Shown here: positions 1 to 64,000 of the stretch, in pieces
How the letters are laid out: each line of letters opens with the position of its first letter
Numbering within the stretch: position 1 is the stretch's first letter
Position numbers and translations under genes: made by a program
The notes under the pieces: model-generated
Database searches by the model: none
What the model was told of the DNA's origin: nothing
What the model saw: the letters and a program-made list of their open reading frames with translations, nothing else
Source: Bacteroidota bacterium
GTDB lineage: Bacteria > Bacteroidota > Rhodothermia > Rhodothermales > UBA10348
Length of the DNA: 64,000 nt
Direction: 5' to 3'
NCBI GenBank assembly: GCA_029262835.1
Contig: JAJCYQ010000011.1
Coordinates: forward strand, 1,907-65,906

Positions 1-2757
1 GACGCCGCCCTGCGGATTCCCCGTACCGTCATCCTCGAACAGTTCGACATCGAACGTCAACAGATTGAAGGGCAATCCAACATACCATGACGTGACCGGA
101 TCATTGACGAACACATCGGCACCGTCGATCGGGTAACTCGGGGTTGGTGCGACGAGGAGGTCTGCTGTGCGGAAGGAAACCGTATCGGATATACTGGCCA
201 TACGGTCTGACTCGTCAAGGTCATGGATTTCCTGGGGCACCCATCCGGTAGGAGGAACTGGCCACATGCTGGACACGCGCCAGGCATATTCCGAGCTGAA
301 CAGAATGGGCGACGGCAGGTCAGTCGCCGCGAACTGCGTATCGGACGTGTACCCATCCACAAGCGCCGTGTCATCATCATTTTCGATGTCACCGCCCACG
401 ACCGACGGCGCGGCACCATTGAAGCCGGCAATCGTATTCGCATCGACGTCAAGCCGCCAGTACACCTGGTCGTTGGCCACTGCACCTACGTCCCAGGCAA
501 AATCAAATGCATTGACGTCGGCAATACTCCGGTCGCGGGGATGGTTGAGTTGCGGGAGCAGGGCATCGATCGTGGTGAACTCCCGCGTGTCCGTGAAAAT
601 GATGCCGCCGAGGCCCAGATCGGCCTCCAGGTTCCAGAAGTACTTCGTGCTGTTCTGGATCGGGATGCCATTGGCCATGTCAAAGGGATCGTCCACATCC
701 GTAATCAGGAAGTCGCCAACAATGCCGGGATCTCCCGTGAACACGGGACGCGAGTAGAAGGGCGACGACATGTCGGCATTCAGGCTCATATTGAGTGTCA
801 GCGCCGAGATGGGCGACGCCACGGGCCAGTTGTCGATGTCCCAATTGAAGTAGGGTTCAATTGAAATGCCACTCTCCGTGTTGAGCGGATACATGATGTC
901 GCCCGGGTATGTTGCGCCAGGGAAGGCATCCGGGTCCGAGAAGCGCATGCCCACCTGCTCGATCTCCGCGTATGTGACAGTCAATCCTGGGAGCGTCGAA
1001 AAGTCGTAAATACCATCCTCCGCTCCGGTTTCCGTCAAGTTGATGGTCATTGGGCCTACGAGGCCACTGATATCGATATCCAGCACGTCGGCAACAGGCT
1101 CATTCTCACCATCGACGAAGATATCGTACACGGAACTTGGCTGGATCTGAAACACGTCATCCCCAAGACCTCCGGAAATGGTGATGGATGCCAGGCCTGC
1201 CGTCACAAAATCCACCGATTCGGCCGTCACGGGAGTCGTAGAGATCAGGTCGCGTCCGGCACCTCCGCCGCCGCCCTCGACGAGCGTCACGTTGTCGTCC
1301 GTGGCCGCATACGTGAACGTCTTGCTGGCCGTTGGGATCAGGTCAATGATGGGCTCCAGTCCGGTGTATGTAACCGTGCTGGTGGTAGCCCCCGTTTCAA
1401 TGCCAATCGATCCATCATTTGCATTTACGGCAACAAAATTGATTTCGTCCGGCGCAGGTCCGCCCGTATTTTGCAACTGTATGGTGTCCCCTCCTCCGCT
1501 GTCAGGGCCCCCATCGAACGTAAAGTTTGGAACGTGCCCATCGGCCCATTCAACAATCAGTGTATCGTCCCCGTCCTCTCCGTTGATATCCAACGTTCCT
1601 GAGAATGGTGTCTGATCGTCAAGATCGGAAATCGTGATCACGTCGTTGTCAAGGCCGGCATCGACCTGCAGGACACCGGTAGGATCGACGTAGGCAGAGG
1701 TAAGGACATTGCCGGTAATGGAAAAGCCACTGAACCCGTCAGCCGGCACCGTCCCTTCATCAATAAAAATCTGATCGGCAGCACCCGTGCCGGTAAACAG
1801 CTTGCTGGTTGATACCAGCTGGTCGGTCAGCAACTCAAGATCCGCGAAGCTGATCGTGAACGACTGAAGGAGGTCGTCGGTCATTACAACCTCGCCTGCT
1901 GCATAGTCATGCTCTACACCTACCCATGTACGAGCGGGCGGCGTTCCAGATATATCCAGTTCGTCTGTCCCCGCACCGGGCAGAAGGTTCAGTCCCCCTG
2001 ACGGAATGGGCATGCCACCCGAAAAGTCAAAAGCATAGACCTCATCGAAGGCGGTCCCGTCGATGGTCACTCCCCCGTCAAGCGCACCCAACGGGGCACG
2101 AAAATAGTTTGCCGCGACGAAATCCGAACCCGACCTCGAAATACTGATGGTATCTCCGTCTTCAACAAATATGGTCGCGGCAACGTCCTGTTGGATGACG
2201 GTGGCCGTGTAGTCTTCTATTTCACCGTTGAAAGCCGAGTAGTCGGCGTCTGGACCCTGCTCTGTGGGCGTGGGAAGTGCAACGTCTGAAAAAATGACGC
2301 GAAAGAGCGTAGGGTTGATACCCGCCGCAATGGTCGCCAGATCAATGTCGATAACGTTGACGCCTGCCACTACGGCCAGGTTCTCTGTCACATGCTGCGC
2401 GTTTTCCGCGAGGTCGGCTGTTGCCGGGTTCCCATCCGTCTGAAAGACACTGTCATTGTTGTGATCTGCGAAAATATTCAGGAATCCGGGCTGACTGACC
2501 GTGATTTCAATGTAGACATCGGTACCCGTCATGAGCGTAGCCCGCTCGTTCATGCCTGCTTCCTGCGTGCCTGCATTGGGATCATTGGGCGTAACAGGCG
2601 CGGCCGCCCCGATGAAATGAACCCCGTCTATGCCGATCTGCCCGGTACCAACCGAGCCCTGATCCTGTGCGTGGGCACCAGACACCGCCAGAACGGCCGT
2701 GAGAAGGGCGACTGCTCCCAATCGTAGAAATGAATGCATTGCGTATCTGTCGCTCAT
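1..2757 (-). CDS. large secreted protein with N-terminal signal peptide and GEVED-type domain (3' end lies beyond the window)
   Basis: Minus-strand frame stays open to the left edge, so it is missing from the ORF track, which lists only complete ORFs. Hand translation from ATG 2757 (alternative ATG 2739) gives MSDRYAMHSFLRLGAVALLTAVLAVSGAHAQDQGS..., a signal peptide. Further on is ...PDADYSAFNGEIEDYTATV, a GEVED-like motif, followed by D/G/T-rich repeats such as GEDGDDTLIV. Confidence 0.75.
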   Translation of the reverse strand, partial: MSDRYAMHSFLRLGAVALLTAVLAVSGAHAQDQGSVGTGQIGIDGVHFIGAAAPVTPNDPNAGTQEAGMNERATLMTGTDVYIEITVSQPGFLNIFADHNNDSVFQTDGNPATADLAENAQHVTENLAVVAGVNVIDIDLATIAAGINPTLFRVIFSDVALPTPTEQGPDADYSAFNGEIEDYTATVIQQDVAATIFVEDGDTISISRSGSDFVAANYFRAPLGALDGGVTIDGTAFDEVYAFDFSGGMPIPSGGLNLLPGAGTDELDISGTPPARTWVGVEHDYAAGEVVMTDDLLQSFTISFADLELLTDQLVSTSKLFTGTGAADQIFIDEGTVPADGFSGFSITGNVLTSAYVDPTGVLQVDAGLDNDVITISDLDDQTPFSGTLDINGEDGDDTLIVEWADGHVPNFTFDGGPDSGGGDTIQLQNTGGPAPDEINFVAVNANDGSIGIETGATTSTVTYTGLEPIIDLIPTASKTFTYAATDDNVTLVEGGGGGAGRDLISTTPVTAESVDFVTAGLASITISGGLGDDVFQIQPSSVYDIFVDGENEPVADVLDIDISGLVGPMTINLTETGAEDGIYDFSTLPGLTVTYAEIEQVGMRFSDPDAFPGATYPGDIMYPLNTESGISIEPYFNWDIDNWPVASPISALTLNMSLNADMSSPFYSRPVFTGDPGIVGDFLITDVDDPFDMANGIPIQNSTKYFWNLEADLGLGGIIFTDTREFTTIDALLPQLNHPRDRSIADVNAFDFAWDVGAVANDQVYWRLDVDANTIAGFNGAAPSVVGGDIENDDDTALVDGYTSDTQFAATDLPSPILFSSEYAWRVSSMWPVPPTGWVPQEIHDLDESDRMASISDTVSFRTADLLVAPTPSYPIDGADVFVNDPVTSWYVGLPFNLLTFDVELFEDDGTGNPQGGV

Positions 2758-2998
2758 AATAGTCAGTGACGGTCGAAAAAAAGGTGTCATACGGAACCAC
2801 GTTTTGAGAACGCAGAAAACCGTCGGATTTGCGATTCCGTTCGAAAAAACATCGTAACGCCTCCGAATGGCCAGTGGGTGCCTGACAGTTTGATAATACG
2901 GTAAATAAAGCAATTTCAGGTCTTGACACCACGGATATGGAGAATTTCATGCAAGCGAAAAACGTAGTTTGGCCCCCCACCGAACCACATCTCGCATA

Positions 2999-4150
2999 AT
3001 GATCCTGATCCTCAAGCCCAATACAGACCCGGAAAGTGCCGAATGGGCGCAGCTCACGCGCCACCTGGACTCGCTCGGCGACATCACCTGGACACAGCAC
3101 GAAATCCAGGGAACCGAGCAGCGCCTGACCGAGATCTATCTGCTCGGCAACACGAAAGCGCTCAGCACAGGCACCATGCAGGGCCTGCCGTGCGTGGAGC
3201 GGGCGGTGCGCGTTCAGACGTCGTACCGAATTCTCGGACGACACGGGCACGAAGACCGCCAGAACGGCTTTACCTACAACGGCATCCGGTTCGACCAGGA
3301 TTCGCTGCACGTGTTCGCGGGACTCTGCGCTGTTGACACGAAGGAACATGTGGAGCAGATGATGCAGGCGCTGCAGGCGCACGGCCAGCAGACGACCCGC
3401 ATGGGCGCGTACAAGCCGCGAACGAGCCCATATTCGTTCCAGGGACACGGAGCGAACTGCCTCCCCTATGTCTTTGAACTCGCTGGCCGGTACGACATCA
3501 AAGTAATTGCCATGGAGGTCACGCACGAATCGCATGTCGAGGAGATCGATGCGGCGCTTGACGAGGCCGGTCGCCCAACAGGCGTCATGCTGCAGATCGG
3601 CACGCGGAACACGCAGAACTTCGAGCTGCTCAAGGCCGTCGGCCGGCAGCATACCCACCCGGTCCTCTTCAAGCGCGGTTTCGGTATCACACTCGACGAG
3701 TCGCTGAACGCGGCCGAATACCTGGCGAGCGAAGGCAATCCGAACGTCGTGTTCACGCTGCGGGGCGTAAAGACAAGTATGGGCGATCCGCACCGCAACC
3801 TGGTGGATTTCGCACATGTGCCGGTCGTCAAGCGCCTGACGCGCATGCCAGTGTGTATTGATCCGTCGCACTCGGTCGGTACGCGCGACGTCGCACCCGA
3901 TGGCCTTACCGATGTCATGCACGCGACGGCGCAGGGCGTCGTTGCGGGTGCCAATATGGTACTCGTCGATTTCCACCCGGTGCCGTCCAAAGCGCTTGTC
4001 GATGGCCCGCAGGCACTTACGATCCCTGAGCTCGGGTGGTACCTGGAAGATGTGGCTATTGCGCGCGAGGCCTATCTGAAGCGCCGCGAAGCCGCCCGGC
4101 GCTACGCGTCCGGGAGGACCGACGCTACCAATGAAACGGCATCTTCCTGA
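2999..4150 (+). CDS. aroF: 3-deoxy-7-phosphoheptulonate (DAHP) synthase, type I-beta with N-terminal regulatory domain
   Basis: [10 protein letters not shown]... ferredoxin/ACT-like N-domain, then a KDO8P/DAHP-synthase core ([38 protein letters not shown]). Start moved to ATG 2999 from the TTG at 2969 in the ORF track. Confidence 0.9.
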
Positions 4151-5733
4151 ATGGCGGCCAGGTGATCTTCTGAGCGGAAGCTCTCGGCGTAGATTTTGTA
4201 GATGTCTTCCGTACCCGATGGCCGCGCGGCAAACCAACCGTGCTCCGACTCCACCTTGAGGCCACCGATGGCCGCGTCATTGCCTGGCGCCCGCGTGAGC
4301 ACCCGCGTCACGGGGTCGCCCGCAAGCGACGTTCCCTGCACATCGTCGGCCGAGAGCGCCTTCAGGGCCTTCTTCTGCGCTGCCGTCGCCGGCGCATCGG
4401 TCCGGGCGTAGATGGGCGCACCGAACAGCTCCGTCAAGTGAGCATAGTGCTCCCCGGGATCCTTTCCGGTGACGGCCATGATCTCGGCCGCAAGCAGATT
4501 CATGATGATGCCGTCCTTGTCGGTTGACCAGGCCGACGCATCCATCGAAAGAAAACTCGCCCCGGCACTTTCTTCCCCGCCGAATCCGAGCGACCCATCC
4601 AGAAGCCCATCCACAAACCACTTGAAGCCCACCGGGACCTCGACCACGCGGCGACCGAGGCGGCTCGCCACGCGGTCAATCATGGAACTGGAGACGAGCG
4701 TCTTTCCGACGGCCGCGGCATCCGGCCACGCGGTGCGGTGCGTGAACAGGTAGTCGATAGCGACCGCCAGGTAATGGTTCGGGTTCATGAGGCCTGACGA
4801 GCGAGTCACTATACCATGCCGGTCGACGTCCGGGTCATTGCCGAAGGCCAGATCAAACCGGTCGGCGAGTTCGACGAGCCCTGCCATGGCCCAGGGCGAG
4901 GAGCAGTCCATACGGATTTTACCGTCATGATCGAGCCGCATGAAGGAGAACGCAGGATCTATTCTTTCCTGGACCACATCCACGCGGACTCCGTAGGTTT
5001 CGGAAATCAAATCCCAGTATCCGACAGCCGCGCCGCCCATGGGATCTACGCCGAGGTGCAGATCGGCGCTCCGTATGGCCTCCATGTCAACCACGCGGCC
5101 GAGCTCGGCGACATAGGCGGCCCGCAGGTCGCGCTCTTCGGCCGCCTGTCGTGCAGCGCGGAGGGCGGCGCGGGGCACCGTGTCTGCTGCCCCCATAAGT
5201 TCGTTCGCCCGCGCCTCCACCACCGACGTGACATCGGACCCGGCCGGGCCGCCGCTCGGTGGATTGTATTTGATGCCGCCGTCTTCGGGCGGATTGTGGG
5301 AGGGCGTAATAATGAGGCCGTCGGCGCGGGCTGACCCGCGCGCCGCGAGGTTGTGCCGGAGTATGGCCCGCGAAATCACCGGAGTGGGGACAGGAAGCCC
5401 CCCCGACTGCACGACGACGTGGACGCCCCGCGCCGCCAGGACCTCAAGCGCCGTACCAAGCGCCGGCTCGCTGAGCGCATGGGTATCGGCGCCCAGGAAC
5501 AGCGGGCCCCGAATGCCCTCACCCTCCCGCCAATCGCATACCGCGCTCACAATGGCTATGATGTGCGCCTCGTTGAATGTGCCGTCCAGGGACGTTCCGC
5601 GGTGGCCGGATGTGCCAAAGGCTACTGGGCCGCAGGCGTCGGCCGGTGTGGTGTGATAGCTCGATACGAGCCGCGGGATATCTGCCAGCATGTCGGTCGT
5701 GGCCGACCTCCCGGCATCAGGATGGTGAGGCAT
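4102..5733 (-). CDS. pgm: phosphoglucomutase, alpha-D-glucose phosphate-specific
   Basis: 543 aa. Active-site loop [18 protein letters not shown], full-length similarity to E. coli-type Pgm. Confidence 0.92.
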
Positions 5734-5810
5734 ACGTCAGATTTGAATTTGGTGGGCATTCAAATCTAATGGTATTGTAGATTGCACGGGTAACCAAACA
5801 GTGATAGAGC

Positions 5811-6566
5811 GTGGAAATACTGGGAATTGACATCGGCGGCACGGGAATCAAGGGCGCACTCGTCGACACGGACACGGGAAAACTCACCACAGAGCGTTTT
5901 CGGGTCGATACGCCGCCCGAGGCCACGCCCGATGCCGTTGCCCAGGTCGCGAGGCAGATTACCCGTCACTTTAACTGGCAGGGCCTGCTGGGGTGTACCA
6001 TACCGGCTCGCGTGGAGCACGGCATGGTCCACACGGCGGCCAACATCCACCAGGACTGGATAGAAACCCGGGTAGATGCGCTGATCAGTGACGCGACCGG
6101 GTGCGAAACGCACTGCCTCAACGATGCTGACGCGGCGGGTGTGGCCTCCGTCGCGTTCGGCGCAGGCCGTGGCCGCATGGGTGTTGTATTCTTCGTCACC
6201 GTCGGGACGGGCATCGGCTCGGCCCTCTTCACCGATCAGCACCTGGTCCCGAATACGGAACTCGGCCATCTGCCGCTACGAGGCGGCGCCGCCGAAGATT
6301 GGGCATCGAACCGGGTCCGCAAGGAGGAGAACCTCTCGTGGGAGGAATGGGCGAGCCGCTTCCAGGAATACCTGGACCTCGTGGAATTCCTGTTTGCGCC
6401 GGACACAATAATCGTAGGTGGCGGCGTCTCGCGCCCGGCCAAAGTCAGTCTCTACCGCCACTGCCTCCATACGAAGGCCGAACTCGTGATTGCCGAACTC
6501 GAAAACGAGGCTGGAATCATCGGCGCGGCGCTGTCCGCGCGTCAGTCGCGCGTGACCCGCACCTGA
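5811..6566 (+). CDS. ppgK: polyphosphate/ATP glucokinase, ROK family
   Basis: GTG start. [15 protein letters not shown]-binding motif, [17 protein letters not shown], about 250 aa as for PpgK. Confidence 0.85.
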
Positions 6567-7114
6567 TCGGGTACGACGAGAAGCCTGGGGAAGCGGCGCT
6601 CCATGGCGCCACGCAGCGTCGTTGCTTCGGCCCGCGTTCGAAAGTCACCCACACGTACGCGGTAGTAGGGCGAAGCAAACACGGTGCGCGCCACTTCCTG
6701 CTGCCCGCTCCGGGCAAGGCCGAGCTCCGCGCGCCGCTCCTCGTCAAGACCCTCGATCCACTCCTCGACAGCGTCCTGCATGATCAGGGCTTCATTTCGA
6801 TCGATGGATGAGAACACCTGTACGCGGTAGCCGGGTACTTCCTCCACAATGCCATCGTCCGCGCGGCTCTCCAGGAGTTGCCGCGGAACGTCGTGTGTCA
6901 CCACCCCGGTCCGTACAGGCGGGGTCACATCCCTGCCGGAAAGATCGGCTGTTTCAACATCGGCCCACGCAGCCGGCACCGGGGCCTCAGGCGTGCCCTC
7001 GTCGGTGGCTATTCGTGGCCCGGAGGAACACCCCGCGCCCACGAGCATCAGCCCGAATATCAGACAGACCACACCTTGCGGCCATCCTTGGCCTGTAGCA
7101 ATGCGTTGCATCAA
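6542..7114 (-). CDS. SPOR-domain lipoprotein
   Basis: Lipobox LMLVGAGC. C-terminal YRVQVFSS...[15 protein letters not shown] is typical of SPOR repeats. Start overlaps the deoC stop by 4 nt. Confidence 0.75.
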
Positions 7115-7998
7115 TATGTTCCTTTTCCTTTTTCTCCCTGCATGATAGCCACCGATGCACTGGCACCAATCCGCGTCGCACCGTGCGCGAGCATGGTCTC
7201 TGCGTCCTCGCGTGAGCGCACGCCACCCGATGCCTTGACGCCCATCCCTGGCCCCACAGCACGGCGCATGAGCGCCACGTCGGCGGCCGTCGCCCCACCT
7301 TTTGAAAACCCGGTGGATGTCTTCACGTAGTCGGCTCCCGCATTCTTTGCCAGCACACTGGCAATTACTTTTTCCTCATCCGTCAACAACGCCGTTTCCA
7401 GAATGACCTTTACGAGCACACGCTCGGGACCTGGGAAAGCGTTCGATGCGGCGCGTGCTGCGTCGACCACGCCGCGGATATCATTCTCCACGTAGTCGTA
7501 TTTCCCGGATTTGATCATGCCCACATTGATCACCATATCCACTTCCGTAGCGCCGTCGTGGACCGCTTCCGTCGCCTCGGTGGCCTTCACCCTGGATGCT
7601 GAGGCGCCGAGAGGGAATCCGATCACCGTGCAGACAGCGACGCCCGAGCCGGCAAGAAGACGGGCCGCCTTTCGGACATAACATGGGTTTACACACACGC
7701 TGGCAAAACAGTACGTGCGCGCTTCCTCACAGAGTGCGTCTATATCCCCGTCTGTCGTCTCGGGTTTGAGCGCCGTGTGGTCAATGGCGCGGGCCAGCGC
7801 CGGCGCCAGATCACAGGCCGACCAGCCCCGGACACCGGCCCTGTCCGAATGGAGACCAAGGCGATCGGCGCCCGCCGACATGACGTGCCCGAGTCCTTCC
7901 TGACCGGCCATTGTCGCCTGCTGCCCCAACTGGCCGAACTCGTGGGCATAGCGCCGACGCAGCCTGTCAAGGATTTGCTCTTTCTCTTCCTTCTTCAT
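7111..7998 (-). CDS. deoC: deoxyribose-phosphate aldolase with ~75-aa N-terminal extension
   Basis: [39 protein letters not shown] (Schiff-base Lys), VKASGGVR. Start is ambiguous: ATG 7998 (MKKEEKEQ) or ATG 8025. Confidence 0.88.
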
Positions 7999-8061
7999 GC
8001 AGGCAAGATACGCCGGATGATACAAATGGGTGCGCTATCTTCCGGGCGCATACCATTCACC

Positions 8062-9090
8062 ATGTCACTGCGCTCCGACCATATCGTCCCTCTCCTGCCC
8101 AGCCATCCGGCTGGCGCGTGGCTGTGCGCGCTCCTCCTGGGCGCCGCCATATGGACCGGGTGTGGATCCGGGCAAAAAACGGATCGCGCGCCACGGGCCG
8201 ACAGCACCCGGGCGGAACGCGCCCCCCAGTCCGACAGCACCTGGGCGGCTTCGGCGCGCGACACCACGCTCACAGACGCACTCGGCCGCGAGGTAACCCT
8301 TCGCGTGCCCGTTCTGGGGCTCGCTCCGCTCGCCCCGAGCGTAACCGAAACCATCGCGCTTGTGGCTGGCACGAAGGCTCTCGTGGGCGTAACCGACGCT
8401 GACACCTGGCCGCCCGCAATTGCCCACCTGCCCACTTACCAGGTCCTGCCGGTCGACTTTGAACAGATTGCCCTGCTTCGCCCCGACCTTGTGCTGGCCT
8501 CGACCCAGGTCAACGCGCCGCGCGACGCCCGCGCTTTTGAGGCACTTGGCATCCCGGTTATCTACCTCGCAGGTGCCAACCTCGAAGATGTGCTCGGCAG
8601 CGTGCGCCTGGTCGGCGAACTCACGGGACGCACAGGGCGGGCCCGCACCGTCACGGACAGCCTGCAGGCCCGCCTGCGGGCGCTTACCGACAAGACCCGG
8701 GTGCTGGAGTCGCAGCCCAATGCCGTCTTCCTGATATCAACCGGCACACCGTGGTCGTTTGGTCCGGAGAGCTATATGCACGAGGTCATGTCATGGGCTG
8801 GACTTGCATCCATCACCCGCTCATTTCCGAACGAAGCCCCGGTTCTGACCGACGAGTTCCTGATAGAGCGCGCTCCGGAGGTCATCGTAGGGCCCTTCGA
8901 CAGCGACGTTGACGCCCGCGCCGAGATTCTGGCGGCGCATCCGCTCTGGCGTACGGTCCCCGCGGTGCACAACGGCCGAGTCATCAGTGTCCCTGCCGAC
9001 CTCGTCCTGCGCCCCGGGCCCCGCATGATCGAGGGAGCCTGGGTCATGGCACGAGGCGCGCATCCACAACTATTCGAGCAGCAGCCATGA
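8062..9090 (+). CDS. ABC transporter periplasmic binding lipoprotein, BtuF/FecB (class 8) type
   Basis: Lipobox AIWTGC. Pattern of cobalamin/iron-siderophore binding proteins (LAPSVTETIALVAG..., PDLVLAS, PGPRMIEG). Start set at ATG 8062. The upstream part of the ORF track entry is antisense to deoC. Confidence 0.8.
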   Translation: MSLRSDHIVPLLPSHPAGAWLCALLLGAAIWTGCGSGQKTDRAPRADSTRAERAPQSDSTWAASARDTTLTDALGREVTLRVPVLGLAPLAPSVTETIALVAGTKALVGVTDADTWPPAIAHLPTYQVLPVDFEQIALLRPDLVLASTQVNAPRDARAFEALGIPVIYLAGANLEDVLGSVRLVGELTGRTGRARTVTDSLQARLRALTDKTRVLESQPNAVFLISTGTPWSFGPESYMHEVMSWAGLASITRSFPNEAPVLTDEFLIERAPEVIVGPFDSDVDARAEILAAHPLWRTVPAVHNGRVISVPADLVLRPGPRMIEGAWVMARGAHPQLFEQQP

Positions 9091-10106
9091 CGCGACGTGC
9101 CTGGTCATTCGCTCTGCTTGGCGCAGCCAGCCTGCTGACGTTTGTCTTCGGGCTGACAGTCGGTACGGCCGACGTAGGGCTGGCGGCGCTGGCCGATCTC
9201 GTCGCGGGTCGGGAGACACTTTCCGAGGCTGAGCGGCTGATTCTGCTCGAATCGCGGCTGCCCCGCGTGCTGGGTGCATGGATAACCGGTGCGGGCCTTT
9301 CCATCGTCGGCGTTGCCATGCAGGCGCTCGTGCGCAACCCGCTGGCGGAACCATATATACTGGGCATTTCGGGTGGGGCGTCGGCGGGGGCATCGCTATT
9401 TTACATGGGACTGCTGCCGAGCCTGTTCCTGGGAGCACTGAGCGTCTCGATTGCGGCCTTTCTCGGAGCGCTGGCTACGATCTTGCTCGTTTATGCCGTC
9501 GCCAGGACGCGGGATGGCCTGTCCGTCACGCGGTTGCTCCTGGCCGGAGTGGCGCTGGCCTCGCTGACCGGTGCCCTGTCTTCGTTCGTATCCTTCGCAT
9601 CGCCCGACGCCAACAGGCTGCGCGCGGTACTGTTCTGGCTGTTGGGTTCATTCTCTGGACTGACCCTGTCGGATTTGCCGATTGCCACGGTGGCATCTGT
9701 CCTCGGTCTCGGTATTCTCATGGTTTTCTCGCGGTCCCTCGACGCCCTCCTGCTGGGCGAGGAACCGGCCGCCACACTCGGTATCCCGGTCGAGCGAATG
9801 AAGCACGTACTCATCGTGCTGGCTGCCCTTGTGACGGGTACACTGGTGGCCATATCGGGCGCCATTGGATTCGTGGGACTTATTGTGCCCCACGTCGTTC
9901 GGGGATTCACAGGCGTCTCACACAGGTATGTTGTACCGGCGGCGTTCCTGGGTGGTGGGCTGTTTCTCGTGGCGGCCGACACGCTGGCTCGCAGTGTGCT
10001 GCCCGGCCAGGAAATCCCGGTTGGTATTGTATCATCGATGGCCGGCGTACCATTTTTCCTCGTGCTGCTCAGACGGCAGTCCTGGCGCTTCAAAAACCTG
10101 TCCTGA
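9087..10106 (+). CDS. FecCD-family ABC transporter permease (iron-chelate/B12 type)
   Basis: 339 aa, ~9 TM. SRLPRVLGAWITGAGLSIVGVAMQALVRNPLAEPYILGISGGAS is the FecCD signature region. ATGA overlap with the binding-protein gene. Confidence 0.9.
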   Translation: MTRRAWSFALLGAASLLTFVFGLTVGTADVGLAALADLVAGRETLSEAERLILLESRLPRVLGAWITGAGLSIVGVAMQALVRNPLAEPYILGISGGASAGASLFYMGLLPSLFLGALSVSIAAFLGALATILLVYAVARTRDGLSVTRLLLAGVALASLTGALSSFVSFASPDANRLRAVLFWLLGSFSGLTLSDLPIATVASVLGLGILMVFSRSLDALLLGEEPAATLGIPVERMKHVLIVLAALVTGTLVAISGAIGFVGLIVPHVVRGFTGVSHRYVVPAAFLGGGLFLVAADTLARSVLPGQEIPVGIVSSMAGVPFFLVLLRRQSWRFKNLS

Positions 10107-10126
10107 GGGCCGGAGTATACCCGCGC

Positions 10127-11095
10127 ATGACACTGAAAGACATCCAAAAACCGGTCGCGGAAGAACTGGAAGCGTTCCGATCGTACTTCCGGTCGGCCAT
10201 GCGTTCAGACGTTCGCATTCTCGACCTGATTGTGCGTTACCTGCTGCGGAAAAAGGGCAAACAGTTGCGACCTACGCTCGTCCTGCTCTCGGCCCGGGCC
10301 TGCGGCGAGGTGGCGGACGCCACGTATCAGGGAGCGGCACTCGTGGAATTGCTGCACACGGCCACCCTGGTGCACGATGATGTGGTTGACGACGCGGATC
10401 GCCGCCGCGGTATTTTTTCTATCAATGCCCTGTGGAAAAACAAAATTGCCGTGCTCATGGGCGATTTTCTGTTGAGCCGGGGGCTGCTTCTGGCGCTCGA
10501 TGCCCGCGAGTATGATCTGCTGCATGTAGTCTCTGATGCCGTCAGGCGCATGAGTGAAGGAGAGCTACTGCAGATCGAGAAGTCCCGCAAACTCGATATC
10601 GACGAGGAAACCTACTTTCGCATTATTTCTGACAAGACCGCCTCGCTGCTGTCGGCCTGCACGCGGTGCGGTGCGGTAAGTGTTCGTGCCAGCACGGAGA
10701 CCATCGAGGTCATGAGCCGTTTCGGCGAACAACTCGGGCTGGCCTTCCAGATCCGTGACGACCTGTTTGATTTCGGGCAGACTGATGTCGGCAAGCCACT
10801 CGGAATTGATATCCGGGAGAAAAAAATGACGCTCCCGCTTATTCATGCCCTCCGGGAAGCACCCGCGAAAGAGCGACGTCGGATGCTCGGACTGGTTGGC
10901 AGGTCGGAGAAATCAAATGGTGACGTCGCCGATGTGGCCGCCTTTGTGGCCGCCTACGGAGGACTTGACTACGCGCGCGAACGCATGCACTTTCACGCGG
11001 AAGCGGCGCGCCGCGAGCTGGACGCTCTCCCGCCGGGCGATGCCCGCACAGCGCTCGACAACCTGGTGCAGTTCACCGTCTCAAGAACGCGATAG
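10127..11095 (+). CDS. polyprenyl diphosphate synthase (trans-IPPS, IspB-like)
   Basis: First DDxxD (LVHDDVVDDADRRRG) and second DDxxD (FQIRDDLFD) motifs. Start at ATG 10127. The upstream 283 codons of the ORF track entry overlap the permease in another frame. Confidence 0.9.
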   Translation: MTLKDIQKPVAEELEAFRSYFRSAMRSDVRILDLIVRYLLRKKGKQLRPTLVLLSARACGEVADATYQGAALVELLHTATLVHDDVVDDADRRRGIFSINALWKNKIAVLMGDFLLSRGLLLALDAREYDLLHVVSDAVRRMSEGELLQIEKSRKLDIDEETYFRIISDKTASLLSACTRCGAVSVRASTETIEVMSRFGEQLGLAFQIRDDLFDFGQTDVGKPLGIDIREKKMTLPLIHALREAPAKERRRMLGLVGRSEKSNGDVADVAAFVAAYGGLDYARERMHFHAEAARRELDALPPGDARTALDNLVQFTVSRTR

Positions 11096-11843
11096 CCACG
11101 CGGTTGAAATGCGCTGGCTGCTCAATATTGCAGACGTGACCCGAGCGTTCCACCACCTCAAGTTCAGCAGACCGATCATTGGCGACAGCGCGGCGTGCGG
11201 GCGGCAGAAACAGGTAGTCGCGCGCCCCCATTACGTAAAGCGTCGGGGAGCGGTCTGTCGACGTCGACCAGGCGGCCAATTTCGAGTGGACCTCCCGCGT
11301 CAACCGCAACCATCGCCGAAATTCAGCGGGTCGAACAGAGCGCGCCTCCCGCCGGAACACCCTGCGCGCTTCATTGGCCTTCGGGCCAGGCATGATGATC
11401 CACGCAAACACGGCATACAGGGCGCGGAATGGGATGACGTATTTAAGCGAGTGCCCCGCCGCGATCAGCACGCGCGCAGGAGCGGTAAAACCCACTACAG
11501 CGCCGGCATATACGGCCGAACGCACGCGCTCCGGGTGACATTCCTGCAGGGTACGTATCAAGATCGTGCCGAGCGATACCCCTACGAAATGTGCCTCTAC
11601 TATTCCGTGGTGATCCATCACGTCCAGGATATCACTCGAAATACCCTCAAGGGAATAAGCGCTGCCGTTACCTCCATAGGCCGCCGATCGGCCGTGCCCC
11701 CGCAGGTCGACCATGAGGATATTGAACCACGGCCGAAAGGCCCTGATCTGTTTGAACCAGACCACCGAAGACCCACCGGCGCCATGTACGAAAACAACCC
11801 AGTCCTGGGCCTTCTCATTCCTGTATATTCGATGGAACAGCAT
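11073..11843 (-). CDS. alpha/beta hydrolase
   Basis: VFVHGAGGSS, nucleophile elbow GVSLGT, C-terminal SGHVCNIEQP. Confidence 0.8.
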   Translation of the reverse strand: MLFHRIYRNEKAQDWVVFVHGAGGSSVVWFKQIRAFRPWFNILMVDLRGHGRSAAYGGNGSAYSLEGISSDILDVMDHHGIVEAHFVGVSLGTILIRTLQECHPERVRSAVYAGAVVGFTAPARVLIAAGHSLKYVIPFRALYAVFAWIIMPGPKANEARRVFRREARSVRPAEFRRWLRLTREVHSKLAAWSTSTDRSPTLYVMGARDYLFLPPARRAVANDRSAELEVVERSGHVCNIEQPAHFNRVAIAFLRR

Positions 11844-11917
11844 GCGGGTCCCCTACGAATGAACGCACCGATTGTCCCCGCTTCTTGTTACCTTGATTCT
11901 GTTCAAACTCCAGGCGC

Positions 11918-12739
11918 ATGAAGGTGCAAATCTGGGGCACACGCGGCTCACTGCCCGCACCCGGCCCCCACACAGTACGCTACGGCGGCAACACATCCTG
12001 CATAACGATTTCGATCGACGACAGCACGACGCTCGTCCTCGACGCCGGCACCGGTCTCGCGGCCATGGGCCTTGAAGCCCCTCCGCCGCCCCATACCTAT
12101 TACCTGCTCCTCTCCCATCCCCATTGGGATCATATCCAGGGGCTCCCGCTGTTCGCTCCGCTCATGTGCCCGGGCAATCATATCGTTTTCCTGACCGAGC
12201 CGGCACCAGAGATTGGACAGCAGGCCATGTCACAGTTCGATGGTCTTCATTTCCCGCTCTGCCATGACGACATCGAAGCTGATGTCCGGCTGGATGCACG
12301 CCAGATCGGCGAGGTACTCTCTGGATGCGGGGTTTCCATTTCCTGGCAGCGTCTGAATCATACAGGCACATGTTTCGGCTATCGCGTCCAGGGGCCAACG
12401 CGGAGCCTGGTCTATATGACGGATAATGAACTCGATGAGGTGACGGGAGACGTCTCCTACGATACTTTGCTGGCGTTCTGCCGCGACGCCGATGTGCTCA
12501 TCCACGACTCCCAGTACATGGACGATGAGCGACCATTCCGAACGGGCTGGGGACACAGTTTCCTGTCCGATGTCTGCCGACTGGCACGTCGAGCGCAGGT
12601 CGGAGAGCTGATTCTCTTTCATCATGATTATCGGCGCAGCGACGCGGAGATCGATGCCATGAACGCGGCGGCCTGCGCAACTCTCGGCAACGACGTCGGC
12701 TGCGCTGCTGCATGTGAAGGCATGACATTTGAAATATGA
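11918..12739 (+). CDS. MBL-fold metallo-hydrolase
   Basis: HxHxDH motif (SHPHWDHIQG), GTRGS N-terminus, later HDSQY and FHHD metal ligands. Confidence 0.8.
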   Translation: MKVQIWGTRGSLPAPGPHTVRYGGNTSCITISIDDSTTLVLDAGTGLAAMGLEAPPPPHTYYLLLSHPHWDHIQGLPLFAPLMCPGNHIVFLTEPAPEIGQQAMSQFDGLHFPLCHDDIEADVRLDARQIGEVLSGCGVSISWQRLNHTGTCFGYRVQGPTRSLVYMTDNELDEVTGDVSYDTLLAFCRDADVLIHDSQYMDDERPFRTGWGHSFLSDVCRLARRAQVGELILFHHDYRRSDAEIDAMNAAACATLGNDVGCAAACEGMTFEI

Positions 12740-12821
12740 ATGAACCCACATTGGACGGCGCGAGAGGCGTAACAGGATCGCACGCATCGGGTCCAAGAGG
12801 CACAAACGACTTACAGAACAC

Positions 12822-13472
12822 GTGACTCATTCAGAACAACAGGCCTCGCCCGAAACTGGCACCAACACCCACGCTGACGCCACGCGACGGCGCCGATCGC
12901 GGCTGCGAAGCCTGGCCGAGGTGGCCGCAATCATCGGCATTTTCGCCTTTTTCCGCTTTACAGATACAGGAACGGTGGCGCAGGGCTGGTTGCAGCAGGG
13001 CATTCTGGCCACCGGACTCTTCCAGGCCGATGTAAACTGGGCGGAAGAAAATCGGCAACCTGCCAATTTTGACGTGGAACTGGTCACTCTGGACGGGGAG
13101 CCCGTGTCACTGTCTTCCTACAGGGGAAAGCCCATTTTCATGAATATATGGGCAACGTGGTGCCCTCCGTGTCTGGCTGAAATGCCCTACATCGAAGCGC
13201 TCTATCAGGAAGTAAAAGACGAGGACATCATATTTGTCATGATATCCACGGACGAAACGGCTGAAGAAGCCAGGGCGTACATGCAGCAGAAAGGATATAC
13301 ACTTCCAGTCTACCGACTGGCCGGCTCGCTCCCGGAGCCCTACACCAGTCGCGTGCTACCGACAACCTACGTGATCGGCGCAGACGGCACGCTTGGAACG
13401 GTCCACTCGGGGATGGCGAACTACAACAAGCCGGGCTTCAGGAAATACCTGCGGTCGCTGAAGGGCGAGTAG
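12822..13472 (+). CDS. membrane-anchored TlpA/ResA-family thiol:disulfide oxidoreductase
   Basis: One N-terminal TM helix, then a thioredoxin fold with WATWCPPC active site. GTG start as in the ORF track. Confidence 0.85.
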   Translation: MTHSEQQASPETGTNTHADATRRRRSRLRSLAEVAAIIGIFAFFRFTDTGTVAQGWLQQGILATGLFQADVNWAEENRQPANFDVELVTLDGEPVSLSSYRGKPIFMNIWATWCPPCLAEMPYIEALYQEVKDEDIIFVMISTDETAEEARAYMQQKGYTLPVYRLAGSLPEPYTSRVLPTTYVIGADGTLGTVHSGMANYNKPGFRKYLRSLKGE

Positions 13473-13493
13473 GCAGCGGCACGTTCGGCCGGA

Positions 13494-13859
13494 TCAACCC
13501 CTCAGGTAGGCATCCGAGCCGTCAAGCCAGTCCTGGCGCGGCGGGCTGAAGACATCAACATCGAGTGTGTCTTCGAGCGCTTCCGCCTTGTGCCATACGT
13601 TGGACGGAATATGCAGTACCTGGCCGGCATGAACGTCGACGACCTTCTCCCCATTCCTGCCAATGAAGAAGCGAAGCGCCCCCTCCAGGATGTACGTGAT
13701 CTGCTCGTTATCGTGCTGATGCTGCGGGACGATACTCCCCTTCTTGAGGTATACGTGGGCAAGCATCATGCGGTCTCCCGTCACGAGGCGGCGAGAAATG
13801 AGTGGTGACAGGTCCTCCTTGGGCATCTCATCCCATGTGAAAAGTGCAACGTCTGACAT
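13494..13859 (-). CDS. cupin-domain protein
   Basis: 121 aa from ATG 13859 (MSDVALFTWDE...). Cupin motifs GSIVPQHQHDNEQITYILEG and HIPSNVWH. Confidence 0.75.
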   Translation of the reverse strand: MSDVALFTWDEMPKEDLSPLISRRLVTGDRMMLAHVYLKKGSIVPQHQHDNEQITYILEGALRFFIGRNGEKVVDVHAGQVLHIPSNVWHKAEALEDTLDVDVFSPPRQDWLDGSDAYLRG

Positions 13860-13922
13860 GATGTTTACGTATTGGTTATGCTGTGGACAACAAAGCGTAC
13901 GTAGTATACGTTGAATACTGTC

Positions 13923-14726
13923 ATGAACGCACAGCCTGACATAGCCACCGGCTCCGTGCCACCCGGAAACCCCCCTCCCAAGCGGACATTCGTCAATGGG
14001 GCGTATGAACTTGGCTGGGTGCAATCCCGCGCGGAACTGCGAGCTGTGCAGGAACTTCGATACCACGTCTTCAACCTTGAGTTGAATGAAGGCCTGGATG
14101 CATCACACGAGACGGGCCGCGACAGTGACCAGTACGACGACGTGTTCCACCACCTCTACGTCCGGCACATACCGTCCGGTCGCGTTGTAGGCACCTACCG
14201 CATGCAGACGGCCCACATGGCCCGCAGCAACAAAGGATGGTATTCGGCGAATGAATTTGATTTTTCTGGCGTTCCAGCGTCCGTCCTGGAAGCCAGCGTA
14301 GAAACAGGACGCGCCTGTATTGTGCAGGAGCACCGGAGTCTGAAGGTGCTTTATCTGCTCTGGAAGGGCATCGGATTCTATATGCAGGCCACGGGGTCAC
14401 GGTTTTTGTTCGGGTGCTGCTCACTCACGAGCCAGGATCCCCTCGAGGGAAGCGCTACACTGGCCTACCTCAGGCAGCACGGGCATATGCATGCTGATCT
14501 GTGTATCCCGCCGCAGCCCGCGTACGGTTGCTGTCATGAAATTCCTGAGGGATCCGGTGTCGCGCCCATTCGTCCTCCCCGCCTCATGCGCGCGTACCTT
14601 AGTTTTGGAGCCCGGATCTGTGGCCCCCCGGCCATGGACAGGGAATTCAAGACAATAGATTTCCTTGCCCTCTTCGACGTGAAGAGTCTGCAGGAGTCCG
14701 ATCTGGCGTTCTATACCATTTCATGA
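13923..14726 (+). CDS. olsB: GNAT-family N-acyl amino acid (lyso-aminolipid) synthase, OlsB/GlsB-like
   Basis: ~267 aa. [20 protein letters not shown]..., GTYRMQT, SANEFDF, ETGRACI, and [29 protein letters not shown] matches the hemolysin-like/OlsB family C-terminus. The amino-acid head group cannot be read from the sequence. Confidence 0.8.
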   Translation: [267 protein letters not shown]

Positions 14727-15493
14727 TCAAGCACGTGCGGGCGGGCGGGCGGCTCGTTGCCATTATCCTTGTCACGCTGTTCCTCACCTTTCTGTGGTGG
14801 GTGCTCGGGCCGTTCAAGAATCGGACCGTCCGGGGACGCGTCGCATGGCGGCATACCATTACTGGAGGCTGGGCTCGCGGACTACTACGCATCATGGGCT
14901 GTCGTCTGCACGTCAGCGGCTACCCACCAGACCCGCCCTTTTGCCTGGTCGCCAATCACCTGGGCTATCTTGACATCCTTGTGGTCATCGCCACCACCAG
15001 GGCTCGCCTCGTTTCCCGCGCTGACCTCGCCCACTGGCCAGGCATCGGGTGGCTCGCGCGTACATTCGGTACCATATTCATTGAGCGCTCCCGGATCAGG
15101 GACATTCCCCGTGTGGCCCAGGATATGCGCCGTGTATTGGCCGATGGGGACGGTATCGTATTCTTCCCGGAAGGCACTTCCTCATCGGGCGCAGGCGTTC
15201 TGCCGTTCAAGGCGCCGCTCATGTCCGTACCTGCTGAACTGGGCCTACCCGTCCACACCGCGGCCATATCGTACGACCTCCCGGGGGGCGATGCCACGAC
15301 GGAGCTCTGCTGGTGGGGCGACATGACCTTTGGAGACCATTTCTGGCGCGTGCTAACGTTTTCCCGATTCAATGCACGTATCCACTACGGGAGCGCACCC
15401 ATTGAGCCAGCCGACCGTAAAACGTTGACAGCTGCCGCTTTCGAGTCCGTAGAAGAGTTATATTTGCAGGTACCCACAACGCAAGCCAGATGA
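14723..15493 (+). CDS. olsA: lysophospholipid acyltransferase family protein, OlsA/GlsA-like O-acyltransferase
   Basis: HX4D motif NHLGYLD, FFPEGTSS, N-terminal TM helix. ATGA overlap with the olsB-like gene. Confidence 0.8.
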   Translation: MIKHVRAGGRLVAIILVTLFLTFLWWVLGPFKNRTVRGRVAWRHTITGGWARGLLRIMGCRLHVSGYPPDPPFCLVANHLGYLDILVVIATTRARLVSRADLAHWPGIGWLARTFGTIFIERSRIRDIPRVAQDMRRVLADGDGIVFFPEGTSSSGAGVLPFKAPLMSVPAELGLPVHTAAISYDLPGGDATTELCWWGDMTFGDHFWRVLTFSRFNARIHYGSAPIEPADRKTLTAAAFESVEELYLQVPTTQAR

Positions 15494-16005
15494 AGCGCAC
15501 AGACACACTCGCCGCCCTCAACCAGGTCCACCTCAGGCAGGGTATTTACCTGCTTGCCTCGCTTACTGACGCCCAGTACACGGCTACGCACGCCACGCTC
15601 TACCCATCCGGCGTCGGCGAGCACATGCGCCACATTATTGAGCACTACCAGCTGTTTCTTGGGGGCTTCACCAGTGGGCTCGTCGACTATGACGCCAGGA
15701 AACGGGACACCCGTATATCCGAGAGCCGCCTCATTGCAATCGACGTCATGGAACGTATTGTTGATGACCTCGATGCCATGGGCGCATCCGATGGAGCGCT
15801 CGAAATCAAGATGGCGGCATCGCACACCCCGGACAACGACTCGCCACTGTCAGATTCGACCATCAAGCGGGAGTTGCAGTATCTCCAGGCGCACACTATC
15901 CACCATTACGCCCTGATTGCCCTCATTCTCCGCATCCAGGGTGTCGAGCCCACACCTGATTTCGGCGTCGCTCCGTCCACACTGCAGCATCGCCTGGAAC
16001 GTTGA
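15490..16005 (+). CDS. DinB-family (DinB_2-like) four-helix-bundle protein
   Basis: 171 aa with spaced His residues (GEHMRHIIEHY ... LQAHTIHHYALI) as in DinB metal sites. ATGA overlap upstream and TTGA overlap downstream. Confidence 0.6.
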   Translation: MKRTDTLAALNQVHLRQGIYLLASLTDAQYTATHATLYPSGVGEHMRHIIEHYQLFLGGFTSGLVDYDARKRDTRISESRLIAIDVMERIVDDLDAMGASDGALEIKMAASHTPDNDSPLSDSTIKRELQYLQAHTIHHYALIALILRIQGVEPTPDFGVAPSTLQHRLER

Positions 16006-18671
16006 CGAAACAGGTGGCATCCACGGGTCGCCTGCGGCGACTCTCGGGACGAATTTTACTTGTCTGGCTTGTTCTGCTCGCCGCTTCGCACCTGACGCGT
16101 TACGTTCAGGACGACCCCGGTCCGCTTGAGGATCAGCACGTTCGCATGGTCGCGTCGGGCGCGGACGCCGACCCTGTCCGTATGGCCTATCTCGACTCGG
16201 CACCCCGAGACGCGGCGACCCACATGGCCTCCGACGGCCAACGTCCGGTCATTTTCATTCTTCATGGCAGCCCCGTCGCTTCGCGATCCATGCGCGCACT
16301 GCACAGGCATCTCGCTGAAGATGGTCGTTTCCGGGTAATCACGCCCGACTTGCCGGGTTTCGGTGGGTCCACACTGCGCATTGAGGACTATTCCATCCGC
16401 GCGCATGCCCGCTACACACTGGCGCTCCAGGATACGCTGGGGATTGACCGGGTGCATTTTGTAGGATACAGCATGGGCGGAGGCGTTGCCATCGAAGCGG
16501 CGCACGAGGCGCCCATCAGGGTGGCCTCTGTTCAGCTCCTGTCTGCAATCGGGGTGCAGGAGCTCGAGTTGATGGGCGAATATCACCTGAACCGGGCCGT
16601 CCACGGCCTGCAACTCGCTGCCATCTGGGCTGTCTCTGAGCTTGTGCCACACTTCGGGTGGTTTGACAATGCCATTCTTGGCGTGTCGTACGCCCGAAAC
16701 TTTTACGATACCGACCAGCGGCCGCTGCGCTCGCACCTCGCGGCCTGGGCAGGTCCCATGCAGATCATCCACGGCACCGACGATCCGCTCGTGCCCTATG
16801 AAGCCGCGCTCGAGCATCACCGGATAGTGCCACAGAGTGAACTGGTGAGCCTGACGTCGCACGGCCATGGCCTGCCATTCCAGGAAGCCGAGATGACGGC
16901 ACGGCACATTGCCGACTTTGTTGCGCGGGTCGAGCGCCGTGAGGCGCCGACCCGCGCCGCAGCCTCGCCAGAGCGGAAGCGCGCTGCCGAGCGCCCATTC
17001 GATGCCGCGAACGTCCCCCCTTCGTCCGGCTTTGCGCTCTTCATTCTCGTCGTTCTCATCATTTTCGTCTCCTTCGTGAGCGAAGACCTCTCGGCCATCG
17101 GGGCAGGCCTTCTGGCTGCCCGGGGTACCATGCCCTTCGAGCTGGCGCTACTTGCGGCTTTTCTCGGTATCGTGATCGGCGACGTGGGGCTGTATGCGGC
17201 GGGCCGCCTGTTCGGGCGTCGGCTGCTCGCCATTCCACCGTTCTCCTGGATGCTGAGCGACGCCCAACTGGACCGCGGCGCGAGCTGGTTCCGCGAGAAA
17301 GGTCCGCACGTCATCCTGGCCAGCCGATTCGTACCGGGTACCCGGCTACCCACCTACGTAGCTGCGGGACTACTTCGGACGCCCTTCTGGATATTCCTGG
17401 GGTACTTCATGGCAGCAGCCATCGTCTGGACGCCTCTCATCACGGGGCTCTCTTCATGGGCCGGGACGGAAATCCTCGATTTCTACGCGGCCTACGAAGC
17501 GTACGCTCTCTGGGTGCTTCTCATACTGGTCGCCGCGCTCTACCTCACGATCCACATCGGCATCCCGCTCACGACGCACAACGGCCGGCGACGACTCATC
17601 TCCCGCTGGCGCCGGCTCTCGCGTTGGGAATTCTGGCCGGCCCCTGTTTTCTATGCTCCCGTTGCCCTCTGGATACTCCTTCTCGCCGTGCGGCACCGAT
17701 CTCTCACGCTGTTCACGGCAGCCAATCCGGCCATGTTCACCGGCGGATTCCTTGGCGAACGCAAACAGGACATCCTTGAGCTGTTACGGCACAGCGATGA
17801 GTTTGTGGCCACCTGGCGCCTGATTCCCGCCGCCGCTGACAACCGTACCGAACGCGTCACAGCATTCATGAAACAGCACGACCTGACCTGGCCCATCGTG
17901 CTGAAACCCGATGTCGGCGAGCGGGGACAGGGCGTCTGGATTGCCCACTCAAAGGCCGATGTCGATACCTACTTCAGTTGCCACGAGGGCGATATCATTG
18001 CGCAGGAGTACGTCGAAGGCCTGGAACTCGGCGTTTTCCATGTACGCGAACCCGGCCAGCCATCGGGCCGAATATTCTCCGTCACCGAGAAACGCCCGGT
18101 CTGGCTCGTCGCCGATGGACGGCGCACCCTCGAACGGCTCATTCTCGACGACGAGCGCGCGGTCAGCATGGCACCCCTTTTCATGCAGCGCTTCTCCTCC
18201 GATCTCGGACATGTTTTTGACGAGGGCACGCGCATACCACTCGCCGAAGTCGGCACGCACTGCCGCGGCGCCCTCTTTCTCGACGGCCGTCCGCATATGA
18301 GTGCCGCCTTCTCGGAAACGATTGAACGGATATCCCGTCAGACAGACGGTTTCTTTTTCGGTCGATACGATATCCGGGTGCCGGACCCAGATCGTCTCGC
18401 CCACGGAGATGGATTCAAGATCCTCGAACTGAACGGCGTGTCCTCGGAAGCAACGCACATATACGACCCCGCTACCTCCCTCTTCAGGGCCTGGTACACG
18501 CTCCTCGTCCAGTGGACGTTGGCGTTCCGGATTGGCCGCGCCAACCGCGCACGCGGCCTGCAACCCGACCCTCTCCGCGTGCTCGTCAGCGAACTCCGAC
18601 GCGCCCGTCTCCGGGACAGCGCCCGCACCAACTCGGCCGCCCGGACCTCATCCAACACTCCGGCGCCATGA
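16002..18671 (+). CDS. tri-domain membrane protein: alpha/beta hydrolase + DedA/VTT domain + ATP-grasp ligase
   Basis: 889 aa. N-terminal TM. Hydrolase region: ILHGSP, GYSMGG, HGHG. DedA region: FVSEDLSAIGAGLLA, ASRFVPGTRLPTYVAAGLL. Extra TM helices follow. ATP-grasp region: IVLKPDVGERGQGV, IAQEYVEG, GRYDIRV, ILELNGVSSEATHIYDP. Confidence 0.75.
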   Translation: MTKQVASTGRLRRLSGRILLVWLVLLAASHLTRYVQDDPGPLEDQHVRMVASGADADPVRMAYLDSAPRDAATHMASDGQRPVIFILHGSPVASRSMRALHRHLAEDGRFRVITPDLPGFGGSTLRIEDYSIRAHARYTLALQDTLGIDRVHFVGYSMGGGVAIEAAHEAPIRVASVQLLSAIGVQELELMGEYHLNRAVHGLQLAAIWAVSELVPHFGWFDNAILGVSYARNFYDTDQRPLRSHLAAWAGPMQIIHGTDDPLVPYEAALEHHRIVPQSELVSLTSHGHGLPFQEAEMTARHIADFVARVERREAPTRAAASPERKRAAERPFDAANVPPSSGFALFILVVLIIFVSFVSEDLSAIGAGLLAARGTMPFELALLAAFLGIVIGDVGLYAAGRLFGRRLLAIPPFSWMLSDAQLDRGASWFREKGPHVILASRFVPGTRLPTYVAAGLLRTPFWIFLGYFMAAAIVWTPLITGLSSWAGTEILDFYAAYEAYALWVLLILVAALYLTIHIGIPLTTHNGRRRLISRWRRLSRWEFWPAPVFYAPVALWILLLAVRHRSLTLFTAANPAMFTGGFLGERKQDILELLRHSDEFVATWRLIPAAADNRTERVTAFMKQHDLTWPIVLKPDVGERGQGVWIAHSKADVDTYFSCHEGDIIAQEYVEGLELGVFHVREPGQPSGRIFSVTEKRPVWLVADGRRTLERLILDDERAVSMAPLFMQRFSSDLGHVFDEGTRIPLAEVGTHCRGALFLDGRPHMSAAFSETIERISRQTDGFFFGRYDIRVPDPDRLAHGDGFKILELNGVSSEATHIYDPATSLFRAWYTLLVQWTLAFRIGRANRARGLQPDPLRVLVSELRRARLRDSARTNSAARTSSNTPAP

Positions 18672-19420
18672 TCACGCCGCTCGCCCGTCTCGTATCGTCC
18701 CTTGGCAACTACGTACTGTTCATGGGCAAAGCCGTCTCGTCGGCCCGCTCCGCGGTTCACCTGCGTCATGAAGTCCTCCGCCAGGCCGTCCGGCTCGGTT
18801 ATGAAGCCCTTCCCGTCGTCATGCTCGCCAGCGCATTCGCCGGAGTCGTGACGACGCTGCAGACTGCCTACCAACTCCAGAACACGGTCCTCACGGAAGA
18901 TGCCATCGGCGCAATCGTCGTCCCCACGCTGCTGCTTGAACTCTGCGCACTCGTGCCCGGCCTTGTCATGGCCTCGCGCGTCGGCGCCAGCGTCGCCGCC
19001 GAAATCGGAACCATGCAGGTGTCCGAACAGATCGATGCCCTCGAAGCCATGGGACTCAACAGCATCAGCCACCTCGTACTGCCGCGCGTCATGGCAGGCC
19101 TTCTGATGTTTCCCGCCATGTATGTTGCCTCCGCACTCGTCGCCGTACTCGCCGGTGGGTTTGCGGGCGAGTACATGGGTTTTCTGTCGATGGATGCATT
19201 CGTTCGCGGCGCACGAACCTACTTTGCGCCCTTTGACGCGGCGTACGGCATGACCAAGTCGCTTGCTTTCGGATACATCATCACATCGATCGCCTGCTGG
19301 AAGGGCTTCAACACGCGTGGAGGCGCCCAGGGCGTGGGTGATTCCACGACGCAGGCTGTCGTCGTAAGTTGTGTCAACATCCTGATCGCAGACTTCATAG
19401 TCGCCGAACTCCTACTCTGA
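18668..19420 (+). CDS. mlaE: MlaE-family ABC transporter permease (lipid transport)
   Basis: 250 aa from ATG 18668 (ATGA overlap with the previous stop). EIGTMQVSEQIDALEAMG and LVLPRVMAG are MlaE/YrbE signatures. No MlaF or MlaD gene is adjacent. Confidence 0.85.
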   Translation: MITPLARLVSSLGNYVLFMGKAVSSARSAVHLRHEVLRQAVRLGYEALPVVMLASAFAGVVTTLQTAYQLQNTVLTEDAIGAIVVPTLLLELCALVPGLVMASRVGASVAAEIGTMQVSEQIDALEAMGLNSISHLVLPRVMAGLLMFPAMYVASALVAVLAGGFAGEYMGFLSMDAFVRGARTYFAPFDAAYGMTKSLAFGYIITSIACWKGFNTRGGAQGVGDSTTQAVVVSCVNILIADFIVAELLL

Positions 19421-20664
19421 TGTCCACCCACCCATTCCACCCCGACCTTCTGACGCAGATTGCTGCCGAACACGGGACGCCCGTCTACGTCTACGACGAA
19501 GCCACCGTCATGCAGCGCATTGACGAACTCAAAGCGCATCTGACTGGTATTCCCGTTCGCCTGCTCTACGCCATGAAGGCGAACCACTGCCCTCCGCTTC
19601 TCGATGTCATGCGCCGTGCTGGGCTTGGAATAGATGCCGTTTCGCCGGGCGAGCTACAGCTCGTGCTTCGCCTTGGATTCGATCCGGCCCACATCCTTTA
19701 CTCGGCCAATAACATGACCGACGAGGAAATGCGGCACGCGGTGGAGGCTGGCGTCACAATGAACATTGGCGAGCTCTCGCGGCTCGAGCGACTCGGCGCC
19801 ACGTTCGGCGGATTGGACGTGTGCGTGCGCATCAATCCGCAAATCGGTGCCGGCCACCACGCACACGTGGTGACGGGAGGCGACCGGAGCAAGTTCGGCA
19901 TTCCGGTTGAGCAGATGGATCGTGTGCTTGACATCGCTGCACGCTATGATCTCCGCATTGTCGGACTGCATCAACATATCGGCAGCGGCATCCTGGATAC
20001 GGAAACACTATGGAGCGCAGCCGCCGTCATTCTCGAAACGGCCCGGAGCGTCGAGCACCTTCGTTTCATCAACGTCGGTGGCGGCCTCGGCGTGCCCTAC
20101 CGACCAGATGAAGCGCCGCTCGACCTCGAGGCCTTCGAATCGACCATTGTAGCGTCCATCCGCGATTTCGTCGCCTCCCACCCATCCGAAGGGCTGGAAG
20201 TCCGGTTCGAGCCAGGCCGCTACTTCACGGCGGAATCCGGCGTACTGCTCAGCCGCGTCAGCACGATCAAGACGACCGGCAGCCGGACTTTTGCCGGTCT
20301 GGACACCGGCATGGGACACCTGCTCCGGCCCGCCCTCTATGACGCGTGGCACACGATCTGCAACCTGACGCGTCCCCACGGCACGCCGAGAACGTACGAT
20401 GTCGTTGGCAATGTCTGCGAGTCGGCCGATTTCTTTGCCCGGGACCGGGACATTCCCGAGCTCCACGAAGGCGACATCGTGGCCATACTCGACGCCGGAG
20501 CCTACGGCATGTCCCTGTCGTCGACCTACAACATGCGGCCCCTGCCCGCCGAAGTCTGGATCCACCCGGACGGCACGCCGGAACGCATTCGCCGTCGGCT
20601 ATCCGCGTCCGAATTCGCCACCGCCTATCTCAGTGACTACGGCCGGTTGACGGCGGCCGTCTGA
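19420..20664 (+). CDS. lysA: diaminopimelate decarboxylase
   Basis: GTPVYVYDE, YAMKAN (PLP Lys), HIGSG, EPGR, CESAD, GAYG. ATG 19420 shares one base with the mlaE stop (TGATG). Confidence 0.92.
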   Translation: MSTHPFHPDLLTQIAAEHGTPVYVYDEATVMQRIDELKAHLTGIPVRLLYAMKANHCPPLLDVMRRAGLGIDAVSPGELQLVLRLGFDPAHILYSANNMTDEEMRHAVEAGVTMNIGELSRLERLGATFGGLDVCVRINPQIGAGHHAHVVTGGDRSKFGIPVEQMDRVLDIAARYDLRIVGLHQHIGSGILDTETLWSAAAVILETARSVEHLRFINVGGGLGVPYRPDEAPLDLEAFESTIVASIRDFVASHPSEGLEVRFEPGRYFTAESGVLLSRVSTIKTTGSRTFAGLDTGMGHLLRPALYDAWHTICNLTRPHGTPRTYDVVGNVCESADFFARDRDIPELHEGDIVAILDAGAYGMSLSSTYNMRPLPAEVWIHPDGTPERIRRRLSASEFATAYLSDYGRLTAAV

Positions 20665-21307
20665 CCGTTATGTCGAGGGGTGGCAGCCCTTCAATCCGGG
20701 CCTCCAGGAAGTCACCGTCCACGACGGGGCCGACACCCTCTGGCGTTCCAGTGAACAACAGATCTCCCGGTTCGAGCGTAAAAATGCTGGACGCGAAAGC
20801 CAGCAGGTCGGCAACGGGGAACAGCATATCGCCCGTCGAAGCCTCCTGCCTCGGCTGACCGTTCACATTCAGGGAGATGCGGCGAGGTTGCCTGATGTCG
20901 GCCACGGCAATCGGGCCCAGCGGAGCGAACGTATCGAATCCTTTGGCGACACTCCACGGATGACCGCTCTCCTTCGCCCGCTGCTGGATATCCCGTGCTG
21001 TCATGTCAAGCCCCACAGCCAGGCCTGCGATTGCCTCGTGCGCCTGCTCTGGCCGGGCGTGGCGAAGGCGAGATCCCAGGACGACGACCAGTTCTACTTC
21101 ATGATGCACATCCTGCGACTCTGGTGGCAGCAGAATCTGACCATCCTGTCCGCCGACCAGGCTGCTGGCGGGTTTCAGGAACAACATGGGCTTACTCGGC
21201 AGGGCGCTCTTCATTTCGCGTGCATGGGCGGCATAGTTCCGCCCTACGCAGACCAGCTTTCCAGGACGGAAGACGGTACGCGATCCCTGAATTCTCAATT
21301 CTTCCAT
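20630..21307 (-). CDS. fumarylacetoacetate hydrolase (FAH) family protein
   Basis: 225 aa from ATG 21307. KLVCVGRNYAAHA, FLKP, HHEVELVVV, KGFDTFAPLGP, LLFTGTPEGVG. Confidence 0.88.
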   Translation of the reverse strand: MEELRIQGSRTVFRPGKLVCVGRNYAAHAREMKSALPSKPMLFLKPASSLVGGQDGQILLPPESQDVHHEVELVVVLGSRLRHARPEQAHEAIAGLAVGLDMTARDIQQRAKESGHPWSVAKGFDTFAPLGPIAVADIRQPRRISLNVNGQPRQEASTGDMLFPVADLLAFASSIFTLEPGDLLFTGTPEGVGPVVDGDFLEARIEGLPPLDITVRRPPSTGRSH

Positions 21308-21417
21308 ATCGGTATGCGTTGAACGGCTGCGAATCGTGCCGTATATTGATGGACTGAATGTTTTCGTATACACTCTCGCGACGGTAACCAACCCGCCGCC
21401 CAAAGCAGAGGCAAGAT

Positions 21418-21732
21418 ATGTACGCGATCGTAGAAATCGCCGGTAAACAGTACAAGGTGTCCCAGGACGACACGCTGTACATCCCCCGCCAGTCGGCCAG
21501 TACGTCGACCACGCTGTCATTCGACAAGGTGCTCCTCGTTGCCGATGGGGAAAACGTCTCGGTGGGAACGCCGACCGTCGAGGGCGCTTCGGTCGATGCC
21601 ACAGTGCTCGACCACGTCAAGGCTGACAAGGTGCTTGTGTTCAAGAAGAAGCGCCGCAAAGGCTACAAGGTAAAACGGGGCCACCGGCAGCCCTACACAC
21701 AGATCAAGGTGACGGCGCTCAACGCCGGCTGA
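21418..21732 (+). CDS. rplU: 50S ribosomal protein L21
   Basis: [14 protein letters not shown]... and [17 protein letters not shown]. Confidence 0.97.
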
Positions 21733-21766
21733 TCCGACTCGAACCAAATACAAAAGGAGTTCAGCA

Positions 21767-22021
21767 ATGGCACATAAGAAAGGAATGGGGTCGACCAAGA
21801 ACGGTCGCGATTCCAACCCCCAGATGCTCGGCGTCAAAGCGTATGGTGGCGAGTTCGTGCAGGCAGGCGCCATCATTGTCCGTCAGCGCGGAACGAAGTT
21901 TCACCCGGGCAGCAATGTAGGTCGCGGAGGCGACGATACGCTATTCGCCACACAGACCGGCAAGGTCCGCTTCTCGCGTGGGCAGAAGAACCGCAAGTTT
22001 GTCCACGTGGACAGCGAGTAG
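21767..22021 (+). CDS. rpmA: 50S ribosomal protein L27
   Basis: [24 protein letters not shown]..., [13 protein letters not shown]. Confidence 0.97.
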
Positions 22022-22074
22022 TCCGTAGAAAACCAGGCGCTGCACCCCGCGGGGCGGCGCTTCGCACAAAACCG

Positions 22075-22111
22075 AAACAGGCCCGGAGCGCAGTGCGCTC
22101 CGGGCCTGTTC
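22075..22111 (+). terminator. stem-loop terminator after rplU-rpmA
   Basis: Perfect 17-bp GC-rich stem GAAACAGGCCCGGAGCGC / GCGCTCCGGGCCTGTTC around a 3-nt loop, 54 nt after the rpmA stop. The trailing T-tract is weak (CTGTT). Confidence 0.6.
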
Positions 22112-22278
22112 TGTTCAGGAAAGACGTCCCCGCAGCAGGCATTCCGGCGCTCGCATCCTGGCGCACGCTGGTTCTTCAACACGCTTCCAGGGAAAATTTT
22201 GCGGTGCCAGCGGAAAGGTTTACCGCCGATGATCGGCTTTAATTGACGATTCCAGGCATCTGGCACGTATTCCAGGCT

Positions 22279-22294
22279 TGGCAAGCCGTTTGCA
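22279..22294 (+). promoter_or_regulatory. candidate sigma-54 (-24/-12) promoter P1
   Basis: TGGCAAGCCGTTTGCA fits TGGCAC-N5-TTGCA with one mismatch and correct GG-N10-GC spacing. It lies 60 nt upstream of ATG 22354. Confidence 0.55.
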
Positions 22295-22353
22295 TGTGGA
22301 TGGGAGGACTCAAGCACCGGAATATCCGGATTGAACAAAACCTCCGAACCGTC

Positions 22354-23196
22354 ATGATGCGCAAAGTAACACTCCAGCCCCGCGAAGAATCTTTTCTGAG
22401 TGGGTATCGAGTACCTGAACTCTCATTCGAGTGCCGCTCTCTCCCCTACGCGTCGCTCGCGCCCATCTGGGAACAGATGCGAAACCGCAACTGGGAAGCT
22501 GCTTCTTCCGCTGCCCGGCAGGCCATGGATGAGCCGCGGATTTTTCACCCCGAAGAACGTGCTGCCATGGAAATGGCACTCGCCGAAGCACAGCGTCAAC
22601 TCGGCGCCACCGAGCAGGCGCGGCGCATGGCGGGTAGGTCGCTTGACCTCTTTCCCAACCAACTCGCATCGCACATGATACAGGTCAATGTGCTGGCGGG
22701 TCGCAAGGACTTTCTGGCGGCCTACCTCCATTTGTCGAACCTGGCGGTCGGCGACACAAAGACGACGTGGGATACAACGCTTTCCTCCACCGAGACGCAC
22801 ACACTGCTGGCTGCATGGTCCTGGCAACTCGGAGAATGGGACGACGTGGCCGATCACCTGGCAAGCGCCTATCCGGAGGGGCTCGCGTCCATGCCGGCAC
22901 CTCTTCGCGAGGACTTCTTCCGCCTCGCACTCTACCGCGACAACCCGGGCGATGCCACGGCCGTTGCCGCGATCATGATCCAGGATCGCTCCGAAGCCGA
23001 GGCTGACGAGGTGCTCCAGGCTATGGCCCAGCAGGGATGGCGGGAGGAGGCTCTTTCCCTCTACACAACGTTCTACGAGACGCGCTCCGAAAGCCAACTG
23101 CTGAGGCGGCGACTTGTGGCGCTTAACATCAAACAGGGACACATCGAAGAAGCGCGGCGCCTCTCTGGCAGTGGTGCACTTCGGCTGGCCGCCTGA
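22354..23196 (+). CDS. hypothetical protein, TPR-like helical repeats
   Basis: 280 aa from ATG 22354, Ala/Leu-rich amphipathic helix pairs. First gene behind P1. No catalytic motif recognised. Confidence 0.55.
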   Translation: MMRKVTLQPREESFLSGYRVPELSFECRSLPYASLAPIWEQMRNRNWEAASSAARQAMDEPRIFHPEERAAMEMALAEAQRQLGATEQARRMAGRSLDLFPNQLASHMIQVNVLAGRKDFLAAYLHLSNLAVGDTKTTWDTTLSSTETHTLLAAWSWQLGEWDDVADHLASAYPEGLASMPAPLREDFFRLALYRDNPGDATAVAAIMIQDRSEAEADEVLQAMAQQGWREEALSLYTTFYETRSESQLLRRRLVALNIKQGHIEEARRLSGSGALRLAA

Positions 23197-23206
23197 GGAT
23201 AACCCC

Positions 23207-24079
23207 ATGGAACCTACCCTCTTCACCGGTCTCACGTTGCTGCGTCCTCCCCTCGAGTCGCTGGCAGAACGTATCCGGAACATGATTGAAACAGGACTCC
23301 CTCTTGAGGCCGGCGCCCTTGCGCTCATTGCCGCCCGGGACCCTTTCACCGCAGCTGGACTCCTCAAGCGAGCCAATAATGCCTACTACGGACTGCGAAA
23401 CACCGTGGGCAGCCTGACGCAGGCCATTGAGGTCCTTGAGCCCCCGAGTGTTGCCCGCATGCTCATGTCAACCAATATGGATTTCCATGAGCCCGATGCG
23501 GTGGTGGCCATCCGCCGGGAAGCTTATGCGACGGCCCATATTTCTCACCGGCTTGCCGAGGGTTCATGGCCACGTGCCACAGGTGCGCCTCCCGGCATGG
23601 CATTCAGTGCGGGGCTGCTATACAGCTACGGCTCGTTGGTACTGGCTCAGTCGTTCCCGTCCCAATACGGGGCCATCACCGATGTCTCGCCACAGACCAT
23701 TCTGTTCGATACGCACGACTGGAGAACGCCGCAGCAACTCCTGTTCGGTTTCGATGCAGCAGAAACCGGCGCTTTTGCCGGCCTTCGTTTTGCATTGCCA
23801 CCCGAGCTGGTCGATGTCATGTCGCTGGGTGGGCACCCCATTGCCCATCCATCCACGCTCTCTTCTTCCCTTCCTTTGCTCGTATGCGTAGCCTCGCAAT
23901 TGGCCGCCGACGCAGGTTATGCGGCGACGGCGTACGGGTCAAGGGACGTGGAGTCTGCCGACGCAGCGCGACACCTGTTGGATGAACACCTGGAGTGCTC
24001 CATCGACGCCGTCGCCGCCGAACTCCTGAGCCATCCCTTTTCTTCCATCCGGCCCGTCGAGACGCACCAGGCGTCGTGA
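23207..24079 (+). CDS. HDOD-domain signalling protein
   Basis: 290 aa from ATG 23207. LLKRANNAYYGLRNTVGSLTQAIEVLE, later HISHRLAE and AGLLYSYGSLVLAQ match the HDOD pattern as I remember it. Confidence 0.65.
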   Translation: MEPTLFTGLTLLRPPLESLAERIRNMIETGLPLEAGALALIAARDPFTAAGLLKRANNAYYGLRNTVGSLTQAIEVLEPPSVARMLMSTNMDFHEPDAVVAIRREAYATAHISHRLAEGSWPRATGAPPGMAFSAGLLYSYGSLVLAQSFPSQYGAITDVSPQTILFDTHDWRTPQQLLFGFDAAETGAFAGLRFALPPELVDVMSLGGHPIAHPSTLSSSLPLLVCVASQLAADAGYAATAYGSRDVESADAARHLLDEHLECSIDAVAAELLSHPFSSIRPVETHQAS

Positions 24080-24104
24080 TCCCAAACGATAGTAACCGAC
24101 CTCC

Positions 24105-24863
24105 ATGTCGAAAGCATCCAGAAAAATTGCCCAGAACCGGCCCGCGCTGCGCCGCAGCGCCGAGCGCCTCTCCCAGGACACAATCGCCGGGCAGACTTCC
24201 GTCCAGGAGTTTGCACAGGTGCTTCGTCACCGCATTGGAAGTCTGGTGAGCGGGATTGAGGGCTACACAGAACTGCTCATGACCTCTCTTTCCGATCCCG
24301 AAGACCGGGAATCGGGCATTCGAATCCTGGAAGGCGTCCGGCGGATAGAAGCGGTTCTTGAGGATCTGGACCTGTACCACGCCTCACCCCATGTCGTGCT
24401 TCGATCGGTCGTGATAACGGACGTACTGTTCCAACTTCAGCGTATCCTGCCCGATACCGACGCGTCTCGCGTGCAGTTTGATGCGCAGATTCCCGATGGG
24501 CAGCGTGTAATGGCCGATCCCAAAGCCCTTCGACAGGCTGTGATGGCGCTCATCACGAATGCACTCGAAGCCACGCACCATGAAGGTTCTATCGTAATCA
24601 TCTCCGTCGGGGTTGAACCGTGCCCCACCCAGGGGCATCCAATTATTCAGATTCGCGTGCACAACGACGGCACGCTCAGCCAAAACACGTCTCCAGACCT
24701 CGTTTTCGAGCCATTTCATACGACGAAGGCGTGGAATCTGGGGGTCGGCCTGCCGCTCGCCGAGCAGATTGCCCGTCTGCACAAGGGAACGCTCGTGCTT
24801 GAGGAGAGCTCCGAGGCCCACGGAACGACATTTACACTGACCCTGCCCGTACAGGAAGACTGA
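24105..24863 (+). CDS. soluble histidine kinase (HisKA + HATPase_c, no TM or obvious sensor domain)
   Basis: H-box FAQVLRHRIGSLVSGIEGYTELL, N-box LITNALEAT, G-boxes VHNDG and NLGVGLPLAEQI. Confidence 0.85.
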   Translation: MSKASRKIAQNRPALRRSAERLSQDTIAGQTSVQEFAQVLRHRIGSLVSGIEGYTELLMTSLSDPEDRESGIRILEGVRRIEAVLEDLDLYHASPHVVLRSVVITDVLFQLQRILPDTDASRVQFDAQIPDGQRVMADPKALRQAVMALITNALEATHHEGSIVIISVGVEPCPTQGHPIIQIRVHNDGTLSQNTSPDLVFEPFHTTKAWNLGVGLPLAEQIARLHKGTLVLEESSEAHGTTFTLTLPVQED

Positions 24864-24904
24864 TTTGCGGTATATTTGCGTATTGACGACGCAACATACC
24901 CTCC

Positions 24905-26326
24905 ATGTCCCAATCCCCCCGGCTTCTGTTCGTCGATGACGAGCACCTTCTGCACAATCTGTTCGAGCGCCTGTTTTCCAGGCACGGCTTTGAAGTCACG
25001 TGCACCTCAAGCGCTGTCCAGGCCATGGATATCCTGGCCGACAAAGCGTTCGATATTGTGGTGACTGATTTCATGATGCCCGACATGGATGGGTTCTCCC
25101 TGCTCAGTCACATTCGTGAGCGCTACCCTCGAACCCGTGTCATCATGGTCACGGCCCACGCCAATGTGCAGCATGCAGTGCGTATGATGCAGCATGGCGC
25201 CATCGATTACATCCCCAAGCCCTTTACGGCGGCGGAACTCGTGGAGCGAGTCCAGAAATCGCTCAACACGCCTCTGCCGGAAGATGCGCCCGCCGGCACA
25301 CCGACCTCGGGCCCAAAGAAAACCGTAGCTGGGAGCGCCGAAGAAGGTCACACCGCTGAAAGCAGCGCCGATGCGATGTATGTGGGACAGTCCGAGTCCA
25401 TTCGACGCCTGAAGGATATGCTCCCGAGGGTGGCCAAGAACCGTGCCCCGGTTTTCATCCAGGGTGCGAGCGGCACTGGAAAGGAAATTCTGGCGCGTCT
25501 CATCCACAATCAGAGCGACCGCGCTTCCGGGCCCTACCTGACCTTGAATTGTGCGAATCTTCCGCGTGATCTTGTAGAGAGTCACCTGTTCGGGCACCGA
25601 AAAGGCGCCTTTACAGGTGCGGTGGAGGACATGACAGGTGCATTTGAACGTGCGGATGGCGGAACGCTGCTGCTCGACGAGATCACGGAAATCGATCTTC
25701 CCATCCAGGCCAAGCTGCTGCGCGTACTGCAGGAGCAGGAAGTACAGAAAATTGGCGCTGCGGATATAAAGAAAGTGGATGTCCGCGTCGTCGCTACGAG
25801 TAATCGCAACCTGTCCCAGGCCATAACGGATGGGCTGTTCCGGGAAGACCTCTACCACCGACTGTCTGTCTTCCCCCTCACCGTCCCACCGCTGTCAGAG
25901 CGTATGGATGACGTGCCACTCCTGACGCGGCATTTTGCTGGAAAATACTGCAGGCTCTACGGTTTACCTGCCAAAGAACTCTCCGACAGCCTGTTGCAAC
26001 GCCTCCTCGCCCACGACTGGCCAGGCAACGTCCGGGAGCTCGAGAACATGATCCAACGCGGTGTGCTGCTGTCGGCGGATCGGCCCATCGTCGATATTGA
26101 TGATGTGTATGACAGTTTCTTTTCGGATGCGGGTACGACGGCGACCGGCCACAGTGACGGTTCGGCCATACACGATACCATCGAGGACATGGAGCGCCAC
26201 ATGATTCTCGATGCGCTCGAGGAGAGTGGCCAGAATCAGCAGAAAGCCGCTGATAAACTCGGTATCAGTGCTCGTACGATCCGGAACAAGCTGAAGAAAT
26301 ATCGCGAGGAAGGATACCTGACCTGA
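24905..26326 (+). CDS. sigma-54-dependent response regulator (REC + AAA+ + Fis-type HTH), NtrC/FleR family
   Basis: REC domain (DDEHLL..., VTDFMMPDMDG, KP). Walker A GASGTGKE, GAFTGA loop, Walker B LLLDEI, NVRELEN. C-terminal HTH QQKAADKLGISARTIRNKLKKY. Confidence 0.93.
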   Translation: MSQSPRLLFVDDEHLLHNLFERLFSRHGFEVTCTSSAVQAMDILADKAFDIVVTDFMMPDMDGFSLLSHIRERYPRTRVIMVTAHANVQHAVRMMQHGAIDYIPKPFTAAELVERVQKSLNTPLPEDAPAGTPTSGPKKTVAGSAEEGHTAESSADAMYVGQSESIRRLKDMLPRVAKNRAPVFIQGASGTGKEILARLIHNQSDRASGPYLTLNCANLPRDLVESHLFGHRKGAFTGAVEDMTGAFERADGGTLLLDEITEIDLPIQAKLLRVLQEQEVQKIGAADIKKVDVRVVATSNRNLSQAITDGLFREDLYHRLSVFPLTVPPLSERMDDVPLLTRHFAGKYCRLYGLPAKELSDSLLQRLLAHDWPGNVRELENMIQRGVLLSADRPIVDIDDVYDSFFSDAGTTATGHSDGSAIHDTIEDMERHMILDALEESGQNQQKAADKLGISARTIRNKLKKYREEGYLT

Positions 26327-26365
26327 CCACTGGCAGGTGACCGCACGCAGCGCCCATCCGCTACC

Positions 26366-26413
26366 GGAAAGATATTCCGCAGGCTCTTGGCCCGGAATAG
26401 GGAAGATTTTTCC
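26366..26413. promoter_or_regulatory. two GGAA-N5-TTCC palindromes, candidate enhancer (UAS) sites
   Basis: cGGAAagataTTCCg at 26365-26379 and GGAAgatttTTCC at 26401-26413. Centres are 35 bp apart and ~115-155 bp upstream of the -24 element at 26524. A weaker GGAAaggttTACC lies at 22212-22224, upstream of P1. Confidence 0.35.
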
Positions 26414-26523
26414 GCGTATCGGCAGTACGGGGTTTCGCAATTTCTGGTTATTCCACCCGGAACCTCCCTCCTGCACCTGTTGAGACGCGTTTTGCGGATT
26501 CAGACAGGGTCGCCCGGTCTGAC

Positions 26524-26539
26524 TGGCACACGCTTTGCA
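26524..26539 (+). promoter_or_regulatory. sigma-54 (-24/-12) promoter P2
   Basis: TGGCACACGCTTTGCA matches TGGCAC-N5-TTGCA exactly. It sits in the 245-nt intergenic region after the NtrC-type gene and 33 nt before ATG 26572. It shares TTTGCATGT with P1. Confidence 0.75.
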
Positions 26540-26571
26540 TGTCAGGGAATCGAAACTTGATTCCATTTCCC

Positions 26572-26841
26572 ATGCGAAGTCTCATCATACAGTTCAGCCT
26601 GCTGGTCGCCGCACTGACCGCCACCAACCTGATCCAGGTCGGCAGCGATGTGTTGCCGTCCCTCCTGTGGGCCGCATCTGCCGGATGTACGACCTGGGCG
26701 GTGCTGTTACTCGGCGACTACGCTGTGCACCGCCTCATGGATGAGATGGAATCATCGGCCCGCATTGCCGGGAACACCCCTTATGTGGAAGCGGACTCGC
26801 GAGAAGACATCCAGCAACTGGATGCCCAGAAAGCGGCCTGA
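26572..26841 (+). CDS. small membrane protein (two predicted TM helices, acidic C-terminal tail)
   Basis: 89 aa from ATG 26572 (MRSLIIQFSLLVAALTATNLI ... WAASAGCTTWAVLLLGDYAV ...). The ORF-track start at 26539 would lie inside the promoter. Located between P2 and fliA. Confidence 0.5.
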   Translation: MRSLIIQFSLLVAALTATNLIQVGSDVLPSLLWAASAGCTTWAVLLLGDYAVHRLMDEMESSARIAGNTPYVEADSREDIQQLDAQKAA

Positions 26842-26867
26842 TCCCAACCTCTCAACCCCTCACCGCC

Positions 26868-27629
26868 ATGTCGCAGGATCTCCAAACCGTAGCCGTAGCG
26901 TTCGTCGCACATCCGTCGGAAGCGAATCGTACCGCCGTTGTGACAGCCGCAGTTCCACTTGTCCGCTCCATCGTGGGCCGCCTCAATATTCCAGACCACC
27001 CGTTGGCATCCCGCGAAGACCTGGAAAGCGTCGGTCAGCTCGGACTGCTCCAGGCCCTCGACGGCTTCGATCCAGAACGTGGTACACCGTTTGTCTCCTA
27101 TGCGTACGGACGCATCCGAGGGGCGCTCGTGGACTACCTGCGATCCATCGATGCCCTGCCCCGTGAGCGCCGGCGGATGCTCGCCGAAGCCCACCAGGCC
27201 ATGGATAACCTGCGTCAGGAACTGGGCGAAGAACCTACCGACCAGGCTGTCGCTGAGTACCTGGACATGTCCCTCTACGATTACCACACATTACTCAAGG
27301 ATGCCCAGTGCCGCTTTTCTCTGTCCCTCCACTCCCCTGTCAACGGAGAGGACGATCATACGATGATCGAATCCATTCCGAACAACGACACGCTCCTGGC
27401 CTTCGAGGCCATTGACCGGGACAGCCTCAAGGCCTACATACAGACGCTCATCAACGAACTGCCCGACCGCGAGCAGACCATTCTCGCCCTCTACTACTTC
27501 GAGAACCTCACGCTCAGGGAAATTGCCGAGCTGATGGATAGGACCGAGGCCCGAATCAGTCAGATTCTCGCCAAGGTACTCAAAACCCTCCGCCATCAGC
27601 TGTCCGTGATGTCCAACCGAGCCGCCTGA
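26868..27629 (+). CDS. fliA: RNA polymerase sigma factor, FliA/WhiG (sigma-28) family
   Basis: Region 2 (DLESVGQLGLLQALDGFDPERGTPFVSYAYGRIRGALVDYLR), region 3, and region 4 (LPDREQTILALYYFENLTLREIAELMDRTEARISQI). Collinear with E. coli FliA from memory. Confidence 0.8.
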   Translation: MSQDLQTVAVAFVAHPSEANRTAVVTAAVPLVRSIVGRLNIPDHPLASREDLESVGQLGLLQALDGFDPERGTPFVSYAYGRIRGALVDYLRSIDALPRERRRMLAEAHQAMDNLRQELGEEPTDQAVAEYLDMSLYDYHTLLKDAQCRFSLSLHSPVNGEDDHTMIESIPNNDTLLAFEAIDRDSLKAYIQTLINELPDREQTILALYYFENLTLREIAELMDRTEARISQILAKVLKTLRHQLSVMSNRAA

Positions 27630-27696
27630 CTCTTTTTTCGGTACGTATGTACTGAACATTCACGTGGGAAGGCTGTATATTAATGAGCTTCGCACC

Positions 27697-27728
27697 GGCC
27701 GCACATATCCTGTGCGGCCGCTCATTTT
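27697..27728 (+). terminator. Rho-independent terminator after fliA
   Basis: 9-bp stem GGCCGCACA / TGTGCGGCC, 5-nt loop, followed by GCTCATTTT. Starts 68 nt after the fliA stop. Confidence 0.6.
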
Positions 27729-27754
27729 CACATCGACAGCAGCCGTTCTACTCC

Positions 27755-29842
27755 ATGGGTGTAATGAACCGTCTCCGGGACAACACCGGTGTCATTCTCT
27801 GGATTCTTGTATTTGCCTTCGGCGTCATCTGGGTCCTCCAGGATTCCGGTGGCCTTGATGCCGTTGGCAACGTTGGCAACAATATCGGCAGTGTAAACGG
27901 AGACGTCATCACCGTCGAAGAGTATAACAATGCCGTCAATGCGCAGGTCCAGAGCTACTCCAACCAGGCTGGTGAGAGCATGCCACCCCAGATGCTCGAC
28001 CAGACGCGGGAGCGCGTATTCAACCAGCTCGTAGAGTCCCGCCTGCGCGAGCAGGAAATGGATCGCCTCGGCATCGCCGTCTCCGACCAGGAACTGATTG
28101 ACATGGTCCAGGGCGCGGACCCCCACCCCATTATCAAGGCCTACTTTTCCGATGGAAACGATGGTGTGGACCGGTCGCTGCTTCAGAACTTCATAGACAA
28201 CCCTGAAGCGGTACAGGACTGGATCAATATCGAGAACTACCTGCGCCAGGAACGTCGTCGTGAGAAGTTGGACAATCTGGTGGGTGCGACCGTGCGTATT
28301 TCTGATGCCGATGTCATGGAAGAACATCGGCGCCAGAACCTGACCGTGAACACCGAGTTCGTCGCGCTCCGCTACGCAGCCCTTCCCGACGACTCCATTT
28401 CCTACTCGGATCGTGATCTGCGTGCATTTTACAACGATCACAAGGACGAGTTCGCCCGGAAAAAATCGTATACTTTCTCGTACGTAACACTCTCGAAAGC
28501 ACCGACCGCCGCCGATACAGCCGCCATTTTTCGTGATGTCGAATTGCTGCGCGACGGCTTTGCGGAAACTGATGAAGACTCTCTTTTCCTGGCCCGAAAT
28601 GGATCGGAACGTCCTTGGTCAAGTGCCTACTTCCGTCCAGACGAGTTGGATGAGACCATTTCTTCTGCCGTATTCGAAAACCCAGAGCCAGGAAGCATTG
28701 TCGGACCTTTTGTTTCGGGCAACGAGGTACACCTGATCAAGGTTATAGATGTCCGCGAGCCGGAAGAACCAGCCGTAAAGGCGCGTCACATCCTGTTCCG
28801 AGCTGCGGAGGATGACGATGAAGCCAAGGCGGAAGCGCGTTCGGAAGCCAACGATGTCCGTCGCCGCATCCTGAACGGGGAAAGCTTCGAGGAAATGGCC
28901 CGCGAGTTCGGCGATGATGGCACGGCCAGCCGCGGAGGAGACCTTGGGTGGTTTGGCCCCGGCCGGATGGTGCCCGAATTTGAAGAGGCAGCCTTCGATG
29001 CTCCTATCGGACGTCTCGTCGGCCCCGTCGAAACCCAATTTGGATATCATCTCATAGAAGTCACCGACAGGGCGGAACTGGAAGCACAGATCGCCGACTT
29101 TGCCCTCGGCCTTCGCGCGAGTGCCGCCACGCTCAATGCCGCGCAGTCCGAACTGGATGATCTCCAGTTCTTCTCAACCGAGGAAGGCAGCTTTGATGAA
29201 GAGGCCGAACGCCGCGAACTGGCCATCCAGACGGTCAGCGTCGAGGACGGGCAGCAGTTCGTTCCCGGTCTTGGCAACAGTCGCTCGCTGCAGCTCTTTC
29301 TGGAGGCCGCTGAGCCCGGCGCGGTATCCGAGGTCATCGAACTCAACGATGTGTTCCTGGTAGCGCGTCTCAATGAAGTGACTCCAGAAGGCTTCCGCGA
29401 GTTCGAGGATGTCAAAACCCAACTGGAGCCTCGCCTGCGCAATCAACTCAAGGCTGAAATCCAGGTGGAGCGCTTGCAAAAGGCATTGGACACCAACGGG
29501 TTTGACGGGCTCGGAAGCGCCGTGAACGCACCCCAGCGGACCGCAGAAGGCATCGGGTTTTCCAACATGGTCATCCCCGGCCTCGGTCGGGACCCGAATT
29601 TCGTTGGAACGGCTGTCGGGATGTCTGAGGGTGAGGTCAGTGGAGTACTCCGTGGCGAAGCGGCTGCCTACGTACTGCGCGTGACATCGCTCACGGAGCC
29701 CACGCCGCTTACACCATCCGAAATCCAGAACATGAAGGAGCGCATGATTGCGCAGCGACGCAACCAGGTTCGCCAGCAGTGGATTTCCACGCTCCGCGAA
29801 TCGGCTGACATTGACGACAACCGCCGCGTGTTTCTGCAGTAG
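27755..29842 (+). CDS. ppiD: periplasmic chaperone / peptidyl-prolyl isomerase, PpiD-like
   Basis: N-terminal TM anchor (GVILWILVFAFGVIWVL), SurA-N-like region, and a parvulin domain (ARHILF..., GGDLGWFGPGRMVPEFEEAAF, FGYHLIEV). Start at ATG 27755. Confidence 0.85.
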   Translation: MGVMNRLRDNTGVILWILVFAFGVIWVLQDSGGLDAVGNVGNNIGSVNGDVITVEEYNNAVNAQVQSYSNQAGESMPPQMLDQTRERVFNQLVESRLREQEMDRLGIAVSDQELIDMVQGADPHPIIKAYFSDGNDGVDRSLLQNFIDNPEAVQDWINIENYLRQERRREKLDNLVGATVRISDADVMEEHRRQNLTVNTEFVALRYAALPDDSISYSDRDLRAFYNDHKDEFARKKSYTFSYVTLSKAPTAADTAAIFRDVELLRDGFAETDEDSLFLARNGSERPWSSAYFRPDELDETISSAVFENPEPGSIVGPFVSGNEVHLIKVIDVREPEEPAVKARHILFRAAEDDDEAKAEARSEANDVRRRILNGESFEEMAREFGDDGTASRGGDLGWFGPGRMVPEFEEAAFDAPIGRLVGPVETQFGYHLIEVTDRAELEAQIADFALGLRASAATLNAAQSELDDLQFFSTEEGSFDEEAERRELAIQTVSVEDGQQFVPGLGNSRSLQLFLEAAEPGAVSEVIELNDVFLVARLNEVTPEGFREFEDVKTQLEPRLRNQLKAEIQVERLQKALDTNGFDGLGSAVNAPQRTAEGIGFSNMVIPGLGRDPNFVGTAVGMSEGEVSGVLRGEAAAYVLRVTSLTEPTPLTPSEIQNMKERMIAQRRNQVRQQWISTLRESADIDDNRRVFLQ

Positions 29843-29859
29843 TCACCGGAATTCAGCAC

Positions 29860-30690
29860 TCAAACCGCCAGATTCAGCGTTCCGCGGTAAATGACGCGGG
29901 CTTCGCCCTCGAGGGCAAGCTCGTCGGGTACGAGCGGATCTCCTGCCGCGTGCACGCGCAGTGTTCCGCCCGGCATCTCGACATTGACCGTGGGACCGGA
30001 GACATAACCAGCATGCATGGCTACCAGGGCTGAAGCCAATGCGCCAGTCCCACAAGCCAACGTCTCGGCTTCCACGCCCTTCTCCCATGTGCGCACACGC
30101 AGCGTGCCGGGGCCTTCGACCTCGACAAAGTCTACATTTGCGCCAGCATCTCCAAGATCCGGGGCATGCCGCATGAGGGGACCGGCGTGCGATATGTCGA
30201 GCATGGTGACCGTCGGCACGAAGACGACGACGTGCTCAGTTCCGGTCCAGATGTATGTGCCCTGTTCAAAGCCTGACGCCTCTGGCATGGCAACGTGCAG
30301 CCTGAAGTCCCGCGGCGCCGGCACGTGCAGGCGTACGCTGTCGGGGCCGGTGACGTGCGCCGAATACGAGCCCGCGTCGCTGTCGAAGACCAGTCGGGAT
30401 CCATCCATCCCGGAAAGAGCAGCAAACTGAACAAGACAACGGGCTCCGTTACCACACATCGTACCACGTGAACCATCGGCATTGAAGTATCGCATGCGGA
30501 AATCGACACCTGGAGATGCATTGAGTGCCAGCACACCATCGGCGCCAACCGCCGTCCGGCGTGGACACCATGTTCTGGCCACTTCGGACAGCTCATCGTC
30601 ACTGAATTGGTAAAACCGGTTGTCAATAACAATGAAGTCATTTCCGGCGCCAGTCATTTTCGTAAATTCCACCACAAGGGTGCCTGTCAT
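29860..30690 (-). CDS. dapF: diaminopimelate epimerase
   Basis: EFTKMTGAGNDFIVID, catalytic Cys motifs CGNGARC and ACGTGA. Confidence 0.93.
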   Translation of the reverse strand: MTGTLVVEFTKMTGAGNDFIVIDNRFYQFSDDELSEVARTWCPRRTAVGADGVLALNASPGVDFRMRYFNADGSRGTMCGNGARCLVQFAALSGMDGSRLVFDSDAGSYSAHVTGPDSVRLHVPAPRDFRLHVAMPEASGFEQGTYIWTGTEHVVVFVPTVTMLDISHAGPLMRHAPDLGDAGANVDFVEVEGPGTLRVRTWEKGVEAETLACGTGALASALVAMHAGYVSGPTVNVEMPGGTLRVHAAGDPLVPDELALEGEARVIYRGTLNLAV

Positions 30691-30736
30691 AGCGTACTCC
30701 CTTCTATTCGTACCTGTTAAACCATGATACTTTCAT

Positions 30737-31702
30737 TTGGCCGATAAACGCATCCACATAGACAAAGCCGAACCGCTTCTTCTCTTCGGCTTCAACGATA
30801 TCTATCTGCGCCGCATCGAGGCGGCCTTTCCGGAAACCCAAATTACGGCCAGGGGCACTGAGGTCATACTGCGTGGCCAGGATGATGCCCTCATACGTAT
30901 TGAGCGCATTCTGGACGAACTTGTCATCCTTCTCAATCGCAATGGCAACCTGACAGAGCGGGATGTAGATACCGTGCTCGCGCTGTTCCAGAACGGTGCC
31001 GACCCCGCTACCCAAGCCGATGCATCGCTCGGTTCCACATCCCACACCATTCTCTTCACCCCCTCCGGCGGCAGCGTCAAGGCTAAAACAGCGAACCAGA
31101 TCAAACTCGTCGACTCTGCACGTCGGAACGACATTGTTTTCGCCATCGGACCCGCTGGAACAGGAAAAACATATACCGCCGTAGCACTCGCAGTGGCCGC
31201 ACTGAAATCGCGCCAGGTAAAACGGATCGTGTTGTGTCGACCAGCCGTCGAAGCCGGTGAGCGTCTCGGCTTCCTGCCCGGTGACCTGCGGGACAAGGTA
31301 GACCCCTACCTTCGACCGCTCTATGACGCCCTTGAGGATATGCTGCCCCGTGACAAGCTGAAGGGATTCATGGAGCAGAATACCGTCGAAATCGTGCCCC
31401 TGGCCTATATGCGTGGTCGTACACTCAATTCCGCATTTGTCATTCTGGATGAGGCGCAGAATGCCACCACGTCGCAGATGAAGATGTTTCTGACACGCTT
31501 GGGCGCGAACAGCCGATCTATCGTGACAGGCGACGTGACGCAGACCGACCTGCCACCCAAGGAACTTTCTGGCCTCGTGCAGGCCGAGGAAATCCTTGGA
31601 TCCATCCAGGGTATTGATTTCGTCTACTTCAACCAGAGCGACGTCGTCCGTCATAGACTGGTGAAAGACATCATCAACGCGTATTCGTCACGCCCACAGT
31701 AG
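30737..31702 (+). CDS. phoH: PhoH-family ATPase
   Basis: Walker A GPAGTGKTYTAVA, RPAVEAGERLGFLPGD, ILDEAQN, GDVTQTDLP. TTG start as in the ORF track. Confidence 0.9.
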   Translation: MADKRIHIDKAEPLLLFGFNDIYLRRIEAAFPETQITARGTEVILRGQDDALIRIERILDELVILLNRNGNLTERDVDTVLALFQNGADPATQADASLGSTSHTILFTPSGGSVKAKTANQIKLVDSARRNDIVFAIGPAGTGKTYTAVALAVAALKSRQVKRIVLCRPAVEAGERLGFLPGDLRDKVDPYLRPLYDALEDMLPRDKLKGFMEQNTVEIVPLAYMRGRTLNSAFVILDEAQNATTSQMKMFLTRLGANSRSIVTGDVTQTDLPPKELSGLVQAEEILGSIQGIDFVYFNQSDVVRHRLVKDIINAYSSRPQ

Positions 31703-31722
31703 CGTGCCGTTCCAAAGGCTTC

Positions 31723-32115
31723 TCACGCCGGAGCATATTCCGGATTGTCGACCCGGAGATCCCTTATTTCGCGCGGGTCGTTCTTTTCATCTACAAGCAC
31801 CACACGGGCCACGTGCTGCTTGGCCTCCTGGGGCGTCATACGCGCGTAGGCAATGACAATGACCTCATCTCCGACCGCCGCATGGCGCGCAGCGGGCCCG
31901 TTGAGGCAGATTGTCCGCGAGCCGGCTTCCGCAGGGATTGTATAGGTCTCGAATCGTGCCCCGTTATTGACGTTGACTACCTGTACTTTCTCGTACGGAA
32001 GGATCCCCGCTGCGGAGAGCAGTTCCTCGTCGATGGTGATGGAACCTTCGTAGTACAACTCCGCCTGCGTCACGCGGACGCGATGGAGTTTGGCGCGAAA
32101 CATGGTAACCTGCAT
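31723..32115 (-). CDS. panD: aspartate 1-decarboxylase
   Basis: [29 protein letters not shown] (self-processing G-S site), collinear with E. coli PanD. Confidence 0.93.
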
Positions 32116-32178
32116 GAGCGGCATGGTGTGATTGCTCGTGCTCCTATCACATAGGGCCGTGAAGGTTTCAACCCGTAC

Positions 32179-33030
32179 CTATGGTACGGTAACGAGCGCA
32201 TTGTCAATGAGTCGGGCCGAACCGAAATGGACGGCGACGGCAGCCAGCACCTCCATGCCCGATGTCAATTCATTGACCGGCATGAGAAGCGATGTATCTA
32301 CAATGCTGGCATAGTCCATGCGCGTTCCTTCCAGTTCCTGACGCATTACTCTCTCAATAGCGTCTACGCGCCGCTCACCACCCAGAATGCACGCCCTCGC
32401 CGACTGGACAGCAGCATATAGGGCACGAGCCCTGTACCGATCTTCCTCCGACAGGTACCGGTTGCGCGAAGACAGGGCGAGTCCATCTTGTTCGCGCACG
32501 GTCGGTACGCCTACGAGGCGTGTAGCAAAGCCCATGTCTTCCGTCATGCGTCTGAGTATAAAAAACTGCTGGGCATCTTTCATTCCGAACACGGCGACAT
32601 CGGGCTGAACCATGGCCAGAAGCCGCGCGACGACCGTAACCACGCCCCTGAAATGGCCTTGCCGGCTGGCACCACAGAGCGTCCGATCCATTCCCTCCAC
32701 ATCCACCCATGTTCTGTTGGGCCACGCAGGGTAGACTTCGCTCGGCCCAGGAGCGAACACGCACGATGCCAGCCCCTGCGCCTTCAGCATGTCCACGTCC
32801 GAGGAAACATTCCGGGGATAGGCATCGAAATCCTCATTCGGACCGAACTGGGTCGGGTTGACAAAAATGGACACCACCACCTGGTCAGCCTCCTGGGCAG
32901 CGCATTCAACCAGGGCCAGGTGTCCCTCGTGCAGTGCGCCCATGGTTGGCACGAGGGCTGTCGTGGCTCCCGCACGCTTCCATTCGCGGACGCGGCCCTG
33001 TATGTCCGCTTTCGTTTCAATCTGAATCAT
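32179..33030 (-). CDS. panC: pantoate--beta-alanine ligase
   Basis: VPTMGALHEGHLAL, VSIFVNPTQFGPNEDF, FGMKDAQQ. Confidence 0.94.
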   Translation of the reverse strand: MIQIETKADIQGRVREWKRAGATTALVPTMGALHEGHLALVECAAQEADQVVVSIFVNPTQFGPNEDFDAYPRNVSSDVDMLKAQGLASCVFAPGPSEVYPAWPNRTWVDVEGMDRTLCGASRQGHFRGVVTVVARLLAMVQPDVAVFGMKDAQQFFILRRMTEDMGFATRLVGVPTVREQDGLALSSRNRYLSEEDRYRARALYAAVQSARACILGGERRVDAIERVMRQELEGTRMDYASIVDTSLLMPVNELTSGMEVLAAVAVHFGSARLIDNALVTVP

Positions 33031-33118
33031 TCGGCAAGGTACAATCTTCAGAAAAGATCAACACGCAGACCCGGTGCCAGCGAGTACATTTCCTGTTCAC
33101 ATCATACAGGAAGCAGCC

Positions 33119-34525
33119 ATGGCCAACAGTAATTTTCGAATTGAGAAAGATTCTCTTGGGGACGTCCACGTACCCGTCGATGCATGGTATGCCGCGCAGA
33201 CGCAACGCGCTCTGGAAAACTTCCCGATCTCAGGTATCCGTTTCCCTCGTCGATTCATTGAAGCACTGGCTATTATAAAATCGGCGGCGGCGCAGGCGAA
33301 CAATGAGCTGGGCCTCCTTCCTGAAGATCGGATGGATGCCATTGTCCAGGCAGCTGAAAGCGTTCAGAACGGCGATCACGATGTTGAGTTCGTGCTCGAC
33401 ATCTTCCAGACCGGGTCCGGCACATCGACAAATATGAACACCAACGAAGTCATTGCCAACCTGGCAAGCGTGGCTCTCGGCGGAGATCGGGGCAGCAAAA
33501 TGGTGCACCCGAACGATGACGTCAACATGTCCCAGTCCTCGAATGATGTCATTCCAACGGCCATGCATGTGGCCGCTACCCTTGCCATCAAACAGGAGCT
33601 CTTCCCCGCACTGAAGGCGTTCGTCGCCTCGCTTCGAGACAAGGCGGAAGCTTTCGATGATGTCGTAAAATCAGGGCGTACGCACCTTATGGATGCCACG
33701 CCGGTCCGGCTCGGTCAGGAGTTTGCTGGATGGGCCACCCAGCTTGAAAAAGCAGTTCGGCGGCTCGACGCGGCCGTAGAAGACCTTTCAGAGCTTGCGC
33801 TGGGAGGAACCGCAACCGGAACAGGTATCAATTGCCCTCCCGGGTTTTCCTCGGCAGCGATTGACAACATTGGACGCATGACCGCGCACCCTTTCCGGGA
33901 AGCCGAGAATCATTTCGAAGCCCAGGCTGCCAAGGATGCCTACGTACATGCATCGGGTGTCCTCAACACTCTGGCTACGTCCCTGATGAAGATTGCGAAC
34001 GATATCCGGCACCTGTCGTCCGGCCCCACGTCGGGACTCGCCGAAATCCGGTTGCCAGCCATCCAACCTGGATCATCCATCATGCCCGGGAAAGTCAACC
34101 CCGTACAGAGCGAGGCCATGATGATGGTCTGCGCGCGCGTCATGGGGAATCATGTGACCGTCACGGTAGGCGGGCAGCACGGTAATTTTGAGTTGAACGT
34201 GATGATGCCGGTCATGGCTCACGCCATGCTGGAGAGTATTTCCATTCTCTCGGGTACGCTTAACGCCTTTCGGACGAAGTGCCTGGACGGTATCGAGGCT
34301 GACCGCGAGCGGTGCCGCGAGCTCCTGGAACTGAATCCATCCATAGCGACCGCACTGAACCGGGAAATCGGGTACGACCAGGCCTCAAAAGTAGCCAAAA
34401 AAAGCGCCGCAGAACGGAAATCCGTGCGAGACGTCGTCCTGGAAATGGGTCTTATGGATGAGCACAAACTGAATGAAGTGCTTGACGTCAGACATATGAC
34501 CGAACCCGGCATTCCGGGAGCCTGA
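33119..34525 (+). CDS. fumC: class II fumarate hydratase
   Basis: FRIEKDSLG..., TGSGTSTNMN, and the GSSIMPGKVNPVQSEA signature. Start at ATG 33119. Confidence 0.95.
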   Translation: MANSNFRIEKDSLGDVHVPVDAWYAAQTQRALENFPISGIRFPRRFIEALAIIKSAAAQANNELGLLPEDRMDAIVQAAESVQNGDHDVEFVLDIFQTGSGTSTNMNTNEVIANLASVALGGDRGSKMVHPNDDVNMSQSSNDVIPTAMHVAATLAIKQELFPALKAFVASLRDKAEAFDDVVKSGRTHLMDATPVRLGQEFAGWATQLEKAVRRLDAAVEDLSELALGGTATGTGINCPPGFSSAAIDNIGRMTAHPFREAENHFEAQAAKDAYVHASGVLNTLATSLMKIANDIRHLSSGPTSGLAEIRLPAIQPGSSIMPGKVNPVQSEAMMMVCARVMGNHVTVTVGGQHGNFELNVMMPVMAHAMLESISILSGTLNAFRTKCLDGIEADRERCRELLELNPSIATALNREIGYDQASKVAKKSAAERKSVRDVVLEMGLMDEHKLNEVLDVRHMTEPGIPGA

Positions 34526-34560
34526 GCCTTTCCATGCTCTCCAGACGGTGACGGCTCCCG

Positions 34561-35004
34561 TCATTCAGGAATTCCAGTCAGGTTTTCAAGTTCGGATACC
34601 TGCCATAAGCCGCGCTCAGGCGTGACGCTTCGAACGCGCGCGACCATGTCTGGCTCAATGGGCCCAGCGTCATTTTCGAAAGACGACCGCACGAAAGTAA
34701 GGACGGTTGCGACCTGGGCGTCCGTCAGGAAGCGGTGGGGTGTCATTACATTATTATAGGTTTCCCCAGCCACCACGATGGGCCCCTGCATACCGCGAAG
34801 GACGAGCCGTATGAGCCGTCCCTCATCTCCCTGCACCCATTCGCTGTCCGTGAGCGGTGGGAACGCGCCGTGGACTCCCCTTCCATCGGCCTGGTGGCAG
34901 TTCGAGCAGTAGGCCGCGTACAGCGCTTCACCCGACTCGGGCGAAGATTTCGCGGCACAGCCTGCCAGAAGCAACAGGGCAACAAGTCCAACAGGAATTT
35001 TCAT
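34561..35004 (-). CDS. class I c-type cytochrome lipoprotein
   Basis: 147 aa from ATG 35004. Lipobox LLLAGC, haem site CSNCH, distal Met region NNVMTPH. Confidence 0.85.
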   Translation of the reverse strand: MKIPVGLVALLLLAGCAAKSSPESGEALYAAYCSNCHQADGRGVHGAFPPLTDSEWVQGDEGRLIRLVLRGMQGPIVVAGETYNNVMTPHRFLTDAQVATVLTFVRSSFENDAGPIEPDMVARVRSVTPERGLWQVSELENLTGIPE

Positions 35005-35489
35005 ATCAGCGTGATGGGATCTCCGGTGCGCATGGTGCCGCCCTCGAGGACGACGAACAGTGCACCACGGGTATTCGTGGCAAGAACCGCGCGGCGAGCG
35101 TCTTCGGAAATACGCCGTGCGAACAGTGAACACGGCCGGTGCATACCGGATGTCCGCTCAAGGACAGCACTACCAATCTCAATCCGGTCACCCGCCTGCA
35201 GGCGCCGAAGGTCGAGGCCGCGCGTTATCAGATTATCCCCCGGGACAGCCAGATCAGCCCCGAGCGCCTCCAACACTTCAGCTGCCATGGCCGTCACCTC
35301 CCGGCCCGCCACCGGTTTTCCTTTCCACCAGGATACACGATTGTGGTTGCCCACAACGCCCACCCCCGGCTCGACCTGTACCGTGTCGGCAAGGACGTGG
35401 ACGCCCGGCGCTGGCTTCTCAATGAGTACGTCGACGAGAGAGTCCGTGCCGTAGTGGAGGCGTGCGAGCAGGGATTCCAGATCTGTCAT
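35001..35489 (-). CDS. MOSC-domain protein
   Basis: 162 aa. PGDNLITRGLDL..., IGSAVLERTSGMHRPCSLF (conserved Cys), FVVLEGGTMRTGDPI. Its stop overlaps the cytochrome c start by 4 nt. Confidence 0.8.
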   Translation of the reverse strand: MTDLESLLARLHYGTDSLVDVLIEKPAPGVHVLADTVQVEPGVGVVGNHNRVSWWKGKPVAGREVTAMAAEVLEALGADLAVPGDNLITRGLDLRRLQAGDRIEIGSAVLERTSGMHRPCSLFARRISEDARRAVLATNTRGALFVVLEGGTMRTGDPITLI

Positions 35490-35580
35490 ATGGCCTTGCG
35501 TTTCCGTGCACCGTACCTTTAAAAGCGTTCAGGCATCCGCCTCTCGGACAGATGACCCTTCGAATATACCTGCCGAAAAC

Positions 35581-36033
35581 ATGTCACTGCGCGCTGTACA
35601 CGAGATATTCGAAGAAATAAAGCACTTGGACGCATCGGACAGGGCGGTCCGGGCCACCATGCGCGTCTTCTTTGTACTGGGGCTCGTCGTTTCCGTGTGG
35701 TGGAACTGGACGCTGGACGCGTGGACCGTCCCCGTACCCTGGATACCTGCCGCTGTGGGCTCGCTGCTCTGGGGCATCGCGGCCATGGCTCCTGCCCTCG
35801 CTCGTCCCTTTCACAGACTGTGGATGGCATTTGCAGTCGTACTGGGCTTTTTCATGACGCGCGTCATCCTCTTCGTTGTCTTCTTCGGCCTTGTCGCTCC
35901 CATTGGTATCGTGATGCGACTTGCCGGACGGGACCCCCTTGACCGGAATCCCACACGAAGGGCCAATTCCTGGTGGATACGGCGCCCCGCGCCCGAATTA
36001 CCCTCCCAGGAGCGACTGAAACGTCTTTTCTGA
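35581..36033 (+). CDS. small integral membrane protein (SxtJ-like, tentative)
   Basis: 150 aa from ATG 35581, ~3 TM. LWMAFAVVLGFFMTRVILFVVFFGLVAPIGIVMRLAGRDPL resembles the SxtJ-family pattern from memory only. Confidence 0.55.
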   Translation: MSLRAVHEIFEEIKHLDASDRAVRATMRVFFVLGLVVSVWWNWTLDAWTVPVPWIPAAVGSLLWGIAAMAPALARPFHRLWMAFAVVLGFFMTRVILFVVFFGLVAPIGIVMRLAGRDPLDRNPTRRANSWWIRRPAPELPSQERLKRLF

Positions 36034-36054
36034 CGTCCGGGCTGCTACCTACTC

Positions 36055-38229
36055 TCAGACATCCCAGGGCGCATCGGCCTCCTGCATCCGCTGCTCGGCC
36101 CGGTCCATAAGCAGCTGCTGGAGCCCATAAATCGGGGCGTCCTCATCCGGTGGAACGCGTAGCAGATAGCGCCCGTCCGGCTGCAACTCCCACGCTGACG
36201 CAGCATCTTCCAGCGCAAACTCAAGCGTCCGCAGCAGACGGGAGCGAATGGCCGGTATGTCAATTTCAAGTACCACCTCGACCCGGTCTTCAAGATTTCG
36301 GCGCTGCCAGTCGGCGCTGCCAATAAAGACGCGCGGATTTCCGTTGTTGTGAAACGCGTAAATACGACTGTGTTCGAGGAAGCGCCCGAGAATACTGATG
36401 ACCCGGATGTTTTCAGAGTAGCGCTTCAGCCCGGGACGCAGGCGGCAGTGACCACGCACCACAAGATCTATCTGGACGCCCGCCGCGCTCGCCTTATATA
36501 ATTCCTGGATGATATCAAGGTCATCCAACGCATTCATCTTGGCGACAATACGGCCGTTGCCATGCTCCTTCTGCGTGCGCACTTCTTCCCGGATGAGTCG
36601 GATGAACGTCTCGCGCATGTCACGCGGGGCGACAACGAGACGCTTGTATCGCTGCTGTGGGGCGTAACCCGTCAGGTAGTGGAACAGGTTGATCACATCC
36701 GCACCAATGTCGCGGGCGCTCGTAAAGAGACCGCAGTCCGTGTACAGCCGGGCCGTAGTCGGGTTGTAATTACCTGTTCCGATGTGACAATACGTCTGCA
36801 GGCCGGCCGGCTCTTCGCGCACGACGAGGGTCGTCTTCGAATGGGTTTTGAGTCCTACAAGGCCGTACGTGACGTGCACTCCTGCCTGCTCCAGCTTCTG
36901 TCCCCACTCGATGTTGTTCTTCTCATCGAACCGCGCCTTCACTTCTATTAGAACGGCCACCTGCTTGCCCCGATCGGCTGCCCGCACGAGGGCTTTTACG
37001 ATCGGCGATTCGTCGGATGTCCGGTAAAGCGTCTGTTTGATAGCCACCACATCCGGATCATCGGCGGCTTCCTCAAGGAACCGCAGAACGCTGGCCGAGA
37101 ACGACTCGTACGGATGATGTACCAGCAGGTCTCCGCGTTTGATGATCTCGAACATGTTCAGCCTGTCGCCTGTCTCCCCTTCATGCAGAAGCCGCGCCGG
37201 CGTGATCGGGCTCCATACGTCAAACTGGTGCCCTGGCCGGTGAAGGTTGGCCAGGTATGATGTGCCAGTCAGGTCAAGCGCGCCATCTACACGGTACAGG
37301 TCATCGTCCTGTAACCCGAGTTCTCTCATAAGCAGATTACAGACGTCGCCGGGCATAGAGTTCTCGACCTCGAGTCGGACGATAGGCGCGAAACGACGCT
37401 CCCGAAGCTCGTCAGAGATCATGGATATGAGATCGTCCGCCTCCTCTTCCTCGCGTTCAATATCGGCGTTCCGCGTGATACGGAAGGCGTATGTCCCTAC
37501 GACATCCATGCCACGAAAGAGCGAGCCGATATTGTGACGGATCAGATCTTCAACAGGCAAAAATGATATACCATCCGAAAGTGGCAGGAAGCGACCACGT
37601 GTGGAGGGCACTTTCAGACGTGCAAAATGCTCGGTCGATCGACCCGGATGCCGTAGTACAACGGCAAGCGAGAGGCTCAGGTTTGAAATGAATGGGAACG
37701 GGTGACCAGGATCGACCGCGAGCGGCGTCAACACGGGGAAAATGTGCTCCTCGAACCAGTCATCGGCCTCCTTCTGCTGTTCCGCATCCAGTTCATCATA
37801 GGCTCTGACAAACACATCGGCCGAGCGTAATGCCGGCCGCACATCACGCTCCCACGTCTCGCAGAGCATGTCACTCATGACGGCGACCGCCTCCCTGGCA
37901 ATCCGGAGTTGTTCTTCGGGCGTCCGTCCGTCGGGCGACAGGCGCTGTACACCAGCGGCGGCCTGCCGCTTGAGACCACCCACACGTTTGCGGAAGAACT
38001 CATCCAGGTTCGACGCGGTGATGGACAGATAGCGGGCCCGCTCAAGCACAGGCACGCGACCGTCCCGGGCCTGGTGCAGAACACGCCAATTGAAATCCAA
38101 CCAACTCATTTCCCGGTTCAGGTACAGCCGGTGGTCACTGGCAGATACCCGCTGAGGGACGGGCCGGGGCCGCGTGGCACAGGGCACAACATCTTTCAGT
38201 GTATAGTCCTTGCTGATTGAAGTAGGCAT
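36055..38229 (-). CDS. ppk1: polyphosphate kinase 1
   Basis: 724 aa. YLNREMSWLDFNWRVL, SNLDEFFRKRV, autophosphorylated-His region KTHSKT, two PLD-like HKD modules. Confidence 0.95.
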   Translation of the reverse strand: MPTSISKDYTLKDVVPCATRPRPVPQRVSASDHRLYLNREMSWLDFNWRVLHQARDGRVPVLERARYLSITASNLDEFFRKRVGGLKRQAAAGVQRLSPDGRTPEEQLRIAREAVAVMSDMLCETWERDVRPALRSADVFVRAYDELDAEQQKEADDWFEEHIFPVLTPLAVDPGHPFPFISNLSLSLAVVLRHPGRSTEHFARLKVPSTRGRFLPLSDGISFLPVEDLIRHNIGSLFRGMDVVGTYAFRITRNADIEREEEEADDLISMISDELRERRFAPIVRLEVENSMPGDVCNLLMRELGLQDDDLYRVDGALDLTGTSYLANLHRPGHQFDVWSPITPARLLHEGETGDRLNMFEIIKRGDLLVHHPYESFSASVLRFLEEAADDPDVVAIKQTLYRTSDESPIVKALVRAADRGKQVAVLIEVKARFDEKNNIEWGQKLEQAGVHVTYGLVGLKTHSKTTLVVREEPAGLQTYCHIGTGNYNPTTARLYTDCGLFTSARDIGADVINLFHYLTGYAPQQRYKRLVVAPRDMRETFIRLIREEVRTQKEHGNGRIVAKMNALDDLDIIQELYKASAAGVQIDLVVRGHCRLRPGLKRYSENIRVISILGRFLEHSRIYAFHNNGNPRVFIGSADWQRRNLEDRVEVVLEIDIPAIRSRLLRTLEFALEDAASAWELQPDGRYLLRVPPDEDAPIYGLQQLLMDRAEQRMQEADAPWDV

Positions 38230-40151
38230 CAGGTTGTACTCAAAAATTCCCGGTTTTCGACGGCACGACGATAGGCGAGCAGTTCTGCCTGTTCCTGCAG
38301 GAGTCCATGCATGTCTGTACCGGTCTGCTGTGCCCGGTACAGGTCTTTCTTGAGCCGATCGAGCTTTCGGTGTATATGCCGCAGGCGGAGCAATACCATG
38401 GCCGATCCGGCCGCTTCTCGAGGTCCATCAGACAGTTTAGGGACGCTGATGTTGCGCCTGCGCTCCCAATTCATGCTGGGCTCCGACAGCTGGGTCAACA
38501 CTTCGGCGGCCAAACGCTGGACGCCCTCTCCCGCGCCTCCCCCAAGAATGCGTTTCCGATCGAATGCGTCAGCGGCGTACTGCCTCACAAGCTCCGTCGC
38601 CAGTTCACGGCTCGGTCCCTCCGTGAACTCTTCCACCGCCATGTGCCCCATGACATATTCAACAATCGGCAGCCCCCCATCCAACATCAGGTAATGGAGG
38701 AATTTCTCAGGAGGCATTGGTTCGGCATGGGGCTCCGATATGTCCTGATTATCGACAGGGGCGGACTCCGCCGCGGGCGCTGAGAGCGGCGATGCCTCTG
38801 GTGCAGGCGCGCCGTGTTGTCGATCTGCCGATGCCGAGGACGTCGGCTTTCGACGCCTCATCATCCCGGTCAGGAGCGGCCTCAGTTGCACGTCAGGCAA
38901 CCCCATTTTGCCAGCAGCAACGCGCAGGTAAGACTCCCTGACGAGCGGATCATCAATCTGTGAAAGAGACTCCAATATGGCGCGCTGCACGGCCGCCTGC
39001 CCCTCAGGTGCATCCATCTCCCCAGACTTATGGGCCTGCGCCAGCATGAAATCCACGAAGTCCTGCCTGTGCTCCCTCAGGTAGGCGTCGAAGGCGGGTC
39101 CCCCCTTCGTGCGCACAAACGAGTCCGGGTCCTCGCCATCCGGTAACTGGACCGCATACGGAATCAAACCGGCAGCCAGAATAAGGTCGATGGCCCGTAG
39201 TCCCGCGCGCTGTCCCGCCGCGTCTGCATCGTAAAGCAGCACAATCGTTTTGACGTAGCGACCGAGAAGGGCCACCTGGTCCACGGTGAGCGCCGTGCCA
39301 CTCGACGCTACGACGTGCTGGACACCCGCCTGATAAAGCGACATCACATCCGTGTAGCCTTCGACGAGAACCGCCTCCTCCCGGTGCCGCATGGCATTCT
39401 TGCCATGATACAGCCCGTAGAGTACACGGCTCTTAGAGTAGATTTTTGTCTCCGGCGAGTTGATGTACTTTGGCGTATCGTCCTCGCGCAGAATGCGCCC
39501 ACCGAATCCGAGCACCTTCCCTACATGCGAGAAAATAGGAAACATCAGCCGGTGCCTGTACCGGTCGTACCATCCGTTTCCTTCACGCCGCGGGACCACA
39601 AGACCGGCGTAGGCGAGCACATCAGGCCCGATCTTCTGCTTTTCAGCTGCCAGCAGTAACGCATCCCAGGAGTCAGGCGCGTAGCCCACACCGAATTTTC
39701 GAATGGATGCTGCATCGTAGCCCCGCTGCTTCAGGTATGCACGCGCGACCCCGCCCGCTTCACCGCGGGTCAGGTTGTCGTGGAAGAACCGTGCAGCGAA
39801 ACGGAGAGCATGGTAGGCCGCCTCTTTCTCAGAGGCATCCTCATCCGGTCCTTCTTCTTCCGGCAACTGGACGCCAGCCCGCTCGGCCAGCAAGCGGACC
39901 GTCTCGGGAAAAGACAACCCCTCTACCCGCTCCATGAAGTGGAAGACATCGCCTCCCTCGCCGCATCCAAAGCACTTGAAAATGCCCATCCCGGGATTCA
40001 CGTTGAACGATGGCGTCTTTTCCGTATGGAACGGACACAGACCAATAAAATTGGTGCCCCGTTTCTTGAGCCGCACGTAGTCAGACACTACGTCAACGAT
40101 GTCCGTCAATGAGCGGATTTCCTCGATATGTGTGTCTGAAATACGATTCAT
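38229..40151 (-). CDS. dnaG: DNA primase
   Basis: Zinc ribbon CPFHTEKTPSFNVNPGMGIFKCFGCGEGGD and a TOPRIM region (LVEGYTDV, LLYDADAAG). Start at ATG 40151. Its stop shares one base with the ppk1 start. Confidence 0.93.
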   Translation of the reverse strand: MNRISDTHIEEIRSLTDIVDVVSDYVRLKKRGTNFIGLCPFHTEKTPSFNVNPGMGIFKCFGCGEGGDVFHFMERVEGLSFPETVRLLAERAGVQLPEEEGPDEDASEKEAAYHALRFAARFFHDNLTRGEAGGVARAYLKQRGYDAASIRKFGVGYAPDSWDALLLAAEKQKIGPDVLAYAGLVVPRREGNGWYDRYRHRLMFPIFSHVGKVLGFGGRILREDDTPKYINSPETKIYSKSRVLYGLYHGKNAMRHREEAVLVEGYTDVMSLYQAGVQHVVASSGTALTVDQVALLGRYVKTIVLLYDADAAGQRAGLRAIDLILAAGLIPYAVQLPDGEDPDSFVRTKGGPAFDAYLREHRQDFVDFMLAQAHKSGEMDAPEGQAAVQRAILESLSQIDDPLVRESYLRVAAGKMGLPDVQLRPLLTGMMRRRKPTSSASADRQHGAPAPEASPLSAPAAESAPVDNQDISEPHAEPMPPEKFLHYLMLDGGLPIVEYVMGHMAVEEFTEGPSRELATELVRQYAADAFDRKRILGGGAGEGVQRLAAEVLTQLSEPSMNWERRRNISVPKLSDGPREAAGSAMVLLRLRHIHRKLDRLKKDLYRAQQTGTDMHGLLQEQAELLAYRRAVENREFLSTT

Positions 40152-40242
40152 GGATGCGTTCGAGTAGAGCCGGTGAAACCACCTGGAGGCCCCTCCGTAC
40201 GGGCCATCAAAGTACGTTTCACATCGCGAACAGGATACACGG

Positions 40243-40470
40243 ATGAAAAAGCTGGAGGGCACCCTTTCCTACCACGACCTGGAGGGCGGGTTCTGGGGAC
40301 TGACAGACACGGACGGTGACCGTTACGTCCTTCTCGATGGGTTACCCGACGGACTCAAAAAGGACGGTGTTCGGGTCGAGGCCACGGTGGAAGTGGCCCA
40401 CGTCCTGGGTACAGCCATGTGGGGGACATACGTACATGTCGTATCCATGAAACCAGCCGGTACGTCATGA
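40243..40470 (+). CDS. small conserved-looking hypothetical protein (75 aa, beta-rich)
   Basis: MKKLEGTLSYHDLEGGFWGLTDTDGDRYVLLDGLP...VRVEATVEVAHVLGTAMWG. ATGA overlap with the S8 peptidase gene supports expression. Confidence 0.55.
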   Translation: MKKLEGTLSYHDLEGGFWGLTDTDGDRYVLLDGLPDGLKKDGVRVEATVEVAHVLGTAMWGTYVHVVSMKPAGTS

Positions 40471-42002
40471 TACTGCTTCTCGTAGCCTCCTTCCTCCTCC
40501 TCGGTCTTGGCATCGGTCCCGGTCGGCGCGCACCACTCTTCAGTCTTCTGGGTATGTTCGGCGTGCTCGGCGCGCTCGTCTGGGGAGCCGCTACGGCCTC
40601 TTCCCTGACCGACTTCCTGGTCAGCGCGGCCACGGGCCTCGGCGCAGGAACTCTCGTCCTTGCCGGACGCTTCCATGCGCTTCAACAACCAGCCCGCGCC
40701 AGGCCCTGGTTCGCCATGGGTGCCCTGCTGCTTTTTACATCGCTCGTCCTGGGCATAGGTCGCACGTGGATGGCTACGCCAGATCAATTCACATGGCTTG
40801 TCGAACTTGGACCAGACGATGACATCCGTGAGGTAGAGCCTGTCCTCTCGGCCCACAATGTAGCCTATGTACGGGCCTTTCCCTCTCTGTCACTTGCCGA
40901 CCACCCCGACCTCGCACAGGTCTACCTGCTCAGCGGCCAGCCAGCAGACCTTGAGGCGGCCTCGGCGCGGCTCCGCCTGGACACAGAAAATGTGGACCAT
41001 CTGGAGCCGAATCTACGGCTGCAATTCATCGATGCCGTGGATGGTGCGCGCCCGCTCCTGGAAAACGACCCGCTTGCTGCTTCGCAATGGGATCTGGAAG
41101 CCACGGGTACTCATCGTGCCCATGAACTTCTCCAGTCCCGTCGCCCTGTGCGACAGGCCACAATTGCCATTCTCGATACCGGCGTGGACGCCTCTCACGA
41201 GGACCTGCAGCGCGTTGTTGTTCCTGGCCGTCCGGGTCAGGATGCCAACGGACATGGATCACACGTTGCGGGTACAGCCGCAGCAGCCACCAACAACCGT
41301 CTTGGCGTGGCATCGATCAACTGGGAGGGTGCGTTTGTCCGGATTGCAGCCTACGAGGCGCTTTCGGACAACGGAACGGGTACGCTGGAGGGCATCGCGC
41401 AGGCGGTCGTCGACGCGGTACAAGACAATGTGGATGTAATTTCCATGAGCCTCGGAGCCCGTACCGGTGGGCAGGCACCGAAGGTCATCCGGGATGCCAT
41501 TGCGCTGGCTGTTTCCCGCAACATCGTGGTGGTCGTCTCGGCGGGGAATGAGGGCCGGGACGCAGCCGAGCAGTTTCCCGCCAATGTGGACGGTGTCATC
41601 GTGGTGGCCGCCGTAGACAGGGATCTGAACCGGGCCTCGTTCTCCAATACAACAGCGGCGATTGAGCGGGCTGTTTCCGCTCCCGGCGTCAATATCCTCT
41701 CGGTGCGGACGGGCGGAGGCTATGTATCCATGAGCGGCACATCCATGGCGACGCCCGCGGTGAGCGGCTTGTTGGGCGTACTGAAATCACTCGATCCGAC
41801 ATTGACGCCGGACGCGCTCTGGACGCTCGTTCGTGAGACCGCTACCGACATACCGGCTGCCGCAGAAACAGGTCCCCTCATGCACACCGGGGCCGCTGTC
41901 GAGCGCCTTCTCGCGAGCATCGAGGAAGTACAGATCGTGGATCAGGATCCAACCCGTCAGGACTCAAGCACGGACGCAGACGGGCCGTTGCAGAATATGT
42001 AA
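40467..42002 (+). CDS. membrane-anchored S8 (subtilisin-family) serine peptidase
   Basis: ~4 N-terminal TM helices, a propeptide-like segment, and the catalytic triad motifs ILDTGVD, GHGSHVAGT, SGTSMATPAVSG. Confidence 0.88.
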   Translation: MILLLVASFLLLGLGIGPGRRAPLFSLLGMFGVLGALVWGAATASSLTDFLVSAATGLGAGTLVLAGRFHALQQPARARPWFAMGALLLFTSLVLGIGRTWMATPDQFTWLVELGPDDDIREVEPVLSAHNVAYVRAFPSLSLADHPDLAQVYLLSGQPADLEAASARLRLDTENVDHLEPNLRLQFIDAVDGARPLLENDPLAASQWDLEATGTHRAHELLQSRRPVRQATIAILDTGVDASHEDLQRVVVPGRPGQDANGHGSHVAGTAAAATNNRLGVASINWEGAFVRIAAYEALSDNGTGTLEGIAQAVVDAVQDNVDVISMSLGARTGGQAPKVIRDAIALAVSRNIVVVVSAGNEGRDAAEQFPANVDGVIVVAAVDRDLNRASFSNTTAAIERAVSAPGVNILSVRTGGGYVSMSGTSMATPAVSGLLGVLKSLDPTLTPDALWTLVRETATDIPAAAETGPLMHTGAAVERLLASIEEVQIVDQDPTRQDSSTDADGPLQNM

Positions 42003-42337
42003 TCAACGTTGTAGAACACTTCGACAAGCTCGCCGCCCGGTGAAACCATGAAGTGCGACCGGCTGTCGAGCTCGCCCGAACGTGGGTCCCAGCGTACACC
42101 CTGGAAAATATCCAGGACATCCTCCACTTCCTCGCGGCTCGGTCCAGAGGTCCATATCACGTCCACCCCGCGCAGATCCTTTGAATCCAACGTGGGATCC
42201 TCCAGGCGGACAGCAAAAATGGTCGAAGGAAATCTTTTTTCGAGTACCTGGCGGATTTCCCGGACGGCTGCCGGTGCTGAAACGAGAATGGAGTGCATGC
42301 GGGTAAAGCAGTTGAAAGAGTTACGATCTGTACGCAT
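41957..42337 (-). CDS. hypothetical protein
   Basis: ORF with balanced composition (…VREIRQVLEKRFPSTIFAVRLEDP…VDVIWTSGPSREEVEDVLDIFQGVRWDPRSGE…). Start uncertain: ATG 42337 or 42298. Its 3' end overlaps the S8 gene by 46 nt. Confidence 0.45.
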   Translation of the reverse strand: MRTDRNSFNCFTRMHSILVSAPAAVREIRQVLEKRFPSTIFAVRLEDPTLDSKDLRGVDVIWTSGPSREEVEDVLDIFQGVRWDPRSGELDSRSHFMVSPGGELVEVFYNVDYIFCNGPSASVLES

Positions 42338-42404
42338 CAAGAGTACGTTGACAATCCCGGAATTTGCGAGGATCATGCACAATGGAACGTGAGTTGACGT
42401 CCTC

Positions 42405-42905
42405 ATGGCGACAACACACGACTCCACTCCACCGGGCCTGCAACAGGCGGCCTACGACAGTGTCCGCAGCCGCCTGCAGGCGCTCATCCAGACCGATACC
42501 GACTGGGTAGCCGCGATGGCCACCGTGGCATGCGAGCTCCACAACGCGTTTGAGAACTACCATTGGACCGGGTTTTACCGCGTCGTATCGAGTGGACACC
42601 TTCAGGTGGGCCCCTACCAGGGGGGGCACGGGTGTATTGACATCGCTTTCGGGCGCGGCGTCTGCGGTACAGCCGCAGCGAATCTCACCACCATCCGGCT
42701 GGATGACGTGAACACGTTTCCTGGGCACATCGCGTGCTCGGCATCTACCGTGTCTGAAATCGTGGTGCCCGTTCTGAACCGGAAAGGTCGACTCGTGGCC
42801 GTATTTGACGTGGACTCCGACCTTCCGCACGCATTCAACGACGTGGACCAGTCGCAGCTCGAACAGATCTGCTCATGGCTGGGCCAGGGCTGGGGTCCCG
42901 TCTGA
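42405..42905 (+). CDS. msrC: GAF-domain free methionine-(R)-sulfoxide reductase (YebR/MsrC family)
   Basis: WTGFY, GRGVCGTAA, and FPGHIACSASTVSEIVVPV match the fRMsr catalytic-Cys region. Confidence 0.85.
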   Translation: MATTHDSTPPGLQQAAYDSVRSRLQALIQTDTDWVAAMATVACELHNAFENYHWTGFYRVVSSGHLQVGPYQGGHGCIDIAFGRGVCGTAAANLTTIRLDDVNTFPGHIACSASTVSEIVVPVLNRKGRLVAVFDVDSDLPHAFNDVDQSQLEQICSWLGQGWGPV

Positions 42906-43866
42906 TCTCGACTGTGGCCTCAACGCGTGTCATGCTGCCGAACAGCCCCCGCCCATTGACCACATGGTTCTTGACGTTCGGTATCTCACCTGGCGAGAGG
43001 GTCGTCCCCCCTGCCTGCGCATCCCGAAATCGAATGAAATCGAACACATTGTCGTCGAGGGCCGACATGCGAATGCGTGTCGGCCCGTAGAATACAACGG
43101 CAAACCACGGCAGGTCGACCTGGAGGGTACCATCCGGGAGGCGTTCGTAACTGCCCTCGTTGATAGGCGGCGAACTGTTGACCAGCACTTCATCGAGCTC
43201 CGACACATCCAGTTCGGCGTCTACGACGGCGTCGCCTTCATCGAGATCGTATATCAGGTCCAGGTAGAGCGGTGTCAGATTCGATGGCCGCGGATCGAGC
43301 CCCTCGATCGAGAACACATAGACGGCGCTACGGCCTGGAAGCTCACTCTCCGTTACGCGAAACGTGACCTGCTCCTCGGCCCGATAGACAAGGTCGAGCG
43401 GACCCACTTCAATCAGGTCGTAGTCACCTGGAACAATAGTCTCAGCCATTACCTTGGCGCGTCCAGGGACGCCGACCTCCAGGCGGTAGGTGGCGCCGGG
43501 GCGAACATTGTGGGACGTCAGCGCGCGGTAGGCCCCGGCGCGCCCTGGGACCGGTTCGTACAGGATGATTTCCGTGCCGGTTGGACTTCCCGCGTCGGCT
43601 CCACCAGACTCATGAATAACGCGCACATCCGCATCCTGAACAGGGGGGCCACCGCCAGTCAGCACCGCATCGACCGGCACGCTTTCGGACAAATAAACGT
43701 TCGGAAGAGGCTCACCGGCAATCAACCAGGACTCCACCACGATCTCAGCATCATGGATACTGTCGGTCGTAGAATCACACCCTGCAAACACGAGTGTGGC
43801 GACAAGTAACAACGGCAAGGCGCATGCCGGGCGAAAACAAGTCGGAATGGCGCGTGTCATCGACAT
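42835..43866 (-). CDS. DUF4249-family lipoprotein
   Basis: Lipobox LVFAGC, beta-rich sequence, C-terminal NGRGLFGS motif, and the usual position directly downstream of a CarboxypepD_reg TonB receptor. Confidence 0.75.
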   Translation of the reverse strand: MSMTRAIPTCFRPACALPLLLVATLVFAGCDSTTDSIHDAEIVVESWLIAGEPLPNVYLSESVPVDAVLTGGGPPVQDADVRVIHESGGADAGSPTGTEIILYEPVPGRAGAYRALTSHNVRPGATYRLEVGVPGRAKVMAETIVPGDYDLIEVGPLDLVYRAEEQVTFRVTESELPGRSAVYVFSIEGLDPRPSNLTPLYLDLIYDLDEGDAVVDAELDVSELDEVLVNSSPPINEGSYERLPDGTLQVDLPWFAVVFYGPTRIRMSALDDNVFDFIRFRDAQAGGTTLSPGEIPNVKNHVVNGRGLFGSMTRVEATVEIRRDPSPGPAMSRSVRAATGPRR

Positions 43867-46142
43867 CAGAATCGCATGGTGAAAGAGATATTGGGTACGG
43901 GTATCGGGATCTGCGGAACGACCGATCGATCGACGGCACCATCATCCTCGAAGTCAAACGAGTAGAACCAGATATTCCGACGGCCATACACGTTGATAAG
44001 CTGGATCTGCAGCTCAAAGTCAGCACCGGCGAGGCGTCCGCGCCGCGTAGCGCCCGCATCGAGACGGTGGTATGCCGGCAGCCGGGCCGCATTGAACGGA
44101 CTCTCGAGCACGTCGAGGCCTTCCCGGGTGAGCGGCGAGTTGGACAGTTGCCACCGGGAGGCTGGTTCGGTGTAGGCCTGCCCCGTTGCCCAGGCGAATA
44201 CCGACGTCAGACGCCATTTCGGCGTCAGATCATACATGGTCGTGATATTCACGTCATGCGTCCGATCATATTTGGGCGGGAAAAAACGATTTCCATCCAG
44301 GTTTTCGAACCGCCGCCGGGTGACGCCGAACGTGTAGGACACGAAACCAGTCAGTGCCCCCCGCTCCTTCTGGAGCAGGTATTCACTTCCGACCGCATAG
44401 CCGTCACCGAAGTGGAAGAATTCCGAATAATCAAGCCCAGCCACATCGGGCAGGAAGGGATCGAGTTGGAAGAGATCTTCCATGGAGCGGTAATACACCT
44501 CGGCTTCGAAACGGTACGCCGTGGACGGTGTCCACTTGAGGCCGGCAACGACCTGGTCTCCCCAGGCCGGTGGCACACCGCTCGAGGATGTCAGCCACAC
44601 ATCGAGCCCACTGAACGCCTCGTTCGTCACGAGAGTCAAGAACTGATGGTACCGTCCGGCTCCGAGCTGAGCGAACAGGTTGGGTGCGACTTTTCGCTCG
44701 AGGGCAAGCCTCGGTTCAAGACGCAGGTAGTCGCCGCGACCGAACCAGCTCGCGTGCAATCCGGACGTGAGTGTCCACAAAAGCCCCAGACTCCGACGCT
44801 CCTCCACGTAGGCCGATCCATACGAGGCGTTTTCCGAGAGCGTCAGGACGCGCCGGCTGTCGAACGTGTCGGCCAGCCTGAAAGAGAACGCTCCCGCCCA
44901 GAGCCCTGTCCTTATTTCCCGGCGCGGCGACGCCACGTACTGCAGGTCATACCGAAGGGAGTAATCCCGCACCTGGTTGTCCCGTTCAGAGAAGGTATCG
45001 GCGGCCAGGAACTCAGGCACGGAAAAATAGGACGATGCCGTAACAGCCATATCGCCGAAGAGTCGCTCCGAGAAGACGTGTGCCCAGCCGGCGCTCACCG
45101 TCCGGTTACCATAACGCAGCCGCACATCGAAATCGGTCGAAATCGGCAGCCTCAGAATGTCCTGTCCGGCATAGAACGAGACCGACAGGAAATCATTCGA
45201 TCCGATATCCATGTTCACTTTCCCGTTCGCATCGAAAAAATAAAAGCGATCCGGAATCCCGTCCACGTCGCCTGAGCGGGCCGCCGCGAGCAGCGGCTCG
45301 AGGGTGGATCGGCGAATGGCCAGCATCCAGGAGCCTCTCCCGTGCGGCCCTTCGATCATGGCGCGCGATGCAAGCAGACCAAGCGTGGCCGTACCCCGCG
45401 TTTTTGTGCGGTCTCCGTCCTTGTTGTAAATGTCCACGACCGACCCGATCCGCCCACCGAACCGCGCCGGATAAGCCCCCTTGTAGAGCCTCACGTCCTT
45501 GATCGCATCCGGATTGAAGGTCGAGAAAAAGCCGAAAAAGTGTGTCGGGTTGTAAACGGTCGTCCGATCGAGCAGGATCAAGGTCTGGTCGGGCGATCCA
45601 CCCCGCACATACAACCCGCTGGAATAATCACTGGCTGCCTTTACTCCAGGCAGCAGTTGAAGCGAGCGAAATACGTCAGCCTCCAGGATGGTGGGCAGTT
45701 GCCGGATCAGCGCCGTATTCATGCGCGCACTCCCCAGGCGGCGCTCTTCCTGCTCGCTCTCCCGCGCTGCTTCCACAACAACCTCAGCGGCCAGCAGCCC
45801 CTCCGGCTCCAGGTCCACATCCAGCCGAAGTGCTTCTCCAGCAGCGAGCTCCACCACAAGACGCCGCGTCTCAAAGCCCAGGTAAGATACGCGCACCTCA
45901 TGCCTTCCTGGCGGCAGCCCGGTCGACGTATAATAGCCTCGCGTATTGGTGGCGGTGCCCATATCCAGATCCGGCAGGAAGACGTTCGCCAGAAGCAGAG
46001 TCTCTCCGGTCTCCGCATCGCGAACGAAGCCATTGATGGATGCAGCGCTCGGCGTCTGGGCGACCGCTACGGCCCTTGGCTGGTCCAGACCCGAACCAAT
46101 CAACAGAACAATCAGGAACAGAAAGCGCGGGTATACAGACAT
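43866..46142 (-). CDS. TonB-dependent receptor with N-terminal carboxypeptidase-regulatory-like domain
   Basis: Signal peptide from ATG 46142. INGFVRDAETGETLLLANVFL...GYYTSTGLPPGRHEVRVSYLGF, plug region (LPGV..., GLYVRGGSPDQT), and a long beta-barrel ending ...NISFTMRF. Confidence 0.9.
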   Translation of the reverse strand: MSVYPRFLFLIVLLIGSGLDQPRAVAVAQTPSAASINGFVRDAETGETLLLANVFLPDLDMGTATNTRGYYTSTGLPPGRHEVRVSYLGFETRRLVVELAAGEALRLDVDLEPEGLLAAEVVVEAARESEQEERRLGSARMNTALIRQLPTILEADVFRSLQLLPGVKAASDYSSGLYVRGGSPDQTLILLDRTTVYNPTHFFGFFSTFNPDAIKDVRLYKGAYPARFGGRIGSVVDIYNKDGDRTKTRGTATLGLLASRAMIEGPHGRGSWMLAIRRSTLEPLLAAARSGDVDGIPDRFYFFDANGKVNMDIGSNDFLSVSFYAGQDILRLPISTDFDVRLRYGNRTVSAGWAHVFSERLFGDMAVTASSYFSVPEFLAADTFSERDNQVRDYSLRYDLQYVASPRREIRTGLWAGAFSFRLADTFDSRRVLTLSENASYGSAYVEERRSLGLLWTLTSGLHASWFGRGDYLRLEPRLALERKVAPNLFAQLGAGRYHQFLTLVTNEAFSGLDVWLTSSSGVPPAWGDQVVAGLKWTPSTAYRFEAEVYYRSMEDLFQLDPFLPDVAGLDYSEFFHFGDGYAVGSEYLLQKERGALTGFVSYTFGVTRRRFENLDGNRFFPPKYDRTHDVNITTMYDLTPKWRLTSVFAWATGQAYTEPASRWQLSNSPLTREGLDVLESPFNAARLPAYHRLDAGATRRGRLAGADFELQIQLINVYGRRNIWFYSFDFEDDGAVDRSVVPQIPIPVPNISFTMRF

Positions 46143-46173
46143 GCGGGTGAGGCCGCACCGGGTGTCGGCACGG

Positions 46174-47079
46174 TCAGCGGGGAAAACGGTTGGGGTAGTC
46201 CGTGATGATGCCGTCGACGCGTAGCGCAATGAGACGTTGCATGTCCTGCGTCTCGTTTACGGTCCATGGCACTATTTTCATGTCCAGTTCACGGGCCCGC
46301 TCCAGATACCGTTCAGTGATCAGTTCATGGTACGGACTCAGGACTTCGGGCGTGAATCCCATGCTGTCCAAGATGGCCTCGAACGGGGGCTCGTCACGGG
46401 CTACCAGGAGCGCAAGTGTACCCTGCCAGCCGAGACGCCGCGCCGCCACGAGCGTTCTCGGATCGAACGATTGGATGGTACTGCGCTCCTCGACGCCCGC
46501 ATGGCGCAGCACGTCGATGACAAGCGCTGCGAATTCGCCGGGCGGCGGATGCGCGATGTTGTCTCCATCGGGCCGTGATTTCGTTTCCACATTGTAACGG
46601 GGCGCCGCCCTTCCACCCTCCTCTGCATGCACTTCCGCCTCATGAATGACCTCACCAAGCAGGGGTTTCAGAGCCGGACGTGGCTCCTGTTCAGGAAAAT
46701 CAGGATGGCCCCGGCGGCCGCAGTCATAGGTAGATATGTCCGCATAGTCGAGCGCGTAGAGCAGGACGGTATCGGTCTCGGCGACAGGGCGACCGTCAGG
46801 ATGCGAACAGATGACAGATGACATGACGGGATCATGGGATACCACGACCTGCGCATCCCGCGATATCACAACATCCATTTCGAGTGTCTGGACGCCCAGG
46901 TCCAGGGCGAGCAGGAATCCATCCAACGAATTCTCAGGAAGCAGTCCCCGCGCACCGCGGTGACCCTGAAGATCGACTTCCGGAGCGGGCCTACACGCCC
47001 CCAGCGCAAGCGCCAGGAGGAGGGACACGGGTACCAGCGACGTCCGCCACGATGGGTGCAAAAGGAGAATCATCCACAT
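46174..47079 (-). CDS. glpQ: glycerophosphodiester phosphodiesterase lipoprotein
   Basis: Lipobox ALALGAC, HRGARGLLPENS, EMDVVISRD..VVSHD. Confidence 0.88.
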   Translation of the reverse strand: MWMILLLHPSWRTSLVPVSLLLALALGACRPAPEVDLQGHRGARGLLPENSLDGFLLALDLGVQTLEMDVVISRDAQVVVSHDPVMSSVICSHPDGRPVAETDTVLLYALDYADISTYDCGRRGHPDFPEQEPRPALKPLLGEVIHEAEVHAEEGGRAAPRYNVETKSRPDGDNIAHPPPGEFAALVIDVLRHAGVEERSTIQSFDPRTLVAARRLGWQGTLALLVARDEPPFEAILDSMGFTPEVLSPYHELITERYLERARELDMKIVPWTVNETQDMQRLIALRVDGIITDYPNRFPR

Positions 47080-47231
47080 GAATGTTCTTGGAGTTATAAT
47101 TAGTTGCCCTGCAACACGTTACGAGCCCATTTCGTCTCGCCCTAATGTTGAATGCAGCATGAGCGTTTCGTATCTTTGGAAGATAGGGTTTTCGCAGCCC
47201 ACACCCTTTGTTTTTCCCCCAGCCGAGCATC

Positions 47232-49823
47232 ATGGAACACGACCTCCCACGCATTCTCCCGATCAATATTGAGGACGAAATGAAGTCCTCCTACATCGAT
47301 TACTCGATGTCGGTCATTGTGAGTCGGGCGCTCCCTGATGTTCGGGATGGCCTCAAGCCCGTCCACCGCCGGGTGCTCTTCGGCATGAACGAACTCGGCA
47401 TTGGATCCGGATCGGCGTACAAGAAAAGCGCACGTATCGTGGGTGAAGTGCTGGGTAAATATCACCCCCATGGTGATTCTGCGGTCTACGACACCATGGT
47501 TCGCATGGCGCAGGAGTTCTCCATGCGGTACCCACTTGTCGACGGACAAGGTAACTTCGGCTCGGTGGACGGCGACTCGGCTGCCGCGATGAGGTATACC
47601 GAGGCCCGGATGCAGAAGCTGTCCGAGGAACTGTTGCGTGATCTGGGCAAGGAGACGGTCGACTTCCAGGAAAACTTCGACGGTTCACTCGAAGAGCCCC
47701 AGGTACTGCCAGCAGCCGTGCCCAACCTGCTCATCAATGGTACGGACGGTATCGCCGTAGGCATGGCGACCAAAATACCGCCACACAACCTCGCTGAAGC
47801 CATCGACGCTACGGTTGCCTATGTGGACAATCGGGATATCACGATAGACGAATTAGTGGAAATCATGCCGGCGCCGGACTTTCCGACGGGTGGCACCATT
47901 TACGGGCATACCGAAGTGCGGCAGGCATACCACACGGGGCGTGGCCGGGTTGTAATGCGGGCCAAATTCCATGAAGAGGAGGTCCGCCCTGGAAAACTCG
48001 CACTCATTGCCACTGAAATTCCCTATCAGGTCAACAAGGCCACGCTGATCGAGAAGATAGCACTGCTGGCCCGCGACAAAAAGATTGATGGCATTTCCGA
48101 CCTTCGAGACGAGAGTGACCGCGATGGCATGCGTATCGTCATTGAACTGCGCAAGGATGCCGTCCCCATGGTTGTCCAGAACCAGCTGTACAAGTTTACG
48201 CCGCTGCAATCCACGTTCGGTATGAACATGGTAGCGCTCGTCAAAGGGCGCCCGGAGACGCTGAATCTGAAGCAGATGATTGGTCACTACGTTGACCATC
48301 GACATGAAGTCGTGGTGCGGCGTACGCGTTACGACCTGCGAAAGGCAGAGGACCGGGCCCACATTCTGGAAGGGTTGACGATTGCGCTCGACCACCTGGA
48401 CGCTGTCATCACGATCATCCGGCACTCGGACGATACGGAAGCGGCCAGGATCAACCTCATGGCGGGGACCTACCCATCCAGGCTTACGGCGGCCCAACTG
48501 GAGCGGCTGGGGCTTCCAACCAACGGCGACCCCGACTTTTCGCTGACCGAGGTGCAGGCCAAGGCCATACTCGAACTCCGACTCAACCGGCTCACAGGAC
48601 TTGAGCGTCAGAAAATCGAGGACGAGTACAAGGCGGTTATGGCTGAGATATCCAGGCTGCGCGAAATCCTGGGAAGCCGCGAATTGCAGATGTCCATCAT
48701 CCGCTCGGAACTCCTGGAGATGAAGGAAAAGTACGCGGATGACCGACGCACAGAGATTGACTACGTTGGTGGCGGAGATATCTTCATCGAAGACCTGATC
48801 GAAGACGAGCAGATGATCGTTTCGATCTCGCATCAGGGACTCATAAAGCGCACGGCATCGTCCGAGTATGAGGCCCAGGGACGCGGTGGCGTTGGCCGCC
48901 GGGGCAGTGCCATGCGCGACGAGGACTTCGTGGAACATCTGTTCGTAGGCAGGAACCACGATTACCTGCTGTTCTTTACCGACCAGGGCCAGTGTTTCTG
49001 GCTACGGATTTACGAAATTCCCGAAGGCACCCGAACAAGCAAAGGGCGATCCATCCGGAATGTCATCCAGATTGGACCAGACGACCGCATACGTGCCGTC
49101 CTGCCCGTTTCCAAGAATAATTTCCGGGATGATGACTACCTGAAGAGCCACTACGTCGTCATGTCCACGCTGCGAGGACAGGTCAAGAAAACGAGTCTTG
49201 AGCAGTTCAGCCGCCCACGTGCCAACGGTATCATTGCCATTGCCATCGATGAGAATGACGAACTGTTTGACGCCGGACTCACCAACGGCAGTGCGCACAT
49301 CGTACTCGCCTCCTCGGGCGGCAAATCCATCCGGTTCGATGAATCGGATGCGCGGCCCATGGGACGCAAAACCCGCGGCGTCCGTGGGATTGCGCTTGGC
49401 AAGAACGAACGGGTGGTCGGCATGGTCATTGTCCAGGACGATTCGCGTGACATTCTGACCGTCAGCGCACACGGCTATGGAAAACGGTCGGCACTCGATG
49501 AGTACCGGGTCCAGTCGCGCGGCGGAAAGGGCATTTTGACGATGAAAACGACGTCCAAAACCGGCCCACTCGTGTCCCTGAAAGGCGTACATGAAGAGGA
49601 GCACCTCATGATCTCGACCGTCAACGGCATCATGATCCGGATGGAGATTTCCACGATCTCCCGGCTTGGACGCAACACACAGGGCGTACGCATAATAAAA
49701 ATGCGCGATGGCGACTCGATCGCCGACGTAACCCGGATTGTCGTGGAGGATACCACAGGCGACAGCCCTGAAGACGCGCCGGAGACTATGGTAGATCCTG
49801 CTACCGATCCGACGTCAGATTAA
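47232..49823 (+). CDS. gyrA: DNA gyrase subunit A
   Basis: [45 protein letters not shown] (catalytic Tyr), C-terminal beta-pinwheel repeats. Normal length, no intein. Confidence 0.97.
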
Positions 49824-49902
49824 CGCCAGAGAAGTGGCCGTAAACAATCCGGCCTCTCAACCGTAGACCAGCGCTCAACCCCAAAAAACACGATAAAGGC
49901 CC

Positions 49903-50673
49903 ATGCATCGCATCATACTTGTCCCACTTTTCTTCCTCCTGGCGCTTCCCACGCTGGCACAGGATCTCACCTCACCCCGTGCCATCATTGAAGGCAACCT
50001 GGAAGCCACCGGTGGTAAGGAGGCGTGGCAGAGCGTGAGTGACATGCACATGAAAGCCAATATTGGCATCGTGATGGCTATGGGCGAAATCAAGATCTCG
50101 CTCGAATCCCACAGTACTACATCCGGTCACATCTATGGTCTGGTCAACCTCGTAGACGGTCCCGAAGGTATTCCCGCCGAAGCCGTTCGCCAGGAAGTCT
50201 ATGTCACACCCGATGGTGGATGGGTCAAGAGTGCCCAGGGCCAACAGGACATCAACGACATGCCGGCGGCAGCGCGTGATGGACTCCGCAGCCAGTTTGC
50301 TGCCAAGCCTGAATTGGCTTACGTCGAAATGGCCGACTCCCTGCTCTCGCTCGCTGGCATCCGTGACATGCCCGACGGTTCTCGTGCCTACGAAGTCACA
50401 ATCAACATGGGCGGACAGGAGACGACAGTCCTCTACGACGTCGAATCACTCTACCAGGTAGGGCAGGAAGCGACGACTCCCATGGGAGCCATCACCATGT
50501 ACAGCAGTGATTTCCGTGACGTCGGCAATGGCCTGATCGTCTCATTCAAACAGGAAGGTGATGCCGGTGAGGCCGGCTCTCAGACCGTCGAGGTAGAAAC
50601 CTTCGAAACAAATACCGGGTTGACGGCCGACGACATTGCCAAAATGTCCCGGCCAAAAGTCTCTGTCGAGTAG
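49903..50673 (+). CDS. secreted hypothetical protein (possibly LolA/outer-membrane-lipoprotein-sorting-like fold)
   Basis: Signal peptide MHRIILVPLFFLLALPTLAQ, 256 aa, beta-rich. The family call is tentative. Confidence 0.6.
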   Translation: MHRIILVPLFFLLALPTLAQDLTSPRAIIEGNLEATGGKEAWQSVSDMHMKANIGIVMAMGEIKISLESHSTTSGHIYGLVNLVDGPEGIPAEAVRQEVYVTPDGGWVKSAQGQQDINDMPAAARDGLRSQFAAKPELAYVEMADSLLSLAGIRDMPDGSRAYEVTINMGGQETTVLYDVESLYQVGQEATTPMGAITMYSSDFRDVGNGLIVSFKQEGDAGEAGSQTVEVETFETNTGLTADDIAKMSRPKVSVE

Positions 50674-50683
50674 AGTCGGCCCA

Positions 50684-50707
50684 AGGGCGCTCTCTTCGCG
50701 CGCTTTT
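50684..50707 (+). terminator. weak candidate intrinsic terminator
   Basis: AGGGCGC-tctcttc-GCGCGCT (7-bp stem with one mismatch) followed by TTT, 11 nt after the stop at 50673. Confidence 0.3.
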
Positions 50708-50709
50708 AG

Positions 50710-50974
50710 GGGCTGTTAACACTACGCCAGAGCCCACTGACGGTAGCCAATTTCGTGTCCGCCAAGGCGTACGAACCGAAGTGTAGCAGCGTTACTCGAG
50801 GTGAGGACAACGATGGTGGACGCGAAATTGGCCCCGTCCCACAGGGTAGCGTCGAAAATGGCGTTTCTCTGCGTTGTTCGTCGTTCGAATGACGCTGCCA
50901 TACTTCGCTCCTCACGCCTTGATAAACGCCATTTTCGTCTGCTACAATGGGCTCTGACGTAGTGTTAACAGCCC
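50710..50974. repeat. ~265-bp imperfect palindrome with 17-bp perfect terminal inverted repeats (MITE-like element or structured RNA)
   Basis: GGGCTGTTAACACTACG (50710-50726) is the exact reverse complement of CGTAGTGTTAACAGCCC (50958-50974). After one mismatch, 9 more bp pair (50728-36 with 50948-56). Arm segments 50777-50799 and 50885-50907 pair at 19 of 23 Watson-Crick positions plus 2 G-T. Confidence 0.7.
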
Positions 50975-51013
50975 TTCTTCCTTTTTGTCTGATTTCAGGC
51001 CCTCGTTGTGCGA

Positions 51014-52411
51014 TCAGCCGTCAGTCAGCGCATCCATCAGATCGTCGTTCTGGCGGTGAGGGCGATATTCCGAAGCCACCTTGGAGAGTGCTTGCTTCAG
51101 CACTTCCAGCCCTTCGTCAATCTTCTCTGGTGTTATCGAAAGCGGACTCCGGAAGCGAATGGACCGGTCGCCACATCCAAGAATGACCACGCCTTCGTCG
51201 TAGCACGCATCGAGCACGCGGTCGCGAAACTCGCCCGTCGGCACGTCGATGGCACAGAACAGACCCCGACCACGGACATTGCTGATGACCGGCATGTTCT
51301 CGGCCATCTCGTGCAGCCTTGATTGCAGGTGATTTCCCACCGTTCGGGCATTGTCGACCAGGTTGTCCTCCTCGATGATTTCCAGAATGCGGTCGAAGCG
51401 GACCATGTCTACGAGGTTTCCACCCCATGTCGAGTTGATCCGGCTACCCATTTCAAACACGTGATCATCCACTTCGTGGAGCCGTCGTCCCGCCAGAATA
51501 CCACACACCTGGGTCTTCTTGCCAAATGAAATGATATCTGGTTCAACGCCGATGTCCTGGTGGGCCCAGAAAGCACCCGTTGCGCCGACCCCCGTCTGCA
51601 CCTCATCAAAAATGAGCAATGCATCGTTTTCCATGGCCAGATCCTTGAGGGCCTGCAGGAATTCCTTTCGGAAATGATTGTCCCCTCCCTCCCCTTGGAT
51701 GGGCTCAATGATGATACACGCGATCTCGTCCACGAACGTCCGGAAGTAGTGTTTGGCCTGCTTGAGCGCCAGTTCTTCGTGCGCCCGCACCGCGTCGACA
51801 TGCTTTTCGAGCGGAAAGATCATCTTGGGATTCGTAATCCGTGGCCAGTCGAACTTCGGGAAGTACATGGTCTTCCGTGGATCGGCCGTATTCGTAAGCG
51901 ACAGCGTGTAGCCTGTTCTCCCATGGAAAGCCTGGTCGAAGTGAAGAACTTTGTGGCCGACTTCACGCCGATACCCTTTCTGGAAGTTCTTGCGCACTTT
52001 CCAGTCAAACGCCGCTTTCAACGCATTCTCAACCGCCAGCGCACCGCCCGATACGAAAAAAGCATGGGGCAGATAGTCTGGCTTGGCGACGCGCCCAAAC
52101 GTATCCAGAAAGCGGGCCATGTGTACCGTCCGAATATCCGAATTGGTCACCTTGTTGAGCGCCGCCTCCTGGAGTCGATCAAGAAAATCCTGGTCGGACT
52201 TCATTTTCGGGTGGTTCATACCAATGGCGTTGGATGCATAAAACCCGAAAAAGTCCAGAAAGGACCGATTCGCTAACTCGTCGTGCAGCTGGACGCCACC
52301 CGAGTTTGTCATTCCGAGCACCATGGGCATCATGCCACGTGCATTGGTGTGCTCCATGAAAATCTGCTCTACCTGATGGGGCGTAATGCGGCCGCTTTTT
52401 CCTGAATCCAT
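51014..52411 (-). CDS. lat: L-lysine 6-transaminase (class III PLP aminotransferase)
   Basis: 465 aa from ATG 52411. [51 protein letters not shown], and [11 protein letters not shown] (PLP Lys), which fits LAT as I recall it. The upstream 114 codons in the ORF track have no homology-like features. Confidence 0.8.
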
Positions 52412-52589
52412 GTACGTACCTTTTTCGTCTGAAGTGCTCGTATCGATGCGCGCCAAGATAGACACCGCAAACGGAAACTTCATTGCCTCTGGAAGCGCTT
52501 CGGGGGATCTTAACCCAAACCGACCGGTTTCCACGGCGTTGCGAAAAGAGAATGGCGCCAGGCGTGCGCCGCAAAGGACCAGACCCCAC

Positions 52590-53561
52590 ATGTCAGACAA
52601 CAAGAAACAACGACCCGCATTTCGCCCCGGCCAGATCGAGCTCGGTACGGCGGCCTCAGGTGATGGCGACTCGGGTATGATGGAGCTTCCGGTCATCGAT
52701 GCTTCTGACTCGGTCAGCGAACGGGGAAAGCGTCCAGACTGGCTGCGCGTCAAACTTCCTTACGGCGAGACGTACAGGAATCTGGTGGACATCATCGAAT
52801 CCAACGATCTCCACACGGTCTGTCAAAGCGCCCGCTGCCCCAATATGGGCGAGTGCTGGACGGCGGGTACCGCCACATTCATGATTCTCGGGAACGTCTG
52901 TACCCGCAGCTGCGGGTTCTGTGCCGTCATGACAGGCCGGCCCGACGAAGGACTGGACTGGGACGAGCCCAACCGCGTAGCGAACGCGGCCAAGCTCATG
53001 GGCGTCAAGCACGCCGTCATCACCTCGGTCAACCGTGACGAGCGCAAGGACGGAGGCGCGCCGATTTTTGCAGCCACCATTGAGAAGCTCCGCGAGGAAA
53101 TTCCGGGTGTCACCATTGAAGTCCTGATTCCTGATTTCCGGGGATTGTGGGATGCCCTCCAGATCGTACTCGATGTGCGTCCGGAAATCCTGAATCACAA
53201 CGTTGAAACCGTACCCAGCCTCTACCGCAAAGTGCGCCCCCAGGCCATCTACGAACGCTCCCTCGAGGTGCTCCGGCGTTCAAAGGACCAGGGGCTGCGT
53301 ACGAAGAGTGGTATCATGGTCGGTCTGGGAGAGAAGGACGAGGAAGTCCTTGCCCTCATGGATGACTTTGTGGATGCAGGCGTCGACGTCATGACCATCG
53401 GACAATATCTCCAGCCGACGCGCATGCACTTGCCGGTCGTCGAATTTGTCGATCCCGACAAATTCAAATGGTTCAAGCAGGTCGGTGAGTCCAAAGGCAT
53501 AGAACACGTTGAGAGCGGCCCATTGGTACGCTCGTCCTACCACGCCGAACGGCACCTGTAG
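52590..53561 (+). CDS. lipA: lipoyl synthase
   Basis: [17 protein letters not shown], radical-SAM [17 protein letters not shown]. Start at ATG 52590. Confidence 0.95.
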
Positions 53562-53576
53562 AAGCGGTCGAAGACG

Positions 53577-54368
53577 ATGTCGGGTGCCGACACATGGTCC
53601 GCTGAATGGCGCAGGCTGCGCCGTGCCATCGGAAGGCTCGATGCGCAGACGGTCACGGTTCTCATCGTAGCCGCCCTCGTCGTCATCCTGCAGATGCAGT
53701 TTGGTGACCGCCGGTGGTTTCGCCTCGAAATCGCGCCCCTGCTCGGCGTCGGAAATCCCGGACTCTGGTCCTGGGGGTGGTGGTTCGTACTGCAGGGTGT
53801 GCTCGGATTCGTTCTGCCTGTATTACTTCTGAAGTTCGTGTTCAGGCAGTCGCTTCGCGACATGGGACTCGGCTGGGGCGACTCCCGTCTGGCGTGGCAG
53901 ATCACGGCCATCTACCTGCCCATCGTAATTGTCGGAACATGGATTCTCTCGGCGGGCAGCGATTTCCAGTCCCAATACCCCCATTACGCCCCGGCAGCCC
54001 ATAATTGGCGCTACTTTGCCATTTATGAGGGCCTTTTCCTCTTCTACTGGGTGGGTTGGGAGTACCTTTGGCGGGGTTTCGTGCTTTTCGGGACACGGCG
54101 AACGTTCGGTGTCTACGCGATTTTCGTACAGGCCATGCCGTTCGCCATCCTGCACATGAACAAACCTCTCCCTGAAGCACTGCTCTCCATCGTCGGTGGC
54201 GTTGCGCTCGGCGCCCTCGTGTGGCGGACGCGATCGTTCTGGATCGCCGTTCCCATCCATGCCGCGCAGATGCTGATTCTCGACTTCTGGGCGACTCTTC
54301 GCATTCGGAGCGGCGGCGCCAGCGGCCTGGGATGGGATACGCTCAAGCAGGTTTTTTCCACCCTTTGA
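53577..54368 (+). CDS. CPBP-family intramembrane glutamic endopeptidase (CAAX protease/Abi fold)
   Basis: Multi-TM. Motif 1 WEYLWRGF (EExxxR variant), motif 2 FAILH, motif 3 HAAQ. Confidence 0.75.
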   Translation: MSGADTWSAEWRRLRRAIGRLDAQTVTVLIVAALVVILQMQFGDRRWFRLEIAPLLGVGNPGLWSWGWWFVLQGVLGFVLPVLLLKFVFRQSLRDMGLGWGDSRLAWQITAIYLPIVIVGTWILSAGSDFQSQYPHYAPAAHNWRYFAIYEGLFLFYWVGWEYLWRGFVLFGTRRTFGVYAIFVQAMPFAILHMNKPLPEALLSIVGGVALGALVWRTRSFWIAVPIHAAQMLILDFWATLRIRSGGASGLGWDTLKQVFSTL

Positions 54369-54400
54369 GAGCGTGTTCCTCGGCACTCCCAAGGCTCCAG

Positions 54401-55339
54401 TCAGAACGAGTAGGTACCGGTAAGTATATGCGCCGCACCACCGAACCCCTCCTCAAACGGTAGGAGCGCGTAGTCGAATACGAGGCCGGCTGCCTGCAGG
54501 CCGGCACCGAAGGACCAGTTGCGGAGGTCGTCATTCGACAGGTAGCCGACGCGGACGACAACGGTTTCCAGAACAATGCCCGACATACCGGTGTGCACCT
54601 GTGTCCTGTCCCGTGCCGAGTTGTGCGACACCTCAGCATAGAGGTCTGTATCGAAAAGGAGCGTAGAGTCAAACGCATTCACAATCCGGAACGGGGACAC
54701 GGATGCGCCCACGCGAAAGACGCGCGGCAACTTGGTCGGCTCCACGTTCAGCGTCCCCATCTCGCCCACATTCGCGAGCGCAACACCAAGACGCACATCG
54801 TCGTCCATGAACGATGCCTGTAGACCGCCATCGAATGCGTAGCCGAAGGACCGGCTCGAAGCCAACTGCTCTGAGAGCACCTTGAATCCGCCCCCAATCC
54901 GTAGTTGACTTCCCAGGCGCCGCCCAAGCCCTACACCGATGGCCAGGAATTCCGCCTCGTCTGCACCCGGCGCTACGGGACCACTATCCTGCGCCCCCCC
55001 GTCACCGAAACGCGTCGTTGAAAGAAACGCCCCGCCCCCCCACTCTTTTCCGAGACCAACAGCGGCCAGGGCTCCATAGGTGCGCACGTCCGAAATCCAA
55101 ATATGGTGCGATGCAGCGACCTGTGCTCCCTCAAAACCGCCGAGACCCGCAGGATTCCAGAAGTTCGCCAGTGCGCCAGTGGCCGTTGCTGCTGCCTGGT
55201 TGCCGAGCGCAAGCGACTCGGCATCGAGTCCAACGGCCAGGAAGGCGAGGCCGGAGTCCTGCGCACCGGCGGTCGGAGCGAGCACCGTCAAAACGGTGGC
55301 AAGAAGGGCTATCTCGAATATTCGGACGAGGTGCCTCAA
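54401..55339 (-). CDS. PorV/PorQ-family outer-membrane beta-barrel, paralogue 2
   Basis: Signal peptide ...LAPTAGAQ, then GLAFLAVGLDAESLALGNQAAATATGALANFWNPAGLG (PorV/PorQ N-terminal motif). Ends ...LTGTYSF. Proposed TTG start at 55339 overlaps the upstream stop as TTGA. The ORF-track start at 55393 would overlap by 58 nt. Confidence 0.75.
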   Translation of the reverse strand: MRHLVRIFEIALLATVLTVLAPTAGAQDSGLAFLAVGLDAESLALGNQAAATATGALANFWNPAGLGGFEGAQVAASHHIWISDVRTYGALAAVGLGKEWGGGAFLSTTRFGDGGAQDSGPVAPGADEAEFLAIGVGLGRRLGSQLRIGGGFKVLSEQLASSRSFGYAFDGGLQASFMDDDVRLGVALANVGEMGTLNVEPTKLPRVFRVGASVSPFRIVNAFDSTLLFDTDLYAEVSHNSARDRTQVHTGMSGIVLETVVVRVGYLSNDDLRNWSFGAGLQAAGLVFDYALLPFEEGFGGAAHILTGTYSF

Positions 55340-56364
55340 AGGTCCAGAATAACAGTGAACAGGTTCAGCCGCCCTCCCGCCTGTGCTTCCCACGCGAACA
55401 CATATTCGGCGCGGAGGTTGAGTTCACCTACAGGTATATCGGCTCGAAAGCCGAGCGATGGACGCACGGAGTCAAAGGCATCCTCCCCAAGTTGCTCTAG
55501 CCCGGTCCGAAGGGTAAATCCAGGAGCTACGATGTACTCGGCGCCATAGCGCAGGCGCCACTCCTGGAGCGTGATGTCATCGTTGCGTTCCGTCTGCACG
55601 ACCGAACCGCCGAAAAGCCGGGTTTCCCGGATGCGAACATCAACGTTTGTCGTCCGTGACTCGAGTTCAGACAGCAGGTGCAGCCTTCCTTCCATGCGGG
55701 TATGCGAAACGCCCAGGCGGAGGCGTCTCGGAAAATTGTCCGTGACACTGCGCCCACTCGATGAAATTGAGGAAGAATCCCACGTGTATCGGGCCAGGAG
55801 ATCATCCACTACGAAGCCGAGGCCCCAATTCTCCCGCAATCGGTAACTGAACCCGACATCAATGCCTACTGATCGGGCCGGAGACAACCCTTCGAACAGA
55901 TCACTCCGGAAAAACTGGAAGGACAGGCCACCGGCAAAGCGCTCACTGAAGTTCAGTCCAAACGCGAGGAACCCGGCATACTCGTCGACGGACAGATCCC
56001 CGGTGTGGAATCCGCTGTTGTCCCGTCCGTCAATATCCGTAACTGCGGCATGAATGAGCCCTGCGGCAAACCCGGCCCGTCCCTGAAGAGGAGCGCCAAG
56101 TTGCAGGTATTGCACGGACCGGTCGAAGGACAACAGTCCTGCCGTCGCAGCCAGATGTTGCGACCTGGTCCTCGGCGCGTGCGCTGGGTTGTACCAGGGC
56201 GACGCCGTACCCGAGACGTCACCAGCCAGTGCATTGCCGAGCCCAATGCCGCGTGCACCAAATCCGATCCGCGTGAAGGCCCCGGCATGCTGGGCCCTTG
56301 CCGCCGGTACCGTGGCCAACAGGAACGCTGCTGCCATCAGACCCCATGTACAAAATCGCCTCAT
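55336..56364 (-). CDS. PorV/PorQ-family outer-membrane beta-barrel, paralogue 1
   Basis: Signal peptide ...VPAARAQ, then FTRIGFGARGIGLGNALAGDVSGTASPWYNPAHA and alternating beta-strand pattern. Confidence 0.78.
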   Translation of the reverse strand: MRRFCTWGLMAAAFLLATVPAARAQHAGAFTRIGFGARGIGLGNALAGDVSGTASPWYNPAHAPRTRSQHLAATAGLLSFDRSVQYLQLGAPLQGRAGFAAGLIHAAVTDIDGRDNSGFHTGDLSVDEYAGFLAFGLNFSERFAGGLSFQFFRSDLFEGLSPARSVGIDVGFSYRLRENWGLGFVVDDLLARYTWDSSSISSSGRSVTDNFPRRLRLGVSHTRMEGRLHLLSELESRTTNVDVRIRETRLFGGSVVQTERNDDITLQEWRLRYGAEYIVAPGFTLRTGLEQLGEDAFDSVRPSLGFRADIPVGELNLRAEYVFAWEAQAGGRLNLFTVILDL

Positions 56365-57962
56365 TCAATCACCAGAATCTTGCCTCGGAACCGGTCACTT
56401 CCGGTCTCGATCTCATAGAAATACACGCCATTCGCGACGCGCGTGCCACGATCATCCTGCCCGTCCCAAACGAATTCATTCGTTCCCGAAATGACGGGCG
56501 CCGAAACGGTTCGAACCGCATTCATAGCGTAATCGAATATGCGGAGGTCGCCCTGTCCATCCCGGTCCGACTCAAACTTGACGCGGATGAAGACATCTGC
56601 ACTGGGCGAAAACGGATTCGGGTAGGCAAACGTATCGACGTCCGGGACGCGGCCCGTCGGCACATCGGGATTGACAGGGACATCGGTTCGGAAGATCGTC
56701 CACGTCTGCCCCCTGTCGCTCGACTTGAGCAGTCCATCGGACGTACCAACCCACAGCGATCCGCTTCTGGTCACCTCGACAGAGAACACGCTCGATCCTG
56801 GTCGCACAAGACGCGAAGGGTCACTGCGGTCCCTGAAGTCAGAGATTGTAAACCACGTACTGCCCTGATTCTCACTGATGAAAAGTCCATTGTCACCAGC
56901 GGCATACACGCGGTCTTCATCGAAGGCAAAATCAAAAATACGCTCTCCGGCCAACGCCTGCCTGAACGTCGCGCCGCCATCGGCCGTCACGGTTACACCG
57001 AACTGACCGTTGATGCCGCCGCCTACATCGCCGGTGTTCCAGGTCGCTGCCCAGATCACGGGCCCCTGCTCTGTGGCCTGTTCTTCGATGGATATCACCC
57101 AGTTTCCCGTCAGTGAGGATGTTGTCCCATCGGTCTTGAAACGCTGCCAGGAGTGCCCCCCATCGGTGGAGCGGTTCAGGCCGCCCGCGGTGCCGGCCCA
57201 GACGGTACCCGTCGCATCGACAAGGACCGAAAAGCCCATGTGATTGAGCGATCCCGTTCCGGCGAGTTGGGGTTCGACGGTGAATTGGTGGATGGAGTCG
57301 GGAGAGACGAAATCGAGATTGTCCGGCGGCAGGACCACACGCGACCAGGAGCGACCCAGGTCCTCCGAACGGCGAATGCCACTGGCCCACCCGGCGACCC
57401 ACACCGAACCGGACGCCAGGTCCACATCAATATCGAAGGGAGGGCTCTGCTGCGGCGCAATGATCGGGAGCGCCGGGAGCGTGTTGATCCCAAACTCGAT
57501 GGTGGTGTCGTCCGGCTTGTCCAGCTGCGGAAATCGAAACCGGAAGGTATTTCCACCGTCCTCGCTGATCAGAAAACCGGCAGCCGTCTGGACACCGTCT
57601 CCACTGTTGTTGTCGGAGCGTCCAATTCCGGCTGCAACAACATCCCCTTCGACATCAATCGAAAACAGGCGATTGATGGTGCCGAACAGGGAGTCGCTCT
57701 GAGCCCGGTGGAACGTGGCCCCGTCGTCGACCGTCAGGTTCAGGAAGGGGCCGATCCAGACCGAGTCTCCCCGCACCATCAGATTGGCAATGCTGTTGTT
57801 GAGTACGCCGAACTCACTGACCGGCAGGTCCACAGTTTGGGCCTTCATCGGCGTGGACGCCACGGCCATCCAAAAGGCAAGCACCGCGAGACCTGTTGAC
57901 ATCCGCATGCTCCACGCCGAATGGACCATGTGCCGGCTGGGCGTCGTGTTGATGGCCATCAT
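56361..57962 (-). CDS. secreted Asp-box (BNR) beta-propeller protein with T9SS/FlgD-Ig-type C-terminal sorting domain
   Basis: Seven Asp-box-like repeats: VDDGATF, SEDGGNTF, SEDLGRSW, STDGGHSW, TADGGATF, SENQGSTW, SSDRGQTW. C-terminus is YPNPFSPSADVFIRVKF...LRIFDYAMNAVRTV...WDGQDDRGTRVANGVYFYEIE...GKILVIE. The signal peptide starts around Met19-21, so the true start may be 57908. Confidence 0.82.
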   Translation of the reverse strand: MMAINTTPSRHMVHSAWSMRMSTGLAVLAFWMAVASTPMKAQTVDLPVSEFGVLNNSIANLMVRGDSVWIGPFLNLTVDDGATFHRAQSDSLFGTINRLFSIDVEGDVVAAGIGRSDNNSGDGVQTAAGFLISEDGGNTFRFRFPQLDKPDDTTIEFGINTLPALPIIAPQQSPPFDIDVDLASGSVWVAGWASGIRRSEDLGRSWSRVVLPPDNLDFVSPDSIHQFTVEPQLAGTGSLNHMGFSVLVDATGTVWAGTAGGLNRSTDGGHSWQRFKTDGTTSSLTGNWVISIEEQATEQGPVIWAATWNTGDVGGGINGQFGVTVTADGGATFRQALAGERIFDFAFDEDRVYAAGDNGLFISENQGSTWFTISDFRDRSDPSRLVRPGSSVFSVEVTRSGSLWVGTSDGLLKSSDRGQTWTIFRTDVPVNPDVPTGRVPDVDTFAYPNPFSPSADVFIRVKFESDRDGQGDLRIFDYAMNAVRTVSAPVISGTNEFVWDGQDDRGTRVANGVYFYEIETGSDRFRGKILVIE

Positions 57963-58753
57963 TGGACTTCAAGGATTCGGGTGACGGTGGCGCTCTCAAG
58001 GCCCGTCCTGTCAACGGCCTTGAATTCAAAACTGTTCGGGCCCGCCGCGTTTTCGGCAGCCAGGGCGATCGTCAACGTAAAGCGACCATCTCCCGCCGTG
58101 TCATCCCCACTCGAGCCAAAACCCGCATTGCACGTACCCCTGTCTCCGTCATCGCAAAGCAGCAACGTCACACCGCCGTTCACAATGACTTCCACACGGG
58201 CAACATTGGCCAGGCCGTCGGGATCGGAGACAACCGCCACGAGAGGAATGGAAATGGGCGGCTGGCCCGGTGCCGGGCGCTGAACAGCGTCAGGCATGTC
58301 AATGGCGTCGATCTGAGGTGGTGCATTCGACCCTGTTACGTCGAGCCTTCCGACCAATTTGTTGCCAATGGCGCCACGGGTATCCGAAGCGGTCACGACG
58401 ACGGGAAACGAGCCGGCGGTACCAGCAGGAAGCGTGACCGTAACGGTCGCCTGTTGCTGGCCACTCGTGGCAGCCAGTATTTCCTGTCCAAGCGGCGCGC
58501 CACCCGATTCACTTGCCTGTACGGTCACGAAAACCTGCTCCAGGTCATTGTTGGCATCGTTCGCGACAAACGTCACCTGGACCTCAACCTGGCTTTCAAC
58601 GCCAGGCGTGGCTGCTACCACATCGGGGGAAACGACGAGGTTACTGACAACGGGAGGCTGCTGAAACACATCCTCCGTTCCCGGAGCACTGTCGCAGCCC
58701 GCCATGACGAGTACGCCAGCCAACAGGGCGCCACATATTCTTTCAGAGTACAT
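57959..58753 (-). CDS. lipoprotein with Ig-like/cadherin-like beta domains
   Basis: Lipobox VLVMAGC, then two similar beta-rich segments (PPVVSNLVVSPD..., PPQIDAIDMPD...SDPDGLANV). Confidence 0.65.
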   Translation of the reverse strand: MYSERICGALLAGVLVMAGCDSAPGTEDVFQQPPVVSNLVVSPDVVAATPGVESQVEVQVTFVANDANNDLEQVFVTVQASESGGAPLGQEILAATSGQQQATVTVTLPAGTAGSFPVVVTASDTRGAIGNKLVGRLDVTGSNAPPQIDAIDMPDAVQRPAPGQPPISIPLVAVVSDPDGLANVARVEVIVNGGVTLLLCDDGDRGTCNAGFGSSGDDTAGDGRFTLTIALAAENAAGPNSFEFKAVDRTGLESATVTRILEVQ

Positions 58754-59939
58754 ACAGGGGTCGGATGCTGAAGCAGAGCACGAATATGACCATGCCAGCG
58801 TATGCCATCCACCGGCGGGCGGGTGACAGAGGCTGCATGTAAAGCACGGGAGGATGATCCACCTTGATGAAAACGACGATCAGCAGACACCATATGAGCC
58901 AACCGCTGTAGGCGAACGTCGCGACGGCAAACGGGATCCGTGAAAGCAGGGCAATTATGAGTGTGACGACGAGCAGCATGGGCGCCACAAGGTTGGGATC
59001 CTCCCTGAAAATCCGCTGCAGGTACAGATACATCATGATGGCCAGCAGTACCCAGGGTGCTCCCGGGAGCCATGGAAACCACGCGTATGCCGCTTGTGAC
59101 GCTTCATCCACGAACCCAAGTCCACCTGAGAGAAGCAGAAAGAGTACAAAGCCACGGGCCAGGCGACCGTGCCACTTTGGTCCGGCCAGGGCATAGAGGA
59201 TGTGCCCTCCGTCGAGCTGGCCGACCGGCAGCAGATTGAGCGCCGTGAAAAACAGTCCAAGCCAACCGGCGAACAGGACCGGGTAATGGTACATTTCCCA
59301 CATGGGCGGGGCATGTTCTGCGAACGACGTTATAAGCCAGTAGAGCGGTGTCATGCCCACGACCAGCGTGAATCCCTCGCCGTCTGGCGATGCCCCGAGT
59401 ACGGTTGCGACATCGGTCGCAGCGGTCGGGTACGCCCCGTACCGCGAAATGAATTGTTTGAGAGCCTCGTGTCCCGGTACGCCCATCATGTACTCGGGAC
59501 CCGGCAGCGCCGAAACCCCCACAACCAGTATGCCTACGGCAACCACGAAGCCCGCGAGCGGACCCGCCGCTCCGATATCAAACAGCGTACGCATGTCCGG
59601 AATGGGCTGTCTTATCCTGATGACCGCGCCGAATGTACCTATGCCATTGAACGGAAACGGGATGTAGTACGGCAAACTGGTGCGTACGTGGTGGAAGCGG
59701 GCCGCGAAGTAATGCCCGAATTCATGCACGGTCAAAAAAAGCAGCAGCGATCCACCGTAGAGCAGACCATCCTGCAGCCATGGCCACGATATTCGCATGC
59801 CCATCAGGAAGAAGAGCGGAGCCGCCTCGCCGTAGACGAGTTCACGCCCCGCCATGGTGGCCCCGGCCAGGATGGTCGATGCAAGCGTCAGGACAAACAG
59901 GACCAGGTGCAGCAGGTAACGATCTTTGTAAGGTGGCAT
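58743..59939 (-). CDS. M50-family site-2 protease
   Basis: Multi-TM, zinc site HEFGHYFAA. A second conserved region contains NLLPVGQLDGGH. Confidence 0.88.
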   Translation of the reverse strand: MPPYKDRYLLHLVLFVLTLASTILAGATMAGRELVYGEAAPLFFLMGMRISWPWLQDGLLYGGSLLLFLTVHEFGHYFAARFHHVRTSLPYYIPFPFNGIGTFGAVIRIRQPIPDMRTLFDIGAAGPLAGFVVAVGILVVGVSALPGPEYMMGVPGHEALKQFISRYGAYPTAATDVATVLGASPDGEGFTLVVGMTPLYWLITSFAEHAPPMWEMYHYPVLFAGWLGLFFTALNLLPVGQLDGGHILYALAGPKWHGRLARGFVLFLLLSGGLGFVDEASQAAYAWFPWLPGAPWVLLAIMMYLYLQRIFREDPNLVAPMLLVVTLIIALLSRIPFAVATFAYSGWLIWCLLIVVFIKVDHPPVLYMQPLSPARRWMAYAGMVIFVLCFSIRPLYVL

Positions 59940-61153
59940 CAGGCGCGTTCCAATGCGTCAAAGGCACGTACCATACGCTCAACCGCCGTTTCGAGGTTCT
60001 CAAGCGACGCGGCGTAGGACAGCCTGATTCCCCTGTGTCCCCCGAATGCCATACCGGGTACCAGCGCCACATCGTGGCCATCGAGCAGATGAAAGCAGAG
60101 ATCTTCCGATGTGTCCAGCACCTCTCCCTGCGGCGTGCGGGAGCCCAGATAGGCTCCGACATCTGGAAACAGATAGAATGCGCCCTGTGGCTCCGGACAG
60201 ACCAGGCCGTCGATGGCCCGCAGTCCCGCAAGCGTAACGTCCCGCCGGTTCCGGAAAGCAGCTACCATTTCGTCGATGGGTCCTTTTGGCATGGCCAGGG
60301 CGGATACTCCTGCCCGCTGGGAAATGGAACACGGCCCGGACGTGTACTGTCCCTGGAGCTTCGACGCCGCCTGGACAATATCCGCGCGGGCCGCCATATA
60401 GCCGAGGCGCCACCCCGTCATGGCCCATGCCTTGGAAAACCCGTTCACCGTGATGGTTCGATCTTTCATGGACGCCCATGAGGCAATGGAAACGTGCTCC
60501 ACACCATACACCAGGTGTTCATAAATCTCATCCGATAGGATGTGGACGTGCTCGTGGCGCTCCAGTACCTCGACCAGGGCCGCCAGCTCACTCCGGGAAT
60601 AGACACTACCCGTCGGATTGCTCGGCGAGCACAGTATGACGAGGCGCGTCCTCTCCGTGATGGCGGCGTCCAACTGCCCAGGAGACATTTTCCAGTCCGA
60701 AGCCACATCCGTCGACACAACGACGGGCGTGCCACCGGAAAAGCGGACCATTTCCGGATACGACACCCAGTACGGCGCCGGGATCACGACCTCGTCTCCA
60801 GGCCGGCACAGCACCGCCACGGCCTGCATGACAGACTGTTTGGCCCCGTTCGAACAGATGATCTGTCCGGGATCATACGCCAACCCATTGTCCTCAAGTA
60901 GCTTACGGGCAACAGCCTCCCTCAGCTCGAGCGTACCTTTGTTGTCCGTATAGTGCGTGAACCCTTCCCGGATGGCCGCAATTGCGGCCTCCCGGATGGG
61001 GGCCGGCGTATCGAAGTCCGGCTCACCCGCGCTCAGACCAATTACAGGATGCCCTGCACGGCGGCGCTCAGCGGCTCGTGCGGTCATGGCGAGCGTAGCC
61101 GAAGGCTGCATGGCCTCCAGACGAGGATTGAAATGTGCAGTCTCTGTAGACAT
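59939..61153 (-). CDS. class I/II PLP aminotransferase, aspartate aminotransferase-like
   Basis: 404 aa. GEPDFDTP, YPSYPE-like (YWVSYPEM), SDEIYEHL, FSKAWAMTGWRLGY (PLP Lys), RLSYA. Confidence 0.88.
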   Translation of the reverse strand: MSTETAHFNPRLEAMQPSATLAMTARAAERRRAGHPVIGLSAGEPDFDTPAPIREAAIAAIREGFTHYTDNKGTLELREAVARKLLEDNGLAYDPGQIICSNGAKQSVMQAVAVLCRPGDEVVIPAPYWVSYPEMVRFSGGTPVVVSTDVASDWKMSPGQLDAAITERTRLVILCSPSNPTGSVYSRSELAALVEVLERHEHVHILSDEIYEHLVYGVEHVSIASWASMKDRTITVNGFSKAWAMTGWRLGYMAARADIVQAASKLQGQYTSGPCSISQRAGVSALAMPKGPIDEMVAAFRNRRDVTLAGLRAIDGLVCPEPQGAFYLFPDVGAYLGSRTPQGEVLDTSEDLCFHLLDGHDVALVPGMAFGGHRGIRLSYAASLENLETAVERMVRAFDALERA

Positions 61154-61647
61154 CAGGATGGGCCCGGTCCCTGGGCGGTTTTCAGGGCCCGTAGTACGGG
61201 CGGTGGCACAAAACTGGAAATATCACCACCCCAATGGTGGATTTCGCGAACAATGGATGAGGACACAAGGGCGTACTGTTCGCTCGTCATGAGAAACACG
61301 GTCTCAACATCTGGAGCCAGACGCCGGTTGGCAAACGCCATCCTGAATTCGTATTCGAAGTCGGATACCTGCCGCAGCCCCCTGACGAGCGCGCCTGCCC
61401 CTTGACGGACCGCGTACTCGGCCAGGAGCCCGGTGAAGCTGCAGACTGTCACATTGGCAAGATGTGCCGTGCATTCAGTAACCAGGCGACGCCGATCCTC
61501 GAGCGAAAGGAGCGTTTTCTTGCTGGTATTTTCGGCTACCGTTACTTCTACACGGTCGAACAGACGGCTGGCACGCTCCACAATGTCCAGGTGTCCCAGC
61601 GTGAAGGGGTCGAAAGACCCCGGATATAATGCCAGTTGTGCTCTCAT
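61153..61647 (-). CDS. coaD: pantetheine-phosphate adenylyltransferase
   Basis: ALYPGSFDPFTLGHLDIVERA, and ISSSIVRE-like (VSSSIVREI). Confidence 0.94.
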   Translation of the reverse strand: MRAQLALYPGSFDPFTLGHLDIVERASRLFDRVEVTVAENTSKKTLLSLEDRRRLVTECTAHLANVTVCSFTGLLAEYAVRQGAGALVRGLRQVSDFEYEFRMAFANRRLAPDVETVFLMTSEQYALVSSSIVREIHHWGGDISSFVPPPVLRALKTAQGPGPS

Positions 61648-62189
61648 GATTCGTTCCCATACATGAAAACGGACACATTGGTCCTGCCGTACGTGCGTGA
61701 CGTTTCACAATCGGGATGTCCGGACACTTCCATGTGCCGGTCGTGCTCCAGAACGAAGATTCCGCCTGGTGCCAATACGTGTCGCACCGCCTCCGGCAAC
61801 AACATAACTTCTTCCATCATGTAGGGAGGATCTGCCAGAACCAGATCATAAGAGGCATCTTCCGTGCGCCGAAGCACGTCGAAAGCATCCCCCATCTCGA
61901 ACGTACACGGCAGGCCGTCATCGAGCGCCTCGGCGTTGCCCTCTGCGGCGGCAACAGCCTGCGGATGCAGATCCACAAAATGAACATGACCGGCTCCCCT
62001 GCTCAATGCTTCCAGGCCCAACGAGCCCGATCCGCAGAACAGGTCAAGCACGCGCGCACCATCCAGATCAAGTCGGCTGAATATGAGGTTGAACATGGAC
62101 TCTCGCGCCCGATCCGTGGTAGGTCGGGTATTCTGGCCACTCGGTGCGTTGATGGTCCGTCTCCGATACGTTCCCGCAATAATGCGCAT
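61644..62189 (-). CDS. rsmD: 16S rRNA (guanine966-N2)-methyltransferase
   Basis: MRIIAGTYRRRTI, RPTTDRARESMFN, LDLFCGSGSLGLEALSRGA, ADPPY. Confidence 0.9.
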   Translation of the reverse strand: MRIIAGTYRRRTINAPSGQNTRPTTDRARESMFNLIFSRLDLDGARVLDLFCGSGSLGLEALSRGAGHVHFVDLHPQAVAAAEGNAEALDDGLPCTFEMGDAFDVLRRTEDASYDLVLADPPYMMEEVMLLPEAVRHVLAPGGIFVLEHDRHMEVSGHPDCETSRTYGRTNVSVFMYGNES

Positions 62190-62204
62190 AGTCTCCCGGC
62201 CAGA

Positions 62205-63104
62205 TCAGTAAACAGCCGCTCCCACGGTAGTGAGAAAGGCTTCGAATCCGAAATCAGCCTCCAGCCGTCCTTCTTCAAGGTTTACAACAGGACCGGGATT
62301 GGCCAATTCGACGCGACCGGACCAGACATCGTGCAGTGCCCCCACGAGGCTGTTATCCACGCTATCACCGTGAAGTAGAACCTTGTCCACACTGTTCACG
62401 TCCATACCAAGGCGGCGCACCGCATCGAGACTGAAGTACATCCGATCCGCTTCGTCACAGGCGTCGATCACCGTATCTGCGCGGCGAGTCGCATCTACAA
62501 TGACCTGGTATTCCGTGTAATGGTCATAGGCTCCTACCAGTAAAACACAGGTTGCCGCAGATGCCTCCACGAGGGGCCAGATGCCGTGATATACCGCCGT
62601 CGCAGAAGGAACGAAATCGAGCGGCGTGTCCCCGAATACACTGCACGCGTCGCGTACGCGATCCGTGATCTCTCCATCCACGTGATATACATGTACTGGT
62701 ACGGGCGCGCTGCTTCCCTGCGCGGTTCCCATCGTAGGGTAGAGGTCCCCACCGGTCTTACCGCCAGTCAACAGCGACGCCTCGAAGGCCAGCTGCAACT
62801 CCCGCTCCGGCTCTGACGCCTCCACGTTAACGGCTGTCCGGAAAGCCGTTGTACAGGCGGCCGGCACCACACACCTCACCGCATCCACGACGGTTGAAGA
62901 AAAAACGTCGGCTACAGCACTCCGGATGACGTCCAACTTCCGCGATGCGACCTCACCGAAGAGTTCACGTTCGGCATTGAACTCAAAGTCGCAACTGCCC
63001 AGCCGAACCAGCCCCCAATCAGCGTCCCGCCGCTCCACCTCCACGTAGCGCATGACGCCACGGGAGAAGGAAATACCAACTCGTGAGCGGGCGTCGTGAC
63101 TCAA
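62205..63104 (-). CDS. hypothetical protein (remote PilM/actin-ATPase-like fold suspected)
   Basis: 299 aa. N-terminal GISFSRGVMRYVEVER resembles the first strand-turn of PilM/FtsA-type proteins, but no phosphate-binding DxG motifs are evident. Confidence 0.5.
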   Translation of the reverse strand: MSHDARSRVGISFSRGVMRYVEVERRDADWGLVRLGSCDFEFNAERELFGEVASRKLDVIRSAVADVFSSTVVDAVRCVVPAACTTAFRTAVNVEASEPERELQLAFEASLLTGGKTGGDLYPTMGTAQGSSAPVPVHVYHVDGEITDRVRDACSVFGDTPLDFVPSATAVYHGIWPLVEASAATCVLLVGAYDHYTEYQVIVDATRRADTVIDACDEADRMYFSLDAVRRLGMDVNSVDKVLLHGDSVDNSLVGALHDVWSGRVELANPGPVVNLEEGRLEADFGFEAFLTTVGAAVY

Positions 63105-63108
63105 TCTG

Positions 63109-63570
63109 TTACTCCCAGTTCGCCGCGTTGAGCAGTGTTACATCACCTGTCGTGGTACCGATGGCATCATCCGAGTCGGGGTCCTTCAGGAGATATGTCG
63201 AAACGCGGGACGTATCGTTCAGTGTGTATTCGAACATTTTTCCGGTGCGCGGAGAGAAAATCAGCGAATCCACGCTGAGTTCCGGACCGAAAATACTGTC
63301 TGACTTGGCCTGCATGAACGAGTCTTCCTTGACCCACATCAGCAGGGAGTCGAGCGTGGAAAGGAAGCGGTCGTTCCGACGTTCGTAGGTCACGAGCGCC
63401 GACCGGACATCGCGCATGCGCTCACGGGTTACTTCCGTGAGTTCTTTCTGGCGTTCCACGCGGGCGTACGGCTCCGTGATGGATACGTAGAGGATGTACG
63501 CCAGTACGACGATGACAATGGCGAGAACGACCTGGAGAGCCGTCTGTATTCCTTGGCTACTGGAGGCCAT
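63109..63570 (-). CDS. membrane-anchored hypothetical protein
   Basis: 153 aa, a single N-terminal TM (ALQVVLAIVIVVLAYILYV), then a charged helix and a beta-rich C-terminus. First gene of the long minus-strand operon. Confidence 0.55.
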   Translation of the reverse strand: MASSSQGIQTALQVVLAIVIVVLAYILYVSITEPYARVERQKELTEVTRERMRDVRSALVTYERRNDRFLSTLDSLLMWVKEDSFMQAKSDSIFGPELSVDSLIFSPRTGKMFEYTLNDTSRVSTYLLKDPDSDDAIGTTTGDVTLLNAANWE

Positions 63571-63820
63571 AAGTGTAGGGTATCAGTAATTCGGTGGAGT
63601 ATGGAAAAACATACCGCGGGACGCGTATTGAAAAACCACCACGCTTCCGGGCACATCGGGATGAAAATACGGGCATGCATTGCTAAAAGCAACGAGCAAG
63701 AACAGGAACGTCGTCCCCACATTGGGCAAAACATTCCCGGTCGTTTGTTGTTCTACGTCAGCTTCGACACGCTTTGAAGGCATGACCCACAAAGACGGCT
63801 GCAGTTGCTCTGATGCTTCC

Positions 63821-64000
63821 ATGACCCGACTTCTTATAAACATAGACCACGTCGCCACGCTTCGCAATGCGCGTCGCGAGCAGCAGCCGGATCCTGCGCG
63901 CGCCGCACGCGAGTGCGAACTCGCTGGGGCCGACGGTATCGTCTTCCATCTCCGGGAGGACCGCCGTCATATCACTGATCGGGACGTGGATGCGCTCAAG
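63821..64000 (+). CDS. pdxJ: pyridoxine 5'-phosphate synthase (5' part, runs off the window)
   Basis: Hand translation from ATG 63821: [60 protein letters not shown], collinear with the E. coli PdxJ N-terminus. Not in the ORF track because there is no stop in the window. Confidence 0.92.

Follow-up and report, generated by a model that had tools for sequence, protein, structure and literature searches.

The window analyzed here is the whole stretch of 64,000 nucleotides from a Rhodothermales member of the Bacteroidota. Positions 16002-18671 on the plus strand constitute one ORF of 889 aa, as described in the initial annotation. The start/stop overlap reported there is also present: the TTG start of this ORF shares bases with the TGA stop of a DinB-like ORF (cgTTGAcg, 16002-16005). 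Because full-length homologues of the protein (45-82% identity) occur in more than 2000 protein clusters, it is not a chance ORF. The OlsB-like, OlsA-like, and DinB-like genes named as its upstream neighbours were confirmed by Pfam and NCBIfam scans of the window. A scan for the promoter and terminator of the operon gave scores no better than those of shuffled sequence. The genes, and the parts of the 889-aa protein, are as follows, with the evidence in parentheses.

13911..14726, +: OlsB-like N-acyltransferase (GNAT, Acetyltransf_5), the first gene of the operon (Pfam, NCBIfam, upstream synteny)
14723..15493, +: OlsA-like lyso-aminolipid O-acyltransferase, whose start overlaps the GNAT stop (Pfam, NCBIfam, upstream synteny)
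15490..16005, +: DinB-superfamily protein, 171 aa (Pfam DinB_2/DinB, upstream synteny)
16002..18671, +: hydrolase-DedA-ATP-grasp membrane protein, 889 aa (domain scan, homologues, AlphaFold2 model)
16041..16097, +: N-terminal signal-anchor helix after a basic tail, residues 14-32 (hydropathy peak, charge counts, AlphaFold helix)
16245..16901, +: alpha/beta serine hydrolase domain, residues 82-300, probably periplasmic (Pfam, invariant triad)
17022..17564, +: DedA/VTT membrane domain, residues 341-521 (Pfam VTT_dom, YqjA alignment)
17577..17693, +: Arg-rich amphipathic helix and hydrophobic WEFWP helix, residues 526-564, a putative re-entrant or monotopic anchor of the ATP-grasp domain
17757..18581, +: ATP-grasp ligase domain, residues 586-860, without a full pre-ATP-grasp N-domain (profile against PDB, AlphaFold, Foldseek)
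18512..19420, +: orphan MlaE-type lipid ABC permease, a possible lineage-specific operon member (Pfam MlaE, E 8e-63)

Residues 82-300 matched Abhydrolase_1 (E 3.9e-26) and Abhydrolase_6 (E 4e-15), both above the Pfam gathering scores. Ser157 in the nucleophile elbow (GYSMGG, a G-x-S-x-G motif), Asp261, and His289 were invariant in 64 homologues. Thus, the alpha/beta hydrolase assignment is upheld. Within the lid RNFYDTDQRPLR (residues 232-243), N233, F234, and D238-R243 were invariant and the other positions were nearly so. Foldseek matched this module to esterases and lipases, among them the membrane phospholipase PlaF and ABHD6; the TM-scores against esterases were 0.7-0.77 when normalised by target length. 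The AlphaFold2 model of the full-length protein had a pLDDT of 88.2 and a pTM of 0.65; when it was used as the Foldseek query, generic esterases were the sole return. In the initial annotation, the hydrolase was one of the three joined modules. It is not a core part, since about half of the ATP-grasp family lacks the module. Because the split forms without hydrolase keep the OlsB/OlsA linkage, the ATP-grasp domain is the core and the hydrolase is accessory.

The DedA/VTT assignment also held. VTT_dom (PF09335) matched residues 370-483 with E 1.5e-14 and 54.9 bits, against a Pfam cutoff of 33.9. The essential residues Asp51, Arg130, and Arg136 of E. coli YqjA align to Asp362, Arg442, and Arg448 of the fusion, all of which were invariant in the 64 homologues. 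YqjA Glu39 has no aligned counterpart because of a deletion there, and the adjacent Glu361 of the fusion is invariant. The best NCBIfam match of the DedA part was the undecaprenyl-phosphate transporter UptA (E 1e-12), far below its cutoff.

For the ATP-grasp region, the Pfam RimK match was sub-threshold (E 0.005, 16.9-18.6 bits against a cutoff of 21) and all NCBIfam matches were far below cutoff. Therefore, a plain Pfam/NCBIfam scan could not confirm this module, and the profile-HMM scan proposed in the initial annotation placed the hydrolase and DedA domains above threshold and the ATP-grasp domain below it. The ATP-grasp domain is a subfamily without a curated Pfam or NCBIfam model. A single-sequence PDB search reached just E 2.7e-4. 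With a 14-sequence profile of residues 527-889 as the query, all 30 of 30 PDB matches were ATP-grasp enzymes, the best being CphA2 (7ta5, E 2e-8) and CphA1 (7wac, E 1e-6). The AlphaFold2 model of the domain (pLDDT 86.8) gave 394 Foldseek matches in the PDB at E <= 0.001, and 50 of the 50 matches listed were ATP-grasp ligases. Among them, GshAB, CphA1/2, and Ddl were found at E 5e-10 to 1e-7; the top match was the glutathione-synthetase ATP-grasp of GshAB, with a negligible margin over CphA and Ddl. Lys635 (VLKP), Glu675, Arg788-x-Asp790, and Glu809-x-Asn811 were invariant in 64 sequences, and the ATP-binding Lys and the Mg-binding Asp/Glu-x-Asn motifs align to those of CphA2. The profile search and the structure model establish the domain, in its predicted fold, as an ATP-grasp, in agreement with what the initial annotation had called and proposed to check by structure prediction. 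As judged from the conserved residues, the 889-aa product was shown to be a real three-module inner-membrane enzyme with the predicted catalytic residues intact in each module.

In the model, the pre-ATP-grasp region comprises one strand and a few short helices, not a full domain. The WEFWP helix, in which Trp542, Glu543, Trp545, and Pro553 are invariant, lies directly N-terminal of the ATP-grasp domain. The models show helices at 526-540 and 547-564, and an N-terminus with the Arg-rich and WEFWP helices is also kept in stand-alone ATP-grasp proteins. We infer that segment 526-564 is a re-entrant or monotopic anchor of the ATP-grasp domain. Membrane sides were assigned from charge counts and from the YqjA alignment mapped on YqjA cysteine-accessibility data. 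The N-tail, followed by a signal anchor that is covered by AlphaFold helix 2-35, has a median of 4 K+R and 0 D+E in 64 homologues, and segment 522-546 has a median of 7 K+R. The hydrolase is most likely periplasmic and the ATP-grasp domain cytoplasmic, so that the two enzymes would lie on opposite membrane faces. This most likely arrangement, with the hydrolase facing the periplasm, is a correction added to the earlier reading.

The GNAT at 13911-14726 matched Acetyltransf_5 (E 3.7e-27), and its best NCBIfam match was OlsB (E 9e-33, 114 bits), below the equivalog cutoff of 320. The protein encoded at 14723-15493 matched Pfam Acyltransferase (E 1.3e-19) and NCBIfam OlsA (E 2.5e-41, 141 bits), below the cutoff of 300. 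At related loci, the OlsB/OlsA scores were 132-180 bits against cutoffs of 300-350. Since OlsB and OlsA are the best-matching families and the scores are nevertheless sub-cutoff, these neighbours are a related subgroup. The protein at 15490-16005 matched DinB_2 (E 1e-5) and DinB (E 1.8e-5), both above cutoff; it had no sequence match in the PDB. As the MlaE match starts at residue 89 of the 18512-19420 ORF, the true start of this gene is probably after the fusion stop. Only Rhodothermales-like loci (L001-L004, L008, L029, L039) have the MlaE gene after the fusion. The downstream decarboxylase at 19369-20664 was rejected as a head-group supplier: it is lysA above the equivalog cutoff and lies beside the cluster in one lineage only. 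A redoxin gene is located 440 bp upstream in the window, and a redoxin is also found in the Nevskia-type locus L085. Polyprenyl synthase genes occur at a distance of 5 kb on the upstream side in the window and of 1.9 kb on the downstream side in L083.

About ten phyla are represented among the at least 574 species genomes that carry the protein. We retrieved 80 genome loci, all from MAGs, and 60 of these had enough flank for counting partners upstream within 4.5 kb on the same strand. An OlsB-like gene was present in 43 of the 60 loci, an OlsA-like gene in 38, and a DinB-like gene in 39; 51 of 60 carried at least one of GNAT, acyltransferase, and DinB. The loci span Bacteroidota/Rhodothermia, Acidobacteriota, Gemmatimonadota, KSB1, Calditrichota, Planctomycetota, Verrucomicrobiota, and Desulfobacterota. 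In the remaining 9 loci, none of the three partners was found within this range, nor was there any GNAT match in the flanks of up to 10 kb on each side. Nevskia-type loci had no GNAT and no acyltransferase within 6 kb. Thus, the olsB/olsA linkage predicted in the initial annotation is far above chance and extends far beyond Rhodothermota and Bacteroidota.

Both the fusion and the split versions predicted alongside it exist. DedA+ATP-grasp proteins, ATP-grasp proteins alone, and DedA and ATP-grasp as separate genes were found, sometimes in a different gene order. In L084 and L094, a stand-alone ATP-grasp gene is followed by GNAT and acyltransferase genes; in L089 and L091, the order is GNAT-AT-DinB-[DedA-ATP-grasp]; in L087, DedA and ATP-grasp are separate genes in a cluster that also has a divergent GNAT-AT pair. 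Gene-calling artefacts were ruled out as the origin of the DedA-ATP-grasp forms in L089, L091, and L081, where a DinB-like or TANGO2-like gene abuts the start. The form in L083 is an actual or possible artefact, and a hydrolase lies in another frame just upstream. These loci show that the ATP-grasp gene is coupled genomically to OlsB-like, OlsA-like, and DinB-like genes across many phyla, whether fused or free. Every prediction of the initial annotation that can be checked computationally proved correct.

No partner accompanies the ATP-grasp gene more constantly than the DinB-like gene, which is nearly constant in the conserved module; it adjoins DedA-ATP-grasp or ATP-grasp-only forms in L081, L085, L087, L089, L091, and L092. 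The module is also larger than was noticed in the initial annotation. TANGO2-like genes, DoxX-like genes (DoxX_2-like at about 20 loci), and a Ferric_reduct-Rieske gene with a 257-aa uncharacterised partner (about 20 loci) recur in other lineages, and the DoxX-like, Rieske, and TANGO2-like genes are absent from the window.

The literature search returned no paper on the fusion or on an ATP-grasp enzyme in aminolipid synthesis. We compared the fusion with known systems. In MprF, a cytoplasmic head-group-aminoacylating enzyme and a product-translocating membrane domain are joined in one polypeptide, as would be the case in the fusion, and this analogy is consistent with the predicted topology. 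However, the Pfam and NCBIfam scans of the fusion contained no MprF-type flippase or synthase family. Whereas MprF uses aminoacyl-tRNA and forms an ester on phosphatidylglycerol, the fusion would use ATP directly and form an amide; it has DedA in place of the MprF flippase domain and often an extra hydrolase. With the DedA family (YqjA/YghB, UptA, TMEM41B/VMP1), the fusion shares the above-threshold VTT domain, the essential acidic residue, and the two arginines. It differs in that its DedA domain is flanked by enzymes on both sides and probably by one extra re-entrant helix C-terminally. We know of no proof that DedA proteins in general act as lipid flippases.

By profile and fold, the nearest ATP-grasp domains are those of the cyanophycin synthetase G domain, RimK/LysX, and GshAB, and the Lys, Arg-x-Asp, and Glu-x-Asn motifs are common to all. 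These enzymes act on peptide-like substrates, whose terminal carboxylate is phosphorylated and joined to an amino acid; activation of such a carboxylate is a feature of all the nearest structures, Ddl included. The likeness is limited to the ATP-grasp core, at 15-20% identity. The N and M (Mur-ligase-like) domains of CphA are absent, and the G-domain core alone aligns (profile 100-288 to 7ta5 231-436). An invariant membrane helix stands in place of the pre-ATP-grasp domain, whereas the known relatives are all soluble.

The acyltransferases of the window resemble OlsB and OlsA of the ornithine-lipid pathway, although below the equivalog thresholds. The modifiers of that pathway are the OlsC/D/E hydroxylases, the OlsG methylase, and the ATP-dependent taurine transferase of cerilipin. 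For this taurine transfer, biochemical work documents that an amine is attached to the carboxylate of ornithine lipid in an ATP-dependent manner, with no gene assigned (PMC12971839); we propose this reaction type for the fusion. A direct tie to cerilipin producers is not supported, because no Acetobacteraceae name occurs among the 120 best relatives of the alphaproteobacterial-type stand-alone ATP-grasp. Dipeptide and tripeptide aminolipids exist, and the review describing them names no enzyme that extends the head group (PMC12971839). An alpha/beta-hydrolase fold in aminolipid assembly has a precedent in OlsI, described as an O-acyltransferase of the OlsH/OlsI ornithine-lipid pathway (PMC12971839). 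The hydrolase of the fusion differs in being probably periplasmic and in being dispensable in half of the family.

On this basis, the fusion may be the modifying and translocating component of a conserved, so far undescribed aminolipid pathway; we put the chance of this at slightly below even. In the cytoplasmic leaflet, the OlsB-like and OlsA-like enzymes would assemble an N-(acyloxyacyl) amino-acid lipid whose head-group carboxylate is assumed to be free. The ATP-grasp domain, held at the cytoplasmic membrane surface by the re-entrant hydrophobic helix found where an N-terminal substrate domain is usual, would phosphorylate this carboxylate and ligate an amino acid or another small amine, so that the head group is extended or capped. 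The DedA domain would move the product or its precursor between leaflets, by the logic of the synthase-flippase fusion MprF, and the serine hydrolase, where present, would deacylate or remodel the lipid at the periplasmic face. The lipodipeptide chemistry is predicted: a different kind of amine could take the place of the amino acid, or the lipid itself could supply the amine. A bolder form of the proposal, which we advance only tentatively, is that the family is the first ATP-grasp ligase acting on a membrane lipid and the missing aminolipid head-group extender (from mono-amino-acid to dipeptide-type or amine-capped), in a trans-membrane assembly line of cytoplasmic ligase, DedA translocator, and periplasmic hydrolase.

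The placement of the two enzymes probably on opposite faces with a transporter between them would also suit inward salvage or repair. Here the periplasmic hydrolase, whose fold resembles lipases and esterases such as PlaF and ABHD6, would cleave an acyl-amino-acid lipid or lipopeptide that is damaged or comes from outside, DedA would import the fragment to the cytoplasmic leaflet, and the ATP-grasp domain would re-ligate it, as in lysophospholipid recycling by LplT/Aas. However, the core pathway cannot begin with the hydrolase, because about half of the family lacks this module and keeps the OlsB/OlsA linkage, and ATP-grasp chemistry gives amide bonds to amines, not ester re-acylation. We consider salvage quite unlikely. 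It is unlikely, to a lesser degree, that the ATP-grasp acts upstream of acylation, making a soluble dipeptide or modified amino acid that the OlsB-like enzyme then N-acylates, or that a side-chain amine of the lipid (Orn/Lys type) attacks the activated carboxylate of a small acid. The dipeptide-forming ligases Ddl and GshAB among the structural neighbours, and the distinct OlsB-related subgroup of the linked GNATs, are in line with this, but for a ligase with a soluble substrate, neither the invariant anchor embedded in the membrane where the N-domain would be nor the recurrent fusion with a DedA transporter would be needed.

A redox-active or thiol-bearing lipid, such as an acylated sulfur amino acid with a glutathione-synthetase-like extension, would give roles to the constant DinB-like protein (as a thiol transferase) and to the DoxX-like and ferric-reductase-Rieske proteins (as redox partners); the redoxin genes and the GshAB match at the top of the Foldseek list would fit as well. 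This is guilt by association with broad families throughout, the GshAB margin is negligible, and the window has none of the DoxX-like, Rieske, or TANGO2-like genes, and we regard the idea as improbable. The lowest probability goes to a role in an envelope process that has nothing to do with aminolipids, such as the handling of polyprenyl phosphate by DedA, in which the adjacency to aminolipid genes reflects envelope co-regulation alone. The UptA match and the polyprenyl synthase genes near the cluster point in this direction, but polyprenyl phosphate offers an ATP-grasp enzyme neither a carboxylate nor an amine, and co-regulation would not predict an OlsB/OlsA linkage across about ten phyla, three architectures, and varied gene orders.

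Under phosphate and other stresses, aminolipids take the place of phospholipids; they also serve as immune ligands. To our knowledge, no head-group-extending or head-group-capping enzyme has been identified for the Ser-Gly, Orn-Ser-Gly, or taurine-ornithine lipids. The fusion is the best available candidate for a head-group-modifying enzyme of amino-acid lipids. The cluster is a concrete candidate, represented by thousands of protein clusters in soil, sediment, and aquatic phyla with almost unstudied membranes. The mechanism of DedA proteins is debated in bacteria, and likewise for human TMEM41B and VMP1; if the proposal is true, this Rosetta-stone fusion would give a DedA transporter a defined lipid substrate. 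It would also tie bacterial TANGO2 and DinB homologues to acyl-lipid metabolism. The presence of bacterial TANGO2 homologues beside acyltransferases bears on the function of the human disease gene TANGO2.

The fusion lies at the end of a compact gene row in the window, in front of a lipid permease gene.

13911-14726, + strand: OlsB-like N-acyltransferase (GNAT)
14723-15493, + strand: OlsA-like acyltransferase
15490-16005, + strand: DinB-like ORF
16002-18671, + strand: fusion of alpha/beta hydrolase, DedA/VTT domain and ATP-grasp ligase, 889 residues
18512-19420: MlaE-type lipid ABC permease

The TTG start of the fusion shares TTGA at 16002-16005 with the TGA stop of the preceding ORF, and this start region is also kept in the closest relative, locus L001 (L-numbers denote related genome loci with their own coordinates). 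In the Pfam analysis, Abhydrolase_1 was found on residues 82-300 (E 3.9e-26) and VTT/DedA on residues 370-483 (E 1.5e-14; 54.9 bits against a cutoff of 33.9). On the ATP-grasp region, the only Pfam match, RimK, fell short of the threshold (16.9 bits against 21), and NCBIfam yielded no more than weak matches to cyanophycin synthetase and archaeal Ddl-like models. The domain scan proposed in the initial annotation therefore placed the hydrolase and DedA assignments above cutoff and by itself left the ATP-grasp assignment unproven.

A profile of 14 sequences covering residues 527-889 was run against PDB sequences, and all 30 matches were ATP-grasp enzymes. The top matches were cyanophycin synthetase 2 (7ta5, E 2e-8) and cyanophycin synthetase 1 (7wac, 1e-6), followed by a RimK-domain protein and GshAB. 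The AlphaFold2 model of the same residues had a mean pLDDT of 86.8, and Foldseek with this model retrieved GshAB, CphA1/2 and many Ddl structures (E 5e-10 to 1e-7). In the alignment of 64 full-length homologues, Ser157, Asp261 and His289 of the hydrolase, Glu361, Asp362, Arg442 and Arg448 of DedA, and Lys635, Glu675, Arg788, Asp790, Glu809 and Asn811 of the ATP-grasp module were invariant. By fold and motifs, the C-terminal module belongs to the ATP-grasp superfamily and to no curated subfamily of it; the other two belong to DedA/VTT and to the serine alpha/beta hydrolases. The three-module reading of this ORF was thus confirmed by Pfam, the PDB profile, AlphaFold2/Foldseek and the invariant residues: all three modules are real and their catalytic residues are intact.

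More than 2000 protein clusters came up in a word-indexed search with the fusion. The full-length relatives are about 870 aa long and share 45-60% identity, and their source annotations are generic, the names being only "alpha/beta fold hydrolase" or "DedA". When one genome was scanned for each GTDB species, a relative was present in at least 574 species. All 80 retained loci came from MAGs, labeled as Bacteroidota/Rhodothermales, Acidobacteriota (Blastocatellia, Thermoanaerobaculia), Gemmatimonadota, KSB1, Calditrichota, Latescibacterota, Planctomycetota, Verrucomicrobiota and Desulfobacterota. Several of the MAGs of L022, L035, L048, L056, L060, L061, L076 and L080 are titled Heliomicrobium/Heliobacteriaceae or Chloroflexaceae. 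The proteins of the MAGs so titled are 44-49% identical to the window protein, as in Acidobacteriota, and these taxonomic labels look unreliable.

An exhaustive search with the ATP-grasp-region profile detected 4232 representative proteins at E <= 0.001 (1638 at E <= 1e-30). The best 150 of the 4232 were scored with module profiles cut from the alignment. Hydrolase, DedA and ATP-grasp occurred together in 70 of these 150, DedA-ATP-grasp without the hydrolase (520-600 aa) in 57, a membrane helix with ATP-grasp only (350-400 aa) in 19, and hydrolase plus ATP-grasp with a divergent middle in 4. Thus, the core is the ATP-grasp with its anchor helix, usually joined by DedA, with the hydrolase as an accessory. 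The role first given to the hydrolase is revised in this respect, since 57 + 19 of the best 150 relatives do without it. On the Planctomycetota contig L083, the fusion was matched in two pieces (hydrolase 1234-1863; DedA-ATP-grasp 1889-3523). Only the second is called as a gene, and the break is either a true split or due to a frameshift. The 3' end of this second piece is overlapped by a Methyltransf_30 gene, a noteworthy neighbor given that planctomycetes N-methylate ornithine lipids.

Linkage was analyzed by tblastn with the window neighbors as queries against the 80 loci, of which 60 contained 3.5 kb or more of sequence upstream of the fusion. A partner was counted when it lay on the same strand within 4.5 kb upstream.

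Table. Partner genes upstream of the fusion homologue (60 loci)
GNAT, acyltransferase and DinB: 28
GNAT and acyltransferase: 9
GNAT and DinB: 4
GNAT only: 2
Acyltransferase only: 1
DinB only: 7
No partner gene: 9

Since an OlsB-like gene usually occurs in only one or two copies per genome, GNAT adjacency at 43 of 60 loci, in about ten phyla, is far beyond chance. The linkage holds whether the modules are fused or separate and whatever the order of the genes. In L084 and L094, whose surroundings (SecB, Tim44-like, MltA) we take from synteny to be alphaproteobacterial, a stand-alone ATP-grasp gene is directly followed by the GNAT and acyltransferase genes. In L089 and L091, the order is GNAT, acyltransferase, DinB, an optional TANGO2-like gene and the DedA-ATP-grasp gene, and in L081 the DinB-like gene overlaps the start of the DedA-ATP-grasp gene. 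In L087, DedA (203 aa) and the ATP-grasp (389 aa) are encoded by separate genes, clustered with DoxX-like, DinB-like and TANGO2-like genes; the GNAT and acyltransferase genes of this locus are divergent from that cluster. Such linkage across fused, split and reordered forms is what is classically seen for a functional module. The computable predictions of the initial annotation, including linkage to olsB/olsA-like genes and the existence of split forms, were all borne out. OlsB was the best model for the linked GNATs (114-180 bits, well below the equivalog cutoffs of 320-350) and OlsA for the linked acyltransferases (141-180 bits, well below the cutoff of 300); by sequence, these proteins are best placed in an OlsB/OlsA-related subgroup.

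Further genes recur in the clusters. By tblastn, a TANGO2/NRDE-family gene (PF05742; its product starts Met-Cys and carries NRDE) was found in 30 of 80 loci, in nearly all of them directly upstream of the DedA/ATP-grasp gene and after the DinB-like gene. The split forms are also accompanied by it. A small DoxX_2/MauE-like membrane protein (140-160 aa) is encoded in about 20 loci, usually just downstream of the DedA/ATP-grasp gene. About 20 loci (about a quarter) carry, directly upstream of the OlsB-like gene, a fusion of ferric-reductase-TM and Rieske 2Fe-2S domains (~350 aa), then a conserved 257-aa protein without a Pfam match.

L078, 9225-9941: TANGO2-like
L056, 9210-9947: TANGO2-like
L089, 5068-5847: TANGO2-like
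L087, 5229-6011: TANGO2-like
L091, 7691-8104: DoxX_2/MauE-like
L087, 3634-4104: DoxX_2/MauE-like
L085, 7242-7733: DoxX_2/MauE-like
L093, 4279-4713: DoxX_2/MauE-like
L007, 6456-7496 and 7643-8380: ferric-reductase-Rieske and 257-aa protein
L093, 1265-2320 and 2317-3090: ferric-reductase-Rieske and 257-aa protein

The window has none of these three kinds of genes; its cluster is the minimal version with four genes, and an orphan MlaE permease gene comes after it. The position of the permease is conserved only in Rhodothermales-like loci, and no MlaF or MlaD was seen adjoining it. Because its Pfam match begins at ORF residue 89, the 160 nt that its ORF shares with the fusion are probably not a true overlap. 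After the permease comes lysA (above the equivalog cutoff), which we regard as unrelated housekeeping and not as a pathway member. The remainder of the inspected window holds housekeeping and regulatory genes. Upstream of the OlsB-like gene, at 440 bp, there is a redoxin/AhpC-TSA gene (12822-13472). Rhodothermales-like loci keep this redoxin gene, though the distance varies, and the Nevskia-type cluster has a similar gene nearby (L085, 2403-3107). This association is weak and may be a coincidence. In the polyprenyl synthase ORF (9278-11095, 605 aa), only residues 314-554 are covered by the Pfam match, and 250 nt are shared with the next ORF (10845-11921), which encodes 358 aa and has no Pfam match. 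The synthase itself probably begins a long way downstream of 9278.

The membrane topology was deduced from charge counts in the 64 homologues and an alignment of E. coli YqjA with the DedA regions of the fusion and three relatives. In the N-terminal tail, the median count is 4 for basic and 0 for acidic residues; a hydrophobic helix (14-32) comes next, and together they form a signal-anchor pattern. The loops 400-456 and 522-546 are strongly basic (10 and 7 K+R), and loop 481-502 is not. Hydrolase-less DedA-ATP-grasp proteins begin with short acidic or neutral tails. In this alignment, Asp362, Arg442 and Arg448 of the fusion are the counterparts of Asp51, Arg130 and Arg136 of YqjA. By cysteine accessibility, A20, S52, V59 and V180 of YqjA are on the periplasmic side and V99, L117 and G217 on the cytoplasmic side (bioRxiv 10.1101/2021.10.18.464800). 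Transferred by the alignment, these data would place the linker at ~337, before the first DedA helix, and residue ~490 in the periplasm, and ~412-430 and ~527 in the cytoplasm. From the charge counts and the transferred data, the hydrolase most likely faces the periplasm, opposite the ATP-grasp, which revises its initial placement; the Arg-rich helix and the ATP-grasp would be cytoplasmic, on the ATP side. We consider this topology as a whole rather probable.

The hydrophobic helix 547-564, preceded by invariant Trp542-Glu543-x-Trp545-Pro546, should be re-entrant or monotopic, because it lies between two cytoplasmic segments and, in stand-alone ATP-grasps, behind a basic N-tail. In other ATP-grasp members, a pre-ATP-grasp domain helps to bind the acceptor substrate. 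The AlphaFold2 model has only one strand and a few short helices ahead of the Lys635 strand; as modeled, helix 547-564 appears to replace most of that domain, and the active site may be open toward the membrane surface.

ATP-grasp ligases convert a carboxylate to an acyl-phosphate, which they then transfer to an amine. The N-(acyloxyacyl) amino acids made by OlsB/OlsA-type enzymes have a free alpha-carboxylate. DedA proteins have been implicated in the movement of lipids and polyprenyl phosphates, and MprF couples head-group aminoacylation to flipping. In the mechanism that we propose, the ATP-grasp would activate the aminolipid carboxylate at the cytoplasmic leaflet and add an amine, DedA would translocate the product or a precursor, and the periplasmic hydrolase, where present, would remodel the lipid. 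We put this forward tentatively, at somewhat less than even probability. Terminal-carboxylate chemistry fits, because the CphA G domain, RimK-like enzymes and GshAB act on peptide-like terminal carboxylates. According to a 2026 review (PMC12971839), there are aminolipids of the Ser-Gly and Orn-Ser-Gly types, and the Ser-Gly lipid is made by way of glycine lipid. The transfer of taurine onto the ornithine-lipid carboxylate is ATP-dependent and its gene is unknown (PMC12971839). Thus, the proposed type of reaction has a gene-less biochemical precedent.

Several less probable rival readings stand beside this mechanism. The system may serve inward salvage, or the ligase may make a soluble dipeptide precursor or use the lipid as its amine partner. 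The product may also be a thiol or redox lipid; the ferric-reductase-Rieske pair suggests a redox modification step in the lineages that carry it. A further rival is an unrelated envelope role, against which speaks the coupling of the parts of the fusion to the acyltransferase pair.

The fusion is neither an MprF nor a cyanophycin synthetase, although the CphA G domain is a near structural relative of its ATP-grasp module. Aminolipid synthesis and modification with a synthase-translocator logic are known. Our literature search found no paper tying an ATP-grasp or a hydrolase-DedA-ATP-grasp fusion to aminolipids, and the link of this family to the known Ser-Gly or taurine-ornithine lipids remains a candidate only. 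Human TANGO2 is reported to bind acyl-CoA and also to be a probable Cys-Ntn hydrolase (PMC11867700, PMC13044924); the TANGO2-like genes beside acyltransferases in a bacterial operon may bear on TANGO2 function. As for the ATP-grasp itself, there is a substantial chance that its action on a membrane lipid would be a chemistry new in kind.
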